Positions 1 to 64,000 of a stretch of 64,000 nucleotides of DNA are shown one piece after another. Every line of letters begins with the position of its first letter. Positions within the stretch are counted from its first letter, which is position 1. The position numbers and the translations under genes are program-made. The stretch lies in assembly GCA_021817325.1 (NCBI GenBank), contig JAKAVK010000022.1, forward strand, positions 65,077 to 129,076, written 5' to 3'. The notes below the pieces were generated by a model, which saw only the letters and a program-made list of their open reading frames with translations, was not told the DNA's origin and did not search any database. The DNA comes from Candidatus Micrarchaeota archaeon (lineage in GTDB: Archaea > Micrarchaeota > Micrarchaeia > Micrarchaeales > CABMGC01).

Positions 1-3000
1 CCGGTCTGCAGCAGACTGACAGGCATGCAGTATGTCTGGTTGGATAATTGCGATCCTAGGCCAAGCACCACATCGCCGATTAATGATGGGGATGTCGAAT
101 TGCCTGACGAGCAATATTCGTTTATGGTTGCATTGTAAGGCACTATCAGCTCTGCAGGATCGTGGTTTATCTCGCATGGCGAGGTTCCCAGCACATATGT
201 CTTGCCGTATTGCTTGCCCTGTAAGATCGCATAGGCGTAACTAGTCTGGTTCGTGTATACGCACGCCAGGAAGTCAAGGGCTCCCCACTTTGGCACCAGT
301 TGATCATCGTAAAGGACATATTTTGCTTGGATGGAGTTCATGTACGCACCCATCGTGGTTGCATTGTAACCGTCCTTAGCCCCCATCACAAACTCAGCTG
401 CCACATGGTAGTCAGTTGTGGGCACTGAGTTATCCCCCCTGATCACGGCATTGCTGTTTCCGAACCAATTGATCCAGTCGCCGTAGTCCCACCAAGCAAG
501 TATGCGGGGTGCATATGGACCCACATTCTGCCTCATCCATGCGGTCGCTGCGAGCCAGTAGTTGGGCACGTTATTGCAGTACATCGCATAGCCAACGGAG
601 TTGCCACTGTTGGCAACAGAGGTGCAGTTTGCTCCGTATGCGCTTATGGCTCCGTATATGCTGGGCACTGCTTCGATCAGTATTATGAACACTGCGATGC
701 TTATCATGACCCACCATGCCTTTGTTCCTTGGGTGCTCGCATTGGTGAGCATCGCCACCTCGCCGAATATGACCCCTATAGCTATTACGTAGGCGACGCC
801 CAGGTGGGGCATATACTTGACCTCTGACATTCCGGCTATCATGAGCGGGAGAACGAGCGCAAGAAGGAAGATTGTAGCCTGCGACTGCCTTCCGTACAGC
901 GCCATTATCATCAGCCCAAGAAATGCTATGAGGACCACCCATACTATTATATCGGTGTTTGCGATCCCGAATGCTATAGGGCCGAATCCGTTGGCTCCGA
1001 AGTTGAAGAATGCGCCTGTGGGCGCGTACTCCTGCACAGTCATAAACAGTGGCGATGACGGCGTGGTGAACTTCTTGCTAAGCGTTATGTATGCTGCTAT
1101 GGGCTTGCCTACCGGAGTAAGGCCTATGACAAGCGGCAGGAAAATTGCAATCGCTATGAGTATCCATATATAGATCGTGTGATCTGGGTACTTTGAAGCG
1201 TTGTTTAAAAGCACGTCCTTCACATCGGAGATGCCCTGACCTCTTATCAGCATAGGCAGGAAGTCGAATATTGCGACCAAAATGAGCGAGAAGAGCGGCA
1301 GCGCTATTATTATCGGGATACCTACTACAGATGGCGTCCTTTCTGTAAGCGTTGCTCCGTATGGCGAATATAATACGTAGGAGATTATTATTACAATAAG
1401 CACAACGGCATTCATCTTATAGAATGACGGTGTTGTGATTTGGTTATCATTGGAGTTAGGCTTCATCACCCCGACCGCTATCAGGGAAGTTATGAATACC
1501 ACAACCAGGCCGTACGGCAGGGATCCTGCACCGCCTATGACCACCACGGCTATTGCCATTGGTATGCCCACCAGCGCCAAGCTTATCAACTCAAGCGTGC
1601 TGTATTTGCTCCTGCCCTCTACACGCTTCAGTACGAGTATGGTTCCCTGGAGCACTATGAACAATGCGAGTATGCCTGCGGTCACAGTGTAATAGTGCGC
1701 ACCGAGGAAGTTGGCAGCAAATGCGATGCCTGCAAGGACGGCCAGCCTCTTGTTATCAGGATACTTGACTGCCAGAAGATAGGCAGTCACGAAGAAGAAC
1801 ATCGCGAATATCCCCCACGGCTCAAGCAACTGCTCCCCTGCGATGAATGTTGTGAGCAGAGTTGGCATTGTAGCAGCAAGAGCGGCGCCTATTATTGCAG
1901 GTATGTCGCCGTACAGGTGATAGAGCAGCACGAAGATAACAAATACCAGCAGTGCTGCCATGATAGGAGGGTACCAACTGCTGACAAGGCTGAGAAGGGT
2001 CGTGTTTGGCGGCGAGTATCCGGATGCATTGCCCAGTGCCACTGCGCCTGCTACCGAGGAATTTGATGTATGGGTTATCCCCAGCGTTGTTGTCGAAGAA
2101 TTGCTGATTAGTGCAGTTGCAGCTGCACTATTGCCCCCTGCAAGATCGTACCAGTATGCTTCCAGATAAGGCACCAGAGGCTGTAGCCTCTCGACAGTTC
2201 CATTGGTTAGCGTTGGCCATGCCTCGTGCGAGTATTGTATCTGGTATCCATAAGTAAGTATGTTCTGCGTGCTTAACATGTCAAAGTAGGGATCAAATTC
2301 GAAATATGATGGGGCCTTTGAAATATTCATTATCCTTGTTCCGAAGGTCAACAGCATGACCGCAAGCAGTATGAACCATATAGGTTTTATGTGGAGAGGC
2401 CTGCCTATCGACTCTGCCTGGCCCCTGAGGAGCATGCGTTCTTCTGCCTCGTGGCGCTCGTATAGTCTGCGTTCTGCGTCAGAATGCGACGCCTCTATCC
2501 TGCTGCGTTCCTCGGGGCCTGCGCTTTTCAGCGAGTCCAGTTCCTCCCTGTGCTCTCTGCGCAGCTGTTCTTCCTCGGCCTCGTGCTCCTTTACCGTGCG
2601 CATGTCGAGGTTGAGTGCCGCTATGGTGGCCCTCTGTTCGGCAATCCTCTTTTTGTAATCGCCGGACGACTGTTTGAATGCCGGTATTGTGGGCTTCATT
2701 CCTAGCATGCCCCTGATAATGCCCGTGTTCAGGGCGCCCTGCTGGATTGAGAGGAGTATGCCTATGATTGTTATCACTATTATGTTTGCATTGTATAAGC
2801 CTCCTGAGAATGAGAATATGTGAGCATAGGGTATCAGGTACGATTCCAGCCATATCGCAGCCGGAGGCAGTATCATGCCCAGGATGAACCCTGTCACCGC
2901 TATCTCGAACATGTTCAACTCTGTCTTTCTAAGCAGTGCCAAGGCTACGAAGAAGCCTGGAAGCATTATTGAGAAAAAGCCGAGTATTATTGCGATGATT

Positions 3001-3008
3001 AGAGACAT
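1..3008 (-). CDS. aglB: Oligosaccharyltransferase AglB/STT3. The N-terminus is complete and the C-terminus runs off the left edge, with about 1002 codons visible.
   Basis: Absent from the supplied ORF track because there is no in-window stop. Hand translation from the ATG at 3008 gives MSLIIAIILGFFSIMLPGFFVALALLRKTELNMFEIAVTGF... I checked codon by codon from 3008 to about 2370 and found no stop. In the same frame, 494..480 encodes WWDYG (ILAWWDYGDWINW), the STT3/AglB signature. EFDPYF lies near residue 237. The protein is very hydrophobic. The plus-strand ORFs at 601..2169 look like antisense shadows. Confidence 0.85.
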   Translation of the reverse strand, partial: MSLIIAIILGFFSIMLPGFFVALALLRKTELNMFEIAVTGFILGMILPPAAIWLESYLIPYAHIFSFSGGLYNANIIVITIIGILLSIQQGALNTGIIRGMLGMKPTIPAFKQSSGDYKKRIAEQRATIAALNLDMRTVKEHEAEEEQLRREHREELDSLKSAGPEERSRIEASHSDAERRLYERHEAEERMLLRGQAESIGRPLHIKPIWFILLAVMLLTFGTRIMNISKAPSYFEFDPYFDMLSTQNILTYGYQIQYSHEAWPTLTNGTVERLQPLVPYLEAYWYDLAGGNSAAATALISNSSTTTLGITHTSNSSVAGAVALGNASGYSPPNTTLLSLVSSWYPPIMAALLVFVIFVLLYHLYGDIPAIIGAALAATMPTLLTTFIAGEQLLEPWGIFAMFFFVTAYLLAVKYPDNKRLAVLAGIAFAANFLGAHYYTVTAGILALFIVLQGTILVLKRVEGRSKYSTLELISLALVGIPMAIAVVVIGGAGSLPYGLVVVFITSLIAVGVMKPNSNDNQITTPSFYKMNAVVLIVIIISYVLYSPYGATLTERTPSVVGIPIIIALPLFSLILVAIFDFLPMLIRGQGISDVKDVLLNNASKYPDHTIYIWILIAIAIFLPLVIGLTPVGKPIAAYITLSKKFTTPSSPLFMTVQEYAPTGAFFNFGANGFGPIAFGIANTDIIVWVVLIAFLGLMIMALYGRQSQATIFLLALVLPLMIAGMSEVKYMPHLGVAYVIAIGVIFGEVAMLTNASTQGTKAWWVMISIAVFIILIEAVPSIYGAISAYGANCTSVANSGNSVGYAMYCNNVPNYWLAATAWMRQNVGPYAPRILAWWDYGDWINWFGNSNAVIRGDNSVPTTDYHVAAEFVMGAKDGYNATTMGAYMNSIQAKYVLYDDQLVPKWGALDFLACVYTNQTSYAYAILQGKQYGKTYVLGTSPCEINHDPAELIVPYNATINEYCSSGNSTSPSLIGDVVLGLGSQLSNQTYCMPVSLLQT

Positions 3009-3112
3009 GAAATTGCACGCGCTATATCTAATTCTATAGATAACTTAATTAATTTCTCCAGCAGATACTTTATTGCCTAGCAAACATTATAAAGACTCTT
3101 GTTCGTTTCGCA
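3009..3112. promoter_or_regulatory. AT-rich divergent promoter region between aglB and the geranylgeranyl-reductase-like gene
   Basis: TATA-like ATTATAAA lies about 20-28 nt upstream of the GTG at 3113. TATAGA/TTAATTAA-rich sequence lies about 20-35 nt upstream of the aglB ATG on the other strand. This is consistent with short-leader or leaderless archaeal mRNAs. Confidence 0.4.
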
Positions 3113-4228
3113 GTGGGTGTTTCGTTGAAAGATACCGTCGCTATTATAGGAGGAGGCACAGCTGGCCTTATAGCTGCAAAGCGCTTGGCCAGAATGGGCA
3201 TAAAGACTACTGTTTTCGACCAGAAGAAGGTGCTTGGCGTACCGGTGCGGGCATCTGGAATACTCTCAATAGATGGTCTTGAGACCCTGGGCATAGATTA
3301 TTTCAGGAGCATAACTAATACCCTCTCCGGGGCCGACCTGCACGCCGGAGGCGAGGTTATGAGAGTAAGGGCGCATAGGCCCATGGCTTACGTGCTCGAT
3401 AGGAGGAAGCTGAATGAGATATGCAGAGAGGAAGCCGAGGATGCCGGAGCCAGGATTGAACTTGGGAGGCAGATCGCAGGCGCGGAGATGCAGAAGCTGT
3501 CGCGGTCGAATATAATAATAGGCGCGGACGGCGCCATCTCGGCTGTTGCAAGGCATTTCTCCATGGGAGCGATCGGCAGATACATCACCACATACAAGGC
3601 AGAATACGCTTCCCGCGCTGCCGAACCAGGGATCGCCAGCTTATTCTTCGACAACAAGATCGCGCCTGGGCTCTTTGGCTGGCTCTGCCCCAACACGAGG
3701 GACATATTGGAGGTGGGCATCGGGATCGACTCCAGGCACGGGAATGCGAAGGCAGCATTTGACAGATTCATAGGCATTGATGCCGTGAAAGATGCGATAG
3801 GCGCAGGACAGATGCTGAACGGCTACGCCAGCATCATACCGTCGATGCTCAGGGAGAGGATCGTGGACCCAGTTAGGGAGGTGCTGCTTGTGGGCGATGC
3901 TGCAGGGCAGGTAAAGCCAACGACTGGAGGGGGCATAATATTCGGCGGCAACGCGGCCAGGATTGCGGCCTTCTGCATCAATGAGCACCTGATCGGAGGT
4001 AGCAGCCTTAAAACCTACCTGGATGGGTTCATGGACGAGTACGGGCTCGAACTCAGACTGCATTCAGCGATAAATGGCTTCTATTCCTCTGCATGGGGGC
4101 GCACGCTTGGCGGCATACTGGCCATCTCTAATGCTATTGGAATAGATAGGTTCCTTGGAAGATACGGCGACATGGACAGGCCTAGCCTCATAATGAAGAG
4201 GTTCTTCCTTAGGAGCCTTGCCGGATGA
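3113..4228 (+). CDS. Geranylgeranyl reductase family FAD-dependent oxidoreductase
   Basis: N-terminal Rossmann motif VAIIGGGTAGLIAA. GLFGWLCP is similar to the GGR YxWxFP motif. LLVGDAAGQVKPTTGGGI is the FAD-binding GD motif. Length is 371 aa. The start is a GTG and the true start is uncertain. Confidence 0.7.
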   Translation: MGVSLKDTVAIIGGGTAGLIAAKRLARMGIKTTVFDQKKVLGVPVRASGILSIDGLETLGIDYFRSITNTLSGADLHAGGEVMRVRAHRPMAYVLDRRKLNEICREEAEDAGARIELGRQIAGAEMQKLSRSNIIIGADGAISAVARHFSMGAIGRYITTYKAEYASRAAEPGIASLFFDNKIAPGLFGWLCPNTRDILEVGIGIDSRHGNAKAAFDRFIGIDAVKDAIGAGQMLNGYASIIPSMLRERIVDPVREVLLVGDAAGQVKPTTGGGIIFGGNAARIAAFCINEHLIGGSSLKTYLDGFMDEYGLELRLHSAINGFYSSAWGRTLGGILAISNAIGIDRFLGRYGDMDRPSLIMKRFFLRSLAG

Positions 4229-4370
4229 CTGGCCGCAGGGGGAGAATGAGGGGAACCAGAAGGAGGGTTTAGCTTGGCCGCCACAAAATTATCTGATACG
4301 TTTCCCTCCCGGTTATGATTGTTTATCGGCTCAGACCGGGTTGCTTCACATAATTCATTAGTCGCTGGTG

Positions 4371-4913
4371 TCAGCGTCGCCGTCTCAGGATACCCAGTGC
4401 GATGCCGTTGATATTCGGCTTCCTTATCGCGGCGTCGGTATTCGGCACCACATACAGGATATGGCCGCGTTCAGCCGGTTGCGCACACGCGGCCACGCCG
4501 ATTCCCCTCCCGCACTCGATGGGCGACACGTCTACCATCACTGGACCCTCTCCCGGATAGTGATATGAGCCGTCCGGCTGCCTGCCTGATGTCTGCAGCC
4601 CGAGTTTTTTTATGAAAAACGGTCCGAACCCATCGAGATCTTTAAGAAAATCCCTGGTCATGTTCGCCATCAAATACCCATAGGATACGAATACAGCGTG
4701 TCTTGGAAGCAACCCCGCAGGCAACATGTCCTCTAAGCTAGAATGTCTTGCAGCTGCCTCTTCGAACAGGTGCTGCATGTGTGCGACAGAGAATTGCGGA
4801 TTTGAGAACTGCATACTGGTTTTGCATGCCGCAGGATATTCGTTACGCCAACCTGCAGCCGGCACATGCTGACTTATCTGAAGGCTTCGATGGGTTCTTA
4901 CCTGCATCGTCAT
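4371..4913 (-). CDS. Hypothetical protein, possibly VOC/glyoxalase-like fold
   Basis: The ORF overlaps the upstream gene by 4 nt (ATGA-type coupling). The C-terminal GHILYVVPNTDAAIRKPNINGIAL resembles a VOC beta-alpha-beta-beta-beta module. The start is probably an internal Met. The function call is weak. Confidence 0.4.
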   Translation of the reverse strand: MTMQVRTHRSLQISQHVPAAGWRNEYPAACKTSMQFSNPQFSVAHMQHLFEEAAARHSSLEDMLPAGLLPRHAVFVSYGYLMANMTRDFLKDLDGFGPFFIKKLGLQTSGRQPDGSYHYPGEGPVMVDVSPIECGRGIGVAACAQPAERGHILYVVPNTDAAIRKPNINGIALGILRRRR

Positions 4914-5425
4914 GCGCCTTCGTTGACGGTCTTCTTCCTCTCGATCAGCCTGTCGCCTACGAGCTTCCTGTTCTCCATGTCGTGCTTTACTCTCTCGCGC
5001 TCCTCTGGGGTCAGCACTCTGCTAAGTATGTAATCAGAGTAGCTGACGGATATGTCGGCCAGGGAGAGCAGCACGCTCTGCAGATCGCTAGTGGCTATCC
5101 TGTATTCCCCAGTGGGTTTAAGGATCTCAACCCCGACAGGAGCGAAGTTGAAAACAATGTTGATCAGCGCGCCTATATCGTTGAACAGCACGGTTATCTC
5201 TGCGCTGGTTGAGTACTGCCCATCCTTGCCCTGGAGCGGCTCCTCTATCCCGCCGTAGCAGTAGAGCACTCCAGGCGCCTTCAGCAGGCGCTCGTTTACC
5301 AGGTCAGTCATTATCGGTTGCAACTCCTCGGCCCTCTCACTGTGCATGTCGAAGTAGAGCTTTGCCAATATGCCCTTCTTATTTATTGCGTCGTCAGTAA
5401 GCTGATCCATCTGCGATTTAGCCAT
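4910..5425 (-). CDS. Hypothetical protein, co-oriented directly downstream of hisS
   Basis: 171-aa ORF with protein-like composition and a 2-nt gap after the hisS stop. I recognise no motif. Confidence 0.5.
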   Translation of the reverse strand: MAKSQMDQLTDDAINKKGILAKLYFDMHSERAEELQPIMTDLVNERLLKAPGVLYCYGGIEEPLQGKDGQYSTSAEITVLFNDIGALINIVFNFAPVGVEILKPTGEYRIATSDLQSVLLSLADISVSYSDYILSRVLTPEERERVKHDMENRKLVGDRLIERKKTVNEGA

Positions 5426-5427
5426 GA

Positions 5428-6717
5428 TTAGCCCTTTATCGTTTGTATCAATTCGTCTATATTAAGCATTTGCTCGGATCCGTTTATCATGTCCCTGAGC
5501 TTTACCTTGTTCTGCTCCCTCTCCGCGTTTCCCACTATCACAGCATATCTTATCCTAAGCGAGTTGGCGTATTCCAGCTGCTTTGAGATGTTGCGCTCCT
5601 TCGCATTCAGGTCTGCGTATAGGCCCCTACCGCGCAGCATGTTGGCTATGCCTATGGCGTATCCTGCGTTGTCTTTACCTATGTACGCCACGAATATCTT
5701 TGCGTAGGTCTGCGCCGACTTCCCATTCTGCAGCAGTTCAAAGATCCTGTTCACGCCGATGGACGTGCCAACAGCAGGGATGGCGGCCTTGGTATATAGG
5801 CCTATTAGCCCGTCGTACCGTCCGCCGGCCACGATCGTAGGCATCTGCCTGCCATCTCTGAAGGCTACAAACTCCCAGATCGCCCCGGTATAGTAGTTCA
5901 GCCCGCGAGCTAGGGAGAAATCGATCGTAATCTCACCGCGCAGGCCGTATGAGCCTACTGTCTTAAGCAGTTCAAGCATTCTGCCGACCTCAGCCTTCAC
6001 CCCGTCAGTCTCGGTTGCCAGCCGCTGGAGCTTCTGCTCGTTGTCCATCTCGTCCTTCATGAAGTTGAGCATGCTCTCAGATATCCTCTGGTCGATGCCT
6101 ATCGCTGAGAGCTGGTCTATGACTTCTTTCCTGGTGGTCTTTGCAAGCTTGTCGATTGCAACTATGGCGGCCATCTGCTTGTCTCTCGGCACCTTGTATT
6201 TGTCAAGTATCGCATTGATGAAGATCCTGCTGTTGAGCAGTATTACATAGTCGTCTATTCCAAGGGCTTCTATGGCCAGCGCGGCTGCAGCCATGGTCTC
6301 TGCGTCGCTTATCGGATCGGTGCTGCCAACAATGTCTATATCCGCCTGGATGAACTCTCTGGCCCGCATCTTCTGCGGCTCGTCCCTGCGCCAGACTTTC
6401 TCGATCTGATATCTCTTGAACGGCATGGTTATGTCCTTGTTCATCGAGACATATCTGGCCAGTGGCACGGACAGATCATATCTCATACCAGTTTTGCCGT
6501 CGGCGAGTGCGTATATCTCGTTCCTTGATTGCTGGCCATACGCCTTTGAGTTGAGCGTGTCCATGGCCTCCATGCTTGGAGTCATGAGCGGATAGAAGCC
6601 GAACCTCTTGAATATCTCCTCTATGACCGATATTGTCTCCTTCAGTGATATTGCCTCTGAAGGCGAAAAATCGCGAGTACCCCTAACAAGTTCCATTGCC
6701 ATCAATATCAGCAGCAA
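5428..6717 (-). CDS. hisS: Histidine--tRNA ligase
   Basis: VRGTRDFSP (class II motif region), RYDLSVPLARY, FKRYQIEKVWRRDEPQ, GGRYDGLI and a C-terminal anticodon-binding domain. Length is 429 aa. Confidence 0.9.
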   Translation of the reverse strand: MLLILMAMELVRGTRDFSPSEAISLKETISVIEEIFKRFGFYPLMTPSMEAMDTLNSKAYGQQSRNEIYALADGKTGMRYDLSVPLARYVSMNKDITMPFKRYQIEKVWRRDEPQKMRAREFIQADIDIVGSTDPISDAETMAAAALAIEALGIDDYVILLNSRIFINAILDKYKVPRDKQMAAIVAIDKLAKTTRKEVIDQLSAIGIDQRISESMLNFMKDEMDNEQKLQRLATETDGVKAEVGRMLELLKTVGSYGLRGEITIDFSLARGLNYYTGAIWEFVAFRDGRQMPTIVAGGRYDGLIGLYTKAAIPAVGTSIGVNRIFELLQNGKSAQTYAKIFVAYIGKDNAGYAIGIANMLRGRGLYADLNAKERNISKQLEYANSLRIRYAVIVGNAEREQNKVKLRDMINGSEQMLNIDELIQTIKG

Positions 6718-6748
6718 GTGCTGATCTATCTATAGGAAACGGTAAGTA

Positions 6749-7093
6749 TTAAAGATTCTTGTCCAGCCACTTCTTGAAGGACTCTTTTGGTAACGCACCG
6801 ACGGACATTGCCTTCACCTGCCCTTTCTCGAAAAGCAGCACGGTTGGTATGCTCATTATATTGTATTCGCCAGCGACCTCCTGGTTCTCATCGGTGTTCA
6901 GCTTCCCGAACTTGACCTTGCCGCCATATTCCTTCGATACCTCCTCTATTATAGGTGAGAATATCCTGCACGGTCCGCACCATTCGGCCCAGAAGTCGAC
7001 TACTACGGGCTCTTTTGACTTCTTGACTTCGGCGTCGAAATTATCGGTTGTGAGATTTTCCATGCTGATCACGCAATTCTTATTTGTACCCAC
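6749..7093 (-). CDS. trxA: Thioredoxin
   Basis: WAEWCGPCR active site, 114 aa, and a TATA-like AAATATATAAAG about 25 nt upstream of the ATG. Confidence 0.9.
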   Translation of the reverse strand: MGTNKNCVISMENLTTDNFDAEVKKSKEPVVVDFWAEWCGPCRIFSPIIEEVSKEYGGKVKFGKLNTDENQEVAGEYNIMSIPTVLLFEKGQVKAMSVGALPKESFKKWLDKNL

Positions 7094-7179
7094 TGAAATA
7101 TATAAAGATTCTTATTGCGGGCGGTGTCAACAAATCCCACACATTATTCCAGTGCCATATTTGCCTGCCCGCCTGCCTT

Positions 7180-7368
7180 TTACCAGGCCGACCAAGTTAC
7201 CAGGGCCTTCTTGTCCTCGTCTATGATCTGGTCTTGCCTATCTGATGCCCCAATGCAAATGCCATGCGCTTCGACCAACAGCGGCCTTGCCTTGATCCGC
7301 CTTGCGATCTTTGCTTCCTCAGAAGCATAGCCCACTACAAGAATATCCTTAGGTACGGGGTCGCTCAT
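7180..7368 (-). CDS. Small hypothetical ORF (62 aa)
   Basis: Support comes only from the ORF itself and its plausible composition. It lies immediately downstream of ORF 7371..7586 in a different frame. Confidence 0.25.
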   Translation of the reverse strand: MSDPVPKDILVVGYASEEAKIARRIKARPLLVEAHGICIGASDRQDQIIDEDKKALVTWSAW

Positions 7369-7370
7369 TT

Positions 7371-7586
7371 TTATATGATCTTAGGTGCGAGTGGCTTGCC
7401 CTTTAAGCCTGTTGTTGGAATACTCTTGTTTGTCAAAATCGCAACGAAGTATTTGCGCAGCTTTAACCTAGCTCGGTGTCTTTCTATGCTCTGGGTGGTG
7501 TTGGTGCTTAGCATAACAGATTTAATCCGGTTCGGATGAAGCCGCTTGAGAGTTGTGATTTTCACATTGAAGCAGGTTATCGACAT
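7371..7586 (-). CDS. Small basic hypothetical ORF (71 aa)
   Basis: ORF only. It is basic, with no motif I recognise, and could be spurious. Confidence 0.25.
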   Translation of the reverse strand: MSITCFNVKITTLKRLHPNRIKSVMLSTNTTQSIERHRARLKLRKYFVAILTNKSIPTTGLKGKPLAPKII

Positions 7587-7670
7587 GTCAAAAAGCTCAC
7601 GCTACTGTGTTATGTTATTGGTTTGAGATCGAAAGCCGTCCGCGGGATGTAGGTGTCTAGATCGGCAGAT

Positions 7671-7946
7671 TCAGAATTCCAGATCCGATGCCTCCTCCTT
7701 CGCAACCTTTGGCGCATTGACGATTATCGTCTGGCCCACCTTGCTTACCCTCTCATAGCTTATGCTGTTCTTCCTGAAGTCGTTTCTAAGGTCAGCGCTC
7801 CTGGTAAGATCCTGCAGCCTCTTGAGCAATAGGTACGCCACCTCCCCCGATTCAAAATTTATCACAACCCCTCTGACCTCGCCAAGGACCGAGCCTGCAG
7901 AGGTTATTATCGTCTTTCCATAAAGTTCTGAAATGTTGAGTGCCAT
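7671..7946 (-). CDS. PRC-barrel domain protein
   Basis: ELYGKTIITSAGSVLGEVRGVVINFESGEVAYLLL matches the PRC-barrel pattern (G..V....G..lG.v.d...d...g.v..l.v). Length is 91 aa. Confidence 0.65.
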   Translation of the reverse strand: MALNISELYGKTIITSAGSVLGEVRGVVINFESGEVAYLLLKRLQDLTRSADLRNDFRKNSISYERVSKVGQTIIVNAPKVAKEEASDLEF

Positions 7947-7953
7947 TGCATCA

Positions 7954-8511
7954 CTATCTCAGTCTGCCTATCTTCTTCGAGGCAAACACGCGTACAATAT
8001 ATTCGTTTAATGTATTTATAAAAGCATCTATATCCTTTTTCTTCTCCTCGAGCTCCTCGCCCTCAAACAGGCTCTCATTCTCGCTGACAAGCTTCCTCAG
8101 GTAGCGATCCGTCATCGAGTAGAAGCGCTTGCCGCATTTTGTGCAGGCAAAGATCGGAACCACAGGCACCTTTGAAATGGCCCTAGGCTCTTTCAAATCG
8201 AGTTCCCGTACAAGGATGCCGCTGCAATCCTGGCACGCACTCTTGTATATGACCTTGTTGTAAGTATCAGTGTTCTCAATGGAGATGTCCTTGGCTCCTA
8301 GATACTCCTTCAGCGAGGACTCCGGGTCCTTCGACATCTTGTATGTCTGGTTGACTATTGCACCACCCTCCTCAAATTCCGTAAGAAGCACTCCATTCAT
8401 CGTGTCCTCCGCAACACAAAAACAGTGCCCGCCATCGCTCTTATAAGGAGTTGTCCTGTATCTACCGCCTGTTTTATATACGAGCAGCGATTCAGATGAC
8501 ATCTGCCTCAC
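7954..8511 (-). CDS. Hypothetical zinc-ribbon protein
   Basis: CQDC...CTKCGKRF gives a CxxC/CxxC pair, followed by an acidic helical C-terminus. The 5' end overlaps the histone gene, so the true start may be M4 or M38. Confidence 0.5.
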   Translation of the reverse strand: MRQMSSESLLVYKTGGRYRTTPYKSDGGHCFCVAEDTMNGVLLTEFEEGGAIVNQTYKMSKDPESSLKEYLGAKDISIENTDTYNKVIYKSACQDCSGILVRELDLKEPRAISKVPVVPIFACTKCGKRFYSMTDRYLRKLVSENESLFEGEELEEKKKDIDAFINTLNEYIVRVFASKKIGRLR

Positions 8512-8713
8512 CGTTTATCACATATTCGGCAACATCCTTACCCGTTACTTTGTCGCGGTTCTCCTTCTTTGCATTCTCAACGGCGTACTTTGAAATGCTC
8601 TCCGCCTTTTTCTCGAGTATCTTCGCCAACGCCTCGGCCCCCGCATCGGTTATATTCGCCTTGAAGTACCTTTTCACAAGCCCTTTTATCGCGCTCTTGG
8701 GTATCTTTGCCAT
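8492..8713 (-). CDS. Archaeal histone (histone-fold, HMf-like)
   Basis: The 73-aa protein aligns by eye to HMfB. IPKSAIKGLVKRY / DAGAEALAKILEKKAESISKYAVENAKKENRDKVTGKDVAEYV matches IAPIGRIIK / DDARITLAKILEEMGRDIASEAIKLARHAGRKTIKAEDIELAV. Confidence 0.8.
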   Translation of the reverse strand: MAKIPKSAIKGLVKRYFKANITDAGAEALAKILEKKAESISKYAVENAKKENRDKVTGKDVAEYVINGEADVI

Positions 8714-8718
8714 TTATA

Positions 8719-8949
8719 TCAGCACTCAAGATCTTCATCACTAGTCAGAAGTATGAGCTCATCACAATAATGCATTGCTGTGTAAAGGGATATAAACATG
8801 TTATCGCAGCCGGGGAAGTCCATAAATCGGAACGGGCCCGGCACAAATTGAGAAGGCAGCACATATTCACGACCCGCTGAATAGGGCACGTATGCAATTG
8901 GATATAGGCACTGGCGGCGGCGCTTATTCTGTATCGGTTTTGTGGTCAT
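8719..8949 (-). CDS. Hypothetical ORF that overlaps the end of the upstream ORF in the +1 frame
   Basis: 76-aa ORF with no motif. It overlaps 8924..9268 by 26 nt. Confidence 0.3.
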   Translation of the reverse strand: MTTKPIQNKRRRQCLYPIAYVPYSAGREYVLPSQFVPGPFRFMDFPGCDNMFISLYTAMHYCDELILLTSDEDLEC

Positions 8950-9268
8950 CCCCGCTGCGCGTGGCGTTGTGGGATCTCCTTTCCAGGAGATGCGCTTCCA
9001 TCACTACAACATGTATTGCACTGGCAAGGGGATTGTTATGGCCAAGTTTGTTTGAAGTGCGCCGCAGGTATCTATTGAACTCTCCCCCATTTGTGTGGCG
9101 GGCAATGAATCGGGGAGTATGAGGGTTGTCCAGCATCTCCCTGATTACCCCGTGCGGAATACCATCGCGCCTCATTATGCTGTCTGCTAGGCGCGCGAGT
9201 TCGTGCTCGCTTATTGACCTTATCCTGCTCCTCATCGTCATGCTAACATCTCGGATACTGGCCGGCAA
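8924..9268 (-). CDS. Hypothetical protein
   Basis: 114-aa ORF with protein-like composition (ISEHELARLADSIMRRDGIPHGVIREMLDNPHTPRFIARH...). I recognise no family. Confidence 0.4.
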   Translation of the reverse strand: MPASIRDVSMTMRSRIRSISEHELARLADSIMRRDGIPHGVIREMLDNPHTPRFIARHTNGGEFNRYLRRTSNKLGHNNPLASAIHVVVMEAHLLERRSHNATRSGDDHKTDTE

Positions 9269-9500
9269 CGGTAATTGGGGCCTTACAACCTAGTAGGAAT
9301 ATGATAAAGCAGGCTTGGCCTATTTATATATTACCTAGATTTGCAGGTTCAACAACCTCTTTTGCTATTTCATAACCTGCAGGTCTAACAGGCTGGGGAT
9401 GGGCCATGGCGGGGTACTTGGATATGGCCTGCTGCTACTTGGCAGCCTCTCTGGCAGCAATGATGCCAATTGACTGGCAAGTAAGATTGGACCTGTGCTG

Positions 9501-9632
9501 CTAATCAGTAGATATCTCGTTGGCAAGGCTGGATCTCTTCTTGGAGAGCACCCTGTAACCGCAGTATGGGCATCTGATGAACTTCTCCAGATTCTTTATC
9601 TCCTTCTTGCAATGCAGACAAACGTATGCCAT
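9501..9632 (-). CDS. rpoP: DNA-directed RNA polymerase subunit P (Rpo12/RPABC4)
   Basis: Not in the ORF track because it is only 43 aa. Hand translation gives MAYVCLHCKKEIKNLEKFIRCPYCGYRVLSKKRSSLANEISTD, with the CxxC...CPYCG zinc ribbon typical of RpoP. It sits in the L37Ae operon, as in other archaea. Confidence 0.8.
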   Translation of the reverse strand: MAYVCLHCKKEIKNLEKFIRCPYCGYRVLSKKRSSLANEISTD

Positions 9633-9637
9633 TGTGA

Positions 9638-10000
9638 TCACATCTTAACATTATTCTTTAGCCATGTGGTAAAATCCTTATGCAGCTTTGAGTTGCTGGT
9701 GTCTATTATGCGCACATTCATCGAGGCCTTATACTCCTCCTCGTTGAGCGCCATGATCGGCTTGTACTCCTCCATCCTCGAAAAATGCACCTCGAGCCAG
9801 TGTATCTTGCCCTTCATGTAGTCCCTTACCACATCGTCGGTCATCGGAAGCGACGAAAAGCTGAAGAGCACCCCATCGCACCAGTATAGTGGCATCGTTC
9901 CCGCGGGAGTGACTCTCTCCCTGAGAAGGTCCATCTGGCCTACAGAGACTACCTCGTGTATCACTAGCTCGCCTGCCGGTTCGAATGATATCTTGACCAT
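9638..10000 (-). CDS. Hypothetical protein in the exosome/L37Ae/RpoP operon
   Basis: 120-aa ORF tightly packed between rpl37ae (1-nt gap) and rpoP (5-nt gap). It occupies the position usually held by a Brix/IMP4-like gene, but I cannot recognise Brix motifs. Confidence 0.5.
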   Translation of the reverse strand: MVKISFEPAGELVIHEVVSVGQMDLLRERVTPAGTMPLYWCDGVLFSFSSLPMTDDVVRDYMKGKIHWLEVHFSRMEEYKPIMALNEEEYKASMNVRIIDTSNSKLHKDFTTWLKNNVKM

Positions 10001-10001
10001 T

Positions 10002-10250
10002 TTATCCGCTCGTCCTGCTGATAATCATGTTTGCAGCTTCTCCAGCGGCAGTCTTGAAGGAATATGCGCCTCCCGCAAAGACCGCATCACAGTACCTGCA
10101 CTTCCATATTCCTGTGCTTACCCGCTTGACAGCGAGTTTGCCGCACACGTCGCACTTATACTTCGCCTGCTTCTCCCGCTGCACGGCTCTGTACCTCTTC
10201 CTGAGGCTTACTCCGTACCTTACGCTAGCATTTGCCATCTTACTCACCAA
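10002..10250 (-). CDS. rpl37ae: 50S ribosomal protein L37Ae (eL43)
   Basis: VRYGVSLRKRY...KYKCDVCGK...WKCRYCDAVFAGGAY is the classic eL43 zinc ribbon. Confidence 0.9.
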   Translation of the reverse strand: MVSKMANASVRYGVSLRKRYRAVQREKQAKYKCDVCGKLAVKRVSTGIWKCRYCDAVFAGGAYSFKTAAGEAANMIISRTSG

Positions 10251-11037
10251 TTGCTTTCTTGATTATCTGCCTTAGCTCCCTTGACTTCTCGAATGCGGTG
10301 TCCATCATCTCATCTATCTCGTCGAAAGAGAACGCACCATTGAGGCCCTTCTGCACGGCCCTTATCGAATGCTCGTCGTTTGCGATTGTCAGGCGCGAAT
10401 CTATGAACAACTCCTCGTTGGCAGTCGGATCAAGTATGAGCCTATGCAGTATGTTCCCGAATGTGCACGATGTGACTATGTTCGCAGTGGGCAGCTTGCC
10501 GAGGTTACCGCTCCTTACCACCTTGCCCGTCTCCCCCTCCTTCTCGTATTTTGGCATGCGCGAACTGAGAAGCGCAGCGGAGGCGGCCAGTGAGCTGGCG
10601 TCGAAGAGATTGCCATCGTAGTTGAGCACGTATAGATCCACGAAGACGCTCCATACCTTGTCCTTCTCTATGAACAGCTTGCCCATGTCTACCACGTTCG
10701 CGGCCCTTATGCCCCTGTCAACAACCCTTGCCAGCTCTATGGCCTCGGGCCCTGGAGGCCCGGTCTCATAGTCCCCAGATGCCAGAGGCAAGAGCTCTGC
10801 TGCAGTCATTAGGTTGCCCTCCTCCGGCTTATCTGCCATCGGCTCTGCAACATCGATCTTGATTCCTGCAAGAACCCTAGTCTGGCCGATGCTGGCTTCT
10901 GCTGATCCCTCGGCGTTTGGCATGGTGCCTATTTTGAGATTGATGGGCCGGTAGTCGAACATCTTCCTTCCATCCTCCCTGTAGCTTTTGGTTATCATAT
11001 CCTTTATGTACTCCCCGGTTATGGTGCTTGTCTTCAT
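10240..11037 (-). CDS. rrp42: Exosome complex component Rrp42 (RNase PH-like, inactive subunit)
   Basis: REDGRKMFDYRPINLKIG...AEGSAEASIGQTRVLAGIK matches the RNase PH domain pattern. It lies downstream of rrp41. Confidence 0.85.
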   Translation of the reverse strand: MKTSTITGEYIKDMITKSYREDGRKMFDYRPINLKIGTMPNAEGSAEASIGQTRVLAGIKIDVAEPMADKPEEGNLMTAAELLPLASGDYETGPPGPEAIELARVVDRGIRAANVVDMGKLFIEKDKVWSVFVDLYVLNYDGNLFDASSLAASAALLSSRMPKYEKEGETGKVVRSGNLGKLPTANIVTSCTFGNILHRLILDPTANEELFIDSRLTIANDEHSIRAVQKGLNGAFSFDEIDEMMDTAFEKSRELRQIIKKAIGE

Positions 11038-11041
11038 AATA

Positions 11042-11818
11042 TCACGCTTGTGCAGGCTGCGGCTGGTTGCTAGGCACGGCCTTGTACTTATCAGCTATCT
11101 GCTCGTACGGCAGCCTCAGCGCGTCGCGCTGCTTCTTGCTTATCACTTCGCCCGCCTTTCTTGCCATCTGCAGGGCCTCCATTATCTGCTCTCTTGACAT
11201 GGAACCGTCCATCTGGAAGAGCAGTACCTTGCCCTGCCTTGGGCTTATGGCTATTGGAACATCCGCATCAGAGTAATTATCCTCTATCATGTTGAGATCA
11301 AGCACGAGCTGCTCCCCTATCTTGCCTACCGAGACCCCATAAGGAAGGTCTGTCATCGGTATGCCTGACGTAGCAAGCGCCACTGCTGCCACGGTGATTC
11401 CCGCTGCCCTCGTTCCGCCGTCCCCCTGCAGCACCTCTATGTATAGGTCTATCTCGCTGCCGGGGAACTTGTCCAGCTGTATCACGTTCTCAAATGTCTC
11501 CCTTGTTACCTTGGATATCTCTGTGGCGCGCCTATTCGGGCCGGTCCGTCCGTGGCCTTCGAGGGAAGAGAACGGGGCCATCTGGTACCTGCACTTTATG
11601 ATCGCTTTCTCCGGATCGGAGACGTGTTTTGGCAGCGCCTCCTTTGGCCCGTATACCGCAGCGAGTATCTTGTTGTTGCCCCACTCGATGTAGGCGGAAC
11701 CTACCGCATTCTTTACCGTATTGGCTTCGATCTTTATCTCCCTCAGTTCGTCAAATGCCCTACCGTCGAGCCTCTTCCCGTTGACTATCAATTCTGGTTT
11801 ATTTGCTCCTCCGCCCAT
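11042..11818 (-). CDS. rrp41: Exosome complex exonuclease Rrp41
   Basis: RLDGRAFDELREIKIEANTVKNAVGSAYIEWGNNKILAAVYGPKE plus GTRAAGITVAAVAL is the RNase PH signature. Confidence 0.9.
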   Translation of the reverse strand: MGGGANKPELIVNGKRLDGRAFDELREIKIEANTVKNAVGSAYIEWGNNKILAAVYGPKEALPKHVSDPEKAIIKCRYQMAPFSSLEGHGRTGPNRRATEISKVTRETFENVIQLDKFPGSEIDLYIEVLQGDGGTRAAGITVAAVALATSGIPMTDLPYGVSVGKIGEQLVLDLNMIEDNYSDADVPIAISPRQGKVLLFQMDGSMSREQIMEALQMARKAGEVISKKQRDALRLPYEQIADKYKAVPSNQPQPAQA

Positions 11819-11820
11819 AG

Positions 11821-12426
11821 TTACACCTTCTTGCCGGCCTCGAGCATGCTCTTCACCCTCTCGGTAAGACCGTTTGTGTGCGCCTCGTCTTGTATTGTGA
11901 GTATCGCCCGGGTGGCCAGATCCATGTTGCCGCCGTTTAGCCAGATGAGGCCGTTCATGCCTACCTTTATATTGGACTGGGTCTCCATGCTCAGTTGCCT
12001 TATCATCGTGTTGCCCCTGCCCAGTACCCTTGGTATCTTCGATGGTTTCAGATACAGTATCTTGCCGCCAGACAACCTCCTCGGCCTTGCGAGCATTGCT
12101 GTCTTGGTCTTGTCGAGCTCCTTGACCGTTGCCTCTATGATGTCTCCTGCGATGAGATCGCCTTCGACATCCTTTGAAAATATAAGTCCGCGGTATGGCG
12201 CGTCAAGCGCGACCGTATATACGTTGAACTTATCCTCCTCTATTATTCCTATCACGTTGTCTCCTCCGCGAGGGTACCACAACCCTTCCAGAGGGGTGAG
12301 GATCTTCTTCTCGTCATCGTAGAGGGCCATCAGCGTGGAGTATGTCCTGCCGCCGTCTATTATGGTATTGTCTATCCTAAGAGGCTTGTCTGCAAGCTCC
12401 TCTCCAGGAACCACTATTCTTTGCAT
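11821..12426 (-). CDS. rrp4: Exosome complex RNA-binding protein Rrp4 (S1 + KH)
   Basis: VVPGEEL N-terminus, S1-like YPRGGDNVIGII, and KH-like GRGNTMIRQLSMETQSNIKVGMNGLIWL. Confidence 0.85.
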   Translation of the reverse strand: MQRIVVPGEELADKPLRIDNTIIDGGRTYSTLMALYDDEKKILTPLEGLWYPRGGDNVIGIIEEDKFNVYTVALDAPYRGLIFSKDVEGDLIAGDIIEATVKELDKTKTAMLARPRRLSGGKILYLKPSKIPRVLGRGNTMIRQLSMETQSNIKVGMNGLIWLNGGNMDLATRAILTIQDEAHTNGLTERVKSMLEAGKKV

Positions 12427-12447
12427 TTTCTTAACACCTTTCTAATA

Positions 12448-13140
12448 TCATTGTATTGCTTTGGTTATTGCGCTTCCTCTTGTCATGTTGTTCAGTTTCT
12501 CGTAGAACTCCGATTGGAGGCCGGCGGGAAATTCGAGGATCGCCTTGAGCGAGCCATCGCCCTGCCATTCCTCCGACTTCAGGCCGTACTGCTTCATCAG
12601 GCCGTAGCACCGGTTTGCTGAATCAGGAGGCAGGATGACCTCCAGCTTCAAGGTTGCAAACTTGAGGGGCAGTATGACGTTCAGTTTCTTTATTATCGCA
12701 TCAAGCTGCTCGTTTGCGCTCTTGAAAGGGTCTATAGTTACCCTCGCTTCCTGCATTGCGTTTTCGATGCGCTGCGCCGGGTGCGGCGCGTTTGTGCGCG
12801 GGTCTATAGAGTTGCGCGAGATTATGCTGATTATCTGCTTTCTCTTGTCTTCGAGGAGTTTGTTGCGCTGCTCAGTTGTTACAGGGACATTCCCCCTCTT
12901 TAATATTACCTCAACTATTTTGGCCATGTCTTCAGTGTTGAATGCTTTCCTTATCTTCTCCTTCGACTGCCTCTTTCCCTTGTTTGCATCTTCGAAGATC
13001 TCCTCCACCTGGAGGGCTGCCATTGGATTGGTGCTCTTTCCGGTCATGTAGGCATAGGCAGAGTCCGAGTCAACGAATATCTCGAATTCGTCCCCGTTCA
13101 CTGAATATTTCGCTATAACCGTCTTCGACATTGCACTCAC
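12448..13140 (-). CDS. sdo1: SBDS family ribosome maturation protein (Sdo1)
   Basis: [28 protein letters not shown] is a FYSH-domain-like N-terminus. Length is 230 aa. It holds the conserved position between psmA and rrp4. Confidence 0.8.
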
Positions 13141-13142
13141 GG

Positions 13143-13847
13143 CTACAGGTACCCGAGCAACTTTTCAGGAGTCAGCATTACGAACTCTTCGTTGCCTTTT
13201 ATGTAGCCTATATCCATATTGTCCTCGTTTACCTTCTCTTCGCTTATCTTTTTAACTATCTTGACCCCTAGGCCTATCGCGTCGTCTACACTCATGTTCT
13301 TCTTGTAATCCTTTACGAGTATCTCCGTCGCAATCTTCTTTCCCGAACCTATCGCGTCAGCCTGATAGCCGAGGAACGATGCGCCGGGCTCTATCTCGAA
13401 AAGTCTCGGTTCGGAGTCTATCCCTCCGACAAGCATTGATACTGCGTAAGGCCTGAGGCCTCCGTACTGGGTTGCCTGCATCATATACGCTGATATGTTC
13501 TTTGCGAGCGCCTCGACAGACTTGACATCGTCATAGATTAGCCTGTGGTTCTGTGCCTGGGACCTTGCCATGTCTATTATGTGCAGGCCGTCCGCAACCA
13601 TGCCGCTGTATGTGGCGCCTATGTGTGAGTCGACCCTGAACACCTTCTGTATCGTGAGGGGGACCGCAAGAGGCTCCATTATGTTCTTGTGCGCGACGAA
13701 GACCACACTGTTGTCAGCTATGAGTCCTATCGAAGTTGCGCCCTTCCGGACAGCCTCCTTTGCGTATTCCACCTGGAATAGCCTTCCGTCGGGGTTGAAC
13801 ATCACGCCTCTGTCATATGCTTGTACGTTTGGATACATATTTTGCAC
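13143..13847 (-). CDS. psmA: Proteasome subunit alpha
   Basis: [32 protein letters not shown] is the alpha-subunit signature. Confidence 0.9.
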
Positions 13848-13982
13848 CGATTTGTTCTCAATATTTTATAGGAATTGAGACTTACTAGTATACAATATAG
13901 TAGCGTATTTGTATTGAAAGTTTATATAACTTGTGATTATGGCTGTGTCCTGATCGCCCATACGGCTGCGGCGGCATGCGCC

Positions 13983-14651
13983 TCAGCGCGGCTGAAACCT
14001 CTTGGCAGGCTTCCTCCTGATATACATGACCAGGCCTGCTATCGCCAGAATGGCTACCACAGCTACGGCCACCAGAATGAGGTTCGAGATCAAAGATGAG
14101 TTCTGCGAGGCGGCAGGCGGGGTTGCGGTGTTGTTTAGATGAACCTGCGGCTGGCTGACAATTGGGGTGGTGCCATTGTAAGCGGTTGTGGCATTCTGCG
14201 GCGGCGCTGTTGGCAGCGGCGGTTGAGCAGTACTATTTAGCGTAGGGTTGACAGCAGATACGTTGCCGAAATTTGCGGCCTCTGCGACATTGCTATTAAG
14301 CACAATGGTAGTGCTGTAGTTCAGTCCTGCATAGCATCCCGTACCCGCGCATGTCCAGCCGTTAAAGTTCTGGTTCGTAGTCACAAATAAGATGATCGTT
14401 GTGCCACATGGGAACTGGTACGTATTATTGAACGGGTAGAAGGACTCCCCCGTGGCATTATCATAAAATTGTATGGTGCCGTAGCCGTTAACTACCCCGG
14501 TAAGGTTGCATTCTGGAGCCACGTGCGTAGTGGCGCTTGCATTGGAAGCAGAGTTTGTTGGAACGGGCGCGGCTGCATTTAATCCGTAAAGAAGCGCAGC
14601 GAGTAGCAGCGCTGCAACAGCCACTTGCATCCCCTTCCGATACACCGGCAT
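13983..14651 (-). CDS. Secreted, C-terminally membrane-anchored glycoprotein with a Cys4 repeat-like domain
   Basis: Signal peptide (AVAALLLAALLYGLNA), many N-x-S/T sequons, a T/P/N-rich stalk, and a C-terminal TM helix plus basic tail (LILVAVAVVAILAIAGLVMYIRRK). Paralogous to 14733..15581. Confidence 0.7.
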   Translation of the reverse strand: MPVYRKGMQVAVAALLLAALLYGLNAAAPVPTNSASNASATTHVAPECNLTGVVNGYGTIQFYDNATGESFYPFNNTYQFPCGTTIILFVTTNQNFNGWTCAGTGCYAGLNYSTTIVLNSNVAEAANFGNVSAVNPTLNSTAQPPLPTAPPQNATTAYNGTTPIVSQPQVHLNNTATPPAASQNSSLISNLILVAVAVVAILAIAGLVMYIRRKPAKRFQPR

Positions 14652-14732
14652 AACCTAACCTTCTCGCCGGTAATTTAAATAACATGCTGTTTAGGGCTTG
14701 AATGTGCTTCTCCACTGCCGTACTGGGAGCTT

Positions 14733-15581
14733 TCAGAAACCCTTGACTTTGAGGAGGATTATCGCTACCAACACTATCGCTGCGCCTATCGCTAGTATTA
14801 TCAGCGCAGTTCCTGTACCAGAGCCTGGGCTTCCCCCTCCTGAGCCGCTCTGCGCACTTATAGAGGACAAATTCTTGAAATATGCATCCTCCGTGATATT
14901 GCCATTGAGCACAATAGTCACATTGGTTTCGGCCCCCGAGTAGCAACTTGGGCCGCTGCATGTCCACTGCGTGAATGCTGTGGAATTTGAAAGGGCCTCT
15001 ATGTTGACCGTACTTCCGCATGGGAACAGATAGGTTGAATTTGACGTGACGTAGTTCGAGGAGCTGGATGCATTGTAGAAATTGATCTCCCCAGGACCGT
15101 ACACAACCCCGGTAAGTTTGCATTCCTGGACCTGCGCGGGCTGCGTGGACGAGCTGTTGGATTGGGAGCTTATCACGACATCCTCAGGCAGAGTGCAATC
15201 GGTTGAATTGGTCTTCAGATAGAAAGTATAGTCGCACGCCTCGAATGCGTAGCTCCCCGCCTTGAGCTTATCTGTATTGTATGTGACATTCCTGTGTATG
15301 AGACTTCTTGTCAGGAGGTAGTCTGCGCGCCCTGCGCATACTGACGTCTGAGCGCCACCAGTATTGTAGCTGCCGCATATGACAATGTAATCACTCAGGT
15401 TATTTGAGCTGTTTGTGAACGTCTCGTTTATTGCAGCAAAGATGGTGTTGTTCTGGCCCACTACCGTGGAGTTGCTCTGTATGCTGATGTTGATTGGCAC
15501 AGGTATGTAGAACGCGTGCACTCCGGATGAGAGCATGCTTAGCAGCAGCGCCACTGCGATTGGCGTCCAGTGTTTGATCAT
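14733..15581 (-). CDS. Secreted, C-terminally membrane-anchored glycoprotein, paralog of 13983..14651 with an extra N-terminal domain
   Basis: Signal peptide (IAVALLLSMLSSGVHA). It shares the domain ECKLTGVVYGPGEINFY...FPCGSTV...WTCSGPSCYSG...TIVLNGNITEDAYF. A G/S linker and C-terminal TM helix follow. Confidence 0.7.
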   Translation of the reverse strand: MIKHWTPIAVALLLSMLSSGVHAFYIPVPINISIQSNSTVVGQNNTIFAAINETFTNSSNNLSDYIVICGSYNTGGAQTSVCAGRADYLLTRSLIHRNVTYNTDKLKAGSYAFEACDYTFYLKTNSTDCTLPEDVVISSQSNSSSTQPAQVQECKLTGVVYGPGEINFYNASSSSNYVTSNSTYLFPCGSTVNIEALSNSTAFTQWTCSGPSCYSGAETNVTIVLNGNITEDAYFKNLSSISAQSGSGGGSPGSGTGTALIILAIGAAIVLVAIILLKVKGF

Positions 15582-15776
15582 ATATCAGATCTTTCCGGAC
15601 GTTGTTTAATAATCTTTCGCGCGGCACCTGATGGTCAGGAAAGCAAGATACCCTTTCAGGGGGATAGACTGCGATCGGTATTTGGCCGCTGTTGTCCTAG
15701 TCGGCCCTTTCAAAAGCCAGGTACTCACCAGAAACTGTTATATGCTTTATAGAAGCAACTACTATTTGGTGATATA

Positions 15777-16568
15777 ATGGAGGCGGCAACCCCTACCCCT
15801 AATGCTACGCAAGGTGCTCAGCAGTCATTTGCGCGGGTAGTGAACCAGAAGCAGGAGATACGGAAAAAACTCTCTGGGATAAAGCATAGGATCGGGGTTT
15901 ACAGCGCGAAAGGAGGGGTTGGCAAGACCACGGTTGCAGTCAACCTGGCATTCACCCTAAGGCAGATGGGTTACAAGGTAGGCCTCTTGGATGCTGATAT
16001 AGACTGCCCTAACATAACCCTCTTCCTCGGCCTGAACGAGGTTACTGATGCTGTTTACCCGCTTGTGCCGAAGGAAAAGGATGGCGTAAAGGTGTTATCA
16101 ACAGCCATGTTCCTAGACGACCAGAAGAAGCCCATAATATGGAGGGGGCCGCTGATCGGCAAGATGATCGCTGAGTTCTTCGAGAATGCAGAGTGGGGCG
16201 AGCTGGATTACCTGATACTGGACCTTGCGCCAGGCACTAGCGATGCGCCACTCTCGATAATGCAATTGCTCGACATGGATGGCTTCGTACTCGTCACCAC
16301 CCCGCAACACATAGCGGCGGTGAATGCCATACGCTCAGGAAGGATGGCAAAGCGCATGGGGGTGGCGGTTCTTGGTGTTGTGGAGAATATGTCTAATGGG
16401 ACAGGAGGAGGCGCAGCGGAGGTCGGCGAGGCGCTGGGGTGCGAGGTGCTTGGCAGCATAAGGATGAACAAGAAGCTAGATGAACTCAGCGACAGGGGCC
16501 TTGTAGCCGTGCTGACAGATGCAGATATAAAGAGTGAGTTCGAAATCATAGCGGGCAAACTGGTGTAG
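15777..16568 (+). CDS. Mrp/NBP35 family Fe-S cluster carrier ATPase
   Basis: Deviant Walker A GVYSAKGGVGKTTVAVNLA and DLAPGTSD. Length is 263 aa. Confidence 0.85.
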   Translation: MEAATPTPNATQGAQQSFARVVNQKQEIRKKLSGIKHRIGVYSAKGGVGKTTVAVNLAFTLRQMGYKVGLLDADIDCPNITLFLGLNEVTDAVYPLVPKEKDGVKVLSTAMFLDDQKKPIIWRGPLIGKMIAEFFENAEWGELDYLILDLAPGTSDAPLSIMQLLDMDGFVLVTTPQHIAAVNAIRSGRMAKRMGVAVLGVVENMSNGTGGGAAEVGEALGCEVLGSIRMNKKLDELSDRGLVAVLTDADIKSEFEIIAGKLV

Positions 16569-16576
16569 GTGCGTGC

Positions 16577-17797
16577 ATGGCTGAGCCTTTCTCCAACATA
16601 TTCAAGGAATCTAAGATATTCGCCAATAGAGAAGTTCTCTCACCGCACTATATACCAAACCATCTGCTCTTCAGGGATGCGCAGATCAACAATATAGTCA
16701 AGTTCATGACGCCATCGCTGAGGGGGGAGAGGGGCCGCAATCTCTTCATCTACGGAAAGACCGGCACTGGAAAGACCTCATGTATGAAGTATGTGATAGA
16801 CAAGATAAGAGAACTTCCAAGCCTCAAGGCGAAGATCTCTTTTGTGAATTGCAGGATATACAACTCCAGGTACAGGGTTCTCAACAAGATAACAAGCGAC
16901 CACATGCCGTTGTACGCAAAGCGTGGGTATGGAATCATAGACATATACGAGAGAATAATAAACTGGATCGATGAGGATGGAAAGGTTTTGATAGTGGCTC
17001 TCGATGAGGTTGATGTAGTGCGCGATCTTGACGACCTCGTCTATACGCTGACCAGGGCCAATAGCGACATAAAATCCGGGGGCATAATGATGGTGGGGAT
17101 ATCCAACAAGGTCTCCTTCAAGGATGACCTGGACCCCCGGAGCAGGTCCACGCTTTACGAGAATGAACTTGCATTCCCGCCATACAACTCGAAGGAACTT
17201 GGGGAGATACTCAAGGACAGGGCCGCGAACGGATTCAAGTCGGGCAGGATAGAGGGAGAGGCCATAAGCCTGGCTGCAGCACACGCCGCCAAGGAGAGCG
17301 GTGATGCGAGGCTTGCGCTCAAGATACTTTCCAAGGCCGGGGAGATAGCGGAGGAGAAGGACCTTGACTGCGTGACTTCAAAGGAGGTCAATGACGCCGC
17401 AAAAGAGGCCGACGAGGAGATTGCATACGATCTGGTCTATACGCTTCCTGAACACCAGAAACTTATCGTATATGCCATAGCGCTGCTCAGCGGCCAAGGT
17501 AGCAAGTACAAGAAGCTTACCGAAGGAACCGATACTTACATATTCAGCGGTGAAGTATACAGCAGGTATGCGGCGCTTGCCGACTCGCTACACCGGGAGG
17601 CTAAGAGCTCCCGTTGGTACAGGAAGTACATATCGGACCTTGAGATGCAGGGGCTCATAGTGACATACGAGTCTGGGAAGGGGATCAGGGGGCATACGAA
17701 GCTGATAAAGCTTGCCTATCAGCCTGATAAGATAAAGAGCATAATAGAGAAGGGTCTCTTCAACGAGACCGAGGCAACAGGCGAAGCTGCGCGGTAG
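16577..17797 (+). CDS. cdc6: Orc1/Cdc6 replication initiator
   Basis: LFRDAQI..., Walker A YGKTGTGKTS, Walker B VALDEVD, and a C-terminal winged helix. Length is 406 aa. Confidence 0.9.
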   Translation: MAEPFSNIFKESKIFANREVLSPHYIPNHLLFRDAQINNIVKFMTPSLRGERGRNLFIYGKTGTGKTSCMKYVIDKIRELPSLKAKISFVNCRIYNSRYRVLNKITSDHMPLYAKRGYGIIDIYERIINWIDEDGKVLIVALDEVDVVRDLDDLVYTLTRANSDIKSGGIMMVGISNKVSFKDDLDPRSRSTLYENELAFPPYNSKELGEILKDRAANGFKSGRIEGEAISLAAAHAAKESGDARLALKILSKAGEIAEEKDLDCVTSKEVNDAAKEADEEIAYDLVYTLPEHQKLIVYAIALLSGQGSKYKKLTEGTDTYIFSGEVYSRYAALADSLHREAKSSRWYRKYISDLEMQGLIVTYESGKGIRGHTKLIKLAYQPDKIKSIIEKGLFNETEATGEAAR

Positions 17798-17874
17798 ACT
17801 AGCTTGTTGATACGGAGTTTGCGATCGCACTGCAGCAGGCGTGATGCCGGATGTCGTATCGTTTAGGATAGTCG

Positions 17875-19374
17875 ATGATTTGTATGCCCTCGAAAAGCAG
17901 CAGTAGATACGCGTCGCGGCTTGCCAAGACCCCTGCGCATGTCAGGCTAGTGTTCATACTTGTCATACTTGCGGTATTCCTCGATGTCATAGATTTCTCT
18001 GCGGTGAACGTTGCGCTGCCTTCGATAAGATCGCAGTTCGGAGTTTCGCTTGCTGATGTGCAGTGGGTGATAGGGGCCTATGGCATAACGATGGCAGGCC
18101 TGCTCATGCTGAGTGGCAGGATAGGTGACATTTACGGGCAGAAGAAATTCTTCATAGCAGGGGTTATCCTCTTCACCATTACCTCGCTTACAGGGGGCAT
18201 TGCGCCATCGTTCCTAATACTCGTGGTCTCGAGGGCGGTGCAGGGTATCGGAGCAGCCATCTCTTCGGTAACCGCGTTCTCAATCTTTGTCGAGCTTTTC
18301 CCTGAAGGGAAGGAGCGCAACAAGGCTATGGGAGTCTTCGTTGCAGTGATATCTGCCGGCTTCGCGGCAGGCGCGCTTGCAGGAGGATTCCTCACCACCT
18401 TCCTTGGCTGGAGATCGGTGCTATTCATCAATGTGCCAATAGGGCTTGCCGTCGCAGTCATGATACAGAGGCTGCTGGAAGGTGACAGCGGCAAGGGGAT
18501 AGAGAGGCATCTCGACATCGCAGGTGCCGTCTCCATCACAGGCGGACTCATGCTGCTGGTGTACGCGCTTACCGTGGCCTCCAATGGCGATTTCTCTCTG
18601 CTGTCGATGGCGGTACCGCTGGCCGTCGCGCTTGCCCTCCTCGTTGGTTTCTTCATCGTCGAACAGAGGGCCAGGGCACCACTGCTGCCGCTCGAGTTCC
18701 TTGGGCGCGGCATGGTACTCAAGGCAAACGTGATGTGCCTGATAGTCGCAGCTGCAAGCGGAGGGCTCGGATTGATACTGACAGTCTATATGCAGCAGGT
18801 GCTCGGCTTCTCTGCACTGGATGCAGGCCTTGGATTCCTGCCTCCTTCGCTGATATTCTTTGTGGTGGGCGGATGGGGCACTTCGTGGCTCATCGACAGG
18901 CTTGGTACAAGGCGGTTGCTCATACTCTCCACAGCGTCGATCACCGCGGGACTGCTGCTGCTTGCACTCGTAACGCCAGGCAGCGGCTACATAGGCACGC
19001 TGCCCGGCATGATACTCTGGGCATTTGGCGCTAGCATAGGCTTTCCCGCGCTCAGCATCGCGGCGGTGGCGGGTACAAGGCATGGGGAAGAAGGATTGGC
19101 TACAGGCCTTATAACCACATCGCAAAGGATAGGCTTCCCGCTAGGGCTTGCGCTGATGCTGGCAGTTTCCAGCATAACGGACCCTGCAGCTGACACTTCT
19201 ACCGGAGCTGCTGCGGTCCTGGGATTCGATTATGCGTTCCTTGCCGCAGCTCTCTTCAGCCTGCTTGCTTTGGCTCTAGCCATGAGTATAAGAATTGGCA
19301 AGGAACGGGGACTGAGAGGTGTGGAGATGGGCAGAGTCGAATTCATTGAAGCTGCAGAGGCTGAGGCGATATAG
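17875..19374 (+). CDS. MFS transporter (DHA2/EmrB-like, about 14 TM helices)
   Basis: DFSAVNVALPSI, GRIGDIYGQKK and multiple hydrophobic helices. Length is 499 aa. Confidence 0.8.
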   Translation: MICMPSKSSSRYASRLAKTPAHVRLVFILVILAVFLDVIDFSAVNVALPSIRSQFGVSLADVQWVIGAYGITMAGLLMLSGRIGDIYGQKKFFIAGVILFTITSLTGGIAPSFLILVVSRAVQGIGAAISSVTAFSIFVELFPEGKERNKAMGVFVAVISAGFAAGALAGGFLTTFLGWRSVLFINVPIGLAVAVMIQRLLEGDSGKGIERHLDIAGAVSITGGLMLLVYALTVASNGDFSLLSMAVPLAVALALLVGFFIVEQRARAPLLPLEFLGRGMVLKANVMCLIVAAASGGLGLILTVYMQQVLGFSALDAGLGFLPPSLIFFVVGGWGTSWLIDRLGTRRLLILSTASITAGLLLLALVTPGSGYIGTLPGMILWAFGASIGFPALSIAAVAGTRHGEEGLATGLITTSQRIGFPLGLALMLAVSSITDPAADTSTGAAAVLGFDYAFLAAALFSLLALALAMSIRIGKERGLRGVEMGRVEFIEAAEAEAI

Positions 19375-19468
19375 CTTGGATCCTTTGCGCTGCGCCAAAC
19401 ATAATGTAAAAGAATAGTGCCGGTGAAATTTATACGCCTAAGGGCAATTGGTCTGGAGGTGAACAGGA

Positions 19469-20077
19469 ATGATGCAGTCTATGGAACGCACGGTGGTTAA
19501 GTCTGTCTTCCAACTCAGGCGCGGCGATGGTGATAATGTGGCGCTGACAGAGCTGCAGAGGAAGAACGAGGGCTCGAACATCGTAATAGTCTCCTTTCTT
19601 GGTGCAATTAACGCAGGCTGGAGGCGCGCCTTTTCTGATTCTTGGAGCAGGGTGCACGAGAATAAGACGCAGGAATTTACCGTCTTTCCGGGCAGAGGTA
19701 GCGAAGACATGTATACTTATTATTTTGCGCTTGCAGATGCCACGGCTACGATTGGCTACGCCATGATGCACAGGAATGGTGAGCGCTCTGCGTCGTTCGA
19801 CCATTGTGGCATAGAGCCTGCATTCAGGAGAATGGGGCTTTACGGCGAGATGATTAGGGTACGAATGGAGGATATTCTTGCACAGGGCGTTACGGACATA
19901 GGCCTTATCGCAACCGATCCCAGGGTCGATCATAGCATTGTAAAGGCACTTGACAACCTTAGGGTGCAGGGGAGAATACACTCCTATGACGTCACGCCGT
20001 ACCGTGCCAGCGCGACAGAAATGAGCCAGGCACGCCGTGTCTATTGCCGCAGGATGCAGGTGCACTTAGATATATGA
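19469..20077 (+). CDS. GNAT family N-acetyltransferase (putative)
   Basis: GIEPAFRRMGLYGEMI resembles the acetyl-CoA-binding motif A (R/Q-x-x-G-x-G/A). The competing antisense ORF 19430..20065 looks like a shadow. Confidence 0.55.
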   Translation: MMQSMERTVVKSVFQLRRGDGDNVALTELQRKNEGSNIVIVSFLGAINAGWRRAFSDSWSRVHENKTQEFTVFPGRGSEDMYTYYFALADATATIGYAMMHRNGERSASFDHCGIEPAFRRMGLYGEMIRVRMEDILAQGVTDIGLIATDPRVDHSIVKALDNLRVQGRIHSYDVTPYRASATEMSQARRVYCRRMQVHLDI

Positions 20078-20217
20078 CACCAGGGCACAGGAGTATGCGG
20101 TGCCGTTTGCCGGTATTGCGATGGGTTGGAAGCGCCCGCAATTTGCAGAGCCGCTGCCTTATTGGTAACATCAGTGACAAGGCATGATGCATAACCATAT
20201 ATGAATGCTTAGAATAA

Positions 20218-21438
20218 ATGTTGATTACGAATTGGCATGATTTCATGAGGATAGCTCTTCTGTCTGATTTTCACCTCGGCTATGACCGGTTTCGGGAAGA
20301 CGCTAGGAGGCAGGCGGAGGAGGCACTGGAACTCGCATCGCAGCTTGCGGATGTACTTTTGATACCGGGCGACATATTCGACAACAGATCCCCATCACCA
20401 GACGTACTTGCAGAGGCGATAAACATCTTCAGGGAACTGTCAAAGAGGCAGTGGAAGGCGAGGGTGGTGAAATTCGACGGCAAGGGAGAGACCCATACCG
20501 AAATACCTGTCATAGCAATACCCGGCACCCATGAGAGAAGGGCACAGAACGTTGAGGATCCTGTGGACCTTCTGGGACTGGCAGGCCTGCTCGTTGACGT
20601 CAGCCAGGCGTGCGCCGTAGTTGAGAAGGACGGGGAGAGAGTGGCCATAAGGGGGATCGGAGGCATATCGGAGGAGAGATTCAAGGAGGTACTGAAGGCT
20701 GAGGACCCCAGGCCGGTTGATGGCGCATTCAATGTCTTCATGTTCCACCAGTCAGTCTACGAACTGCTGCCTTTCAGCCAGGATTTCATAAGGGCCGATG
20801 AGCTTCCGGATGGCTTTGATCTCTATGTCAACGGTCATATACACAGCAGGTTCGAGGGGAGGGTGCATGGAAAGCCGTTTCTTATATCTGGCAGTACAGT
20901 GCTCACGCAGCTCAAGGAGGGAGAGCAGGAGCAGAAGGGCTTCTTCGTGTTCGATACGTCTACCATGAGTTATAATTATAACAGGATAAACTGCAGGAGG
21001 TTTGTGCACAGGAAGATAGAGATAGAGGCAGCCGAACCTGCGCGCGTGGAGGAGGAGATACGCAAGGTGATAGAGGAGGCTTCGGCGAAGGGGGACAGGC
21101 CGATCATTAGGATAGAAGTTGATGGAAAGTTGAAGAAAGGGTTCAAGAATGTTGATCTGAACCTCTCTGGCCTGGCCAAGGATTACGAGGACAAGGCCAT
21201 AGTTGAGATCAGCAGGAAGGGCGTGGAGAATGCTGGGATAATAGCTGCGGACTCGAAACGACAGGCATTCGATAACGTCTCGGTCAAGGATTACGGGCTT
21301 GGCATCTTCCTGGAAAGACTGCGGCATAACGAATATGATATGTCGGCAAATCCCACCCAACTCTTCGAGCTGCTGAGCAGCGAGGGAAGCAGAGAGAAGA
21401 TTGTGAAGGGCGCAATGGACTCATTATTCAACGGCTAA
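20218..21438 (+). CDS. mre11: Mre11-like DNA repair metallophosphoesterase
   Basis: Phosphoesterase motifs are present: LLSDFHLG (DxH), GDIFD, GTHE (a GNHE variant), FHQ and GHIH. The likely true start is MRIALLSD at about 20245. Confidence 0.7.
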   Translation: MLITNWHDFMRIALLSDFHLGYDRFREDARRQAEEALELASQLADVLLIPGDIFDNRSPSPDVLAEAINIFRELSKRQWKARVVKFDGKGETHTEIPVIAIPGTHERRAQNVEDPVDLLGLAGLLVDVSQACAVVEKDGERVAIRGIGGISEERFKEVLKAEDPRPVDGAFNVFMFHQSVYELLPFSQDFIRADELPDGFDLYVNGHIHSRFEGRVHGKPFLISGSTVLTQLKEGEQEQKGFFVFDTSTMSYNYNRINCRRFVHRKIEIEAAEPARVEEEIRKVIEEASAKGDRPIIRIEVDGKLKKGFKNVDLNLSGLAKDYEDKAIVEISRKGVENAGIIAADSKRQAFDNVSVKDYGLGIFLERLRHNEYDMSANPTQLFELLSSEGSREKIVKGAMDSLFNG

Positions 21439-21510
21439 TATCTCGCTATCAACTCTGCAGGGCATGTGATATAAACGATGACGCTGTGATAATAGCGCTG
21501 CTTTTCGGTT

Positions 21511-22929
21511 TTGGAGATGACTGGCGCTAAGGATCACTGTGGGGTTGTGGCAGCATGGGGCCCAGATGCAGGGCATGTCGCCTTGGATGTACTGAAGGGC
21601 TTGCAGCATAGGGGGCGCGAATCGGCCGGGATTGCAGGGTACACTGCGGCAGGCCGCTTTTTCAAGGAGGTGGGCATGGGAACCCTGGATAAGGCGATCG
21701 ACATTGCAATGATACCGCACAGTGCGCAGGTAGCAATAGGCCACTCTAGATACAGCACTGCTGCGGAATCATCGATTGAACATGCGCAGCCGATAGGAGG
21801 GGGGCACAATGAATGGGTGGTGGGTCATAACGGCGACGTGCCAAATTTCCTAGGGCATGGCGTAAGCGATTCCACGATTGTTCATTCCGTAGTGGAGGAC
21901 CAAATGCGCAAGGGCCATAACATAGTCGAAGCTTTGCACTGGCTGATGAGCGTGGCCGATGGAGCTTACTCGATAACTGGCCTCTTGAAGGACGGTACCA
22001 TAGTTGCGGCGAGGGATCCGCAGGGATTTAAGCCTCTATGCGTAGGCCGTATCGGCCAGAACATAGTCGTAGCTTCAGAGACTGTAGGGATAACGCACAC
22101 TAACAGCGCCGTGGGATGGGCTCCTAGACGGGACGCGGAGGTGCTCTTCCATGTAAAACCAGGAGAGATGGCCTGGGTTGACAGGAGGGGCAATCTGTCA
22201 AAGAAGACCTTGGTTGAGGGTAAGCGCGTGACAACCTGTGCTTTCGAGTATGCATATTTCGCGAGGAAGGAGACTGAGATAGACGGCGTATCGGTAGGCG
22301 ATTTCCGCTACAGGATGGGGGAGTTGCTCGCGGACAAAGCTGCCAAGGAAGGCGTAGCAGCCGACATCGTAGTACCGGTGCTAGGGTCGGGAGAGGAGTA
22401 CGCAAAGGGATACGCGAGCAGGAGCAGGCTGCCGCTGGTGAAGGCGCTGATCAAGAACAGCGACGAGCGTGTGTTCATAGGCCCGGATGCCTCAAAACGG
22501 GCAGCGATCGCGAGAACGGTGCACAATGTGTTAAACGAGCTGGTACGCGGCAAGAGAGTCGTGGTTACTGACGATTCGATAGTGAGGGGCGATACCTCAA
22601 CGGCCATTGTTGAGATGCTTTGGGAAGCACAAGCCAAGGAGGTGCATATGCTGGTGGGCTACTGGGCAGTGAGATATCCTTGCTATGAGGGCATCGCATT
22701 CCATGGAGCAGGGGAGCTGATAGCCGCAGAACGTACGGTTGACGACGTGAGGGAAATGATCAAGTCGACCACACTCATCTTCCCTGAGGAGGAAGAGTAC
22801 AAGAGGGTCCTAGGAAGGAATGATCTCTGTAGCGCGTGCCACACCGGCGACCATCCGCTCAGCGAATCTACGCTGCGCCGGATACATGAAGTGGGATTCC
22901 GTACAAAGAGGCAGCCGATCCGCACCTGA
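21511..22929 (+). CDS. purF: Amidophosphoribosyltransferase
   Basis: Short propeptide then CGVVA (Ntn nucleophile Cys), HSRYST, and a PRTase motif VVVTDDSIVRGDT. TTG start at 21511, with an ATG at 21517. Confidence 0.85.
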   Translation: MEMTGAKDHCGVVAAWGPDAGHVALDVLKGLQHRGRESAGIAGYTAAGRFFKEVGMGTLDKAIDIAMIPHSAQVAIGHSRYSTAAESSIEHAQPIGGGHNEWVVGHNGDVPNFLGHGVSDSTIVHSVVEDQMRKGHNIVEALHWLMSVADGAYSITGLLKDGTIVAARDPQGFKPLCVGRIGQNIVVASETVGITHTNSAVGWAPRRDAEVLFHVKPGEMAWVDRRGNLSKKTLVEGKRVTTCAFEYAYFARKETEIDGVSVGDFRYRMGELLADKAAKEGVAADIVVPVLGSGEEYAKGYASRSRLPLVKALIKNSDERVFIGPDASKRAAIARTVHNVLNELVRGKRVVVTDDSIVRGDTSTAIVEMLWEAQAKEVHMLVGYWAVRYPCYEGIAFHGAGELIAAERTVDDVREMIKSTTLIFPEEEEYKRVLGRNDLCSACHTGDHPLSESTLRRIHEVGFRTKRQPIRT

Positions 22930-24315
22930 TTACTTGTGCGTAGCGCAGTACTTGGAGTAGGTGTACAGCGCGGCAAGGGACTGCGCAGCTGACATTGGCG
23001 AGTCGTATACCGGAAGGCCCGCGCTCTCCATCATGATCCGGTGCATCTGCGTATACTCCGCGCCTATGCTCAAAACTATTACCGGCTTATCGGTCTTGTC
23101 CTTGTACTCTACCATTTTTGCAGCCACCTTTGAATCTGCACCAGGAGTCTGGAACAGTACTATCGCTATGAGCATGTCGATGTTTGGATCGGTACCCAAT
23201 GCCTCTAGTGCGGCACTGTACCTTTCGCTGCCGGCATCTCCTGCCAAGTCCAGTGGATTTCTTACGTTTACCAGTACAGGCATCGATTTCTGCAGCACCT
23301 TCTTGGTCGCTGCGCTGAGCTCTGCCAGCTCAAGCACTCCCGAGGAGGCGATCGCATCAGTAGTGAGCACACCCGCGCCACCGCCGTTGGTTATTATGGC
23401 AACCCTGTTGCCTTTCGGCCGTTGTTCGGTGACAAATATCTTTGCGTAGTACAGCAGTTCACTGAGGTCATTCGCCACTATGAAGCCAAACTGTTTGAAT
23501 ATTGCTTCCTGCAACTGGTAATCGCCGGCAAGAGCTGCTGTGTGCGAATGCGCGGCCGCCGCCCCTGCAGAGGTCCTGCCGGCTTTCAGAACTATGACCG
23601 GCTTGACCTTGCTTATTCGCCTGGCAATCTCGACGAAATCCTTTCCGCGCTTTATGCCTTCTATGTATAGTACAATCACTTTTGTCTCGGCATCATTCAT
23701 CAGATAGTTTAGTATGTCAACCTCGTCTACATGGGCCGCATTTCCGTATGAAATGAACTTGGACAGGCCGAACCCTTCTCCGCCGATTAGGTCGAGTATG
23801 GTGCTGCCTACCGCGCCGCTTTGCGCGACAAAGCTGACTCCGCCAACTTGTGGCTTGCTCAGTTTGTATGTAGGCAGGAAGAGAGTATCGTTGCGCGATC
23901 TTGGATCCATGACGCCAAGGCAGTTGGGGCCCAGTGTAGGCAGGTTGTACTTCTCCGCCACCCTGGTCAGCGCATCCTGGAGCTCATTGTTCCCTATCTC
24001 AGCGAATCCGCCGCTGACTACCACTGCACTTTTTACCTTAGCCTTGCCGCACTCCTCAAGCGCCTGGGGAACGAAACGGGCAGGTATGGCTATGACCGCA
24101 AGGTCGATCCTGTCTCCTATGTCAAGCACGCTCTTGTAGGATTTGAATCCCATTATCTCGCCGGCGTTCTTGTTCACCACGTAAAGCTTGCCATCGTATC
24201 CGGCATTTATGTAGTTCTGGAGTATGACGTGACCCACCTTCTCCGGCTCCCGTGACGCGCCTATTATCACTACGCTTTTTGGCTTCAACATCGGCTTCAG
24301 ATCAAGCTCTCGCAT
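22930..24315 (-). CDS. acdA: Acetyl-CoA synthetase (ADP-forming), alpha subunit
   Basis: CoA-binding N-terminus PKSVVIIGASREPEKVGHVILQN. Succinyl-CoA-synthetase-like flavodoxin domains with GAAAAHSHTAALAG (the phosphohistidine region). Confidence 0.85.
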   Translation of the reverse strand: MRELDLKPMLKPKSVVIIGASREPEKVGHVILQNYINAGYDGKLYVVNKNAGEIMGFKSYKSVLDIGDRIDLAVIAIPARFVPQALEECGKAKVKSAVVVSGGFAEIGNNELQDALTRVAEKYNLPTLGPNCLGVMDPRSRNDTLFLPTYKLSKPQVGGVSFVAQSGAVGSTILDLIGGEGFGLSKFISYGNAAHVDEVDILNYLMNDAETKVIVLYIEGIKRGKDFVEIARRISKVKPVIVLKAGRTSAGAAAAHSHTAALAGDYQLQEAIFKQFGFIVANDLSELLYYAKIFVTEQRPKGNRVAIITNGGGAGVLTTDAIASSGVLELAELSAATKKVLQKSMPVLVNVRNPLDLAGDAGSERYSAALEALGTDPNIDMLIAIVLFQTPGADSKVAAKMVEYKDKTDKPVIVLSIGAEYTQMHRIMMESAGLPVYDSPMSAAQSLAALYTYSKYCATHK

Positions 24316-24324
24316 TTGGAAAAC

Positions 24325-24951
24325 CTATTTGAGTATGCGTATGTCCACGGCAGTGTAGCCGGTCTCGCTGACTATTATCGGATTGAGGTCAAGCTCGCTT
24401 ATTCCATCGTTCTCGATCAGCAGCCTCGATACCTTCATCAGTATGGCAGACAATGTGCCAGCCATCTTTCCGTTATGCGTAATTATGTCTTTTGAACGCA
24501 GCTGCCCCAGCATCTCCATCGAATCGGCTTTGGTTATCGGGCATAGCCGCAATGCAAAATCCTTGAACGCCTCCACGTATATGCCACCTAACCCAATTAG
24601 GATGAATTTCCCGAATTGCGGGTCTGCCCTCCCCCCTACTATTATCTCTACGCCGCTATGCGCCATTTTCTGTGCTATTATCTTGTAGGGTTTGAGTTTC
24701 ACTGCTTTTGAGGTCAACTCCCTGAATGCTCCGGTTATCTCGGCCTTCGTAGCAAGCCCTGGTTTTACCAAGCCTGCCTTGGCCTTGTGCAGCGCCTTGT
24801 CTGATATTACCTTGAGCACGATCGGATTGCCGTATGAAAAGCTTACCGCCTCTGCGCTCGTTGACACGTACCTGCTCTCTACGCTACCTATGCCGTATTT
24901 GTCCAAGAGCTTCTTTGCTTCCATATAGTCAAGCAGCTGCATTGCACTCAC
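24325..24951 (-). CDS. acdB: Acetyl-CoA synthetase (ADP-forming), beta subunit (ATP-grasp)
   Basis: EAKKLLDKYGI...PIVLKVIS...HKAKAGLV matches the ATP-grasp_5 pattern. It is adjacent to acdA. GTG at 24951, with an ATG at 24942. Confidence 0.75.
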   Translation of the reverse strand: MSAMQLLDYMEAKKLLDKYGIGSVESRYVSTSAEAVSFSYGNPIVLKVISDKALHKAKAGLVKPGLATKAEITGAFRELTSKAVKLKPYKIIAQKMAHSGVEIIVGGRADPQFGKFILIGLGGIYVEAFKDFALRLCPITKADSMEMLGQLRSKDIITHNGKMAGTLSAILMKVSRLLIENDGISELDLNPIIVSETGYTAVDIRILK

Positions 24952-25668
24952 TCATATGACGCCGCGGTAGTAGAGCAGGTAGAGGACGGCTGCGGCTATG
25001 ACCACAGCTACGGCCACATACATCGCCATCCTGCTGCCTTTCCTCTTGGCGTGTATTTTTGCGAGCACCGCGCTTATGTTCTGTTCTGACTCCTGCTGCA
25101 ACTGCGGAGGGGGGGCGGCGGCCTGTGTCTGCTCCGAATGCGTATCTGACTGCTGTTGGACCTGGGCCTGTTGCTGGCGCGGGGGCTGCGGTTGCGTCTG
25201 CTTTGTGCTGGCGTGCGTTGCACTTGCTTTGAGGAACCCAGTCTCCGTAAGCATTATGTCGACGTTTCCGCTACGCAGCTCGTATATTAGGAAATTCTGC
25301 TTGAAGAGCTTATAGAGCCTCAGTGCAAGATCCTTCGGACGCAGGTTCAGGTTATTCTGCAGGTCCAGTGGCACCTTCTTGCCCCCTGACAATTGATTGA
25401 GTATTGTCTCGTCAAGCTTGTCGAAAGGCTCGCTGGCCTTCGCATCAGCCTCCGATAGGAGGCGTTTGCCATTCTCTGTCACCACCATCTCGTTTGGGCC
25501 GGGATAGTACGCAGTGAAATCAATGAGACCTTCCTGCTTCATGGTCCCTGCGATATTAGATGCATCAAAGATGCTCGCATTTATTGCGCTTCCGAACTTT
25601 TCAAGCACTGTGTTTGGCGTGACCTTCATGAGGCACGCCAGTTCCAAGAAACCGACCTCGTCAGCCAT
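24952..25668 (-). CDS. Tail-anchored protein with wHTH-like N-terminal modules and a Gln-rich linker
   Basis: 238 aa. The C-terminal helix MAMYVAVAVVIAAAVLYLLYY is the only TM segment. A Q/P-rich low-complexity stretch (QTQPQPPRQQQAQVQQQ) precedes it. The stop abuts the acdB start. Confidence 0.55.
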   Translation of the reverse strand: MADEVGFLELACLMKVTPNTVLEKFGSAINASIFDASNIAGTMKQEGLIDFTAYYPGPNEMVVTENGKRLLSEADAKASEPFDKLDETILNQLSGGKKVPLDLQNNLNLRPKDLALRLYKLFKQNFLIYELRSGNVDIMLTETGFLKASATHASTKQTQPQPPRQQQAQVQQQSDTHSEQTQAAAPPPQLQQESEQNISAVLAKIHAKRKGSRMAMYVAVAVVIAAAVLYLLYYRGVI

Positions 25669-25738
25669 TCGAATCCAAGTAATAGTGGATAAGAATAAAT
25701 AAAAGCTTTAGTCTGCAATTGATTACTGCTGTGATTTT

Positions 25739-26989
25739 TTGGATGTTCAGTTTTTGGGCGGTGCAGGCGAAGTTGGCAGATCCGGCATCTTGCTAAAAGG
25801 AAAGAAAAACATGCTGCTGGACTACGGAGTGAAGCTTGATACCAAGATAGAGTATCCTATGAATGCGGGCAGGGTGGATGCGTTCATACTCAGCCATGCG
25901 CATCTCGACCATAGTGGCAATGCACCTGCACTCTACAGCTCCGGATCGCCTGTATCGTTCGGGACTCCGCCGACATTGAAGCTAAGCGAACTGCTTCTAG
26001 AGGACTCCATGAAGATCAGCAGGAAGAACCGTGTTGCGCACAGGTTTTCGAAAAGGGACTACAGGAATTTCCAGAGAAAGTACGTTTCGTATGATTACAA
26101 GGTTCCGATAGATTTTGGAGAGTATCAGATAAGCCTGCATGATGCGGGCCATATAAGCGGCAGCAGCATGCCCCTTATAGAGGACGCGCACAGTGGAAAG
26201 AGGCTGCTTTACACTGGCGACTTCAAGCTCTCGCCGCAGCTGCTCAGACACGGGGCCGAGATAGTCAAGGCGGATGTCCTCATCACGGAATCCACATATG
26301 CAACAAGCGAGCACCCTGACAGGCGCACGCTGGAGAAGGCCTTCATAGATGATGTCAAGCAGACCATAGAGAACAAGGGAACGGCCCTTGTGGCTGTGTT
26401 TGCGGTTGGCAGGGCGCAGGAGCTTCTTGCGCTGCTTTATAACAACAGGCTCATAGACTTCACATATGTTGACGGCATGGCGAAGAAGGCATCGGACATA
26501 GCGATGCAGTATCCTGGTTATATCGATAATGAATCTCTGCTGCGCGGGGCAATGGACAGGGTAAACAGGGTAGGCGACCATGAGGGCAGAGGCAATGCCT
26601 TGGCTGGAGGCAACATTATAGTTACAACTGCGGGCATGCTGAACGGGGGCCCCATTCTTAATTACATACTGAAACTTGGCCCTGCATCGAAGATCTTTCT
26701 TACAGGCTACCAGGTCGAGACGACCAATGGCAGGAAGCTTATGGAGGGCAGGCCGGTTGAGATAGATGGGCAGAAGCACAGGATAAATACCCCGTGGGCA
26801 TTCTACGACTTCTCGGCGCATGCGGACAAGAACGACCTTTACAGGTTTGTAAGAGAGGTGTCACCGCAGAAAGTTCTATGCGTGCATGGGGACCGGGATA
26901 ACAGCAGGGATATGGCCGAGGCACTGAAGCTTGAAGGATTCGACGCTCACGCTCCGCTAGTCGGAGAGAGATTAAGAATAGACATCTGA
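25739..26989 (+). CDS. Metallo-beta-lactamase/beta-CASP family ribonuclease (aCPSF2-like)
   Basis: HAHLDHSG motif, DAGH, and a beta-CASP-like C-terminus ending with the conserved His region (VHGD). Length is 416 aa. TTG start. Confidence 0.8.
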   Translation: MDVQFLGGAGEVGRSGILLKGKKNMLLDYGVKLDTKIEYPMNAGRVDAFILSHAHLDHSGNAPALYSSGSPVSFGTPPTLKLSELLLEDSMKISRKNRVAHRFSKRDYRNFQRKYVSYDYKVPIDFGEYQISLHDAGHISGSSMPLIEDAHSGKRLLYTGDFKLSPQLLRHGAEIVKADVLITESTYATSEHPDRRTLEKAFIDDVKQTIENKGTALVAVFAVGRAQELLALLYNNRLIDFTYVDGMAKKASDIAMQYPGYIDNESLLRGAMDRVNRVGDHEGRGNALAGGNIIVTTAGMLNGGPILNYILKLGPASKIFLTGYQVETTNGRKLMEGRPVEIDGQKHRINTPWAFYDFSAHADKNDLYRFVREVSPQKVLCVHGDRDNSRDMAEALKLEGFDAHAPLVGERLRIDI

Positions 26990-27346
26990 TTACTCGTTGT
27001 ACTCGTCTGACGCTTCTTCAGAAGGCTCGTTGCTTTCAGCAGCCTCGCCGCTTCCCTTCTCTACCACTTCTATCTTCCCATACTTTCCTGTGGAAAGCTG
27101 TGGTGTGCCTCTGAACTCGCCTACGTAGCCATTGGTTACCTTTACCTTGTCACCAACTCCTATTGCATCTATGTCCTTGCCCCATAGGGATATGACAATG
27201 CTTCCTGTGTCGTCCTTGAGTGTGGCGTTAGCCACATTAAGCCTCTTTCCGTACTTCGTTATGACCTCTCTTGGCTCTGATTTCTCTGCTACCGTGGCTT
27301 CCAATTCTACGCTGCTAGCGCCAGCCTTTAGCTCGCTTATCTTCAC
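26990..27346 (-). CDS. ssb: Single OB-fold ssDNA-binding protein with an acidic C-terminal tail
   Basis: VELEATVAEKSEPREV...LNVANATLKDDTGSIVISLWG...VKVTNGYVGEFRG matches an OB-fold pattern. The tail is GSGEAAESNEPSEEASDEYNE. Confidence 0.7.
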   Translation of the reverse strand: MKISELKAGASSVELEATVAEKSEPREVITKYGKRLNVANATLKDDTGSIVISLWGKDIDAIGVGDKVKVTNGYVGEFRGTPQLSTGKYGKIEVVEKGSGEAAESNEPSEEASDEYNE

Positions 27347-27491
27347 TAAATCACCATAATTAGCAACTTATGATAGATATTGAATAGATATATTAAGCTT
27401 TGTCTATCAGCAGAATGCTTTGCGATTGATTGCCAATGGGCTTTGCCGGCGCCCAGAGTATGGACTATGTGCGCTATGCACCCATGGCATC

Positions 27492-27830
27492 TCACGTCTT
27501 TTGCAGCTGCAGGTATAGGTCTAGCAGGTGTTCGTGTGCTTTTTCTGAGCCGGTGAGTATGAAGGTGTTTGCGGCCTGCTCTAATTCGCCCGCCTTGGCG
27601 ACAGGTAACTTTTCTATGCGCTCTGCTGTGAGCTCAGGATCCAGGCACATCATCCCTGCAAGGTAACTTGCCAGATACCGCCCCGTCTCAATTGGTTTTG
27701 GCTGCTCTTTTGCAGGCGCACGCTGTACACCGACCTCCGTCCGCCTGAGCTCTGCCAGCGGCGAGGCTGCTGACACATCGAAATCACTTGAAAACCTCCC
27801 GCTAGGACGCCGCAGCTGCATGTTCTTCAC
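27492..27830 (-). CDS. Hypothetical protein
   Basis: 112-aa ORF with no motif recognised. Confidence 0.4.
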   Translation of the reverse strand: MKNMQLRRPSGRFSSDFDVSAASPLAELRRTEVGVQRAPAKEQPKPIETGRYLASYLAGMMCLDPELTAERIEKLPVAKAGELEQAANTFILTGSEKAHEHLLDLYLQLQKT

Positions 27831-27935
27831 TGGTCTTGCAATACCCTATCTCTCTGCACCTTTTATAAACTTATTCTGTGAACAGGGCGGTTGTGTGTCC
27901 TTCCTCCCTCCGCCCATACCCCGTGCCGCGCAGGA

Positions 27936-28262
27936 TCAGGAGTAGAGCCGCGTGTGGAGCTTTGCAAGGGTCGCTATCGTTCCAGATGTCCTTATAGTAT
28001 AGAAGCCTATGGGCTGGCCGTTGATCTCCTTCATGAACGCCATGGCAAGCACTACCATGTCCTCTGTGCCGCGGTTGACCCTCACCACAAATGACCTGTC
28101 CGAGTACTGCGCAACGACCTTCGGTCCCGCATCAGCATAATGCAGGTCCCCCAGGACCTTGCCCAGGCCACGCTGGAAGCCGTCGACTGTCGCCTTGTCA
28201 CCGAGATTTATCTCCCTCGAAGCCTCGACAAGCACGTACCTTATCTTCCTCCTAATTATCAT
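27936..28262 (-). CDS. rnp2: RNase P protein component 2 (Pop5/Rpp14)
   Basis: RRKIRYVLVEASREI...SFVVRVNRGTEDMVVLAMAFMKEINGQPIGFYTIRTSGTI matches the Pop5 pattern. I chose the internal Met at 28262 (MIIRRK); the ORF track extends to 28328. It overlaps the rpp30 end by 11 nt. Confidence 0.75.
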   Translation of the reverse strand: MIIRRKIRYVLVEASREINLGDKATVDGFQRGLGKVLGDLHYADAGPKVVAQYSDRSFVVRVNRGTEDMVVLAMAFMKEINGQPIGFYTIRTSGTIATLAKLHTRLYS

Positions 28263-28767
28263 ACGCGTCACCCAATGACGAGACCATCTCCCTGGACTGC
28301 GCTTCCGCGGCCCCGAGGAACCTTGCAAGTTGGATCATCTGCGCGCGTGACTGGAGCATCTCCCTGCTGCCTGCCATCGTCACTAATACAGTCTTGACGT
28401 GCGCCTTGCGCAGCTCTGCCACCATCCTGCGCAGCTTGTAGATCGTGCTTAGGCGCATGCCTGTGCCGCTGCCGCTCAGGCCCTCGGTAGAGAGCATGAC
28501 CAGCTTGCCATTCTCTCTGGCGGCCATCATTGCCTTTGCTATTAGCTCATTTCCTTCAAACATTATACCGAGGACCCTTCTCTCGCGTGTTGCCCTTATC
28601 AGCACGCCCGGGTCCCTGCTAACTATCACCATCTTCCTTCTGGGATCTCCGGACAGGCTGCCGGACACATCTATATCCTTACCTGCCACGAAGATGCGCC
28701 TGTATCCCAGGCGCCTGACCAGGGCCTGGTCTGCAATGTCCTTTACTATGATGTCAAAATACTGCAT
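28252..28767 (-). CDS. rnp3: RNase P protein component 3 (Rpp30), short form
   Basis: TIM-barrel-like pattern: FDIIV...LGYRRIFV...VIVSRDPGVLIRATRERRVLGIMFE...LSTIYKLRRMVAELRKAHVKTVLVTMAGS. It lies upstream of Pop5, as in the conserved archaeal arrangement. Confidence 0.7.
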   Translation of the reverse strand: MQYFDIIVKDIADQALVRRLGYRRIFVAGKDIDVSGSLSGDPRRKMVIVSRDPGVLIRATRERRVLGIMFEGNELIAKAMMAARENGKLVMLSTEGLSGSGTGMRLSTIYKLRRMVAELRKAHVKTVLVTMAGSREMLQSRAQMIQLARFLGAAEAQSREMVSSLGDAYDN

Positions 28768-28785
28768 CTGAACACTTTTTGATTG

Positions 28786-29766
28786 TCACACGAGCTTTGC
28801 CTTAATAAGCGTTTTTGCCTCCTCGACAGCCTTTGTGCAATGTGCCTTGTTTGGCCCGTATGCGCCTGCGGCGCACGGATGGCCTCCGCCGGTGCCGCCA
28901 AGCAGCTCGCCGACGTTCTGCATTATCGTACCGAGGTGCAGCGAGAGCTTAAGATCCAGCGGGGGCCGCAGCCTGGCAGATATGGATACCTCGTTTCCTA
29001 CCAGCCAGTAAAGTGCCGCGTCGGCCCCGAGCTTTATCGCGGCATCTGCAACTGCATTGGCGTGTATCTCTACCTCACCATACATCAGCAGATAGCCGTT
29101 TACCAGTTCTATCTCCGAAGAGAGCAGGTTGCTTATCAGCCTGAATTTCTCCTCTGGCTTGGAGTTGTCTGCAAACTGTTCCATCACCTCCGGATAGCTC
29201 ACGCGTGCTATTGTGAGCAGCTCTGCAACCTGCCTGAAGGTAAGCGGGGTGGAGTTCTTGAAATCGGCGGAATCAGATATGATGCCATTCAGCAGCAGCC
29301 TGGCAGCATGTGCATCAATTCCGAAGTTGAGCCTTTTCAGCAGCTCGTACACGATGCTTGACGCAGAGTTGTATCCCTCGGAATCGAAGTATATCGCGTT
29401 CTCTAGCTCCCTGGGCTTGAGATGGTGATCTATGAATATGAGCTTTGGCATAGCTTCTCTTGCGGCCTTCTTCAGCTTCCCGAGCTGCTTGGTGGTATTC
29501 GTATCAAGCACGACAAGCAGGTCGTATTCGGGGGGCAGCTTGCCCTTTATCTTCTGCCCGTTACCGCTCTCTTCAAGCATCCGTCGCGCATTGTTTGTTA
29601 TGAAATCGGGATTCACAACAGTCGCGTTGCTGAAATACCTAGACAGCGCAACCGCAGCCCCCACTCCGTCCCTGTCACCCACAGTATGGAAAGTGAGTAC
29701 GACCTTCCTGTCCCTATTATCTTTTATCAAGTCAGTGAGTCTTTCAAGGCTGATGAACTCGGTCAC
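28786..29766 (-). CDS. DHH/DHHA1 family phosphoesterase (NrnA/RecJ-like)
   Basis: The motifs are HTVGDRDGVGAAVAL (DxD), VVLDTNT, IFIDHHL (DHH) and GGTGGGHPCAAGA (DHHA1 GGGH). Length is 326 aa. Confidence 0.8.
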   Translation of the reverse strand: MTEFISLERLTDLIKDNRDRKVVLTFHTVGDRDGVGAAVALSRYFSNATVVNPDFITNNARRMLEESGNGQKIKGKLPPEYDLLVVLDTNTTKQLGKLKKAAREAMPKLIFIDHHLKPRELENAIYFDSEGYNSASSIVYELLKRLNFGIDAHAARLLLNGIISDSADFKNSTPLTFRQVAELLTIARVSYPEVMEQFADNSKPEEKFRLISNLLSSEIELVNGYLLMYGEVEIHANAVADAAIKLGADAALYWLVGNEVSISARLRPPLDLKLSLHLGTIMQNVGELLGGTGGGHPCAAGAYGPNKAHCTKAVEEAKTLIKAKLV

Positions 29767-30131
29767 ACTGCTCCGCCCTGACCCTGCTTGTAAAGCTGGG
29801 TTAGCCTGTCGCCCGCGGATTTCTCCTTGGACTTCAATTCGGTATACTGCTTGTTTGCGGACTGCATCCTGGCATCTGTCAGCTCTGCCCTGTCCTTTAT
29901 GTCGGCCAGCGCCTTCTCCTTTGTAGTCTCGACTATTACGTTGCCTATGGTCAGATACACCTTTCCGGTCGCCTTGTCGAGTTCCGCCTTGGCCCTCTCC
30001 AGGTCCGCCTTCAGGTTCTGCAACTGGTCCAGCTGCAGCGCTGCCGTTCTCATCTGTTCCTGAAGCATCTGGTAGTCCCTCACTAGCTTCTCTATGTCCT
30101 CTTCGCTTGGCTGGCTTGCATTCGTTGCCAT
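29763..30131 (-). CDS. pfdB: Prefoldin subunit beta
   Basis: Coiled-coil / beta-hairpin / coiled-coil layout: LVRDYQMLQEQMRTAALQLDQLQ...VYLTIGNVIVETTKEKA...ELKSKE. I chose the Met at 30131 (MATNASQ); the ORF track extends to 30206. Confidence 0.75.
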   Translation of the reverse strand: MATNASQPSEEDIEKLVRDYQMLQEQMRTAALQLDQLQNLKADLERAKAELDKATGKVYLTIGNVIVETTKEKALADIKDRAELTDARMQSANKQYTELKSKEKSAGDRLTQLYKQGQGGAV

Positions 30132-30242
30132 ATGATCAGCTTTTCCTAAACAGTATACGACACTGGCAAATAAATACCTTAACATTATGCCGCTCTTTTC
30201 TACCAACCTGTCTGGCAGCGGTATTGGTTTATAAATCCTTCC

Positions 30243-30575
30243 ATGGATAGGTACTGTGGTAATACAATGAAGAACGGCATGACGGGCTTTGTGGCGCTTG
30301 CGGCTGTTGCCACCTTATTGGCACTCCCGGCAGTTGGAGCGCAGTATTCTTCTGGAGCTGCGGCGGCGGTCGGTGTGGTCATAGTACTGTGGATAGTCTT
30401 TGCGATAGCGGCCTTTGTCCTGTTTATCTGGATGCTTATTGACTGCTTGCAGAATCAGAAGGATAACAAGGTGCTCTGGGTACTGATAATAGTCCTTGTT
30501 GGGCTTATCGGGCCATTGATATACTACTTTGTCGTGAAGAGGCCGCGGGACAAGCGGAGCAAGGTAGCGCAGTGA
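30243..30575 (+). CDS. Small membrane protein with a PLD-nuclease-N-like (PLDc_N) domain
   Basis: FIWMLIDCLQNQKDNKVLWVLIIVLVGLIGPLIYYFV matches the PLDc_N pattern, and an N-terminal signal or TM segment is present. Confidence 0.6.
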   Translation: MDRYCGNTMKNGMTGFVALAAVATLLALPAVGAQYSSGAAAAVGVVIVLWIVFAIAAFVLFIWMLIDCLQNQKDNKVLWVLIIVLVGLIGPLIYYFVVKRPRDKRSKVAQ

Positions 30576-30582
30576 AAAACAG

Positions 30583-30612
30583 GCCGGCTTGCGCCGGCTT
30601 GCTTTCTGGGCT
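30583..30612 (+). terminator. Possible terminator: tandem GCCGGCTTGC x2 hairpin followed by a T-rich tract
   Basis: GCCGGCTTGC occurs twice in tandem (30583..30602). The palindromic GCCGGC cores can pair across a TTGC loop. TTGCTTTCT follows, 8 nt after the stop of 30243..30575. Confidence 0.3.
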
Positions 30613-30669
30613 TAGGCTGTAGCGTGCGGGTTTTAATAGATAATGTGCGCTTTGTAATATACGCAAGTC

Positions 30670-31167
30670 ATGATACGTATTGTGACTTGTCGATGGGTTG
30701 CCATGAAGATTAACGAATCCGAACTGATACAGAAAGAGATAACGCTTAGGAATGTCAGGCTCACGAGCGAAGTGCTTGAGACACGGCGCTCATCGATAAG
30801 ATGGCTTGCGCTCTCGCTAGGGTTGCTTAACCCTGGTGAATCACGGCTCAGTGCAGTGGCGATACTGGATGCACTGGTATACTTTCAGTTCGTAAAGAAG
30901 GCCGACCCCGAGGTAAAGGAGCTTATTGAATATATTAACCGCAACTGGGAGGCTATCAACGAGAAGACGCTCAGGTATCATCTGCTGCGCATGAAGAAGA
31001 TGGGACTCATAGAGAACAGCCAGGGGAGGTTCTACTTCAAGCCGCCCAGTGTAGGAGACAGGTACGATGCGGCTGTATGGTCTTTAAATCTTTTCCAGTC
31101 AGATTATAAAGAGATAGCGCAGAAGATAGAGGAAGTAATAAAGGCAATACGGAGCAGGAGCCAGTAG
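30670..31167 (+). CDS. Hypothetical winged-helix-like protein
   Basis: EKTLRYHLLRMKKMGLIENSQGRFYF resembles a wHTH recognition helix plus wing. The true start may be MKINESE at about 30703. Confidence 0.45.
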   Translation: MIRIVTCRWVAMKINESELIQKEITLRNVRLTSEVLETRRSSIRWLALSLGLLNPGESRLSAVAILDALVYFQFVKKADPEVKELIEYINRNWEAINEKTLRYHLLRMKKMGLIENSQGRFYFKPPSVGDRYDAAVWSLNLFQSDYKEIAQKIEEVIKAIRSRSQ

Positions 31168-31180
31168 TTTGTGATGCTGA

Positions 31181-32809
31181 ATGAAGAAGGAAATTTATTT
31201 TTGGATAGTCATAGTGGCCGGTATCTTGGCCGCTGCACTTTACCTGCGTTTCTACTACGCGCCTGCGCTGAGCGTCTATGTTGGTTTCAACTCCAGCGCG
31301 TCGACGGCCCTCGGCAGCGTTTATCCCTACCAGAAGGCAGTGCTGGAGTTTGAGATAAATAATACGGGCAGTACACTCATGAGGGACGTTGGTGTCGGCA
31401 TATACGTTAACGGTAACAACACCTATGTATACGGAGTTACCGTACCCCCTGGAAAGAGTGCAAGAATCAGATACAATTACACGCCAGCGCGCAGCGGCGC
31501 CTATAACATCACGGCAGTTGTGGATCCGAACAGACTGTATGACATATCGGACAGGGCCTTTGCCTCCAGGAGCGTAACGCTCAACGTGGAGAAGGCCGCA
31601 GCCGCCGCGCCATACACGCTGATCCCCGCTAATGGCATAGTGGCCAGGGGGGCTAGCAACTACGGTATATCGGGACTGCTGCTGTCGGATTATGTGGGCG
31701 CGCAGTATAACCTGAGCATATTCAATTTCTCGAAAATAAACGGCTTGGATAATTTCATGCTTCCACTGCTGGGTGTTGCGGCAAGTGAGGTTGACAGGAT
31801 TTCTGTGGCGTACGCATTCTATGGCAACGCAACGGTGTACTCGGTCTGGATGGATGGTTATGTGACCCCCCGCCTGCTGGGCGTGGCTGCTGAGGGCAGG
31901 AACTTTAGCTTCTCTAATCTCACAGTAGGGGGGCGAAATGTCACTGAAGTGCAGATCACGCCGAACCAGACCCTGTGCGGATGGTATTCGGGAGGTTGGC
32001 TCAGGACACTTACCGTAGAAGGGCCTTACACCTGCCTCTACCTGCTGAACGGCAGCGCTGCAAACCTATCCGCCCCGATAAGCTACCAGATAAACAACAA
32101 CACCGCATTCAACGGCAGTGACGTGGTGGCCAACTACACCCGTATATATAATAACAACGCAAGCGTGGCAGGGCTGGAGCTGTTTGCGAACAGCTCCCTC
32201 ACCCTCACCTCGGTAACCACAAATGCGATACCGTACAGCGCCTGCTACGGGAGGGTGGTCACTGCGGATAATGTGAGTTATTGCTCCTCGTACATCTTCC
32301 CGGCAAATGCGGCGGAAGCTTTTGGGCCCATCTCGATGATGCGGACCACAGCATACATAGGAGGGTACAACCTTACCGCGCTTTCGCTTGTGAACACCTC
32401 TGAGTTCTCCGCTTACGTTCCCGTGAGCATAGGTATAATCAAGGGTCTTGGGATATCAGGCAACTCCGTCCCTTTCGTATCTGAGGTGAGGAATACGTGC
32501 AGTTTCAACGAGACGTTCGGCTGTTATAATCTTACGTATGGGAACAGTAGTATCAGCTTCATCGTAAGAAACCTGGACAATAGGACAGTAAGGCTGAACT
32601 CCGCGAGATGCTGGTACGGAAGCATTGGCAAGGCAACACCGCTCAATGCAAGCGTTGCAGCCAACTCGGCTGCGGAGGTGAGCACGGAGTGCTATTCCTA
32701 TGGGAACACCATAAGCGAGATCCCGCTCGGCCTTACGCTCAACCTGCAGCTCAATTACACGCTCAACAAGACCACGCATGCCACGCCTGGCAAGGCGTTT
32801 GTAATCTGA
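31181..32809 (+). CDS. N-terminally anchored surface glycoprotein with a CARDB-like domain
   Basis: N-terminal TM helix IYFWIVIVAGILAAALYL. EFEINNTGSTLMRDVGVGIYVNGNNTYVYGVTVPPGKSARIRYNYTPARSGAYNITAVVDP is CARDB-like. The sequence is dense in N-x-S/T sequons. Confidence 0.6.
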   Translation: MKKEIYFWIVIVAGILAAALYLRFYYAPALSVYVGFNSSASTALGSVYPYQKAVLEFEINNTGSTLMRDVGVGIYVNGNNTYVYGVTVPPGKSARIRYNYTPARSGAYNITAVVDPNRLYDISDRAFASRSVTLNVEKAAAAAPYTLIPANGIVARGASNYGISGLLLSDYVGAQYNLSIFNFSKINGLDNFMLPLLGVAASEVDRISVAYAFYGNATVYSVWMDGYVTPRLLGVAAEGRNFSFSNLTVGGRNVTEVQITPNQTLCGWYSGGWLRTLTVEGPYTCLYLLNGSAANLSAPISYQINNNTAFNGSDVVANYTRIYNNNASVAGLELFANSSLTLTSVTTNAIPYSACYGRVVTADNVSYCSSYIFPANAAEAFGPISMMRTTAYIGGYNLTALSLVNTSEFSAYVPVSIGIIKGLGISGNSVPFVSEVRNTCSFNETFGCYNLTYGNSSISFIVRNLDNRTVRLNSARCWYGSIGKATPLNASVAANSAAEVSTECYSYGNTISEIPLGLTLNLQLNYTLNKTTHATPGKAFVI

Positions 32810-32831
32810 GCGTGGCTTTGCGGGTGCCAGG

Positions 32832-35588
32832 ATGGAAGATCCGTATAAGTTATTCCTTGGCAAGGTAGGCTCCTTTACAGAGATACAGAGACTAGCGATA
32901 GCGCCAGTGGAGGGCGGCAAGGACTGCCTGATCATCGCGCCCACCGGCAGCGGCAAGACGGAAGCGGCAATGCTCCCCGTCCTGGCCAGGCTCCTTAAGG
33001 GCGGGAGAGGGAAAGGCATAATGGTGCTTTATATAACGCCGCTGCGCGCGTTGAACAGGGACTTGGTCAAGCGCCTGGTCTCGATGTGCGCTGAGGTCGG
33101 CCTTACGGCAGGCGTCAGGCATGGGGACACGATGGCGTCGGAGAGGAGGAAACAGCTGGCAGCTCCGCCCAACGTGCTCATAACCACCCCTGAGAGCCTG
33201 CAGAATCTGCTCCTCTCAAAGGCACTGAAGTCAGCTCTGAAGGCACTGGACACAGTCATAGTCGATGAGGTCCACGAGCTATACTACAACAAACGCGGCG
33301 CGCAGCTGTCGATCGCCCTGGAGCGCATATCCGAACTTGCCGGTGGATTCAAGCGCATTGGGATAAGCGCAACTGTTGGCGATCCGCATGCCGTGGAGCG
33401 CTTCATGTTCAATGGCAGACCGCACGAGGTTGTCCGGGCATCTACAAGAAAACAGTATAACCTTTTGGTCGAGTTCCCTGAAAAACCGGTGGCGGAGCAT
33501 GCAGACTTCAGAAAAACATACTCGCTTGATGACCAGTCCCTTGCCCGGATAGAGAGGGTGGCGGCCCTGATAGGGAGTGCGAATGCGACCATTGTCTTCG
33601 TAAATACTAGATCCGTGGCAGAGTCGCTTGGCAGCAAGCTGATAAGCTTGAACAAGGCAGAGCATTTTGGCGAAGTAGGCATACACCACAGCTCCATTGA
33701 CAAGGAGGAGAGGATACGTGTGGAGAACGCATTCAAGGATGGGAAGCTGAAGGTGATAGTGGCTACAAGCTCACTTGAATTAGGCATCGACATAGGAAGG
33801 GTCGATAGAGTGGTGCAGTACGGCTCCCCAAAGCAGGCGATAAGGCTGGTGCAGCGCATGGGGAGGGGAGGGCATAGGGAGAAGGTCTCGGTAAGCGGCA
33901 ATATCATAGTTGCAAGCACTATTGATGCGATAGAGGCCGCTGTGATATCAAAATTCGCTTCTGAAGGCACTCTGGAGAAGCCGGCAATAGAATATGGGGC
34001 CCTCGATGTGCTCGTCAACCAGATATGCGCAATGGCAGTCGAACACAGAAGCATAAGCGCTGAAAGGATCTTTGACATAGTGAGGAAGGCAGCGCCTTAT
34101 GCGGGGCTTGAGAGAAGCACCTTCGACAGGCTGCTTCTTTTTGCCGCTGATGCAAGGCTGGTCAGCATCAGGGAAGGCATGGTGGGCATGGGAGGCAGGG
34201 GCCTTGAGTACTTTATAAGCAACATCAGCGTGATACCAGATAATGCCCGTTTCTTAGTGAAGAACATAATAACCAATAAAGTAGTCTCGACACTCGACGA
34301 GAAATTTGTCTACAACTACATTGACAGCGGTTCGTCGTTCATAACAAGGGGAATCCCGTGGAAGGTTGTGAGCATCGATGAGGAAGCGATATTCGTTGAA
34401 CCAAGCCGCGATGTGGAAGCTGCGATCCCAGACTGGGACGGGGAGGATATACCGGTTTCCAGGCAGGTGGCGCGGGAGGTTTTCCTGAGGTTGGCTGGTG
34501 CTGATGACATCGGCAGATTTCTTGACGATGCTGCACGCGGGAAGGTCGCTGCATTCATCTCAAAGCAGCACGGCTTCTTCGCGCCTGATGCCGGCAAGCT
34601 GTTCGTAGAAGACCTGGACGACTACACACTCATATACGCTCCACTCGGCAAGCTGGCCAACGAATTCCTGGCAAAGATCGTAGGCGCAGTGCTGTATTCC
34701 GAGGTAGGCGGAGGCATCAGCATACGCGCCACACCTTATGCGATCATTGTCAGCTATGAGAACACCGCCAGGAGGGCGGATATGAGGAGGGTTCTTGCCG
34801 CTGTGGCAAATTTCGACTTTTACAAGAAAAACGACCTGATAATGGGGTCCGAGCTCTTCAGGTATAAATTCGTGCAGGTGGCCAAGCTCTTCGGCATCGT
34901 GGAGAAGAAGGCGACAATAACCAAGTCAGGGGCAACAAAACTGATAAGCTTCTACAGGGACTCGCCGGTTGCAGAGGAGGCAATGCGCGAGCTGGGCAAG
35001 AACTATTTTGATATGGAGGCCGTCTCAAGCTTCATAGGCGGCATAAAGAGGGGCGAGATACAAATTGAAGAGTTCAGGTCCAATGGCTCCCCGATTTCTG
35101 AGGAGATACTCAGGGCCGCTTACCACTACAAGGAGCTCCTGATGCCCAGCGCCCCAGATGAGACCGATGTAGCTAATTTCAAGCGGAAGTTTGGCGAGAA
35201 GGAGATACGTCTGCTATGCACATTCTGCGGATTCTCCTTTGTGCAGGAGGTAGGGGTTGAGGGCGACTCGTCATTCGCATGCAGGAGATGCAAGAGCCCG
35301 ATGCTGGCGATGTACAGTGATGAATACAACGACGTCCTCGCAAAAAGGCTTTCTGGAGGAAGGCTGACTAGGAAAGAGAGCACCTTATACTATGAGATGG
35401 TTGGAGAAGCTGGCCTGATATCCGCGTATGGTAACCGGGCGGTGATCGCGCTTGCGACATATGGGATCGGCAGGTCTACCGCTGCCAGGCTGCTCAAGTA
35501 CATGAGGAAGGACTACAAGGAGTTCTATTTTGACCTTATAGAAGCGCAGAAGAACTTCGTGAGGACTAAGAAATTCTGGAAAGCTTAG
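32832..35588 (+). CDS. lhr: Lhr-family DEAD/DEAH-box helicase
   Basis: APTGSGKTEAA (motif I), DEVHE (motif II), SAT, and VATSSLELGIDIG...QRMGRGGH (motif VI). A long C-terminal domain carries a CxxC...CxxC zinc ribbon. Length is 918 aa. Confidence 0.8.
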   Translation: MEDPYKLFLGKVGSFTEIQRLAIAPVEGGKDCLIIAPTGSGKTEAAMLPVLARLLKGGRGKGIMVLYITPLRALNRDLVKRLVSMCAEVGLTAGVRHGDTMASERRKQLAAPPNVLITTPESLQNLLLSKALKSALKALDTVIVDEVHELYYNKRGAQLSIALERISELAGGFKRIGISATVGDPHAVERFMFNGRPHEVVRASTRKQYNLLVEFPEKPVAEHADFRKTYSLDDQSLARIERVAALIGSANATIVFVNTRSVAESLGSKLISLNKAEHFGEVGIHHSSIDKEERIRVENAFKDGKLKVIVATSSLELGIDIGRVDRVVQYGSPKQAIRLVQRMGRGGHREKVSVSGNIIVASTIDAIEAAVISKFASEGTLEKPAIEYGALDVLVNQICAMAVEHRSISAERIFDIVRKAAPYAGLERSTFDRLLLFAADARLVSIREGMVGMGGRGLEYFISNISVIPDNARFLVKNIITNKVVSTLDEKFVYNYIDSGSSFITRGIPWKVVSIDEEAIFVEPSRDVEAAIPDWDGEDIPVSRQVAREVFLRLAGADDIGRFLDDAARGKVAAFISKQHGFFAPDAGKLFVEDLDDYTLIYAPLGKLANEFLAKIVGAVLYSEVGGGISIRATPYAIIVSYENTARRADMRRVLAAVANFDFYKKNDLIMGSELFRYKFVQVAKLFGIVEKKATITKSGATKLISFYRDSPVAEEAMRELGKNYFDMEAVSSFIGGIKRGEIQIEEFRSNGSPISEEILRAAYHYKELLMPSAPDETDVANFKRKFGEKEIRLLCTFCGFSFVQEVGVEGDSSFACRRCKSPMLAMYSDEYNDVLAKRLSGGRLTRKESTLYYEMVGEAGLISAYGNRAVIALATYGIGRSTAARLLKYMRKDYKEFYFDLIEAQKNFVRTKKFWKA

Positions 35589-35594
35589 GGAAGG

Positions 35595-36149
35595 CTATCT
35601 CGCCTCCTTCAGTATATTGCTTATCATCTCTACTTCCTCGCCGACATCCATCTTTGCTGAATTTAAGACAACATGGTATTGCTTTGGGTTCCGGTAGTCT
35701 ACGCCTAGAAGGTCGTACCCCATCTTCAGCTCCGCCTTTTCCCTTTCCTGCAACTTCTTCTTGACCTCGTTTATACGCATGCCGGCATAATCACCGCGCT
35801 TTGATGCCCGCTTGGCCCTAGTGTCGATATCGGCTTCTAAAAAGACCTTAAGGCACTTCGAAGAATTGATATGCGACACGTATCTCAAGTCGCCTATTGC
35901 GTTGCTGTTCTCGAGAATCACCTTAATATGGTGATTCACGCTCCTATTCTCCTCGAGTGAGGTTGAGCCCCAATATTCGTCAAATGGCACCTCCTTTTGT
36001 GGATACTGTTGGGCATACTTTATGCGCCACAACCCACCTGCGGATCGCACTGGCCAGCCCAGCTTCTCGCTCAGCCCCTTAGCAAGGGAGCTCTTTCCAG
36101 AAGCCGGGCTTCCTGAAAGGGCTATGCTCCGATATGTGTAAAAGTACAT
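35595..36149 (-). CDS. cmk: Cytidylate kinase-like P-loop kinase (archaeal type)
   Basis: P-loop LSGSPASGKSS. VFLEADIDTRAKRASKR...YRNPKQYHVVLNS resembles archaeal CMP kinases. Confidence 0.55.
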   Translation of the reverse strand: MYFYTYRSIALSGSPASGKSSLAKGLSEKLGWPVRSAGGLWRIKYAQQYPQKEVPFDEYWGSTSLEENRSVNHHIKVILENSNAIGDLRYVSHINSSKCLKVFLEADIDTRAKRASKRGDYAGMRINEVKKKLQEREKAELKMGYDLLGVDYRNPKQYHVVLNSAKMDVGEEVEMISNILKEAR

Positions 36150-38606
36150 TCAATCGCCGTTTCTCCCCTCAGGTGCGCTTTGACGGGGCTCTATGCTCTC
36201 ATCAATTAGCCTTGCATCAACCACCTTTGCCCCATTCTCCACCCTCATCAGCCTTACCCCGCTAGCCGCCCTTCCAGTAACGCGTATCGAGTCTATCGGT
36301 ATTGTGATGCTGATTCCCTTAGAATTGATCAGCAGAACATGCTGCTCTCCGCTCACGAAGATGGACTTTGCCACGCCGCCCGTCTTCTCTGATATTTTGA
36401 TGTTGAGCACCCCCTTGCCGCCTCTGCCCTGGAGCCGATACTTGTTGACATCAGTAAGCTTGCCGAACCCGTTCTCTGTTATGGTAAGGATACTGCCTAT
36501 ATCGCTTTCGGCTATTATGTTTTGCGCGCCGTCTCCATGAGACAGCCTTATGCCCCTTACGCCTGCAGCTGATCTGCCCGTCTCCCTAAGATCCTGCTCG
36601 TTGAATTTTATTGCCTTGCCGTTTCTTGTGGTGATGTTGAGATACCTGTCTGCGGATGTCAGTATCGCATCCGCAAGCTCATCACCCTGCCTCAGCGTTA
36701 TGGCCCGGATGCCGGTTGACCTTGGATGTGAAAAATGTGATGCAGCAGTCTTCTTGACAAGACCGCGGGTCGTCAGGAATATGACCTTCGTAACTGAGAA
36801 GTCCTTTATGTTAAGTACCTGCACTATCTTCTCATCCCTTATATTCAGTAGATTGACTATGGCCTTGCCCTCGGCATACCTGCCGCTTTCCGGTATGTTG
36901 TATGCTTTGAGCCAGTACGCCCTGCCGGCGTTAGAGATGCAGATCAGGTAGTCCTTGTTATTGCATGCAAGTATCTGCCTGACATAATCCCCCTCCTTTA
37001 AGTTTATGGCTATCATCCCCTTGCCGCCTCTGCCCTGCTCCTTGTAAGCAGTTATGGGCTGCCTCTTAACATAACCTGAATTTGTTAGTATGACCATGAC
37101 CCTCTCATCACTTATCACGTCTTCGTCGGTTATCTGGGATATCTCGTCGGTTTTTATAACTTCCGTCTTACGCGGCTTCCCATATTGCTTCTTTATCTCG
37201 AGTGTCTCTTCCTTGATTATCTTGTCTATCTTTTCTGGGTTGCTTATCACATCGGCATAGTAGTTTATCTTCCCGCGAAGCTCGGTGCCCTCCCTCTTGA
37301 GCGTGTCGCTCTCTAGATGGGTAAGCCTGGATAGCTTCATATCCAGTATCGCGTTTGCCTGCTTCTCGCTGAGTGTGTAGTCGTCCATTAGCTTTTTCCT
37401 CGCCTGGTTTACCTCATCGCTAGCGCGGATATCCCGTATGATCTTCTCTATGTGGTCTATCGCTATCAGGAGGCCCTCGACTATGTGCAGCCTGTCTTTA
37501 GCAACATTTAGCTCGTACTTGCTCCTGCGCTGCACGACCTCCCTCCGGTGGTCTATGAATGTGTTTACCAGCTGAAGCAAGTTCATGCTGCGCAGGCTGG
37601 TCCCGACTACGGCAAGATTTATTATGGGCAGTGTGACCTCCATCTGTGTATACCTGTAGAGGCTGTTTAGCACCTGCTGTGGGTTTGCATCATCCCGCAG
37701 ATCAATCACTATGTTGATTCCCTGCTTGTCGCTCTCATCCCTCAGATCCTTTATACCCACAACACGCTTGTCCCTTACGAGTTCAGCGATAGTTTGAATC
37801 AGCGATGCCTTGTTTACATTGTATGGTATCTCCTTTACGAGTAGTCTGTTCTTCTTCTCGTCTACCTCTGTTTTCGCCCTTATTCTCGCCTGTCCTCTTC
37901 CATGCCTGTATCCGTTGTAGGCGGCCTGCGACATTATTACCGTGCCGCCGGTGGGGAAGTCCGGTCCCTGTACTATATTGAGCATGTCCTCAACAGTAGT
38001 TTCCTTGTGGTCCAGAGCGTATGCAATGGCATCGCACACCTCGTTCATGTTGTGGGGGGGCATGTTAGTTGCGACGCCGACGGCTATCCCAGACGCGCCG
38101 TTAACCAGAAGGTTGGGCACCTTTGACGGGAGCAGGATGGGCTCGTTTTCAGTGTTGTCGAAATTCGGTACGAAATCTACCGTATCCTTCTCAAGGTCTT
38201 GGAGCATCTCCTCGGCGAGCTTTGTAAGCCTTACCTCGGTGTAACGCATTGCTGCCGGGGGGTCTCCGTCTACCGAGCCGAAATTGCCCTGCCCTTCTAT
38301 GAGCGGGTGCAGCAGTGAGAAACTCTGCGCCATCCTCACCAGGGTATCATATATAGCTGCGTCCCCGTGTGGATGCAGCTTACCCATGACCTCCCCTGCT
38401 ATCCTTGCGCTCTTCTTTGTCGGCTGGTTGTGAAAATTCTTTAGGGAGTACATGCCGAAGAGGATCCTTCTCTGCACTGGTTTCAGGCCATCCCTGGCAT
38501 CCGGTATGGCCCTTCCTATGATTACACTCATGGCATAGTCTATGTAGCTGGATTGCAGTTCTTGATCGAGGGCTACTTGCGATATTTCGGCCATGTCTTT
38601 ACACAT
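36150..38606 (-). CDS. gyrA: DNA gyrase subunit A
   Basis: YAMSVIIGRAIPDARDGLKPVQRRILF, HPHGDAAIYDT, the active-site region AMRYTE, and a C-terminal beta-pinwheel with repeated GRGGKG. It overlaps the gyrB stop by 8 nt. Confidence 0.95.
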   Translation of the reverse strand: MCKDMAEISQVALDQELQSSYIDYAMSVIIGRAIPDARDGLKPVQRRILFGMYSLKNFHNQPTKKSARIAGEVMGKLHPHGDAAIYDTLVRMAQSFSLLHPLIEGQGNFGSVDGDPPAAMRYTEVRLTKLAEEMLQDLEKDTVDFVPNFDNTENEPILLPSKVPNLLVNGASGIAVGVATNMPPHNMNEVCDAIAYALDHKETTVEDMLNIVQGPDFPTGGTVIMSQAAYNGYRHGRGQARIRAKTEVDEKKNRLLVKEIPYNVNKASLIQTIAELVRDKRVVGIKDLRDESDKQGINIVIDLRDDANPQQVLNSLYRYTQMEVTLPIINLAVVGTSLRSMNLLQLVNTFIDHRREVVQRRSKYELNVAKDRLHIVEGLLIAIDHIEKIIRDIRASDEVNQARKKLMDDYTLSEKQANAILDMKLSRLTHLESDTLKREGTELRGKINYYADVISNPEKIDKIIKEETLEIKKQYGKPRKTEVIKTDEISQITDEDVISDERVMVILTNSGYVKRQPITAYKEQGRGGKGMIAINLKEGDYVRQILACNNKDYLICISNAGRAYWLKAYNIPESGRYAEGKAIVNLLNIRDEKIVQVLNIKDFSVTKVIFLTTRGLVKKTAASHFSHPRSTGIRAITLRQGDELADAILTSADRYLNITTRNGKAIKFNEQDLRETGRSAAGVRGIRLSHGDGAQNIIAESDIGSILTITENGFGKLTDVNKYRLQGRGGKGVLNIKISEKTGGVAKSIFVSGEQHVLLINSKGISITIPIDSIRVTGRAASGVRLMRVENGAKVVDARLIDESIEPRQSAPEGRNGD

Positions 38607-40515
38607 CTAGGAATTTCACTTCTTGGGCGTGTTCATGCAGGAACTTGCGCCTCTGCTGCACGTCCAGCCCCATGAGTATCGTGAACAGTTCATCGGTCCT
38701 TGTTGCATCCGTTATGCCAACCCTCTTAAGCACCCTTCTTGCAGGGTCCATTGTGGTCTCCCACAGTTGCTCGGGGTTCATCTCTCCAAGTCCCTTGTAT
38801 CTTTGGAGATCGTATTTGCTGCCTATCTCCTTTGTCTTTGACGCGAGCTCGGCGTCGCTGTAGCAGTAGTAGACGTTCTTTCCCTGTGTTATCTTGTAAA
38901 GGGGGGGTTGCGCTATGTACACGTAGCCTTCTTCTATTATCCGTTTCATGTAGCGGTATATGAAGGTCAGCAGCAGCGTCCTTATGTGGCTTCCATCGAC
39001 ATCTGCATCGGTCATCAGTATTATTTTATGGTAGCGCAGGTTATCCGGGTTGAACGTCTCGTTTATCCCAGTGCCGAATGCCGTAACGAGTGCCTTTATC
39101 TCTGCATTGTCGAATATTCTTTCGAAGTTTGCCTTCTCCACGTTCAGTATCTTGCCCCTCAATGGCAATATCGCCTGTGTATTCTTGTCCCTGCCATCCT
39201 TTCCGGAGCCGCCTGCGCTCTGCCCCTCCACTATGAACAGCTCTATCTTCTCCGGGTCTGCCAGTATGCAATCCGCCAGTTTTCCGGGAAGCACCGACCC
39301 GTCGAACAGGCTCTTCTTCCTTGCAAGATCTCTTGCCTTTCTCGAGCTTTCGCGTGCGGCAGCTGCGCTGGTGGCTTTCTCCAATATGGCCCGTGCGTCG
39401 GATGGATGCTCTTCGAGATATCGGGATACGTGCGAGTACACGCTTGTTTCCACTATGTTCTTTATCTGCGTATTTCCCAGTTTCTCTTTCGTCTGCCCCT
39501 CGAACTCGGGATTGGGCAGCATTACGCTGAGCACTACGATTAACCCCTCCCTCACATCCTCCCCGGTTATCCTTGTCTCCTGCTTTCCGTTCGTCTTGTT
39601 TCTTGTGATGTAGTTGAGTATCGCCCTTGTCAGGCCGGAATGGAATCCGACTACGTGGGTTCCGCCCTCGGTGGTGCGTATGTTATTGACGAATGACTCT
39701 ATCTTCTCATCGTAGGTGTTATTGTACTGTACCGCAAACTCTATAGTCACCTGGTCTTCCTGGAACTTCTGGGATATTATGCTGGTCAACGCCCCGTTGT
39801 CCTTGTTCAAGTACTTTATAAAGTCAACAACTCCTTCCTGCGAATGAAATACTTCATCCTCTGCGGGGTCAAATCGCCTATCTGAGAGACTTATCCGTAG
39901 CTTTGGATTGAGAAAACTCGTGTATCTGAGCCGATCCTTAAGCAATGCAGAATCGAACGACGGCCCTGGAAATATCTCCTTGTCCGGTTTGAATCGTATT
40001 GTTGTCCCGGTCTCCTTAGACTCGCCGATCTCCTGAAGAGGTGACGTTGCGAAGCCTTTAGCGAACGTCTGCCTGTATATCTTTCCATCCCTCTTGACTG
40101 TCACCTCGGTGAATTCTGAAAGTGCATTCACCACAGTAAGCCCCACCCCGTGGAGCCCCCCTGACACCTTGTACGTGTCGTGGTTGAATTTTGCCCCTTT
40201 GTGCAGGGTTGTCATCACCACCTCTAGGGCGCTCTTGTTGTATTTCTCTATCATCCCTACAGGGATCCCTCTTCCATCATCGGAAACCTCGGCAATGTTT
40301 ATGCCGTCTTTATCCTGCGTGAGCACTATGTTTATGTTCCTGCAGTAGCCGGCCAGCGATTCGTCTACAGAATTGTCTACCACTTCGAACAGCAGATGGA
40401 CTACGCCTGAACTTCCCGTGGAGCCTATATACATTGCAGGCCTCTTGCGTATCCCTAACGGACCTTCGAGAACTACTATCTTTGAGGCATCGTACACCTC
40501 CGTTTCGGCCGGCAT
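38599..40515 (-). CDS. gyrB: DNA gyrase subunit B
   Basis: GLHHLV-like VHLLFEVVDNSVDE, GGLHGVG, Toprim EL(F)IVEGQSAGGS and PLRGKILNVE, then MTDADVDGSHI. Confidence 0.95.
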   Translation of the reverse strand: MPAETEVYDASKIVVLEGPLGIRKRPAMYIGSTGSSGVVHLLFEVVDNSVDESLAGYCRNINIVLTQDKDGINIAEVSDDGRGIPVGMIEKYNKSALEVVMTTLHKGAKFNHDTYKVSGGLHGVGLTVVNALSEFTEVTVKRDGKIYRQTFAKGFATSPLQEIGESKETGTTIRFKPDKEIFPGPSFDSALLKDRLRYTSFLNPKLRISLSDRRFDPAEDEVFHSQEGVVDFIKYLNKDNGALTSIISQKFQEDQVTIEFAVQYNNTYDEKIESFVNNIRTTEGGTHVVGFHSGLTRAILNYITRNKTNGKQETRITGEDVREGLIVVLSVMLPNPEFEGQTKEKLGNTQIKNIVETSVYSHVSRYLEEHPSDARAILEKATSAAAARESSRKARDLARKKSLFDGSVLPGKLADCILADPEKIELFIVEGQSAGGSGKDGRDKNTQAILPLRGKILNVEKANFERIFDNAEIKALVTAFGTGINETFNPDNLRYHKIILMTDADVDGSHIRTLLLTFIYRYMKRIIEEGYVYIAQPPLYKITQGKNVYYCYSDAELASKTKEIGSKYDLQRYKGLGEMNPEQLWETTMDPARRVLKRVGITDATRTDELFTILMGLDVQQRRKFLHEHAQEVKFLDV

Positions 40516-40627
40516 TTTGCATCAACTGGTCTTTGTGCGCTTATCAATAGCGTTTAAAGGAATATAAACCTTCTTGGCGCATTTTGACGTCGGAAAATTG
40601 ATATCGACAAAACGCACATTGCGGGTT

Positions 40628-41014
40628 TTATAAAGATAACTTCTTCCGGGTTGAGGCCTCTTCCTCCGGAGTCAGGCTATGCCTTGGGAGTGCTACTGTT
40701 TTGGTATTTCCGTATCTCGGGATTATGTGGATGTGAAAATGACTTATGTGCTCTGGCCCTGTATTAGTGACGACACTGCCCCCTACCGGCTCCATACGAT
40801 CCCACATGCGCCTGAAATAGTTCTTGGCCACAACGAACATGTGCTTTACCACTTCGTCGGGTGCTTCCATCATGTTCTTGTAGTGGCCGTTTGACACTAT
40901 GAGCAGATGCCCTTCTGATGCAGGGTATTTGTCCAGTATTATATAACACACCTCATCCTGATAGAGATGCGTGTTTTCATCGGCTCTGGACTCGCAGAAC
41001 GGGCAGTTGCTCAC
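40628..41014 (-). CDS. HIT family hydrolase
   Basis: CPFC N-terminus, PASEGHLLIV, and the histidine triad HFHIHIIPR. Confidence 0.85.
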   Translation of the reverse strand: MSNCPFCESRADENTHLYQDEVCYIILDKYPASEGHLLIVSNGHYKNMMEAPDEVVKHMFVVAKNYFRRMWDRMEPVGGSVVTNTGPEHISHFHIHIIPRYGNTKTVALPRHSLTPEEEASTRKKLSL

Positions 41015-41086
41015 TACATTACCGTGTTATAGATGCCCGAATAAGGTTAATAATATTCAGGTTGATTTGGTTAGCAGGCGGTTTAA

Positions 41087-42427
41087 ATGGCAGATACGAG
41101 AAAAAAGGTCATAATAATTGGTGCGGCTGGCAGGGACTTTCACAACTTCAATGTCTTCTTCAAAAACTCGGAAGAGTACGATGTAGTGGCTTTTACCGCA
41201 AATCAGATCCCGTATATATCCAATAGGTTATATCCGAAGGAGCTCAGCGGGCCACGATATCCGAATGGTATACAGATATATGATGAATCAAAGCTTGAGG
41301 AACTCATTGACGAGCTTGCTGTCGACATCTGCGTAATGGCATATAGCGACTTGCCTTATGACACGGTTATGGAGAAGGCCAGTAAGGTAAATGGCGCCGG
41401 GGCAGATTTCTGGCTGCTCTCACCGGAGCATACCATGATAAAATCAAAAAAGCCGGTAGTATCTGTGTGTGGGGTCAGGACGGGGGTAGGAAAGAGCCAG
41501 ACTTCAAGATATGTAGCCTCCTTTCTCAAGTCTGAAGGACTTAGGGTTGTCGTGGTCAGACATCCAATGCCGTACGGCATACTGAAGGACCAGATGGTAG
41601 AGAGGTTCGAGAGGCTTAGGGATCTTGACAAATACAAGACCACCATAGAGGAGAGGGAAGACTACGAACCACATATACGCAACGGTTTTGTAGTGTATGC
41701 AGGGGTGGATTACGAGAAAATCCTTAGGGAGGCCGAGAAGGAGGCTGATGTGATAATATGGGACGGAGGCAACAACGACACGCCGTTCTTTAAGCCGGAT
41801 CTGGCAATAGCTATCGCTGACCCGCTCCGTGCTGGGAACGAATTGACCTATTATCCAGGAGAGACGGTAGCCAGGACAGCCGATGTGCTTATCATAAATA
41901 AGGTCAATTCGGCAAGCAAGGAGGAAGTGGCCAGGGTGAAGAGGGATCTTGAGAGCATAAACAACCGCGCGGTGATGGTGATGGCGGACTCTGTGGTCAC
42001 CCCGGACAACCCAAAGGCCATGAAGGGCAAGCGTGCAGTGCTTGTTGAGGATGGACCTACTATAACGCACGGGGGCATGCGTTTTGGAGCCGCGTCTGTA
42101 GCCGCAAAGGAATATGGTGTGGGGGAGGTGGTCAATGCCAAGAGCTATGCCGTCGGAAGCATTAAGGAAGTGTACGAGAAGTATCCGGGGTTGGGCAAGG
42201 AGCTGCCTGCGGTAGGCTACAGCACGAGGCAGATAAAAGACCTTGAGAATACGATAAACAGCATCGACTGCGATATTGTAGTCTCTGCGACGCCCACAAA
42301 CCTGAGAAATGTGATAACTGTTAATAAACCGATCGTGCAAATAGGTTATGAGCTCAGACCGATAGGCGGGCGATTTGATTCGGTGCTAAGGTCTTTCGCT
42401 AAGAAAGCTATAAAAGAAAGAAAATAG
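41087..42427 (+). CDS. COG2403-type P-loop protein (family often annotated as cyclic 2,3-diphosphoglycerate synthetase or predicted GTPase)
   Basis: KKVIIIGAAGRDFHNFN N-terminus and the P-loop-like GVRTGVGKSQTS. Length is 446 aa. The family assignment is from memory of similar archaeal proteins. Confidence 0.5.
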   Translation: MADTRKKVIIIGAAGRDFHNFNVFFKNSEEYDVVAFTANQIPYISNRLYPKELSGPRYPNGIQIYDESKLEELIDELAVDICVMAYSDLPYDTVMEKASKVNGAGADFWLLSPEHTMIKSKKPVVSVCGVRTGVGKSQTSRYVASFLKSEGLRVVVVRHPMPYGILKDQMVERFERLRDLDKYKTTIEEREDYEPHIRNGFVVYAGVDYEKILREAEKEADVIIWDGGNNDTPFFKPDLAIAIADPLRAGNELTYYPGETVARTADVLIINKVNSASKEEVARVKRDLESINNRAVMVMADSVVTPDNPKAMKGKRAVLVEDGPTITHGGMRFGAASVAAKEYGVGEVVNAKSYAVGSIKEVYEKYPGLGKELPAVGYSTRQIKDLENTINSIDCDIVVSATPTNLRNVITVNKPIVQIGYELRPIGGRFDSVLRSFAKKAIKERK

Positions 42428-42446
42428 GATAAATATCTTGTTCTGC

Positions 42447-42521
42447 GGGTCCGTAACTCAGTTTGGTCAGAGTGGCTGGCTCTTAACCAGCAAGTCGAGG
42501 GTTCAAATCCCCCCGGGCCCA
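42447..42521 (+). tRNA. tRNA-Lys (anticodon CUU)
   Basis: Hand-folded cloverleaf. Acceptor GGGTCCG/CGGGCCC (one G-U), D stem ACTC/GAGT, and anticodon stem GCTGG/CCAGC with loop CTCTTAA (CTT at 42482..42484). T arm is GAGGG-TTCAAAT-CCCCC with one A-C mismatch. Discriminator is A. CCA is not encoded. Confidence 0.85.
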
Positions 42522-42725
42522 CTCCATTTTGATACGGTGCAGGGCCGTGCGCCGGTTAGCGTCCGCCGCTTTCCCTGCGGTGCCAGGCTTCAGTTCAGGC
42601 GCAATAAGCATACCGTGGTAGCTGGTGCCATAATGGCAAGGGTTTGTGGCGAACTGTCGCTAAAGAGCACATATAAATATACTAACTGAGTATATACTTT
42701 ATGGATAAATATCCACTCCGGCGCG

Positions 42726-43493
42726 TTGCGGAGACAGGTTATTTATACAGGTTCAGACAGAATAATATTTACCTATCCAGGCGATCGTGTGAAGACTTCT
42801 AAAAAAGCTAGACAGAGTGCGTTGAAAAACAAAAAAACCAGGAAAGCTACGGCAGCGAAGAGCAGTGTGAAGGGTGCGGCACACGGTGCCGCTCAGGCGC
42901 GTGGCGTTTCGACCCCGAAGAGACCCGCGAGCGGGGCGGTGTCCCTCAAGGCTGCTTCACAGTACCAGGCAGATGTACTTGGCGACGTCAGGAAAAACAT
43001 AGAGGATGTGATAAGCAACTCCGTCTTCGTTGACTATATGTCCAAGAATGTGGGCAGGAGGTCGATAGACATGGTCCAGTGCCTGAACGAGACGGCGCAG
43101 ACAGATGACAAACTTGCCTTGAAACTCAGCGTGAAGGTCAACGAGGTAAGGAGAATGCTCAATGTGCTTAACAGCTACAGCATAACCAGATACGACATCA
43201 ACAAGGACAGCAAAGGTTGGCTGACTTTCAAGTGGTATCTGGACAGAGACAAGCTGCGCGGGTTTAATATAATACTAAACGAGAAAGAGCACGCTGAAAA
43301 CTTCAAGCTACAGGACAACTGCAACGATTTCTTCTTCTGCAAGTCCTGCTACAAAGATCAGAAAGTGATTTTACCCTTCGATGCCGCGTTCGAAATATCG
43401 TTCAAGTGCGAATGCGGCGCTCCGCTCTCCGTACTTAGCAAGGAAGAGGCAACCGCGCTTTTCAAAGAAGAGAACGCGCTTGCCTTGTCATAA
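42726..43493 (+). CDS. tfe: Transcription factor E alpha (TFIIE-alpha homolog) with a Lys/Ala-rich N-terminal extension
   Basis: Winged helix RSIDMVQCLNE...TDDKLALKLSVKVNEVRRMLNVLNSYSITRYD...KGWLTFKWYLD, then a zinc ribbon CKSC...CECG. The first 80 aa or so are K/A/S-rich. The start is uncertain (TTG at 42726, or GTG at about 42786). Confidence 0.75.
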   Translation: MRRQVIYTGSDRIIFTYPGDRVKTSKKARQSALKNKKTRKATAAKSSVKGAAHGAAQARGVSTPKRPASGAVSLKAASQYQADVLGDVRKNIEDVISNSVFVDYMSKNVGRRSIDMVQCLNETAQTDDKLALKLSVKVNEVRRMLNVLNSYSITRYDINKDSKGWLTFKWYLDRDKLRGFNIILNEKEHAENFKLQDNCNDFFFCKSCYKDQKVILPFDAAFEISFKCECGAPLSVLSKEEATALFKEENALALS

Positions 43494-43540
43494 AGCAAGA
43501 TAAAGGCATTATAAACTTTGGCTGTGCTTATTTTAAACAA

Positions 43541-43615
43541 AGCGAGGTAGGGTAGCACGGAGTGCCCGCCGGGCTCATAACCCGGAGATCGGTGGTTCAA
43601 ATCCATCCCTCGCTA
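43541..43615 (+). tRNA. Initiator tRNA-Met (anticodon CAU)
   Basis: Hand-folded. Acceptor AGCGAGG/CCTCGCT has an A1-U72 pair. Anticodon stem CCGGG/CCCGG has three consecutive G-C pairs next to loop CTCATAA (CAT at 43576..43578). T arm is GGTGG-TTCAAAT-CCATC. A1:U72 plus the 3 G-C pairs are archaeal initiator hallmarks. Confidence 0.8.
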
Positions 43616-43620
43616 TAACC

Positions 43621-43733
43621 CCACACTTCCACTATTCGCGTTGTTTAGTATAATATATACACAACAACTACGCCATAGAACCAAAAAAGAAACGCGGAGA
43701 CAGCAAAAACACAGGTTATTAGTGGAAGTGTGG
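43621..43733. repeat. Element bounded by perfect 14-bp inverted repeats (CCACACTTCCACTA ... TAGTGGAAGTGTGG) with an 85-nt spacer
   Basis: Left arm 43621..43634 and right arm 43720..43733 are exact reverse complements (checked base by base). The spacer has an AT-rich core GTTTAGTATAATATATACAC and an inner GTTGTT/AACAAC hairpin. Confidence 0.7.
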
Positions 43734-43748
43734 TGTAGAGTTGAATTG

Positions 43749-44213
43749 ATGGCGGGAGAAAACAGTGCTGAGGTGTTGTTTGCGAAGCTTGACGCGGAGA
43801 GAAAGACAGGAGAACTGCTCCAGTTGCCTAGGGATTTCTACAGCGAACACGGAAGCATAGCAAACGTACCCGAAGTAGAAAACGGAAAACAGACACAAAA
43901 CACGAAGAAGACGCTGGAAACACTCAAGGCGAAACGGATACAGAAGATACTTATATACCTGGCGTATGGAAAAACGCCCCCGCAGCCCATGCCCGTGGAA
44001 GAGGAAAACATATATAATGAGATAAAGAGAATACTAAACAAAGAAATACCGCTGCAAAAAACCACAAAAATAAGAATAATAGCGAAAATCCCTGAAATAA
44101 TAACCACGTCGGGGCATAAAATAGGCCCTTTTGAAAGCGGCGAGATAATAACATCGGAAAAAGCAAAGGACATAGAATTCATAATCAACAACAAACTTGG
44201 AGAAATCATATAG
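43749..44213 (+). CDS. GINS complex subunit (Gins51-type)
   Basis: N-terminal LLQLPRDFY motif and the helical A domain (KRIQKILIYLAY). The C-terminal B domain IRIIAKIPEIITTSGHKIGPFESGEIITSEKAKDIEFIINNKLGEII matches the archaeal Gins51 pattern (v.vl.diP.f.g.dg..yGPf..gdv..lp...a..Li..g.a..i). I chose the ATG at 43749; the ORF track starts at a TTG at 43641 inside the inverted-repeat element. Confidence 0.65.
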   Translation: MAGENSAEVLFAKLDAERKTGELLQLPRDFYSEHGSIANVPEVENGKQTQNTKKTLETLKAKRIQKILIYLAYGKTPPQPMPVEEENIYNEIKRILNKEIPLQKTTKIRIIAKIPEIITTSGHKIGPFESGEIITSEKAKDIEFIINNKLGEII

Positions 44214-44225
44214 AACAGTGAGAGC

Positions 44226-44507
44226 ATGAAGATAGAGAAAGAGATATCGACATATTGCAAGTTCTGCAACAAGCACACAAAGCACACTGTAAAGGTATAC
44301 ACCAAAAAACAGACGTCGGGGCTCAGCCTAGGTACCAGGCGGCACGAAAGGGCAATTAGAGGATATGTAGGCAGCATAGAACCCAAGATACACCCTAAGA
44401 AACTGGGCAAGCGCCAGAAGGCGATGCTTCAGTGCGTCGAGTGCAAGAAGGTAACAGAGAGGGTATTCGGAAAAAGGACAAAGAAGAAGATGGAGATAAA
44501 GCGCTGA
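44226..44507 (+). CDS. rpl44e: 50S ribosomal protein L44e (eL42)
   Basis: YCKFCNKHTKHTV...KKQTSG...GYVGSIEPK...LQCVECKK is the eL42 zinc ribbon. Confidence 0.9.
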   Translation: MKIEKEISTYCKFCNKHTKHTVKVYTKKQTSGLSLGTRRHERAIRGYVGSIEPKIHPKKLGKRQKAMLQCVECKKVTERVFGKRTKKKMEIKR

Positions 44508-44516
44508 TGATATAAC

Positions 44517-45278
44517 ATGATACAACCCAAGAAGCTTCCGGAAACTGGAGAACTGGTCATGGTGAGGGTGAGCAAGATAATGCCGTATGGGGCATACTGC
44601 ACACTGATCGAGTATAACGCCGACGCATATCTGCCCATTTCCGAGATAGCCTCCGGCTGGATAAAGAACATCCACGAGTTCATAAGGGAGGGGCAGAAGG
44701 ATGTTGCAAAAGTAATATTCGTAGACACCGAGAAGAATGCCATAGATATCTCATTCAAGAAGGCAACCAACGCAGAGAAGAAAAACAAGATAGACGAATA
44801 CAACTCCGAGAAGAGGGCGGAGGGGATGTTTACAAAGGCCCTGGCCAGTGCCAAGATGGAATCCAGAAAGGATGAGATGATCGGGAAGATCTCGAAGGTG
44901 GAGTCAACCTACGCGGATCTGATCAACGACATATACAACAACAAGGATCCTCTGTCAGGCATTGAGGAAAAGGAGTTCAAGCAAACGCTGTACGACTTAG
45001 TGTTCAAGAGCATCAAGCCGAAGAAATATACTGTTTCATATACTGTTGAACTGACAACCCTGGACACAAGGAGCGGGGTAAAGCTGATAAAAGAGGCGCT
45101 TGGCGCGGTGGAGCAGACAGGCGTAGAAGTCCTGTATCTGGGCGCGCCGCATTACCGTCTGCTGTCCGAAGATACAAGCTACCCAAAAGCCGAAGGCAGA
45201 ATAAAAGAAGCACAGACAATACTCAACAAGTACAGCAAGCGCATCTCGTACTCGATGAAGTCCAACAAAGGGGAATAG
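44517..45278 (+). CDS. eif2a: Translation initiation factor aIF2 subunit alpha
   Basis: S1 domain LPETGELVMVRVSKIMPYGAYCTLIEYN-ADAYLPISEIASGWIKNIHEFIREGQ. Length is 253 aa. Confidence 0.9.
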   Translation: MIQPKKLPETGELVMVRVSKIMPYGAYCTLIEYNADAYLPISEIASGWIKNIHEFIREGQKDVAKVIFVDTEKNAIDISFKKATNAEKKNKIDEYNSEKRAEGMFTKALASAKMESRKDEMIGKISKVESTYADLINDIYNNKDPLSGIEEKEFKQTLYDLVFKSIKPKKYTVSYTVELTTLDTRSGVKLIKEALGAVEQTGVEVLYLGAPHYRLLSEDTSYPKAEGRIKEAQTILNKYSKRISYSMKSNKGE

Positions 45279-45279
45279 A

Positions 45280-46062
45280 ATGAAGAACACGAAGATATTT
45301 TACAACAAGAAGAACGCGCTGAGGGATCCGATACTGATAGTAGGCCTTCCAGGAATAGGGACGGTCGGCAGCCTTGTGGGGGAGCACCTGCGCAACGAAC
45401 TCAAAGCGAAGAAGTTCGCAACCCTCTACTCGCCTCATTTTCTGCATCAGGCCATAATGCTCAAGAACGGCGGCGTAAGGCTTGTAAGCAACAGATTCTA
45501 CGTGTTCGAAAACAAGAAGACAGGCAGGTCGATACTCATACTGGTTGGCGACATGCAATCTGGTTCCCCAGAAGGCCAATATGAGATAAATGACAAGGTG
45601 GTGCGCTTCTTCAAGTCACTCGGGGGCAGAACAATATACACCATAGGCGGATACAATATCGGCAACCAGTACGTCCACCATCCGCGAGTCTTCGGCGTCG
45701 CAACAGACAAAGAAACCCGCCTCCAGCTCAGCAAGCACGGAATAATATTCGGAAAGGCTGCTGGAGCGATATGGGGCTCTGCAGGGCTGATAATTGCGTT
45801 CTCAAAGAGGTACAAGATGCACGGCGCGTGCATAATGGGCGAGACGGGCATGCTTGAGGTGGATGCAAACGCAGCAAAGGCCGTGCTAGAGGTGTTGAAG
45901 GGAGTGTTAAACCTGGACGTTAATTTGGACAACATAGACAAGATAAAGAACGAGACAGAGAAGCTGCTAAAGGAGCTCGAGGGTGCAGCGGCGGGCAACA
46001 CCGATCCATCGCAGGCGTCAGGAGGCAACGGCGGAAAACAGCACCTGTCTTATATAAGATAG
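45280..46062 (+). CDS. PAC2 family proteasome assembly chaperone-like protein (COG1938)
   Basis: PILIVGLPGIGTVGSLVGEHL is the typical PAC2 N-terminus. It holds the conserved position after aIF2-alpha. Confidence 0.75.
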   Translation: MKNTKIFYNKKNALRDPILIVGLPGIGTVGSLVGEHLRNELKAKKFATLYSPHFLHQAIMLKNGGVRLVSNRFYVFENKKTGRSILILVGDMQSGSPEGQYEINDKVVRFFKSLGGRTIYTIGGYNIGNQYVHHPRVFGVATDKETRLQLSKHGIIFGKAAGAIWGSAGLIIAFSKRYKMHGACIMGETGMLEVDANAAKAVLEVLKGVLNLDVNLDNIDKIKNETEKLLKELEGAAAGNTDPSQASGGNGGKQHLSYIR

Positions 46063-46086
46063 CACACCGAAGTTGAAGCGGAATAC

Positions 46087-46159
46087 GCGTCTGTAGTCTA
46101 GCCTGGTAGGACTATGCCTTCCCAAGGCATCGGCCCGGGTTCAAATCCCGGCAGACGCA
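46087..46159 (+). tRNA. tRNA-Gly (anticodon CCC)
   Basis: Hand-folded. Acceptor GCGTCTG/CAGACGC, D stem GTCT/GGAC, and anticodon stem ATGCC/GGCAT with loop TTCCCAA (CCC at 46121..46123). T arm is CCGGG-TTCAAAT-CCCGG. Discriminator is A. Confidence 0.85.
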
Positions 46160-46234
46160 ATCCTGCCCTGCGCGCCAACCCTGCCTACGGTACAGTGCTG
46201 CATAGAGATAAAGCTTCACCGGGCGGCAAGCGCG

Positions 46235-47584
46235 TCAGAAATGTCTAAGGTGGTGCTTGACTTCCCCCAACTCGCGCTCAAACCTGCCCTCGTCGAATTC
46301 CTTATCCAAATATTCTGTTATAACCCTCAGATCGGCCACCGCGCCCTGCAGGCAGGACGACGCCCCCGGGGACGGAGTCACGTTGAATATTATTCCATCC
46401 TCTTTGAGTTTTGCTTCTCCAAGGATCAGAGCCTTCTTGTTCTCGTCTATGATCTGGGGCCTGATACCCCCGATACCCTTGGCTAGCCACAAGTCCCTGT
46501 TCTTAAGCGACGGCACGATCCTTGCGGCCTCGTGCTTTACAAACTCCATCTTTCCTGAAATAGGCACAAGGTACGCGATATTTGCCCTAAGTATGCGGCT
46601 TATATCCTTGTTGAAGAGGATCCTCTTCAGGCTTATTGCCGTTGGCAAGTCGAAATCGAACGTCCTAAGGTAATCCCCGAACGTCTCGAAGTGGCCTCTC
46701 TCCAGCTCCGGAGGGAGCGTAACCGTGGGGCCAAACCGCGTCAGCCCCGGATTTGTTATCTCCGGATCTCCATGTATGGCTGCAAACGGTATACCGCCTA
46801 GCTGCACTCTGTACACCTTGCCATTCAGCACCCTCTTAGAATAGTAAAAGTTGCCCGCTACCGCAAGCGCCGAAAGGTTCTTGTCATATCCCATCTTCTT
46901 GGCAAAGTACAGGCTGTAGGCTCCTGCGGAGAAGACTACGAACCGCGCTCGGTATTCTTTGCCTGCAGTGACAACCCTAAAGTTGTCGCCATCGTGCTCT
47001 GCGCGCAGTACTGCGGTGTTGAACTTGATATGGATGCGCTTTCTCATATGCCTCATGGCCTTGTTCGCGAAAGATTTCGTGAGCCTGCCAAAATCCACCA
47101 TGTGCCCGTTGTCGGACAGGAGTGCTGCAATTTCATCGTCCTTGTCCCTTCCTTTTACCACGTTCGGCTCCAGGGCTGCAAGCTGCTTCCTTCCTACGCG
47201 CTTCAATCCTGGGAATAGAGGCCTGATGCTCTTGTACGTCTTCTCTAAAATTCCAAGCTCGAAGTCGCCAGATGCGAGAACCATCTTCTGGCATCGTTGT
47301 ATTATCCTCCTGCGCTCTGCATCGGGCAGTGAATCGGTATATCTCAGCACAAGCTCCGCAGCCTCCTTTGTTCTCTTCGCAGTCTGTGGCGTGTAATTGG
47401 TCTCCACGTCGCCAAAGTGCAGTGTCTGCGCATTGTTCCTGCTGTTCGAATTCAGTCTTGCAAGCCCGTCATACTTCTCCAGCAGCAGCACGCTTTTTAT
47501 GTCAGAATACTCGCTTATGGCATAGAGCAATGAAGTTCCCGTAATGCCCCCACCGATTATCACGACATCGTAGATATCCGTCAT
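46235..47584 (-). CDS. mqo: FAD-dependent malate:quinone oxidoreductase-like protein
   Basis: YDVVIIGGGITGTS dinucleotide-binding motif. NSNSRNNAQTLHFGDVETNYT resembles the Mqo motif (S..NNAGTGH..LCELNYT). Length is 449 aa. It sits in a TCA gene neighbourhood. Confidence 0.6.
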   Translation of the reverse strand: MTDIYDVVIIGGGITGTSLLYAISEYSDIKSVLLLEKYDGLARLNSNSRNNAQTLHFGDVETNYTPQTAKRTKEAAELVLRYTDSLPDAERRRIIQRCQKMVLASGDFELGILEKTYKSIRPLFPGLKRVGRKQLAALEPNVVKGRDKDDEIAALLSDNGHMVDFGRLTKSFANKAMRHMRKRIHIKFNTAVLRAEHDGDNFRVVTAGKEYRARFVVFSAGAYSLYFAKKMGYDKNLSALAVAGNFYYSKRVLNGKVYRVQLGGIPFAAIHGDPEITNPGLTRFGPTVTLPPELERGHFETFGDYLRTFDFDLPTAISLKRILFNKDISRILRANIAYLVPISGKMEFVKHEAARIVPSLKNRDLWLAKGIGGIRPQIIDENKKALILGEAKLKEDGIIFNVTPSPGASSCLQGAVADLRVITEYLDKEFDEGRFERELGEVKHHLRHF

Positions 47585-47588
47585 AGTA

Positions 47589-50399
47589 TCATCTGTTCTC
47601 TTTCATCAGCCGTGCCGCAACATGTTGCAGTACGCCCCCATCCTCATAGTACTCCATTTCCAGCGGGGTGTCAATCCTTAGGACCGCATTGCCTATACTA
47701 CGCTTTCCAGAGCCGCGCTTATAATATCCAAACTGCACTTCCTGCATGGGCTCCAGCTTTGCGTCAGCCAGTATGTCTAAGCCCAGCGAGGGGTCGATCT
47801 GCAGATTGTCATAACCCTCCCCATCCCTGAACTGCAGCGGCATTATACCCATCCCGACAAGATTGCTCCGGTGTATCCTTTCAAAACTCTGCGCCAGTAC
47901 GGCCCTCACCCCAAGCATCATCGGCCCCTTCGCGGCCCAGTCCCTCGAGCTGCCCGAGCCGTACTCCTTGCCTGCTATGACCACAAGCGGCCTCCCCTCC
48001 CTGCGGTACCTGACCGAGGCATCGAAGATGCTCATCCTCTTCCCGTCTGGATAATGCAGCGTAAATCCGCCCTCATCGCCTTTCATAAGCAGGTTCTTTA
48101 TCCTGTTATTTGCAAAGGTACCGCGCATCATTACCTCGTGATTTCCCCTGCGCGACCCATAGGTGTTGAAGTCTGCCGGCCCGATTCCCTTATGCTCCAG
48201 ATACCTCCCTGCGGGGCTGTCTACCCCTATTGCACCTGCCGGTGAGATATGGTCCGTAGACACAGAGTCGCCGAAGACTGCAAGTACTGCGGCACCACGT
48301 ATACCTCCAATATTCCTCCTCCCTTCCTCTCCGAAGAAGGGTGGCAATTCTATGTAGGTGCTGCTGCGATCCCACTTGTACAGTATGCTCTCAGCATCCC
48401 TAAGTTTGTTCCAGTAGGGATTCACCTTGTATAATTCATTGCCATAGGCCTTCCTGAACATCTGCCTGTCGATATCCGCATTGATGACCTCATGTATCTC
48501 AGATGAGGAAGGCCATATATCCCTAAGGAATACCTGCCTTCCCTGCCCATCCCTGCCTAGAGGCTCGCGCTCAAGGTCTATCAACACGGTCCCTGCTATC
48601 GCAAATGCGATAACAAGCGGTGGGGACATAAGGTAATTCGCCCTGACATCCCTATGTATGCGGGCCTCGTAATTCCTGTTTCCGGACAGAACCGCCGCCA
48701 CCGCCAGATCATGTTTATTTATTGCATCACTCTGCCCCTCTATGAGTGGCCCGCTGTTGCCTATGCACGTTATGCACCCAAAACCGACCAACCCAAAGCC
48801 CATCTTGGCAAGAGGCTCTATGAGGTGCGCACGTTCGAGGTAATCCATCACCACCCTAGAGCCTGGTCCAAGGCTCGTCTTCACCTTATCTGTATTGACA
48901 CGCAATCCGCGTTCAAGTGCCTTCTTTGCAAGGAGACCAGCGGCGACCATCACTGCGGGGTTGCTGGTATTGGTGCAGCTTGTTATGGATGCTATTACGA
49001 CATCCCCGTCGGATAACACATAATCGCTGCCGCCATGACGCATCCTGACCGACCTTATCCCCTTTCTCTTCGGTGCGCCCTTTATCCTTCCGTTCTCAAC
49101 GGCAAGGCTCTCCGACGACCACCTAGTATAGTCGCTGCTGCTGAGTTTATGGTGGGCATAGCCCGCCTGACCGGCAGACTTCAACATGAATGCATCGTAG
49201 AAACTCTCCGCTATGCCCCATAGCGGCACCTCCTGTTTAGGCTGGCTTGGCCCTGAGACTGCAGGCACTATATCTCCAAGTTCGACCTCCAGCACATCGC
49301 TATATTGGATGGTCTTGTCACCCGCACCAAATATGCCCTGTGCCTCATAATAGCGCTTCACCAGCTCAATCTGCTCCCCGCTCCTCCCCGTCTGCCTCAT
49401 ATACCTCAGCGTCTCATCATCAACAGGGAAGATCGCCACAGTCGCTCCGTATTCTGGGCACATATTGGACAGCGTAGCCCTATCAGGAAGGGAGAGGCTG
49501 CGCAGCCCCGGGCCAAAGAATTCAACAAAGTTGTTGACGACCCCCCTCTCCCTCAGGATCCGCGTGAGCGTAAGTGCAAAGTCCGTAGCCGTTACCCCTT
49601 CCCGCAGCCTTCCCTCAAGGCGCACTCCAAGCACCTTCGGTGTGAGGAAAGGCACCGGCTCTCCCAGTACTGCCGCTTCGGCTTCTATGCCCCCCACGCC
49701 AAAGCCAACCACCCCAAGGCCATTTATCATCGTGGTATGTGAGTCGGTGCCAACTAGTGTATCTGGGAAAGCCATCACACCTGCGGCAGTCTCCTGCAGC
49801 CTCACGCACGGCGAGAGGAATTCAAGATTTATCTGGTGGCATATCCCGGCCGAGGGAGGAAACACGGTAAACTCGGAAAAAGCAGAATGGGCCCATTTCA
49901 GCAGGTGGTATCTCTCCTTGTTCCTGCCAAATTCCACCGACTGGTTCTTCTCAAGAGCGCCTGCGGCATTGAATGCATCCACCTGCACCGAGTGGTCTAT
50001 CACAAGATCCACAGGTATACGCGGCCGCACCATTCCCGCATCATGCCCTTTTCCTGCAATGTAGCTCCTCATTGCGGCGAGGTCAACCACTGCAGGAACG
50101 CCTGTAAAGTCCTGCATGAGGATTCTCGCTACCTTGAAAGGCACCTCGGCATCTCTAGGCTTCTTGGGGTTCCATCTGGAAAGTGCTGCAACATCCTCTA
50201 CTCTCACATGCCTGCCGTCGCAGTTTCTCAACAGGGATTCAAGCACGACCCTTATGGAGAAGGGCAGCCTATCAATATTTCCGAATCCCGCTTTCTGCAG
50301 CCGCTTCAAAGAGAAGTAGTTCACCCGCTTGCCCGTCGACAGGATGAGTTGCGATATAAAGTCAGAAGACCTGAAATTCCCATTCCTCTTGGTTGCCAT
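47589..50399 (-). CDS. acnA: Aconitate hydratase (AcnA/IRP type)
   Basis: MQDFTGVPAVVDLAAMR, VIDHSVQVD, GTDSHTTMINGLGV, ITSCTNTSNP, GCITCIGNSG and GKEYGSGSSRDWAAKG. Length is 936 aa. Confidence 0.95.
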   Translation of the reverse strand: MATKRNGNFRSSDFISQLILSTGKRVNYFSLKRLQKAGFGNIDRLPFSIRVVLESLLRNCDGRHVRVEDVAALSRWNPKKPRDAEVPFKVARILMQDFTGVPAVVDLAAMRSYIAGKGHDAGMVRPRIPVDLVIDHSVQVDAFNAAGALEKNQSVEFGRNKERYHLLKWAHSAFSEFTVFPPSAGICHQINLEFLSPCVRLQETAAGVMAFPDTLVGTDSHTTMINGLGVVGFGVGGIEAEAAVLGEPVPFLTPKVLGVRLEGRLREGVTATDFALTLTRILRERGVVNNFVEFFGPGLRSLSLPDRATLSNMCPEYGATVAIFPVDDETLRYMRQTGRSGEQIELVKRYYEAQGIFGAGDKTIQYSDVLEVELGDIVPAVSGPSQPKQEVPLWGIAESFYDAFMLKSAGQAGYAHHKLSSSDYTRWSSESLAVENGRIKGAPKRKGIRSVRMRHGGSDYVLSDGDVVIASITSCTNTSNPAVMVAAGLLAKKALERGLRVNTDKVKTSLGPGSRVVMDYLERAHLIEPLAKMGFGLVGFGCITCIGNSGPLIEGQSDAINKHDLAVAAVLSGNRNYEARIHRDVRANYLMSPPLVIAFAIAGTVLIDLEREPLGRDGQGRQVFLRDIWPSSSEIHEVINADIDRQMFRKAYGNELYKVNPYWNKLRDAESILYKWDRSSTYIELPPFFGEEGRRNIGGIRGAAVLAVFGDSVSTDHISPAGAIGVDSPAGRYLEHKGIGPADFNTYGSRRGNHEVMMRGTFANNRIKNLLMKGDEGGFTLHYPDGKRMSIFDASVRYRREGRPLVVIAGKEYGSGSSRDWAAKGPMMLGVRAVLAQSFERIHRSNLVGMGIMPLQFRDGEGYDNLQIDPSLGLDILADAKLEPMQEVQFGYYKRGSGKRSIGNAVLRIDTPLEMEYYEDGGVLQHVAARLMKENR

Positions 50400-50459
50400 C
50401 GTAACAAAATGGCGCTAAAAATTTAAAAAGGTGAATGGTGAGGTATTGTGTGTTTTGGA
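50400..50459. promoter_or_regulatory. Compact bidirectional promoter between acnA and citrate synthase
   Basis: A single AT-rich block AAAAATTTAAAAAGG lies about 20-30 nt from the acnA ATG (50399, minus strand). It also lies about 28-40 nt from the citrate synthase ATG at 50460. Confidence 0.4.
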
Positions 50460-51614
50460 ATGGAAGGAGAAGCGCCGCATATAATACATGGTCTTGAAGG
50501 GGTGTACTTCACAGAATCGAAGATATGCAAGGTGGACGGCACACTGGGCAAGCTATACTACAGGGGGTATCCGATAGGCGCGCTTGCCGCCAACTCCTCC
50601 TTCGAAGAGGTATGCTATCTCCTATTGAACGGGGCACTACCAACCAAAAAGCAGTTAAGGGCATTCGAGTCGCACATGAAAGCCGAACGCAAGCTGCCAA
50701 GACACATAGTAAAGACTATCGCAGAGATGACCGGCAAGGCGCATCCGACAGACATACTGCGTACCGCGGTCTCTTCACTGCCAACCTACGATCCGGAGGC
50801 ATATGAAAAGTCGCAGGATGCAAACCTGCGCAAGAGTGTGCGCCTAATATCCAAGATGGCGAGCATAACGGCGACGATAGGCAGATTCATGTGCGGCGGC
50901 AAGTATGTATACCCTAAAAGAAAGCTGAGCCATTCGGCAAACTTCCTGTACATGCTCACCGGAAAGGCCCCCGAAGAGAAACAGGCGAAGCTGCTTGATA
51001 CAATGATGATACTGCATGCAGAGCACAGCACCAATGCCTCGACCTTCGCAACATTGGTGACCGGATCGACTCTCGCCGACCTGTACGCTGCCATCACCTC
51101 CGGCATAGCAGCGTTGAAGGGGCCCCTGCACGGCGGCGCTGACGAGGCGGCCCTTCTAATGCTACGTGCGATAGGCAAGCCAGAAAATACAGAGGCATAC
51201 GTGGAGCACGCGCTGGAAGACAAGCAGAGGATAATGGGATTCGGCCATCGCATCTACAAAACATACGACCCACGCGCAAGGATAATAAAGGCGGACTTGG
51301 AGGCGCTGCAGAGCAGCGCATCGGAAGAGATAAGGGATCTTACAGCGATAGCGCTGAGGGTCGAGAAGCTTATGATAGACAAACTAGGCCAGAGCCGAGG
51401 GATATGGCCAAACATAGATTTCTTCGCAGGCCCAATATACACAGAGATGGGGATACACCCTGACCTGTTCACGCCGCTGTTTGCGGTAAGCAGGGTTCCG
51501 GGATGGTGCTCCCACATGCTGGAATACTGGCAGAACAACAGGCTGCTGCGCCCTCTGGAGCTTTACACAGGCCCACTGGATCTCGAGTACGTGCCTATAA
51601 GCAAGAGAAGATAA
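50448..51614 (+). CDS. gltA: Citrate synthase
   Basis: GLEGV...ES.I..VDG..G.L.YRGY, HAEH, GPLHGGA and GFGHRIYK..DPRA. The likely start is the ATG at 50460. Confidence 0.9.
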   Translation: MCFGMEGEAPHIIHGLEGVYFTESKICKVDGTLGKLYYRGYPIGALAANSSFEEVCYLLLNGALPTKKQLRAFESHMKAERKLPRHIVKTIAEMTGKAHPTDILRTAVSSLPTYDPEAYEKSQDANLRKSVRLISKMASITATIGRFMCGGKYVYPKRKLSHSANFLYMLTGKAPEEKQAKLLDTMMILHAEHSTNASTFATLVTGSTLADLYAAITSGIAALKGPLHGGADEAALLMLRAIGKPENTEAYVEHALEDKQRIMGFGHRIYKTYDPRARIIKADLEALQSSASEEIRDLTAIALRVEKLMIDKLGQSRGIWPNIDFFAGPIYTEMGIHPDLFTPLFAVSRVPGWCSHMLEYWQNNRLLRPLELYTGPLDLEYVPISKRR

Positions 51615-52796
51615 TCAGGAGTCGATCGCTTTCTGCACTGCCCGGGTGAATTCTTTGGTCCCAACGGTCTTCACTCCGACAAGCCCTCGTGCAAGATCTT
51701 GTGTCACTATGCCGCTTTTGACCACCCTGTCTACCGCATCCCTTATGGTTCCTGCAGCTTCCTTCCATCCGAGATGCTCGAGCATCATCGCACCGGCCAT
51801 GATCTCGCCTATAGGGTCTGCGACGTTCCTCCCTGCATATTTCGGTGCCGTGCCATGGACTGCCTCGAACATTGCCGCACTATCACCAATCTCCGCGCTG
51901 CCAAGCACGCCTATGTTGCCAACCAGCGCGCCTGCAGCGTCTGAGATGTAATCGCCATTCAGGTTCGGCGCAAGGATGATATCATAACTCCCCGGCTTTG
52001 CTATGAGCTGCTGGAACATATTGTCCGCTATCCTGTCATTCACAAGTATCCTGCCCTTCGGCGCCTTGACCGCGCCCCGCTCGGCAAGCTGCTCCTCTGT
52101 CACGGCCTTTGTGCCCAGCCTCTCAAGCACCGCCTCGTATGCCCACTCCCTAAATGCGCCTTCAGTATACTTCATTATGTTGCCCTTGTGCATTATGGTT
52201 ATCGACCTCCTCGAATTAGACAGCGCATATGCCGCTGCCATCCTGGCCACCCGCCGCGTCTTAAACCTGCTGATAAGCTTAATGCCGATGCCGGCATCAC
52301 TAGGCAAGACAACGCCAAGGTCCTTCTTAAGGAATGCCCGAAGTGCCGCGGCCTCGCGGCTAGCGTGCCGCCACTCTATCCCTGTGTATAGATCATCGGT
52401 ATTCTCGCGCATTATGACTAGGTCTACTGCCTCTGGTCTCTTCAAGGGGCTGTCGACCCCGGCAAAGTACCTGACCGGCCGTATGTTTGCATATAGATCA
52501 AGTTCCATCCTCAATGCGACGTTGAGCGACCTCTCCCCACCGCCTACTGGCGTGCGCAGCGGCCCTTTAAGGAGAAGCCCCCTCTCCCTCACCTTGCTTA
52601 GCGATTCCTCAGGGAGGCGCTTGCCGAATTCCTCGACCGCGCTATCGCCAAGGAAGACCTCTTCCCAGACTATCCTGCGACCGCTGTACGCTGCTTCTAC
52701 AGCCGAGTCAATCACTGCGATCGAACTGCCTATCACCTCAGCGCCTATCCCGTCTCCCTTAGCAAACAGGACCCGTGCCGACTTGCCGGATGCCAT
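51615..52796 (-). CDS. icd: Isocitrate dehydrogenase (NADP-type)
   Basis: KGDGIGAEV, SLNVALR, ENTDDLY, NLNGDYISD and HGTAPKYAG. I chose the internal Met at 52796 (MASGKSARV). The ORF-track start at 52856 would leave only 15 nt to the divergent giant gene and would add an odd hydrophobic leader. Confidence 0.85.
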   Translation of the reverse strand: MASGKSARVLFAKGDGIGAEVIGSSIAVIDSAVEAAYSGRRIVWEEVFLGDSAVEEFGKRLPEESLSKVRERGLLLKGPLRTPVGGGERSLNVALRMELDLYANIRPVRYFAGVDSPLKRPEAVDLVIMRENTDDLYTGIEWRHASREAAALRAFLKKDLGVVLPSDAGIGIKLISRFKTRRVARMAAAYALSNSRRSITIMHKGNIMKYTEGAFREWAYEAVLERLGTKAVTEEQLAERGAVKAPKGRILVNDRIADNMFQQLIAKPGSYDIILAPNLNGDYISDAAGALVGNIGVLGSAEIGDSAAMFEAVHGTAPKYAGRNVADPIGEIMAGAMMLEHLGWKEAAGTIRDAVDRVVKSGIVTQDLARGLVGVKTVGTKEFTRAVQKAIDS

Positions 52797-52871
52797 AACA
52801 CCATTCACGAGCAAAAGACTATAAATACCAAGTATCTGAAGATATAGCAAGCTCATCTAATACAACTGTGC
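52797..52871. promoter_or_regulatory. Bidirectional promoter between icd and the giant surface protein gene
   Basis: TATAAATA (52820..52827) lies 24-31 nt from the icd ATG on the minus strand. GATATAGC (52841..52848) lies 24-31 nt upstream of the ATG at 52872. Both spacings fit leaderless archaeal promoters. Confidence 0.45.
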
Positions 52872-55800
52872 ATGCGTATGAAAACTAGAAGCTTCTTCCT
52901 CGCTGCTTTAATCCCGTCATTACTGATGCTGTTCTCGTCCCTGCCGCTGCACTATATCCAAAACCCAGCCTCAATTCCGCACGCGAATTCAACAATACTC
53001 AACCGCACCAGAGCTGAGGCTGCATACGGGAACGTGCTCACGAGCTCTGCGCGCAGCGGAGGCCTTGCCAATAGTACGCAGTACGGGGTAAGCCGGATAT
53101 TCCCAAACTCCACATACAAAGCAACCAAGTTCATTGCCGCCGCAGCCCTTGCGAGAAACTCAAGCGCGGGAGAATGGCAGGCAAGCCAGCTGGAGAACAC
53201 ATCGACCCCGTGCGGTCTGCGGTCATCGTATTATACTGGCACTTGGGCAACAAATAGCCTTTCAGGGGCAGGTCCTGAGGCCCTTGTCACTGCAGGTGCC
53301 AAAACAAACGCAACGCAGATATTTCACTGCCCTCTCATGCTAGTGAGAACAGGCCTGCAGAACGGCGCATCTGGGAATCTAGCCACATACAATTGGGGTG
53401 GATACGTGGTTGCAACCAATTTCAGCAACCCACAGCCCAACATCACAGCAATAAACGGATCTTGGGTGGTTCAGACTGCAGCGCCCAGCAACAGCCCCGT
53501 GTACTCATCGCAATGGATTGGGATCGGGGGGTTCTTCGATTACGGCAACTTCTCAGATTATACTCTGATACAGGATGGAACCAGTTCGGAATACGACACC
53601 TCAACTTCAGGGAAACCCTCCTACTACGCATGGTATGAACTGCTGCCACAGGGCTCAGTCGAACTGTCGACAACAAGTTACCCGGTAGCGCCTAACGATA
53701 TAATAAACACCAGCATACACCTCATAAGTGGCAACACGTGGAACATAACGATCAGGGATCACAACAAGACCAAGAATTGGACCTATTCAAAAGTGGTGGT
53801 ATACAATTCGTCAAAGTTGTCTGCAGAGATGATAGATGAGAGACCGGAGATATGCTACTTTTTCTGCTCCCTGACCAATCTCTCTGATTTCGGCATCGCC
53901 CGATTTGGCAATGATTACAGCAAGGTGGGTAATACAATATACGTGGCAATGAACGGCATCTCCAAGCCGATCGGCGCTTTCAATTATAAAAAAGTGTCAA
54001 TGCTGACAAGCTCCGGCACGCAGTACTTCGCCACACCACTAAACATGAGCAGCGACAACACAAGCTTCGAGATGATGTTTGGGCCCATAATAGCCCCATC
54101 GCCAGCGGCGTCAGACAGCGGCGTACGTTACATCAACCTGACCGCCACCGCCGGAGGCGGTCCGTATTCCTACCGCTGGTATGTAAACGGGAATGGGGTG
54201 GGGGCGAACTCCGACGTACTGAGGTTCAACTGGAACGCATCGACAAACGCGTCCACAAACTACGTATATGTTGACGTGCTGAACTATACTACCAACGCCC
54301 TGGTAGCAAGGTCCCTTAATGACACCGTGATGCAGAACAGTCCCATGGCCACGCCAAATATAACCTCCAGCGCAAATGTCGTTGACGCAGGACAATTCTT
54401 CTTCATTAACGCCACAGACTCAGGAGGCACGCCGCCGTATCTCTACAACTTCACGATATACAGCACAAGCAGCACACAACCGTTCTTAAACGGCGCGTTC
54501 TACGGATACAATACAATATCAGTATATGCCATAATATACCCTCCTGGCAATTATTTTGCCAACGTGGTAGTATCCGATTCAGCCTCGCCTGCCGCGGTAA
54601 GGAGCTCTCAGGATACAAATATCATACATATAAACCGGCAGCCAACACTTTATGTGAGTGCGCTCAATATGCAAACCCAGTACCTCTCCTATATCGATGA
54701 AGGGGAAGTAAACACAATAAACTACACTGCAACGGTGCGCGGTGGCACGGGTCCGTATACGATAAATTTCTTGAACGGCGGCTTTAACGTATTGCAGAGC
54801 AATAGCCTGCTGCCCATTGGCGGAGAAGCCAACTACGATCTGAACGTTAACTCCATTGGCACATACTCCCTTATCAGCGAGGCCACAGACACCGGAACAA
54901 CCTCACCTTACTACCTATACTCATACAATTACACGATAGTTAACCCTGCGCTTGCAAAACCCACGATAATGGTCATGGCGAGCAATACTGGTGAATACTC
55001 GTCCTCGCATATAAATGCGAGCAAATTGGATTACGGCCAGTATATATACGTAAACTCCACTGAAACCGGCGGCACATCCCCCTATACGTACAACTTCATC
55101 GTATCAAATGCTGTGACTAATTCTGTTGTTAACAGTATCCTTGCGAGTTCATCTGCCTACGTGCAAAACAGTAGTACAAGCCAGGCTTTTGTCAAACTTT
55201 CGCCTGGCACATACCGTGCAAACGTGGTGGTAACGGACAGTTCAGACCTTCCTGAAAACAGCGTATCGGCCAGCTCTAATGAGTTCACAATCTTCAACGC
55301 ACCTTCAATATCCTTAATCCCAAACAGCCTCACGCTCCAAAACGGACAGAATGAGACATACACAATCACTGTGTATAACGGGGTAGGTCCGTTTATTGTT
55401 GGGTTATATAATGTGGGCAATGGCCTCCAACTTGGCAGCAACATGATAATTGCCTCGGGAGGCACAAATACGATCTCGTTCAATGTCTCTTCCAAATACG
55501 GCAGCATACTGACTTATAACGCGGTTGCGACAGATACGGGCACCTCAGTTCCATTTACATTCAATTCCGTGCAGAGTGAAATAGCAATAAACCCTCTTTA
55601 TAGGGTTCCGTCATTCCAGGTCTCACCGCATTCGCCTCTTGGGAACTGGATATCGTTCGCCGTCCAGAACACAGTCTCGATGACCGTGCCGGTCAATGCG
55701 CTTAATCTCTCCACAAGCGGAGTGGAAACCCTGTTCTCCATAGCACCCACCATACCGCTGGGGGATTTGGCATCTGAGTCATTCACTATAACAACATCGC

Positions 55801-58800
55801 AGCAGAGCAACATAATAGGCTTCAACGGCGTATCTGGGACCGCCGCCCAGAGCCCGGTAGCCGTATTGCTAGTGCAAGTCGGATCTTCTACCGCCAATGG
55901 GATCATAGTGCAGCTGACGTCCTCCAACACGCTCTTCAGCTATTCGGGAAACGTATATACGGGCACTCCGCAGACAGGATGGGAGGCATCATGGTACGAA
56001 GGCAATGCGAGCATCGATGGCGGTGTTGTCCAAGGTCTGCAGCAATGGGCAGATATATTCAACGCAAACTACATGGCCGCTAATGTGATCGCAGCCGGTA
56101 TAGAGTACGGTTTCAACAATAATGCGTCTTCTGGTACGATCTATCTGGGAAACGTGGTGATAAATGACAGGTCATATGTCCCAATACCTCCTTCATCAAG
56201 GAACGAGGTGCCCATAATCACATCAAACGGGCTGTCGCCCGGCGGATGGGCGGAACTCAACAACAGTCTCGGCTGGAACGGCGTGCAACTTACGCTGCTG
56301 CCAACCAACTACACATCAAGCGGCAACTTTACATTCTATGCACTCATAGGCTCGGTGCTTAACGGCGCAATCCTGCGGAACACCCCTGCAGCGACTAAGT
56401 CGCTGCAGACCTACGCGACAGGGTACGCGTTCCCCGAAACCAACTCCATTTCAGCATCAGTCAATGCATCTCCATACTCTGCAGCAGGCTCCGTTCCAAT
56501 GTCTACTTCGATCGTATCCGGTCTGGATGGCGGAGGGGTATCATTCGCAAGTTTCTCGAATGGCAGCAGTGACAATCTGCTCAGGCTGACGCACACCCAG
56601 TTGCCCGGGCTTACGAGCAGCTACGGCAGTTCTGGGGAGTCAGAAAGCCTCTGGCTTACTGGTTTCCCTGTATTCGACCAGGCGTCAGGCGTAAACAACT
56701 TCTCCGTAGCAGATGCCGGAGGCGCGTACGAAGCAACGTTCAACACTCCTATACAGGAGTACTCAAGCGCAGGCAGCAGGAACCTGGACATGCTGATAAA
56801 GATGCTCGGCCAGAATGTAGCGGTCCTTAGCGAAAACGCGCCTACGGCAAACATAGTGCCAACCAGCGTCACATATGGAGGGGGGATAACGCTTGCGGAC
56901 CAGCTCCTGCCCATGGCAACAGTATACCTGGACCATAACGTGACCAACTCCTCTGTAGACGGGTTCAACGTCGAATTGACCGGCATCGGTACGCCTGTCA
57001 ATGGCCTGTCGAATGCCTCGATAGAGGTCTTCTATAAAGGTACGCTTACAAACACCACCCAGATGCAGCCTTATACGATACGCAAGTTCGATGTGTCGGG
57101 CAATGCGGTCTTTGTGAGGATCAACCAGACCCTTGCATCCCCGGCGTGGGCCCAAATACAGCTATTTAGCAACCTCTTCAACCTGACCAATGGCAAGTCA
57201 TTCAACCAGACGAGGGACCCGGGCTGGAATGTCAACCTAATGTGGACCAACACCTCCTCATCCGGCGGCACATCCCATGCGCTTGCGGGCCTAGTCGTAT
57301 GGAATGAATCACCCACATCGCTGCTACCGGGGCAGAGTTTCAACTTTATCGGAGACACTCCAGGCTGGAAGGTCAAGCTGGAGAGCAACGACCTAATAGA
57401 TCAGTTGTCAGGGCCCTACTCCAACATGAGTTTTTCTACATACAACATATCAGGGTTCCTAGAGTTCTTCTACCCGTACCAGAATCCTGCTCAGAAGGGC
57501 CTCGCCTACGCAGTCGCAAACGTGTATAACTATAATGCATTGGGCTTTGCCGCTACTGGATCAAACGAGCTGCTCAATACTACCGCAATAGTTGAGCCGC
57601 AGAATCTGCTGGACGTGATCAGCGACTACAACTTCAACGTAACCCCTGTGGAATCCGGTCGCACAATCTACCCAACCCCTCCAAACTACGTGCTTTACAA
57701 CCTCGATACATATGAGCTGTCCACATACAATGCGCTTAGCCAGAGCGCTGCCATAAACCTGAGTGCTGACATAAATGCCGGGGTCGTAATCCGCCTGCTA
57801 AACAATGGGCTCAGTGCCAATTATCTGTCAAGTACCGGGGGCAACATTACAATAGACGCGGCATCCAGCCAAGCGGTTGCCGTAGTCGCCTTCAATGCCT
57901 TCAATACGAACGCGACTGAGAGGTATGTAGTTCTCCAGAATGTTTCAGAGATTCTACTTGGCAATGATTTCTTACCGCCGGGCGACAACGCACCTCCATA
58001 TCCGGGCATCACCGTTGAAGTCTACGACACTTCAAACGTTCTTTCACCGGCAGGTAACAGCATACTCCTTGGCAAGCTTACATATGCCGGCCCATATCTG
58101 ATGTACTATGCCACAAACAAAACGTCAGACAGGCTATATCCGTACTTCAGCACAGAGAACGCCATGTCAGCAAACGTGGTATATAATCCAAGCTATCCTG
58201 ACAACGGCATACTCGCCCTCTCCAGGCCAACTACCTCAAATACTGCAAGGTCTGCGTATTATACCCTGACCCTGTCACAGCCAGTGCTGCCGGGCACAAA
58301 CCTACCTGGGGCAAACATAATACTACAGCTTACAAATTCATCCCATCCTATCGATGCCCTAAATCCATACCTGCTCAACTACAGCTCCGGATTTGCGTCC
58401 CCGTTCGCCTATCAGAGCTCGCAATCAACAACTCTTGCAGCCGCAAGCCGGTTTAGGACCGAGAGCGGCACAATCGTAGGCACAACAGATGGCATAAAGT
58501 TCTTCGGCAATGAGAGTACTTCAAATTCATTTAACGCCACAGCATCATATCTGGACGTGCTCCCATACCTGGACGAGCTCTCGATCGGCGTGTCACCGAG
58601 CAACGCCACAACTCCTGCGACGGTGATAGGCACTGATGTGCTATTCAATGCGAGTGCGGTTGGCTCCCTGAGCAACGTGAGTTCGATGTCTTATGCCTTC
58701 TATTCCAACAGCACCGAAGAACTGGGCGGTATCTCGGGTGACGTTTCAACCACTCTGTTTCCGATTCTGATAATCAACATAGGTGCCGCGCACCCGGTCA

Positions 58801-60245
58801 TACTGCGGCCGCTCAGCACCGATCTTTACAGTGCAGGCAACGGGATGTTTATTGGTACGCCAGCGGAAGACTCATGGATAGTCACCCTTTATGACAACGG
58901 AAGAATAACTGCGCCGTTGCAAAGCATCAACTCCACGCCGCACTCGCTCTATTACTGGAGCCATATGCTCCAGTCATTAGGCTACGATCCGACTGTCAGT
59001 GCAATAGGGGTCGGGGAAGGGTTCTCATACCTAAAGAACGAATCAACAATCGTCGTGAAAAACGTCACCCTAAACAATGTGACCTATGGGATAGCATACA
59101 ACTCCATAACTCAATCCTCCGCAGTGTCACTGCTGAATGCATCGTCGACCAAGAGCTCACAGGTGAACTTGTCTGGCGATGGAACAATGCTGCGTTTCTC
59201 CACCAATGTAAGTAACACCATACCAATCCGGGTTGCCGTATACAACTTAACATCAGCAAGCCTGCCGCCGATCGCAGGACTGACAAGGCTTGTTGCGTTG
59301 AACTTCTATACAACCTCGCCATACAACAAGAGCCTCAACATCACCATATCCGCTACTGTAAGGTATCCATGCAGCGCACCTGCCGGCGAGATAGCCCCAT
59401 ACGTACTGACCAACGGCTCATGGACCAAGGTGTCTGCCTACAACGTCTCATCGTCTGCCTGCACAGTAGAATTTAGCATACCTGCGGACCCGGTCATCGG
59501 CATATTCCAGTCGGCCCAAAGCAGCGGCGGAAGCGCAGGCGGCGGAAGCGGAGGCGGCGGAAGTGGAGGCGGCGGAGGAGGAGTTGGCGGCGGAGGCGGC
59601 GGCCAGTTCCTACCTACTGTAGTCAAGTTCAACACATCAAACGAGACTGGTTACAAGATATACAATTTCACTCAGGATAATCAGGAGAAGGTCGGGATAA
59701 ACGGAACGATCTTCACCATAGTGGAGAACTTCATCTCCCCGGATCAGGCAGGCATCTCGGTAAACGGGGATTCCTACACGCTCTCCGATGGCGAGATTGT
59801 ATCATTGACCGGGCATCCAGGCTACCACCTTGGCCTCCTGAACATCTCATACCTGCCTATAATAAACCTAGTAAATATAGAGATATATGAATCCATATCC
59901 AGCCCACCTAAAGCCAATAACACTGTGGTGGCAAATACAATAAAACCAGTGAACACTGTCCCGACCAACAGCATCAACACCACTAAGCATTCTTATAACA
60001 ATACCGCTGCAAATGCCACCGCAACAGTAGCAAAGCATCAAAACCCGTATCCAATACTGCCATACGCGCTGGCAGCAGCTGTCATCGTAGTTGTTGCGGT
60101 TACGTATCTTATATACCGTAATAGAAAACAAAGAGCCCCACCAGAGGAGCCAGAGCCGCCAGTAGCCCCTCCACCTGCGGGCCACCAGCCGCCGCCTGAC
60201 ATTCAAGGCGCAGTCCAGCAGCCTGTGCATCCACCAGCGCAATAG
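52872..60245 (+). CDS. Giant (2457 aa) membrane-anchored surface glycoprotein. It has an N-terminal glutamic peptidase (G1/eqolisin) domain and PKD-like repeats.
   Basis: Single uninterrupted ORF. The architecture in order: signal/TM (FFLAALIPSLLMLFSSLP), G1 peptidase motifs (see the next feature), five GG(T/G)xPY-type repeats, a long N/S/T-rich region, a Gly/Ser linker, a C-terminal TM helix and a Pro-rich tail. Sequon density is very high. Confidence 0.9.
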   Translation: MRMKTRSFFLAALIPSLLMLFSSLPLHYIQNPASIPHANSTILNRTRAEAAYGNVLTSSARSGGLANSTQYGVSRIFPNSTYKATKFIAAAALARNSSAGEWQASQLENTSTPCGLRSSYYTGTWATNSLSGAGPEALVTAGAKTNATQIFHCPLMLVRTGLQNGASGNLATYNWGGYVVATNFSNPQPNITAINGSWVVQTAAPSNSPVYSSQWIGIGGFFDYGNFSDYTLIQDGTSSEYDTSTSGKPSYYAWYELLPQGSVELSTTSYPVAPNDIINTSIHLISGNTWNITIRDHNKTKNWTYSKVVVYNSSKLSAEMIDERPEICYFFCSLTNLSDFGIARFGNDYSKVGNTIYVAMNGISKPIGAFNYKKVSMLTSSGTQYFATPLNMSSDNTSFEMMFGPIIAPSPAASDSGVRYINLTATAGGGPYSYRWYVNGNGVGANSDVLRFNWNASTNASTNYVYVDVLNYTTNALVARSLNDTVMQNSPMATPNITSSANVVDAGQFFFINATDSGGTPPYLYNFTIYSTSSTQPFLNGAFYGYNTISVYAIIYPPGNYFANVVVSDSASPAAVRSSQDTNIIHINRQPTLYVSALNMQTQYLSYIDEGEVNTINYTATVRGGTGPYTINFLNGGFNVLQSNSLLPIGGEANYDLNVNSIGTYSLISEATDTGTTSPYYLYSYNYTIVNPALAKPTIMVMASNTGEYSSSHINASKLDYGQYIYVNSTETGGTSPYTYNFIVSNAVTNSVVNSILASSSAYVQNSSTSQAFVKLSPGTYRANVVVTDSSDLPENSVSASSNEFTIFNAPSISLIPNSLTLQNGQNETYTITVYNGVGPFIVGLYNVGNGLQLGSNMIIASGGTNTISFNVSSKYGSILTYNAVATDTGTSVPFTFNSVQSEIAINPLYRVPSFQVSPHSPLGNWISFAVQNTVSMTVPVNALNLSTSGVETLFSIAPTIPLGDLASESFTITTSQQSNIIGFNGVSGTAAQSPVAVLLVQVGSSTANGIIVQLTSSNTLFSYSGNVYTGTPQTGWEASWYEGNASIDGGVVQGLQQWADIFNANYMAANVIAAGIEYGFNNNASSGTIYLGNVVINDRSYVPIPPSSRNEVPIITSNGLSPGGWAELNNSLGWNGVQLTLLPTNYTSSGNFTFYALIGSVLNGAILRNTPAATKSLQTYATGYAFPETNSISASVNASPYSAAGSVPMSTSIVSGLDGGGVSFASFSNGSSDNLLRLTHTQLPGLTSSYGSSGESESLWLTGFPVFDQASGVNNFSVADAGGAYEATFNTPIQEYSSAGSRNLDMLIKMLGQNVAVLSENAPTANIVPTSVTYGGGITLADQLLPMATVYLDHNVTNSSVDGFNVELTGIGTPVNGLSNASIEVFYKGTLTNTTQMQPYTIRKFDVSGNAVFVRINQTLASPAWAQIQLFSNLFNLTNGKSFNQTRDPGWNVNLMWTNTSSSGGTSHALAGLVVWNESPTSLLPGQSFNFIGDTPGWKVKLESNDLIDQLSGPYSNMSFSTYNISGFLEFFYPYQNPAQKGLAYAVANVYNYNALGFAATGSNELLNTTAIVEPQNLLDVISDYNFNVTPVESGRTIYPTPPNYVLYNLDTYELSTYNALSQSAAINLSADINAGVVIRLLNNGLSANYLSSTGGNITIDAASSQAVAVVAFNAFNTNATERYVVLQNVSEILLGNDFLPPGDNAPPYPGITVEVYDTSNVLSPAGNSILLGKLTYAGPYLMYYATNKTSDRLYPYFSTENAMSANVVYNPSYPDNGILALSRPTTSNTARSAYYTLTLSQPVLPGTNLPGANIILQLTNSSHPIDALNPYLLNYSSGFASPFAYQSSQSTTLAAASRFRTESGTIVGTTDGIKFFGNESTSNSFNATASYLDVLPYLDELSIGVSPSNATTPATVIGTDVLFNASAVGSLSNVSSMSYAFYSNSTEELGGISGDVSTTLFPILIINIGAAHPVILRPLSTDLYSAGNGMFIGTPAEDSWIVTLYDNGRITAPLQSINSTPHSLYYWSHMLQSLGYDPTVSAIGVGEGFSYLKNESTIVVKNVTLNNVTYGIAYNSITQSSAVSLLNASSTKSSQVNLSGDGTMLRFSTNVSNTIPIRVAVYNLTSASLPPIAGLTRLVALNFYTTSPYNKSLNITISATVRYPCSAPAGEIAPYVLTNGSWTKVSAYNVSSSACTVEFSIPADPVIGIFQSAQSSGGSAGGGSGGGGSGGGGGGVGGGGGGQFLPTVVKFNTSNETGYKIYNFTQDNQEKVGINGTIFTIVENFISPDQAGISVNGDSYTLSDGEIVSLTGHPGYHLGLLNISYLPIINLVNIEIYESISSPPKANNTVVANTIKPVNTVPTNSINTTKHSYNNTAANATATVAKHQNPYPILPYALAAAVIVVVAVTYLIYRNRKQRAPPEEPEPPVAPPPAGHQPPPDIQGAVQQPVHPPAQ
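53391..54080 (+). other. Glutamic peptidase (MEROPS G1 / Pfam Peptidase_A4-like) domain of the giant protein, residues about 174-403
   Basis: It aligns by eye to scytalidoglutamic peptidase. NWGGYVV matches SNWGGA. QWIGIGG...TLIQDG...YYAWYELLPQ matches AWVGIDG...AILQTG...YDAWYEWYPE. SAEMIDERPE matches NAEFIIEDFE. The catalytic Gln (Q234, codon 53571..53573) and Glu (E319) are both present. Confidence 0.75.
59520..59603 (+). repeat. GGC/GGA-rich low-complexity tract encoding a 28-residue Gly/Ser linker
   Basis: It encodes SSGGSAGGGSGGGGSGGGGGGVGGGGGG, with near-tandem GGCGGCGGAAG(C/T)GGA units. Confidence 0.8.
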
Positions 60246-60290
60246 GGCGCCAACACACCCTTTTATACCTTTCAGATATCAATAAGTGCT

Positions 60291-60788
60291 ATGGCGCAAG
60301 GTGCAAAGGGAAAGAAACGGCCAGGAAGGCAGAGCATCCAGGGTCAGCAAGGAAGGCAAGGGCAGGAAGGGCCACAAGCCCCAGCATATCAGAAGAAGCC
60401 GACAGCCGCAGTGTTGCTGTTTATCATAGGCGGCATAGTGATATTCATAGTCGCTGCACTCTACTTGTACAGTGCATCGGTGGTCTCATCACTCAATACC
60501 ACTGCGATCTCAAGGTATGCGGGCAACGCTTCGATAAATGCCACGACCCTCAGCGTGATCCGCAGTTCCATATCCTCCCTCGAGCTACTGGCGTTCATCA
60601 GCTTGGTCTCTGGGCTGGTCCTTGCAGCCTGCGGCATACTTTTGTACCTGAACCCTGCAAGATCAAGAATGCTTGGCATAGTCGGTGTGGTCTTCTCCCT
60701 GCTCAGCCTGACGACTCTCGGCGGTCTGGTTGTCGGTTTCATACTGGCAATAATAGGCAGCATACTGGCCCTACGCTACAGCCCCTAG
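60291..60788 (+). CDS. Hypothetical membrane protein with a basic Gln/Gly-rich N-terminus
   Basis: N-terminal GKKRPGRQSIQGQQGRQGQEGPQ, then 3-4 hydrophobic helices. It starts 45 nt downstream of the giant gene. Confidence 0.5.
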   Translation: MAQGAKGKKRPGRQSIQGQQGRQGQEGPQAPAYQKKPTAAVLLFIIGGIVIFIVAALYLYSASVVSSLNTTAISRYAGNASINATTLSVIRSSISSLELLAFISLVSGLVLAACGILLYLNPARSRMLGIVGVVFSLLSLTTLGGLVVGFILAIIGSILALRYSP

Positions 60789-61462
60789 ATTAGCAGGTAG
60801 ATCAGAAGGGCACCTATCAGGCATCCGGCCACTGCGCACAAGATATTCGAAGTATACTTGTTGCCTATGCCCCTCTCCTCATAGTATCCAAAAGCCGAGT
60901 CAACAAGATTGCCAAGGAAACCAGAGACGGCGATTATCCCTATGATCTCAACATACGCTCCATTTGACATTGCAAGAGCGAAGAGTGAGAAGACGCCCAG
61001 GACCACCGCACCTGAGAGACTGGCTGCAAGGCCAAGCCAGGTTACTGCTCCTGACCTGCCTTTCTTTACCTTCTTGAGGGTCAGCAGCATGGTGGGCGTG
61101 CCATCCAGGACCCCTATCTCGCTGGCAAACTTATCAGAGGTGATGGCCGCGACACCTGCTACGTACACAAGCAGGAGCAGCCAGCTGATCCCTGGGTGTG
61201 CTGTGATAACCGATACGCGGTAGAGCAGCGCAACAACCAGCGGCACAATCCCGTTAGCTGCAACGTTCTTCCAGCTCCTGCTGCTCTCATACAGCCCGAT
61301 CCTGCCCTTCTCCCTCCGTCCAGCCGCGGTGACAATGGCCGAGAGGCAGAGGAAGAGAAGCATTACTGTAAGGAAGTAAACCCCCCCAAGCAGCAGGATT
61401 AGTAGGCCCAGCAGCAGAGCGAGTACTATACCGGAGCGATCCAGCGTCAGAAAACCAGACAT
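60785..61462 (-). CDS. DUF92/TMEM19 family integral membrane protein
   Basis: SRSWKNVAANG, ITSDKFASEIGVL, GAVTWLGLAASLSGA and GNLVDSAFG match the DUF92 (TIGR00297) pattern. Confidence 0.65.
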   Translation of the reverse strand: MSGFLTLDRSGIVLALLLGLLILLLGGVYFLTVMLLFLCLSAIVTAAGRREKGRIGLYESSRSWKNVAANGIVPLVVALLYRVSVITAHPGISWLLLLVYVAGVAAITSDKFASEIGVLDGTPTMLLTLKKVKKGRSGAVTWLGLAASLSGAVVLGVFSLFALAMSNGAYVEIIGIIAVSGFLGNLVDSAFGYYEERGIGNKYTSNILCAVAGCLIGALLIYLLI

Positions 61463-61572
61463 ATGAATTCCATGTTTATGAAATATTCCACTAATAACAA
61501 AGGTTTAAAAGCTTAAACTCTTATAAATGATTACGAATTCTCTATTGTAGGAAGGGAAAAACTGGTCGCCTT

Positions 61573-61600
61573 GCCAGCACGTGCATAGCACGTTGCTGGC
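61573..61600. promoter_or_regulatory. Strong palindromic hairpin in the divergent DUF92/radA intergenic region
   Basis: GCCAGCACGTGC-ATA-GCACGTTGCTGGC forms 12 bp with one bulged T and a 3-nt loop. It lies about 165 nt upstream of the radA ATG. Because both flanking genes diverge, it is not a terminator. Confidence 0.5.
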
Positions 61601-61755
61601 CTCTTCCTCTATATCGTCAACCAGTGTAACCGCTAACCCGATATGGGAGATAGGCCAATAAACATTTATATGCCTTAGTAGAAATATAACTACAAGGGTA
61701 AATTGCTGGATAGCAGCCAGACAGCCAGAGCACTCCGCTCCATTCCTAGCAACTC

Positions 61756-62715
61756 GTGATAATCATGGCAAAGGAGAAAGGCATAAAGGTGATAGAGGAC
61801 CTGCCAGGAATAGGCCCTACAAGTTCTGAGAAGCTCAAGGCCGCGGGGTACGAGACACTCGACAGCATAGCCGCGGCCGCGCCCGCAGCTATAGCGGAGG
61901 TGACCGGGATGAGCCTGGAGGCTGCCAAGAAGGCTGTAGATGCCGCAAAACAGTCAACAACCCTGGAGTTCAGCACCGCGTCTGACGTATACGAGCGGAG
62001 GAAGAGCCTTGGCGCGATAAAGACCGGGGCAGCCTCACTAGACGAGATACTCGGAGGAGGCGTTGAGACAGGCGGCATTACAGAGGTATACGGCAAGTTC
62101 GCATCAGGCAAGACGCAGCTGGGCTTCCAACTCTCCGTAAACGTTCAGCTGCCGCACGACCAGGGGGGCCTTGAAGGTGCAGTCCTGTTCATAGATACTG
62201 AGGGCACGTTCAGGCCAGACAGGATAGAAGGCATAGCTAAGTCCGCCGGCCTTGACCCAAAGAAGGTGCTCGACAACATATTCGTGGTCAGGGCGACAAC
62301 AAGCGACCAGCAGGTACTGACTGCGGAGCGCGCAGACAAGCTGATCAAGGAGAACAATATCAAGCTCATAGTTGTCGATTCCCTGATGTCGGTCTTCAGG
62401 TCCGAGTATATGGGAAGGGGCGCACTCGCGGAGAGGCAGCAGAAGCTCAACGCCCACATACACAAGCTGCAGAGCCTTGCGGACACGCACCATCTTGTGG
62501 TTTACATAACCAACCAGGTGATGGACAACCCCGCGATACTCTTCGGCGACCCGACAACCCCTGTGGGGGGAAACATAGTGGCCCATGCGGCTACAACAAG
62601 GCTTTACATGCGAAAGAGCAAGGAGGAGAAGAGGATAGTAAGGCTGGTCGACTCGCCTAACATGCCTGAGGCGGAGGCGGTCATAAAGATAACCCCTATG
62701 GGAATAAAGGACTGA
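61756..62715 (+). CDS. radA: DNA repair and recombination protein RadA
   Basis: HhH N-terminus LPGIGPTSSEKLKAAGY, Walker A GKFASGKTQL, and Walker B LIVVDS. The likely start is the ATG at 61765. Confidence 0.9.
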   Translation: MIIMAKEKGIKVIEDLPGIGPTSSEKLKAAGYETLDSIAAAAPAAIAEVTGMSLEAAKKAVDAAKQSTTLEFSTASDVYERRKSLGAIKTGAASLDEILGGGVETGGITEVYGKFASGKTQLGFQLSVNVQLPHDQGGLEGAVLFIDTEGTFRPDRIEGIAKSAGLDPKKVLDNIFVVRATTSDQQVLTAERADKLIKENNIKLIVVDSLMSVFRSEYMGRGALAERQQKLNAHIHKLQSLADTHHLVVYITNQVMDNPAILFGDPTTPVGGNIVAHAATTRLYMRKSKEEKRIVRLVDSPNMPEAEAVIKITPMGIKD

Positions 62716-62719
62716 ACCA

Positions 62720-63487
62720 ATGCTTTTCTTGATAGGGCTAGGCATGGATGTCAAGGACCTTTCTGTCAGGGCCCTGGAAGCCGTAAAGAAATCGGACGCA
62801 GTCTACCTCGAGCAGTATACGACCTTTGTATCTGAGGATTATCTTTCCTATCTGCGCCGGGAAACGGGCAAGGAGATACGCCCACTGGATAGGTCCGCAG
62901 TCGAGGAGAACGCGCTGCGGACACTGGCCGGCGCAAAAGGCGGAAGCATCGCCATCCTTGTGCCTGGCGATCCTCTCATAGCAACCACGCACCATGCCAC
63001 GCTGCTCGATACCGCAACCAAGTCCGGCGTAAGCTACGTGGTATATCATGCGCCGTCGATATACACTGCAGCGATAGGCGAGAGTGGCCTTGACGTCTAC
63101 AAGTTCGGGCCGCCGGTGACACTGCCGTTCTGGTCTGAAAGGTACAAGCCCACCTCATTTCTCGATGTTATAGACAAGAACGTAAGGAATGACGAGCACA
63201 GCCTGCTCCTATTGGACATTGACCAGCCTGCCGGCAGGATGATGACCCTTGGGGATGCGGTAGAGCTGCTGCGCAAGGCGGAGAAGGATAAGGAGTATGG
63301 CATAATAGACGACAGCCTCAAGCTGCTTGTGCTTGGCGACGTGGGCAAGCCGTCAGAACTCATAAAATACGTGTCTATCGTGGAGGCTGCGGAGGTGGAA
63401 AGCCTGTTCGCTGGCAAGATCCTGACAATAATAATACCTGCAACGCCATCATTCGCAGAGGAAGAGGCGCTCTCAAAATTCGCGTGA
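62720..63487 (+). CDS. dph5: Diphthine synthase
   Basis: MLFLIGLGMDVKDLSVRALEAVKKSDAVYLEQYT, GDPLIATTH and YKFG match the tetrapyrrole-methylase-fold Dph5 pattern. Confidence 0.85.
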   Translation: MLFLIGLGMDVKDLSVRALEAVKKSDAVYLEQYTTFVSEDYLSYLRRETGKEIRPLDRSAVEENALRTLAGAKGGSIAILVPGDPLIATTHHATLLDTATKSGVSYVVYHAPSIYTAAIGESGLDVYKFGPPVTLPFWSERYKPTSFLDVIDKNVRNDEHSLLLLDIDQPAGRMMTLGDAVELLRKAEKDKEYGIIDDSLKLLVLGDVGKPSELIKYVSIVEAAEVESLFAGKILTIIIPATPSFAEEEALSKFA

Positions 63488-63489
63488 TC

Positions 63490-63924
63490 TCAGAATAAGC
63501 GGAAGCGTCTGCCTGCCGCGGCGCGATGCGCGCTATCGTATGCCACTTCCCAATTCTCAAGGCGCTTGGTTATGCGATCCAGCGTGCAGCCTTCAGGGCG
63601 TACCACGGCCCCGACCGCACGCGCATGCTCAAGGGCGGTCTCGTTATTAACCCTGGCATGCGGATTTATCCCCTCATGTATCAGATGTACCACCCCCCAA
63701 TAATCCAGTGCATCTATCGCTTTGAAGATACGGTCATCCACAGGCTCCTGCACCCGCACCACTGCGTTTATTCCAAGCCGCGCCCTGCCGTCCCTTACAA
63801 GCGCAAGGACATCATTGCATAATGCATCCTGTTCCTCTCCAACAGTCATAGACCAGTCGCAGGAAGTGAGATGATAAAAGTTATAAAACTGCCGTACGAA
63901 ACCACTGGGCACCGCACCAAGCAC
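63490..63924 (-). CDS. Hypothetical protein
   Basis: 144-aa ORF with a GTG start 3 nt after the stop of an upstream partial ORF. No motif recognised. Confidence 0.4.
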   Translation of the reverse strand: MLGAVPSGFVRQFYNFYHLTSCDWSMTVGEEQDALCNDVLALVRDGRARLGINAVVRVQEPVDDRIFKAIDALDYWGVVHLIHEGINPHARVNNETALEHARAVGAVVRPEGCTLDRITKRLENWEVAYDSAHRAAAGRRFRLF

Positions 63925-63927
63925 TGC

Positions 63928-64000
63928 TCATAAGGATATCCGCCGCTTCGCATAGGTCTGCCGTGCACGCTGGTACTCGGGCGTATTGGTCAGCTCGTGT
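63928..64000 (-). CDS. 3' end of a CDS entering from the right edge (about 24 codons visible)
   Basis: Hand translation of the minus strand gives ...HELTNTPEYQRARQTYAKRRISL, ending at the TGA (63930..63928). This is too short to identify. Confidence 0.3.
   Translation of the reverse strand, partial: HELTNTPEYQRARQTYAKRRISL

What the first reader, a model, noticed from the sequence alone, without database searches (positions are those of the whole stretch)
52872..60245. Giant 2457-aa, sequon-dense, membrane-anchored surface protein that fuses a glutamic peptidase to repeat and unknown domains
This is the largest ORF in the window, at 7.4 kb (about 11.5% of the window).

Architecture read from the translation:
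- Signal/TM segment (residues about 8-25).
- A pro-region of about 140 aa.
- G1 peptidase domain (residues about 174-403).
- Five PKD/Ig-like repeats (residues about 405-905).
- About 1300 residues of N/S/T-rich sequence with no motif I recognise, containing an internally duplicated module.
- A 28-residue Gly/Ser linker.
- A distinct module of about 150 aa.
- One TM helix.
- A Pro-rich cytoplasmic tail.

By hand count there are about 21 N-x-S/T sequons in the first 440 residues alone. The gene sits in a window that also encodes AglB.

A protease-headed, heavily glycosylated, C-terminally anchored protein of this size is not a described archaeal S-layer or adhesin type that I know of. In a small-genome, possibly episymbiotic acidophile it is a prime candidate for the S-layer protein, or for a cell-cell contact or host-attachment and surface-remodelling factor.
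Basis: partly seen in the sequence, partly recalled or inferred. Interest (0 to 1): 0.8.

Follow-up and report, generated by a model that had tools for sequence, protein, structure and literature searches.

The report
Protease-headed giant S-layer-like membrane protein
This is a real 260-kDa archaeal surface glycoprotein that joins an acid (glutamic) protease and five Ig-like domains to a copy of the organism's own S-layer protein core and a membrane anchor, so it is probably a protease docked in the cell's protein coat, not the coat protein itself.

Summary
The 2457-aa ORF is real. The identical product lies on 12 independently assembled contigs, and a strain variant differs by 47 nucleotides with no indels (dN/dS 0.22).

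- hydrophobic N-terminus;
- basic pro-region (pI 9.8);
- G1/eqolisin domain (PF01828, E 1e-17; catalytic Gln234 and Glu323 align to solved G1 peptidases);
- five Ig-like repeats;
- Gly linker, one TM helix and a Pro-rich tail.

There are 90 sequons, against about 47 expected.

The main new result concerns the "1300 unknown residues". Residues about 1150-1900 are homologous (E to 1e-140) to the central core of the roughly 1000-aa Micrarchaeota S-layer protein family (SLP_Mh type). The split terminal PF05124 domain that defines those proteins is missing, and two paralogous modules flank the core instead.

The core is mosaic. Its first half is 68% identical to one canonical SLP and only 32% identical to the orthologous giant. 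Its second half is closest to that giant.

Best reading: a membrane-tethered, S-layer-associated acid protease, not the principal S-layer protein. I found no description of this fusion in the literature I could search. Verdict: new variant of a known kind; the function is inferred only.

The parts
52872..60245 (+). Whole ORF, 2457 aa (260.6 kDa, pI 4.85). Public gene calls start at Met3 (52878).
   Evidence: strain variant with dN/dS 0.22
52890..52949 (+). N-terminal hydrophobic segment (residues 7-26), either a signal peptide or a signal anchor. Whether it is cleaved was not determined.
   Evidence: Kyte-Doolittle scan; preceded by the basic MRMKTR
52950..53366 (+). Basic pro-region (residues 27-165; 10 K/R against 4 D/E; pI 9.8) with conserved Cys motifs TPCG (112) and IFHCP (150).
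   Evidence: The same basic-pro, acidic-G1 contrast is seen in P0002, P0004, P0005 and P0237.
53367..54083 (+). G1 (eqolisin) glutamic peptidase domain, residues 166-404. Catalytic Gln234 is at 53571-53573 and Glu323 at 53838-53840. G177, G217, G220, G236, W254 and P259 are conserved. The position equivalent to D43 is Gly219.
   Evidence: PF01828 E 1.3e-17; family profile against PDB 1y43_B 4e-11 and 1s2b_A 3.3e-9, with Gln and Glu aligned
54084..55592 (+). Five Ig-like beta-sandwich repeats with a GGxxPY motif: residues 405-489, 491-588, 593-691, 693-807 and 810-907.
   Evidence: self-similarity; repeat profile; profile hits to Ig-like PDB chains, 5lxk 4.7e-6 and SYG-2 1e-3; only weak SprB, PKD or Ig Pfam hits
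55671..56195 (+). Module X1 (residues 934-1108), paralogous to X2. Fold unknown.
   Evidence: no Pfam or PDB hit; AF2 pLDDT below 50
56319..57350 (+). S-layer-protein core, N-half (residues 1150-1493). It is 68% identical to the canonical Micrarchaeota SLP P0152/P0221 and 71% identical at DNA level to the SLP gene in L086.
   Evidence: AF2 pLDDT about 80-90
57351..58571 (+). S-layer-protein core, C-half (residues 1494-1900). Its nearest relative is the orthologous giant P0002 (40%); identity to P0152 is only 15-42% in 60-residue windows.
   Evidence: AF2 pLDDT about 65-90
58587..59117 (+). Module X2 (residues 1906-2082), paralogous to X1. It sits where canonical SLPs carry their C-terminal S-layer half-domain.
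59124..59519 (+). D1, a beta-sandwich domain with a conserved Cys pair (residues 2085-2216). Also present, in places duplicated, in P0002, P0004 and P0005.
59520..59603 (+). 28-residue Gly/Ser linker (residues 2217-2244). It varies in length between strains: P0011 lacks 5 residues.
59622..59912 (+). D2, the conserved anchor-cassette domain (residues 2251-2347; motif N[FY]I[ST]P..G[IV][ST][IV]...SY[IL]P). It is shared with otherwise unrelated surface proteins.
   Evidence: AF2 pLDDT about 90; no significant PDB fold match
59913..60053 (+). N/T-rich stalk (residues 2348-2394; 8.5 sequons per 100 aa).
60054..60116 (+). Transmembrane helix (residues 2395-2415).
60117..60242 (+). Basic, then Pro-rich, cytoplasmic tail (residues 2416-2457). 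No sequons.

Best explanation
Shown:
- The gene encodes a 260-kDa modular surface protein under purifying selection. It most likely belongs to a Micrarchaeon; that taxonomy is inferred.
- Domain order: N-terminal hydrophobic segment; basic pro-segment; G1 glutamic endopeptidase with an intact Gln/Glu dyad; five Ig-like domains; module X1; the central core of the lineage's S-layer protein (SLP); paralogous module X2; a C-terminal anchor cassette.
- The anchor cassette is: Cys-pair beta-sandwich D1, 28-residue Gly linker, domain D2, N/T-rich stalk, one TM helix, short Pro-rich tail.

Inferred:
- It is a type I membrane glycoprotein. The whole ectodomain carries sequons; the TM helix and tail carry none.
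- It most likely works as an S-layer-associated cell-envelope proteinase.
- The C-terminal helix holds it in the membrane.
- The SLP-derived core docks it into or against the S-layer lattice by the contacts SLP subunits use with each other.
- The Ig-like array holds out an acid-active glutamic protease. That protease is made as a zymogen and activated by removal of the basic pro-segment at low external pH.
- The protease would degrade extracellular or host-surface proteins, or process envelope proteins, for an organism type reported to lack amino-acid biosynthesis.
- The mosaic history of the core suggests that the part contacting the lattice has been exchanged with the resident SLP gene, which would keep the two compatible.
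For: Real gene:
- 12 independent contigs carry it.
- A strain variant has 28 synonymous and 19 non-synonymous changes, no indels, dN/dS 0.22.

Protease:
- PF01828 E 1.3e-17.
- The family profile matches the solved G1 peptidases 1y43_B (4e-11) and 1s2b_A (3.3e-9). LIQ(D/T)G aligns to the catalytic Gln and I(D/E)E to the catalytic Glu.
- The four conserved glycines, W67 and P72 listed for eqolisins (PMC6154417) are present.
- The pro-region has pI 9.8 and the G1 domain pI 4.9. The same contrast appears in four homologues and matches the basic prosegments of eqolisins.

S-layer core:
- An exhaustive phmmer search of residues 928-2098 found 105 cluster representatives. Most are proteins of about 1000 aa, aligned from their residues about 85-140 to about 800-960.
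- 9 of 9 tested carry PF05124 as a domain split between their N- and C-termini.
- The word-based search gave 82 hits, 79 of them with PF05124. Several are named 'S-layer protein [Candidatus Micrarchaeaceae/Micrarchaeota archaeon]'.
- AF2 models residues 1151-1909 as an all-beta structure, with pLDDT of 70-93 in most 10-residue blocks.

Mosaic core:
- Residues 1150-1493 are 68% identical to SLP P0152, which is the nearest neighbour in 500 of 500 bootstraps. The same stretch is only 32% identical to giant P0002.
- Residues 1494-1870 are nearest to giant P0002 (359 of 500 bootstraps; reciprocal 446 of 500).
- Identity to P0152 falls from 85% to 19% across residues about 1490-1510.
- A third giant, P0237, has a core nearest to a different SLP, P0190 (55-61%).

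Anchor cassette:
- D2 plus stalk plus TM recurs in P0002, P0004, P0005, P0006, P0094 and the small protein P0033, which carry different passenger domains.

Topology:
- 90 sequons against 47 expected; none in the TM helix or tail.

Biological fit:
- Ca. Micrarchaeum harzensis lacks most amino-acid biosynthesis, and how its SLP is anchored is an acknowledged unknown (PMC8975820; bioRxiv 10.1101/2021.04.28.441871).
Against: - No expression, localisation or activity data exist for this protein.
- The residue equivalent to D43 of scytalidoglutamic peptidase is Gly219. The D43A mutant keeps only about 20% activity. However, Gly is the majority state among prokaryotic relatives (58 of 84 motif matches), including small stand-alone enzymes.
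- The giant lacks the split PF05124/TIGR01564 domain of true SLPs. If that domain makes the lattice contacts, the core may not integrate at all.
- Topology is unresolved. In SLPs the two termini meet in one domain. Here one end must reach the membrane and the other must carry a long Ig arm, so either the arm or the anchor has to cross the lattice, or the protein sits at pores or defects.
- X1 and X2 could not be modelled (pLDDT below 50).
- Foldseek gave no informative match for the core or the anchor.
- Giants of this type were seen in only three sequence clusters. A scan of JGI metagenomes with two short peptide patterns from the giant-specific half of the core found none. This is therefore not a universal Micrarchaeota component.
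- I could not show that a canonical SLP is encoded in the same genome as this window.
Confidence: 0.5

Rival explanations
1. It is mainly a structural membrane anchor or stalk of the S-layer, the missing TM partner of the anchorless SLP and analogous to SlaB for SlaA. On this reading the G1 domain serves only to process the protein itself or the SLP during envelope assembly.
For: - It combines an SLP-derived core with a TM anchor.
- Canonical SLPs such as P0152 end without a TM helix.
- The authors who described SLP_Mh speculate that a second, TM-containing protein acts as a stalk, and the anchoring is marked unknown in PMC8975820.
- Exchange of the core N-half with the resident SLP fits a partner that must keep matching the SLP.
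Against: - Giants with an SLP core are rare: three clusters against about 100 SLP clusters (JGI scan empty). A universal anchor should occur wherever the SLP does.
- A 240-aa enzyme with a fully conserved dyad, held on a five-domain Ig arm, is an elaborate appendage for self-processing alone.
- The same G1-plus-Ig head sits on passenger domains with no SLP core: P0004, P0005, P0006, L024 and L063.
Confidence: 0.2
2. It is a host-contact factor. The long glycosylated arm reaches the wall-less Thermoplasmatales host, the Ig-like and X modules bind it, and the protease remodels host surface proteins at the attachment site.
For: - It is a giant ectodomain with Ig-like repeats in a lineage whose cultured members are episymbionts.
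- Surface remodelling and filaments are seen at contact sites (PMC8975820).
- There is precedent in SPEARE proteins of Nanohaloarchaeota: a protease, adhesion domains and a C-terminal TM (PMC6642349).
Against: - No recognised adhesin or lectin domain was detected.
- Nothing links this particular organism to a host.
- This reading does not explain why the protein contains, and exchanges sequence with, an S-layer protein core.
Confidence: 0.15
3. The G1 domain is a non-catalytic beta-sandwich (lectin-like or structural), and the protein is simply a large S-layer-associated glycoprotein.
For: - D43 is replaced by Gly.
- The Pfam match covers only positions 2-169 of the 206-position model.
Against: - The Gln/Glu dyad, the four structural glycines, W67 and P72 are invariant across all seven G1 domains of the giant family.
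- A zymogen-like basic pro-segment is conserved.
- Gly at the D43 position is typical of prokaryotic homologues, including stand-alone ones.
Confidence: 0.07
4. It is the principal lattice-forming S-layer protein of this organism.
For: - It contains most of an SLP core and is heavily sequon-decorated.
- Colossal SLPs exist elsewhere (bioRxiv 10.64898/2026.08.21.746120).
Against: - It lacks the PF05124/TIGR01564 terminal domain present in all 9 tested members and 79 of 82 listed homologues.
- A canonical SLP of 995 aa (P0152) is 68% identical to the core N-half, on a contig of similar G+C (53.1% against 51.8%). This implies that such a protein exists in this or a sister lineage.
- The proven abundant SLP of a cultured Micrarchaeon is the 101-kDa type.
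Confidence: 0.05
5. It is an assembly chimera or a decaying pseudogene.
For: - The SLP-like segment could in principle be mis-joined from the SLP gene.
- One relative, P0003, has an alternative SLP-type C-terminus that may be chimeric.
Against: - The identical ORF lies on 12 contigs up to 143 kb, from different assemblers and samples.
- The SLP-like stretch is only 71% identical at DNA level to the nearest SLP gene found.
- A strain variant keeps the frame over 7.4 kb, with dN/dS 0.22.
- The ortholog P0002 has the same architecture end to end.
Confidence: 0.02

Closest known systems
G1 / eqolisin glutamic peptidases (scytalidoglutamic peptidase, aspergilloglutamic peptidase, bacterial pepG1; Pfam PF01828)
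   Same: - The family model is matched well above threshold.
- The catalytic Gln/Glu dyad, the structural glycines, W67 and P72 are present.
- There is a basic pro-segment.
- Close relatives come from acid-mine and other acidic sites.
   Different: - Known enzymes, and about 90% of the genomic relatives found here, are small secreted proteins of 230-310 aa. Here the domain heads a 2457-aa membrane-anchored protein.
- D43 is Gly.
- The pro-region is about 140 aa, longer than the N-terminal leaders of about 25-60 residues in the small stand-alone relatives.
Micrarchaeota S-layer protein SLP_Mh family (about 1000 aa; PF05124/PF05123, TIGR01564; Gfrerer et al., bioRxiv 10.1101/2021.04.28.441871)
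   Same: - Residues about 1150-1900 are homologous to SLP residues about 115-850, at 31-47% identity overall and 68% in the first half to the nearest member.
- The composition is similarly sequon-rich and Cys-poor.
   Different: - It lacks the N- and C-terminal halves of the S-layer domain.
- It has X1 and X2 modules in their place.
- It carries a protease and Ig arm at the N-terminus, and a TM anchor that SLPs lack.
Cell-envelope proteinases (lactococcal PrtP/lactocepin, Pyrococcus pyrolysin, and the STABLE protease bound to the Staphylothermus tetrabrachion S-layer stalk). Recalled from general knowledge, not tested here.
   Same: - The logic is the same: a pre-pro protease, spacer domains and a cell-surface anchor.
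- The protease is displayed at or beyond the wall for extracellular proteolysis.
- In Staphylothermus the protease is physically part of the S-layer.
   Different: - Those are subtilisin-like serine proteases.
- Their anchors differ, and none contains an S-layer-protein core within the same polypeptide.
SPEARE proteins of Nanohaloarchaeota (PMC6642349)
   Same: They are giant DPANN surface proteins with an N-terminal protease region, adhesion-type repeats, a TM helix near the C-terminus and a cytoplasmic C-terminal part.
   Different: - SPEARE proteins have a serine protease, laminin-G and toxin-like domains, and a large cytoplasmic restriction-endonuclease domain.
- Here the protease is G1, the tail is 42 Pro-rich residues, and the core is S-layer-derived.
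- There is no detectable sequence relationship.
Altiarchaeal hamus subunit (PMC4460559)
   Same: It is a precedent for an S-layer-protein relative being rebuilt into a specialised surface structure.
   Different: - The hamus protein keeps S_layer_N and S_layer_C-type regions and forms filaments.
- It has no protease and no TM anchor cassette of this kind.
Colossal 292-kDa S-layer protein of Pyrobaculum arsenaticum (bioRxiv 10.64898/2026.08.21.746120)
   Same: It is of similar size, multidomain, rich in Ig-like domains and extends far from the cytoplasmic membrane.
   Different: - It is the lattice-forming protein itself, in Thermoproteota, and the abstract describes no enzyme domain.
- No homology was tested or expected.

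Membership tests
G1 (eqolisin) glutamic peptidases, Pfam PF01828 / MEROPS G1 | Match to the family model above its curated threshold | tested here: met
   64.4 bits against a cut-off of 22.3, E 1.3e-17, residues 174-352. The match appears only when the segment is scanned alone; the whole-protein scan returns nothing.
G1 (eqolisin) glutamic peptidases, Pfam PF01828 / MEROPS G1 | Catalytic dyad Gln53 / Glu136 (SCP-B numbering) | tested here: met
   The profile alignment to 1s2b_A and 1y43_B places Gln234 (LIQDG) on the ILQTG Gln and Glu323 (MIDE) on the IIE/IVE Glu. Both are invariant in all 7 family domains.
G1 (eqolisin) glutamic peptidases, Pfam PF01828 / MEROPS G1 | Conserved G8, G41, G44, G55, W67 and P72 (PMC6154417) | tested here: met
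   G177, G217, G220, G236, W254 and P259.
G1 (eqolisin) glutamic peptidases, Pfam PF01828 / MEROPS G1 | Asp43 (supporting residue; D43A retains about 20% activity) | tested here: not met
   Gly219 occupies this position (WIGIGG). Gly is the majority state among prokaryotic relatives (58 of 84 motif matches), including small stand-alone enzymes. D43 is not part of the catalytic dyad.
G1 (eqolisin) glutamic peptidases, Pfam PF01828 / MEROPS G1 | Made as a pre-pro enzyme with a basic prosegment | tested here: met
   A hydrophobic N-terminus is followed by a 139-aa segment of pI 9.8, ahead of an acidic domain of pI 4.9. The contrast is conserved in four homologues.
G1 (eqolisin) glutamic peptidases, Pfam PF01828 / MEROPS G1 | Two seven-stranded beta-sheet 'half-pipe' fold; pepstatin-insensitive activity below pH 4 | not tested
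Enzymatic activity cannot be tested with these tools.
Micrarchaeota S-layer protein (SLP_Mh type) | Homology to the central core of the family | tested here: met
   E down to 2e-140. The alignment covers SLP residues about 85-960.
Micrarchaeota S-layer protein (SLP_Mh type) | Terminal S-layer domain (PF05124 split between N- and C-termini; TIGR01564 N-terminal match) | tested here: not met
   9 of 9 tested SLPs hit PF05124, and P0152 hits TIGR01564. No segment of the giant hits either model. Homology starts only at SLP residue 115.
Micrarchaeota S-layer protein (SLP_Mh type) | About 100 kDa, no TM anchor, forms the lattice, among the most abundant proteins | tested here: not met
   Size and anchor were tested and not met: the giant is 260.6 kDa with a C-terminal TM helix. 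Lattice formation and abundance cannot be tested here.
PKD domain (PF18911 / PF00801) | Match to a PKD model above threshold | tested here: not met
   PKD_4 E 0.078, 13.5 bits against 27. Single repeats give only weak SprB, K319L-PKD, Ig_7 or Ig_3 hits. The repeat profile hits Ig-like PDB chains, so 'Ig-like' is the supportable label.
SPEARE proteins | Serine protease, laminin-G adhesion domains and a cytoplasmic type III restriction-enzyme domain | tested here: not met
   No such Pfam domains were found in any segment. The cytoplasmic tail is 42 residues.
PGF-CTERM / archaeosortase-type lipid anchoring | C-terminal PGF motif, TM helix and short basic tail, recognised by NCBIfam/TIGRFAM models | tested here: not met
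   The C-terminal segment gives no significant NCBIfam hit (E at least 0.015 and all below cut-off, none an archaeosortase-signal model). The sequence shows no PGF motif, and a 42-residue tail follows the helix.

The most novel reading that the evidence does not exclude
The giant is a 'Trojan subunit' of the Micrarchaeota S-layer. Its SLP-derived core takes the place of a normal subunit in the lattice. Recurrent recombination with the resident SLP gene keeps it compatible. In this way it supplies both the long-sought membrane anchorage of the S-layer and a lattice-embedded, outward-facing acid protease used to feed on, or remodel, the host surface.
Probability: 0.2. Interest if true: 0.8.

Novelty: new variant of a known kind. 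Interest (0 to 1): 0.6.

Why it matters
How acidophilic Micrarchaeota anchor their S-layer, obtain amino acids and engage their hosts are open questions. This gene offers one concrete, testable candidate that touches all three:
- a membrane-anchored paralogue of the S-layer protein;
- carrying an acid protease;
- with a recombination signature that ties part of it to the resident SLP.

It also widens the known contexts of the small G1 peptidase family, which has been described almost only as free secreted enzymes.

There is a practical lesson as well. A whole-protein HMM scan of this long, compositionally biased protein returns nothing, which explains why public records carry no annotation. 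Scanning by segment recovers a 1e-17 domain.

Tried and rejected
- **Whole-protein Pfam and NCBIfam scans:** 0 hits. Segments were needed.
- **phmmer of the G1 segment against PDB:** only a spurious myoglobin hit. A family profile was needed.
- **The search for homologous proteins with the C-terminal 377 aa:** one hit only, presumably because poly-Gly words swamped the candidate list. This largely wasted a search.
- **BLAST self-comparison of the whole protein:** returns only the identity hit. A chunked, masked comparison was needed.
- **Pfam on the SLP-core, X1, X2, D1 and D2 segments, and on the C-terminus of P0003:** nothing.
- **Profile of X1/X2 against PDB, and hhalign against the C-terminal cassette:** nothing.
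- **Foldseek against PDB for the 1171-aa central model and the C-terminal model:** no match with E of 0.001 or better. X1 and X2 were modelled at pLDDT below 50, probably because the MSA forced SLP termini onto them.
- **A suspected remnant of the SLP mature N-terminus ('VPII..NG') upstream of the core:** not supported by BLAST, so dropped.
- **Exact look-up of SLP P0152 to see whether it lies in the same assembly as the window:** not on record. Its cluster-mate is in a different sample.
- **Scan of JGI metagenomes with giant-specific patterns:** no relatives. The X-module alignment was too variable to scan with.
- **Literature search for the assembly and run accessions:** nothing.
- **NJ bootstrap trees in Biopython:** timed out. 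Replaced by nearest-neighbour bootstrapping.
- **Synteny between the window and other giant loci:** none.

Full report

The window holds a single uninterrupted ORF at 52872..60245 (+) of 2457 codons, the longest in the window.

It is not an assembly accident:
- The same product, called from Met3 as 2455 aa, lies on 12 contigs up to 143 kb. They come from an NCBI MAG (GCA_027363355.1), Logan assemblies of unrelated runs, and ENA assemblies.
- A strain variant (L087) aligns codon for codon over 7365 nt. It has 28 synonymous and 19 non-synonymous changes, no indel or stop, and dN/dS of 0.22. The reading frame is therefore under purifying selection.
- Another variant lacks five residues of the Gly linker.

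The protein is 260.6 kDa with pI 4.85 and has only 6 Cys.

It carries 90 N-x-S/T sequons, against 46.8 +/- 5.9 in shuffles. Twenty of them lie in the first 440 residues. Density is 3.66 per 100 aa, against 0-0.63 for the nine non-surface proteins counted in the window. The TM helix, the tail and the linker have none.

**2. Anatomy, from N to C (residue numbers of the 2457-aa ORF)**

- *7-26:* hydrophobic segment after a basic MRMKTR. Whether it is cleaved could not be tested.
- *27-165:* a basic segment (pI 9.8) with two conserved Cys motifs. It precedes an acidic G1 domain (pI 4.9). The same contrast appears in P0002, P0004, P0005 and P0237 and matches the basic prosegments described for eqolisins (PMC6154417).
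- *166-404:* the G1 domain.
  - PF01828 scores 64.4 bits (cut-off 22.3, E 1.3e-17), but only when the segment is scanned alone. The whole protein gives no Pfam or NCBIfam hit at all.
  - A profile of the seven G1 domains of the giant family (A1) matches the solved aspergilloglutamic (1y43_B, 4e-11) and scytalidoglutamic (1s2b_A, 3.3e-9) peptidases.
  - In that alignment the catalytic Gln corresponds to Gln234 and the catalytic Glu to Glu323.
  - The four structural glycines, W67 and P72 are present. D43 is Gly219, but Gly is the majority state among prokaryotic relatives (58 of 84 motif matches), including small stand-alone enzymes.
- *405-907:* five repeats of about 95 aa with a GGxxPY motif.
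  - They reach no Pfam threshold (PKD_4 E 0.078).
  - As a profile they hit Ig-like chains in the PDB.
  - 'Ig-like' is justified; 'PKD' is not.
- *934-1108 (X1) and 1906-2082 (X2):* paralogous modules (E 2e-5 within the protein). They align cleanly with the two copies in P0002. They have no Pfam or PDB relative and were not modelled.
- *About 1150-1900:* the S-layer-protein core, discussed in section 3.
- *2085-2216 (D1):* a beta-sandwich with a Cys pair.
- *2217-2244:* a 28-residue Gly/Ser linker.
- *2251-2347 (D2):* a well-conserved beta domain.
- *2348-2394:* an N/T-rich stalk.
- *2395-2415:* the TM helix.
- *2416-2457:* a basic, then Pro-rich, tail.

The cassette from D2 through the TM helix recurs on proteins with quite different passenger domains. 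These include P0004, P0005, P0006, P0094 and the 376-aa P0033. It is therefore a generic anchor of surface proteins in these archaea.

**3. What the 'unknown 1300 residues' are**

An exhaustive phmmer search of residues 928-2098 against 1.84 billion cluster representatives gave 105 hits. Most are proteins of about 1000 aa. They align from their residues about 85-140 to about 800-960, with E-values down to 5e-89.

- Nine of nine tested carry PF05124 ('S-layer like family') as one match spanning residues about 37-1000. That is a domain assembled from the N- and C-terminal ends of the chain.
- A second search returned 82 relatives, 79 of them with PF05124. Several are named 'S-layer protein [Candidatus Micrarchaeaceae / Micrarchaeota archaeon]'.
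- The closest, P0152, also passes TIGR01564.

This is the family of SLP_Mh, the 101-kDa, glycosylated, highly abundant S-layer protein shown for Ca. Micrarchaeum harzensis (bioRxiv 10.1101/2021.04.28.441871).

The giant contains the core of such a protein but not its terminal S-layer domain. X1 and X2 occupy the flanking positions instead.

AlphaFold2 with a 45-sequence alignment models residues 1151-1909 as an all-beta structure, with pLDDT of 70-93 in most 10-residue blocks. Foldseek finds nothing similar in the PDB (E at least 0.014).

**4. The core is a mosaic**

*First half (residues 1150-1493).*
- The giant is 68% identical to the canonical SLP P0152/P0221, which is the nearest neighbour in 500 of 500 bootstraps.
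- The same stretch is only 32% identical to its own ortholog P0002.

*Second half (residues 1494-1870).*
- The nearest relative is P0002 at 40% (359 of 500 bootstraps; reciprocal 446 of 500).

*The boundary.*
- Identity to P0152 falls from 85% to 19% between residues about 1490 and 1510.
- At DNA level only this first half matches the SLP gene of L086, at 71% over 1043 nt. The exchange is therefore old, not an assembly join.

A third giant lineage, P0237, has a core nearest to a different SLP, P0190 (55-61% in both halves).

Outside the core, the G1 and Ig head and the anchor cassette are orthologous among the giants. The simplest reading is a single architecture whose SLP-like part has repeatedly exchanged sequence with resident SLP genes. 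This is an inference from identity patterns; no formal recombination test was run.

**5. Distribution**

The genome scan found 427 G1 relatives among species representatives and kept the 80 best loci. Most of the G1-containing ORFs in those loci (roughly two-thirds) encode proteins of 230-310 aa with an N-terminal hydrophobic segment.

The longest G1-domain proteins (1000 aa or more, with the G1 domain near the N-terminus) are in Micrarchaeota loci. One of them, L004, is the same protein as P0004. There the G1 and Ig head sits on various passenger domains, such as beta-propellers and ConA-like regions.

Giants that also carry an SLP core form only three 90%-identity clusters (Q, P0002, and P0003/P0237). 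A JGI metagenome scan with patterns specific to the giant's core found none.

**6. Organism and context**

Neighbouring genes encode aconitase, citrate synthase, isocitrate dehydrogenase, malate:quinone oxidoreductase, gyrase A and B, Lhr, RadA, DUF6114 and DUF92. There is no synteny with other giant loci.

No record names the organism. Micrarchaeota is inferred from three observations:
- the SLP family;
- the nearest G1 relatives;
- a 69% match of one neighbouring gene to a Micrarchaeota MAG.

**7. How it most likely works**

*Shown:*
- the gene is real and under purifying selection;
- the G1 domain has intact catalytic residues and a basic pro-segment;
- there is an SLP-derived core with a mosaic history;
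- there is a generic C-terminal TM anchor cassette;
- sequons are confined to the predicted ectodomain.

*Inferred:*
- It is a type I membrane glycoprotein that sits in or against the S-layer through its SLP-like core.
- It presents, on a five-domain Ig-like arm, an acid-active glutamic endopeptidase that is activated by loss of the pro-segment.
- In short, it is a cell-envelope proteinase built on S-layer parts.
- Likely substrates are extracellular or host-surface proteins. Cultured Micrarchaeota lack most amino-acid biosynthesis (PMC8975820). Envelope proteins are another possibility.

*Unresolved:*
- Which face of the lattice the head occupies. In SLPs the two chain ends meet in one domain, whereas here one end must reach the membrane.
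- Whether the missing PF05124 domain is needed for lattice contacts.

**8. Rivals**

- A mainly structural S-layer anchor (0.2). This is attractive because SLP anchoring is an acknowledged unknown. It is weakened by the rarity of the gene, and by the same head occurring on proteins with no SLP core.
- A host-contact or remodelling factor (0.15).
- A non-catalytic G1 domain (0.07).
- The principal S-layer protein (0.05).
- An artefact or pseudogene (0.02).

**9. Comparison with what is known, and novelty**

By membership, the N-terminal domain is a G1 peptidase; all tested defining features are met except D43. The protein as a whole is not an SLP_Mh-type S-layer protein, because the defining terminal domain was tested and is absent. 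It is also not a SPEARE protein.

Functionally it resembles cell-envelope proteinases, and the protease-bearing S-layer stalk of Staphylothermus (general knowledge). Among DPANN archaea it resembles the giant, C-terminally anchored, protease-containing SPEARE proteins (PMC6642349).

Full-text searches combining G1, eqolisin or PF01828 with Micrarchaeota or ARMAN found no paper that links them.

I rate it a new variant of a known kind, with interest 0.6. The architecture and its evolutionary signature are surprising and give testable handles on S-layer anchoring and DPANN nutrition. However, every functional statement is still inference from sequence.

Noticed in passing
window 52872-60245 compared with L087 706-8073: All 47 nucleotide differences between the two strain variants fall in codons 1-1249. 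Codons 1250-2457 (3.6 kb) are identical. The same haplotype recurs in the fragment P0013. This looks like a recent recombination or sweep boundary inside the gene, within the first half of the SLP core.
   Followed up: partly
window 3-3008 (- strand), running off the left edge: This ORF has at least 1002 codons and a hydrophobic start to its sequence. It carries a WWDYG motif near position 494 and a sub-threshold STT3/PglB/AglB core hit (PF21436, 20.7 bits against 23, E 6.5e-4). It is probably a divergent AglB oligosaccharyltransferase, truncated by the window. The whole-protein Pfam scan again returned nothing.
   Followed up: partly
window 31181-32809 (+): A 542-aa ORF with a CARDB domain (E 2e-7) and the highest sequon density seen in the window (29 sequons, 5.35 per 100 aa). 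It is a second predicted surface glycoprotein. It lacks the D2 anchor domain.
   Followed up: partly
P0003 (L085 1392-6752) compared with P0237: Two members of one 90%-identity cluster share the G1 head, the Ig repeats and the SLP core but end differently. P0003 ends with a canonical SLP C-terminus (…LIVVGSKYVNSV…RILVAGYSANETVQAGNQFI). P0237 ends with the Gly linker, D2, a TM helix and a Pro-rich tail. This is either a real recombinant between a giant and an SLP gene or a metagenome assembly chimera at the shared core.
   Followed up: partly
window 52872-60242 (annotation behaviour): hmmscan of the full 2457-aa protein reports no family at E up to 1. The 271-aa segment alone gives PF01828 at 1.3e-17. 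The precomputed Pfam field for the public protein is also empty. Long proteins with biased composition, like this one, are systematically under-annotated.
   Followed up: yes
window 46235-52856: A cluster of TCA-cycle genes lies immediately upstream: malate:quinone oxidoreductase-like, aconitase, citrate synthase and isocitrate dehydrogenase. The isocitrate dehydrogenase gene is divergent from the giant, with only about 15-21 nt between the two called start codons. The giant's promoter must therefore overlap the isocitrate dehydrogenase coding start; a TATAAATA box lies at 52821-52828.
   Followed up: no
window 60291-60788 (+): A DUF6114 gene (165 aa) starts 45 nt after the giant's stop codon on the same strand, and is present in all three fetched contigs that carry the giant. 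It is absent downstream of the P0002-type giant (L084), so the linkage is not conserved across lineages.
   Followed up: partly
P0094, P0086, P0101, P0107 (hits): Pieces of the SLP core also occur in other large proteins that have no G1 head. Examples are P0094 (2145 aa, SLP core plus D2 anchor) and tandem arrays of a sub-domain of about 90 aa (P0101, P0107). Micrarchaeota appear to shuffle S-layer modules widely among surface proteins.
   Followed up: partly
window 41087-42427 (+) and tRNAs at 42447, 43541 and 46087: A 446-aa ORF with no Pfam match lies next to three tRNA genes (Rfam, 61-66 bits).
   Followed up: no

What the first reader, a model, noticed from the sequence alone, without database searches (positions are those of the whole stretch)
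53391..54080. Eqolisin (G1 glutamic peptidase) domain with an intact Gln/Glu dyad embedded in a surface protein
Every block of scytalidoglutamic peptidase that I recall has a counterpart here:
- NWGGY.
- WIGIGG...LIQDG, with Q234 in the position of the catalytic Gln.
- YYAWYELLP.
- SAEMIDERP, with E319 in the position of the catalytic Glu.
- LSDFGIARFGN.

G1 peptidases are pepstatin-insensitive acid proteases, best known as small secreted fungal enzymes. Here the domain is the N-terminal head of a 2457-aa anchored protein. This implies proteolysis at the cell surface at low pH, or autoprocessing of the giant precursor. It also supports an acidophilic lifestyle.
Basis: partly seen in the sequence, partly recalled or inferred. 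Interest (0 to 1): 0.6.

Follow-up and report, generated by a model that had tools for sequence, protein, structure and literature searches.

The report
Acid protease head on giant surface protein
A tiny acid-loving symbiotic archaeon carries a genuine acid-active (glutamic, "eqolisin") protease domain at the outer tip of a 2457-residue membrane-anchored protein whose core copies its own cell-coat (S-layer) protein. The enzyme family is known; this architecture has not been described.

Summary
Residues 169-412 of the 2457-aa ORF (52872..60245, +) form a genuine MEROPS G1 / Pfam PF01828 domain:
- Pfam scores 64 bits against a cut-off of 22.3.
- A 107-sequence profile hits aspergilloglutamic peptidase (E 2e-22) and scytalidoglutamic peptidase (SGP, E 8e-15).
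- The AlphaFold model (pLDDT 86) best matches SGP (TM 0.84).

Q234 is the catalytic Gln. Both Q234 and E323 are invariant in 107/107 homologues.

The host is a ~1 Mb Micrarchaeota-like DPANN archaeon that also encodes a thermopsin.

The G1 head belongs to a well-supported clade found only on long proteins, and it is the best-conserved part of them. Residues 1150-1869 of the giant are 44% identical to the genome's own ~1000-aa S-layer-type protein. Related proteins fuse G1 plus PKD-like repeats to an almost complete S-layer protein.

Most likely it is a self-activating acid endopeptidase held on the outside of the cell envelope. It would digest environmental or host-surface proteins for an auxotrophic symbiont. 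Activity, processing and expression are untested.

Verdict: known family, new architectural variant, moderate interest.

The parts
52872..60245 (+). Whole ORF, 2457 aa: signal peptide, pro-region, G1 head, PKD-like repeats, S-layer-like body, anchor module, TM helix, cytoplasmic tail
   Evidence: The identical protein is found on 13 contigs from independent assemblies.
52820..52827 (+). TATAAATA box about 45 nt upstream of the start codon; candidate promoter
   Evidence: Read from the sequence. Function not tested.
52872..52946 (+). Signal peptide (res 1-25): a basic n-region (MRMKTR) followed by a hydrophobic core
   Evidence: Translation and hydropathy scan.
52947..53375 (+). Presumed pro-region (res 26-168). 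It is net basic (10 K/R, 4 D/E). Cys114 (TPCG) is conserved in most of the clade, and Cys153 with Pro154 (FNCPM) is invariant.
   Evidence: No Pfam hit. Only 26% identical to orthologue P0003. Its role as a propeptide is inferred.
53376..54107 (+). G1 (eqolisin, PF01828) glutamic peptidase domain, res 169-412
53571..53573 (+). Q234 (CAG), the counterpart of catalytic Gln53 of SGP
   Evidence: (107/107 Gln)
53838..53840 (+). E323 (GAG), the counterpart of catalytic Glu136 of SGP and Glu110 of the AGP heavy chain
   Evidence: (107/107 Glu)
53826..53828 (+). It aligns with SGP E132.
   Evidence: 105/107 Glu
53853..53867 (+). C328-x3-C332 pair. C328 aligns with SGP C141 (the beta-loop disulfide C141-C148).
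   Evidence: (the pair occurs in 15/107 homologues)
54084..55586 (+). Five PKD/Ig-like repeats of about 100 aa (res ~405-905), marked by GG(x)xPYxY motifs at res 428, 518, 624, 733 and 837
   Evidence: Weak SprB-repeat hit. Repeated matches to repeat arrays in relatives.
56319..58478 (+). S-layer-protein-like body (res 1150-1869), 44% identical to res 115-803 of the genome's 995-aa S-layer-type protein
59514..59600 (+). Gly/Ser linker (res 2215-2243)
59604..59891 (+). Membrane-proximal module (res 2245-2340), 73% identical to the same module in a 1313-aa paralogue that also ends in a TM helix
60045..60113 (+). Single C-terminal TM helix (res 2392-2414), followed by RNRKQR
60114..60242 (+). Pro-rich cytoplasmic tail (res 2415-2457)

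Best explanation
The stretch encodes a catalytically competent G1 (eqolisin) glutamic endopeptidase. It forms the membrane-distal head of a heavily N-glycosylatable, C-terminally anchored giant surface protein of a Micrarchaeota-like DPANN archaeon.

Proposed mechanism:
1. The protein is exported through its signal peptide.
2. At the acid pH outside the cell, the basic N-terminal pro-region is cut off autocatalytically. By analogy with mature pepG1, the cut would fall about 10 residues before NWGGY.
3. This leaves the Q234/E323 active site at the new N-terminus. It stays tethered through five PKD-like repeats to an S-layer-protein-like body, a Gly linker, a membrane-proximal module and one TM helix.
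4. The head, displayed at or beyond the S-layer, cleaves extracellular or host-surface proteins at low pH. That would supply peptides to an auxotrophic symbiont and/or open the contact zone with its host.

Shown here: family membership, conservation of the catalytic and structural residues, the fold, the topology elements, homology of the body to the S-layer-type protein, and conservation of the fusion in a clade.

Inferred: zymogen activation, acid activity, placement in the S-layer, and the substrates.
For: Family membership:
- PF01828 scores 64 bits against a cut-off of 22.3.
- The profile hits AGP (E 1.7e-22) and SGP (E 7.5e-15), with Q53->Q234 and E136->E323.
- Q234 and E323 are 107/107 invariant. 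The SGP residues G8, G41, G44, G55, W67, E69 and P72 are all kept, as G177, G217, G220, G236, W254, E256 and P259 (their roles in PMC6154417).
- AF2 gives pLDDT 86, and Foldseek's top hit is SGP at TM 0.84.

The fusion is real and conserved:
- The identical ORF lies on 13 contigs from independent assemblies.
- P0003 (2575 aa) is a full-length orthologue, 38% identical over residues 78-2334.
- The G1 head sits in a clade of 7 (SH-aLRT 99), all from long proteins.
- The head is the most conserved segment: 57% identity against 35-41% elsewhere and 26% in the pro-region.

Topology: an N-terminal hydrophobic signal, one C-terminal TM helix followed by RNRKQR, 90 sequons, and a pro-region with 10 K/R against 4 D/E.

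S-layer link:
- Residues 1150-1869 are 44% identical (E 5e-146) to a 995-aa paralogue.
- That paralogue passes the cut-offs of PF05124 S_layer_C and TIGR01564.
- Homologues of about 1000 aa occur in 35 of the 41 genomes searched, own genome included.
- P0004 and P0298 fuse G1 plus PKD-like repeats to an almost complete copy of it.

Organism: the genome is 0.99 Mb, and RadA is 67-69% identical to named Micrarchaeota MAGs. A thermopsin is also present.

Literature:
- G1 precursors self-activate in acid, and pepG1 has its optimum at pH 3-4 (PMC3009609).
- Prosegments are basic (PMC6154417).
- Micrarchaeota are acidophiles with an S-layer and a 20-25 nm pseudoperiplasm (bioRxiv 10.1101/2021.04.28.441871).
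Against: - There is no expression, proteomic or activity data.
- The coordinates of the model could not be read, so the Q234-E323 geometry was not measured.
- SGP D43, whose Ala mutant keeps about 20% activity (PMC6154417), is Gly here. It is Gly in all 107 prokaryotic homologues.
- The aromatic residue after SAE (Trp in 101/107) is Met here.
- The presumed pro-region is 143 aa, against preprosegments of about 55 aa in known G1 enzymes. It may be an extra domain rather than a propeptide.
- The giant keeps neither of the two Pfam/TIGRFAM-recognised ends of the S-layer protein, so insertion into the lattice is speculative.
- The gene was not found beside icd in three same-genus genomes. Only 2 of the 11 same-genus genomes searched have any PF01828 hit, and those belong to another clade. 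It is therefore not a core function.
Confidence: 0.6

Rival explanations
1. The G1 domain serves mainly as an autoprocessing module. It cuts the giant precursor itself, beyond its own propeptide, and releases the head as a soluble secreted acid protease or splits the ectodomain into fragments. It would not act as a tethered enzyme.
For: - G1 enzymes are autocatalytically processed in acid (PMC3009609).
- AGP is matured into two chains (two chains in 1y43).
- Most homologues are free, secreted proteins of 260-370 aa.
- In SPEARE the extracytoplasmic part is found separately from the TM and cytoplasmic part (PMC6642349).
Against: - No conserved linker or cleavage motif is evident between the G1 domain and the first PKD-like repeat. 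The conserved 'YGP..P.PA' junction is Pro-rich.
- Keeping the head fused to 2000 residues of conserved stalk in a whole clade is hard to explain if the head is simply shed.
Confidence: 0.2
2. The domain is a non-catalytic, lectin-like or adhesin beta-sandwich (a pseudo-peptidase). It would be used to bind host surface glycans or proteins.
For: - The eqolisin fold is a concanavalin-like sandwich. Weaker Foldseek hits include phage tailspike domains, galectins and glucanases.
- It sits at the tip of an adhesin-like stalk.
- D43 is replaced by Gly and the conserved Trp by Met.
Against: - Q234, E323 and every residue that positions them (W254, E256, the four glycines, P259) are intact. Most are invariant across 107 homologues and across the giant-protein clade.
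- The head is the most constrained segment.
- D43->G is shared by the whole set of 107 prokaryotic homologues.
Confidence: 0.1
3. The fusion is an assembly or gene-calling artefact: a small G1 gene wrongly joined to a separate surface-protein gene.
For: MAG contigs and repeat-rich genes are prone to misassembly, and the Gly linker is encoded by a GGC/GGA-rich tract.
Against: - The exact 2455-aa product is called on 13 contigs from two NCBI assemblies and two Logan runs, with the same neighbours.
- There is no stop or frameshift in 7374 nt.
- Orthologues of 1728-2575 aa with the same domain order exist in other metagenomes.
Confidence: 0.02

Closest known systems
Scytalidoglutamic peptidase (SGP; PDB 1s2b/2ifw) and aspergilloglutamic peptidase (AGP; 1y43), MEROPS family G1
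   Same: Same fold (TM 0.83-0.84) and the same Gln/Glu dyad and supporting residues. Both have an N-terminal basic pro-segment. There is even a Cys pair at the position of the SGP beta-loop disulfide.
   Different: - About 19% sequence identity.
- D43 is Gly.
- 12 N-glycosylation sequons in the domain.
- A presumed pro-region of 143 aa instead of a preprosegment of about 55 aa.
- The fungal enzymes are free proteins of about 22 kDa. This domain is the head of a 2457-aa anchored protein.
pepG1 of Alicyclobacillus sp. DSM 15716, the only characterised prokaryotic G1 peptidase (PMC3009609)
   Same: It belongs to the prokaryotic branch of G1 and has an NWxGY motif close to the mature N-terminus. 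It comes from an acidophile (optimum pH 3-4, pepstatin-insensitive), which is the behaviour predicted here.
   Different: pepG1 is a 28-kDa soluble secreted enzyme. That paper reported no conserved cysteines in bacterial or archaeal homologues, whereas this clade has the C328/C332 pair.
Thermopsin-like surface proteins of the DPANN archaeon Nanobdella aerobiophila (bioRxiv 10.1101/2023.10.27.564410)
   Same: An acid-protease domain plus 4-7 Ig-like folds, many N-glycosylation sites and a C-terminal TM helix, in an ectosymbiotic DPANN of an acidic habitat. The authors propose that they degrade the host surface.
   Different: The protease family differs (A5 thermopsin, not G1). No S-layer-protein-like body is reported. 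It is another phylum (Nanobdellota).
SPEARE proteins of Nanohaloarchaeota (PMC6642349)
   Same: Giant DPANN proteins with an N-terminal protease region, adhesion domains, a TM helix near the C-terminus and a mostly extracytoplasmic topology. They are proposed to mediate host interaction.
   Different: SPEARE proteins have a serine protease and a cytoplasmic restriction-endonuclease domain, run to 4000-8500 aa, and come from halophiles. This protein has a glutamic protease and only a 43-aa Pro-rich tail inside the cell.
Envelope-bound proteases recalled from memory, not checked here: the STABLE protease on the tetrabrachion S-layer stalk of Staphylothermus marinus, and the lactococcal cell-envelope proteinase PrtP
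   Same: A pre-pro endopeptidase held at the cell envelope on a long stalk. In PrtP it feeds an amino-acid-auxotrophic cell from external protein.
   Different: Both are subtilisin-family serine proteases. STABLE is a separate polypeptide bound to the S-layer protein, not fused to an S-layer paralogue.

Membership tests
MEROPS G1 / Pfam PF01828 (eqolisin glutamic peptidases) | Significant match to the family model above its curated cut-off | tested here: met
   64.2 bits against a cut-off of 22.3, E 1.4e-17, covering model positions 2-169 of 206.
MEROPS G1 / Pfam PF01828 (eqolisin glutamic peptidases) | Catalytic Gln (SGP Q53, AGP heavy-chain Q24) | tested here: met
   Q234 aligns with Q53 and Q24. 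It is Gln in 107/107 homologues.
MEROPS G1 / Pfam PF01828 (eqolisin glutamic peptidases) | Catalytic Glu (SGP E136, AGP heavy-chain E110) | tested here: met
   E323, not E319, aligns with E136 and E110. It is Glu in 107/107 homologues.
MEROPS G1 / Pfam PF01828 (eqolisin glutamic peptidases) | Two-sheet beta-sandwich eqolisin fold | tested here: met
   The AF2 model has pLDDT 86 and is all-beta. Foldseek's top hits are 2ifw_A (TM 0.84) and 1y43_B (TM 0.83).
MEROPS G1 / Pfam PF01828 (eqolisin glutamic peptidases) | Dyad side chains facing each other in the concave cleft | not testable with these tools
   Model coordinates are not exposed to the script box. Only the secondary structure is known: both residues lie in predicted strands.
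MEROPS G1 / Pfam PF01828 (eqolisin glutamic peptidases) | Conserved supporting residues G8, G41, G44, G55, W67, E69, P72 (PMC6154417) | tested here: met
   They are G177, G217, G220, G236, W254, E256 and P259, each present in 107/107 homologues.
MEROPS G1 / Pfam PF01828 (eqolisin glutamic peptidases) | Asp43 of SGP (the D43A mutant keeps about 20% activity) | tested here: not met
   G219 here, and Gly in all 107 prokaryotic homologues. This looks like a trait of the prokaryotic branch rather than a loss specific to this protein.
MEROPS G1 / Pfam PF01828 (eqolisin glutamic peptidases) | Basic N-terminal prosegment removed autocatalytically in acid | tested here: inconclusive
   Residues 26-168 are net basic (10 K/R, 4 D/E) and evolve fast (26% identity). 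They are 143 aa long and have no recognisable homology. Processing cannot be tested here.
MEROPS G1 / Pfam PF01828 (eqolisin glutamic peptidases) | Acid pH optimum and pepstatin insensitivity | not testable with these tools
   This needs an enzyme assay.
Archaeal S-layer protein (PF05123/PF05124, TIGR01564 type; Micrarchaeota SLP) | Homology to the organism's S-layer-type protein | tested here: met
   Residues 1150-1869 match residues 115-803 of the 995-aa paralogue at 44% identity, E 5e-146. The paralogue passes the cut-offs of PF05124 (38 against 23.9 bits) and TIGR01564 (28 against 25 bits).
Archaeal S-layer protein (PF05123/PF05124, TIGR01564 type; Micrarchaeota SLP) | Presence of the S-layer N-terminal and C-terminal ('outer') domains themselves | tested here: not met
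   No S-layer family hit in any piece of the giant. The aligned part excludes paralogue residues 1-114 and 804-995. The giant is therefore an S-layer-protein paralogue fragment, not an S-layer protein.

The most novel reading that the evidence does not exclude
This would be a 'protease-armed S-layer'. A clade of Micrarchaeota proteins has grafted a glutamic acid protease, on a PKD-repeat stalk, onto a paralogue of the cell's own S-layer protein. The paralogue co-assembles into or under the lattice: anchored by a TM helix in this protein, or carrying the S-layer C-terminal domain in P0004/P0298. The coat itself then carries outward-facing acid proteases, which the ectosymbiont uses to digest host-surface or biofilm proteins. 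It could also be the missing TM-anchored 'second S-layer protein' postulated for Micrarchaeum harzensis.
Probability: 0.3. Interest if true: 0.7.

Novelty: new variant of a known kind. Interest (0 to 1): 0.5.

Why it matters
G1 glutamic peptidases have been characterised only as small soluble enzymes, from fungi and one bacterium. Their role in archaea is unknown (PMC3009609).

Here the domain is fixed, with all catalytic residues intact, at the tip of a conserved giant envelope protein. The organism is a genome-reduced, host-dependent acidophile, and the scaffold derives from its S-layer protein.

If the head is active, it gives a concrete and testable candidate for two things: how Micrarchaeota obtain amino acids, and how they remodel the contact zone with their cell-wall-less Thermoplasmatales hosts. 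It would also be a natural example of an acid-stable, surface-displayed protease.

The correction of the catalytic Glu (E323, not E319) matters for any mutagenesis.

Tried and rejected
- Pfam on the whole 2457-aa protein gave no family at all, so the protein had to be scanned in pieces.
- phmmer of the single domain against PDB sequences found nothing relevant. Only the 107-sequence profile reached AGP and SGP.
- The single-sequence AlphaFold run was useless (pLDDT 29) and cost one of the two folding jobs. No model could therefore be made of the pro-region or the stalk.
- NCBIfam gave no hit for the G1 domain or the other pieces.
- A full-text search for the run and assembly accessions found nothing.
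- Cluster look-ups gave no source names for the giant's relatives.
- I looked for the gene at the syntenic place beside icd in three same-genus genomes. Synteny ends at icd and there is no giant gene there.
- I considered transfer of the G1 domain from Thermoplasmatales hosts. The tree puts Thermoplasmata G1s next to another Micrarchaeota clade with weak support (84) and does not place them with the giant's head, so no claim is made.
Full report
**1. The observation**

The window holds one uninterrupted ORF, 52872..60245 (+), of 2457 aa.
- NWGGY at residue 174 (nt 53391)
- WIGIGG at 215
- LIQDG at 232 (Q234)
- YYAWYELLP at 251
- SAEMIDERP at 317
- LSDFGIARFGN at 337

No ORF of 100 aa or more overlaps 53391-54080 on the other strand.

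**2. Is it a G1 peptidase domain?**

Yes.
- Scanned alone, the stretch matches Pfam PF01828 (Peptidase_A4) at E 1.4e-17 and 64 bits, against a cut-off of 22.3. The full-length protein returns nothing, so an automatic annotation of the whole protein could miss the domain.
- phmmer against 1.8 billion representative proteins finds 3057 relatives at E <= 1e-3.
- The word-indexed search returns 186 proteins of similar size at E <= 1e-5. All 120 listed carry PF01828, and several are named "G1 family glutamic endopeptidase" by NCBI.
- A profile of 107 of these (alignment A1) hits only two PDB sequence families. These are aspergilloglutamic peptidase (1y43_B, E 1.7e-22) and scytalidoglutamic peptidase (SGP, 1s2b_A, E 7.5e-15).
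- With that alignment AlphaFold gives a confident all-beta model (pLDDT 86, pTM 0.82), ordered over residues 169-412.
- Foldseek's best PDB matches to the model are SGP (2ifw_A, E 1e-11, TM 0.84 on the target) and AGP (TM 0.83). The G3 glutamic peptidase neprosin follows far behind.

**3. The catalytic dyad needs a correction**

In the HMMER alignments, SGP Q53 (ILQTG) and AGP Q24 fall on Q234. SGP E136 (AEFIIE-DF) and AGP E110 (AEWIVE-DF) fall on the Glu of "ID-E-RP", which is E323. The Glu of "SAE" (E319) corresponds to SGP E132.

I checked the SGP numbering two ways within the same alignment. Q53 lands on the known catalytic Gln. Counting on from E136 gives C141 and C148, the "beta-loop Cys141-Cys148" described in PMC6154417.

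Across the 107 homologues:

| Residue | Conservation |
|---|---|
| Q234 | 107/107 |
| E323 | 107/107 |
| R324, P325 | 107/107 each |
| E319 | 105/107 |

The other residues that PMC6154417 singles out are all present:

| SGP residue | Here |
|---|---|
| G8 | G177 |
| G41 | G217 |
| G44 | G220 |
| G55 | G236 |
| W67 | W254 |
| E69 | E256 |
| P72 | P259 |

The exception is D43, which is Gly (G219) in all 107 prokaryotic homologues.

Peculiarities of this protein or its clade:
- Met (or Val/Ala/Phe in the clade) where 101/107 have Trp after SAE.
- Asp after the catalytic Gln.
- A 6-residue insert (FFDYGN) after GIGG.
- A C328-x3-C332 pair whose first Cys aligns with SGP C141.

I could not measure the Q234-E323 distance, because model coordinates are not exposed.

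**4. The organism**

The assembly is 0.99 Mb in 32 contigs and 90% complete. Its relatives are all 0.5-1.1 Mb.

The window's RadA is 67-69% identical to two MAGs named Candidatus Micrarchaeota. It is 48-53% identical to Thermoplasmatales E-plasma, a Parvarchaeota MAG and a Thermoprotei MAG.

The neighbours are aconitase, citrate synthase, isocitrate dehydrogenase, an Mqo-like oxidoreductase and RadA.

The genome holds one PF01828 copy, one thermopsin (PF05317, 97 bits) and no detectable S8/S53 peptidase.

Micrarchaeota are described as acidophilic, host-associated, S-layer-covered cells (bioRxiv 10.1101/2021.04.28.441871). Two acid-protease families in a 1-Mb genome fit that lifestyle but do not prove it.

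**5. The protein around the domain**

| Residues | Feature |
|---|---|
| 1-25 | Signal peptide |
| 26-168 | Net-basic region (10 K/R, 4 D/E) with no family hit |
| 169-412 | G1 domain |
| ~405-905 | Five PKD-like repeats marked by GGxxPYxY |
| 906-1149 | Unassigned |
| 1150-1869 | S-layer-protein-like body |
| 1870-2214 | Unassigned |
| 2215-2243 | Gly/Ser linker |
| 2245-2340 | Membrane-proximal module |
| ~2346-2391 | Asn/Thr-rich stalk |
| 2392-2414 | One TM helix, followed by RNRKQR |
| 2415-2457 | Pro-rich tail |

The protein has 90 N-x-S/T sequons and only about 9% charged residues.

Searching the whole protein against 41 related genomes showed that residues ~1148-1872 match a ~1000-aa ORF in 35 of them, own genome included. 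The own-genome copy is 995 aa (G000 contig 31), and it aligns to the giant at 44% identity over its residues 115-803 (E 5e-146).

That 995-aa protein has a signal peptide. It passes the cut-offs of PF05124 (S_layer_C, 38 bits against 23.9) and TIGR01564 (S-layer protein, 28 bits against 25). Its size, its domain hits and its near-universal presence match the S-layer protein reported for Ca. Micrarchaeum harzensis: 101 kDa, with S-layer domains at both ends and homologues in 38 of 49 genomes (bioRxiv 10.1101/2021.04.28.441871). I could not align the two directly.

The giant keeps the middle of this protein but neither recognised end.

The module at residues 2245-2340 is 73% identical to the same module in a 1313-aa paralogue. 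That paralogue also has PKD-like repeats, a beta-propeller, a Gly linker and a C-terminal TM helix. This genome therefore builds several mosaic envelope proteins from shared cassettes, and the G1 domain is the "head" of one of them.

**6. Is the fusion real and conserved?**

The exact product is called on 13 contigs, including two NCBI assemblies and two independent Logan runs, always with the same neighbours.

P0003 (2575 aa) aligns over residues 78-2334 at 38% identity. P0004, P0005, P0006 and others share the head, the repeats and the C-terminal modules.

In a tree of 123 G1 domains, the query lies in a clade of seven (SH-aLRT 99). All seven come from long or contig-truncated long proteins.

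In named genomes, most G1 homologues are ORFs of 260-370 aa. Those of other Micrarchaeota have no C-terminal anchor.

P0004 (1786 aa) and P0298 (2167 aa) join G1 plus PKD-like repeats to an almost complete S-layer-type protein. P0004 includes its C-terminus.

Between the query and P0003, the G1 head is the most conserved segment: 57% identity, against 35-41% for the rest and 26% for the pro-region. That is what one expects of a working enzyme with a fast-evolving propeptide.

About one in nine of the 150 closest representative proteins is 1000 aa or longer, so multi-domain G1 proteins are a neglected minority rather than a singleton. Some carry two G1 domains in tandem (P0011, P0050).

The gene is not part of the conserved core:
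- Only 2 of the 11 same-genus genomes searched have a PF01828 hit, and these belong to another clade.
- In three same-genus genomes the acn-gltA-icd cluster is conserved, but the giant gene does not follow it.
- These MAGs are incomplete, so this is "not found", not "absent".

**7. How it most likely works**

Established knowledge of G1 enzymes:
- They are made as prepro-precursors with basic prosegments (PMC6154417).
- They activate themselves in acid and work at pH 2-5. Mature pepG1 begins 9-11 residues before its NWxGY motif (PMC3009609).

Applied here, export and acid exposure would remove residues 26 to about 165. The active head would remain as the N-terminus of a chain that stays anchored by its C-terminal helix.

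I infer that the head is displayed at or beyond the S-layer. Two things point that way: the PKD-like repeats, and the S-layer-like body. The pseudoperiplasm of a Micrarchaeum is 20-25 nm wide (bioRxiv 10.1101/2021.04.28.441871).

The likely role is digestion of external or host-surface protein for a symbiont with little biosynthesis. The same idea has been proposed for thermopsin-Ig-TM proteins of Nanobdella (bioRxiv 10.1101/2023.10.27.564410) and for the protease region of SPEARE proteins (PMC6642349).

Rivals:
- Shedding or autoprocessing of the head (about 0.2).
- A non-catalytic binding sandwich (about 0.1; contradicted by complete conservation of the catalytic apparatus).
- An assembly artefact (about 0.02).

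**8. Comparison with what is known, and novelty**

As an enzyme domain this is a new member of family G1. Archaeal G1 homologues have been known since 2010 (PMC3009609) and are routinely named by NCBI.

In the literature I could search, I found nothing on the following:
- A G1 head on a giant C-terminally anchored protein.
- Its fusion to an S-layer-protein paralogue.
- A clade of such proteins in Micrarchaeota-type genomes.

I rate it a new variant of a known kind, of moderate interest. No function has been shown.

**9. Limits**

- There is no geometric check of the dyad.
- The identification of the 995-aa protein as the S-layer protein rests on two family hits just above their cut-offs and on the analogy with SLP_Mh.

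Noticed in passing
G000 contig 31, 32554-35541 (-) = L099:1055-4042: A 995-aa secreted protein passes the cut-offs of PF05124 S_layer_C and TIGR01564, and ~1000-aa homologues match in 35 of the 41 genomes searched (own included). It is probably the Micrarchaeota S-layer protein. Its residues 115-803 are duplicated inside the giant ORF.
   Followed up: partly
G000 contig 31, 46014-49955 (+) = L100:1015-4956: A 1313-aa mosaic surface protein: an S-layer-like segment, PKD-like repeats, a YNCE/lactonase-type beta-propeller, a poly-Gly linker, then the same membrane-proximal module (73% identical to giant res 2245-2340) and a TM helix. The linker, module and TM helix look like a reusable anchoring cassette.
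   Followed up: partly
G000 contig 31, 9970-10620 (-): A thermopsin (PF05317, 97 bits) in a 374-aa ORF. This is a second acid-protease family in a ~1 Mb genome. No S8/S53 peptidase was found.
   Followed up: no
window 52794-52871: The icd ORF as listed (51615..52856, -) leaves only 15 nt to the giant's ATG. Orthologous IDHs align only from residue ~14-27 and are 399-409 aa. icd therefore probably starts at a downstream Met (ATG at 52796-52794), leaving a divergent region of about 75 nt that holds TATAAATA at 52820-52827.
   Followed up: partly
proteins P0004 (1786 aa) and P0298 (2167 aa), metagenome relatives: G1 head plus PKD-like repeats fused to an almost complete S-layer-type protein. In P0004 the match runs to the S-layer C-terminus (res 992 of 995) and no TM anchor follows. 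This is a second architecture of the same idea.
   Followed up: partly
proteins P0011 (2228 aa) and P0050 (1655 aa): Long metagenome proteins that carry two G1 domains in tandem at the N-terminus, followed by PKD-like repeats and the same C-terminal module.
   Followed up: no
genome G016 (same family as G000): Eight separate PF01828 matches, seven of them in ORFs of 334-373 aa, in a ~0.9 Mb genome. This is a marked expansion of stand-alone G1 peptidases in a relative, while most relatives have none.
   Followed up: no
window 53211-53213 and 53328-53330 (Cys114, Cys153): Two Cys in the presumed pro-region. Cys153 with Pro154 (FNCPM) is invariant across the giant-protein clade, about 20 residues before the G1 domain. 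Cys114 (TPCG) is kept in most members. They may form a disulfide-braced element that could be inhibitory or be retained in the mature protein.
   Followed up: no
window 60291-60788 (+): A DUF6114 (PF19609) membrane protein lies 45 nt downstream on the same strand, and is adjacent on all four contigs shown that carry the giant gene. No match to it turned up in the stretches fetched beside icd in three same-genus genomes, where the giant is also missing.
   Followed up: partly
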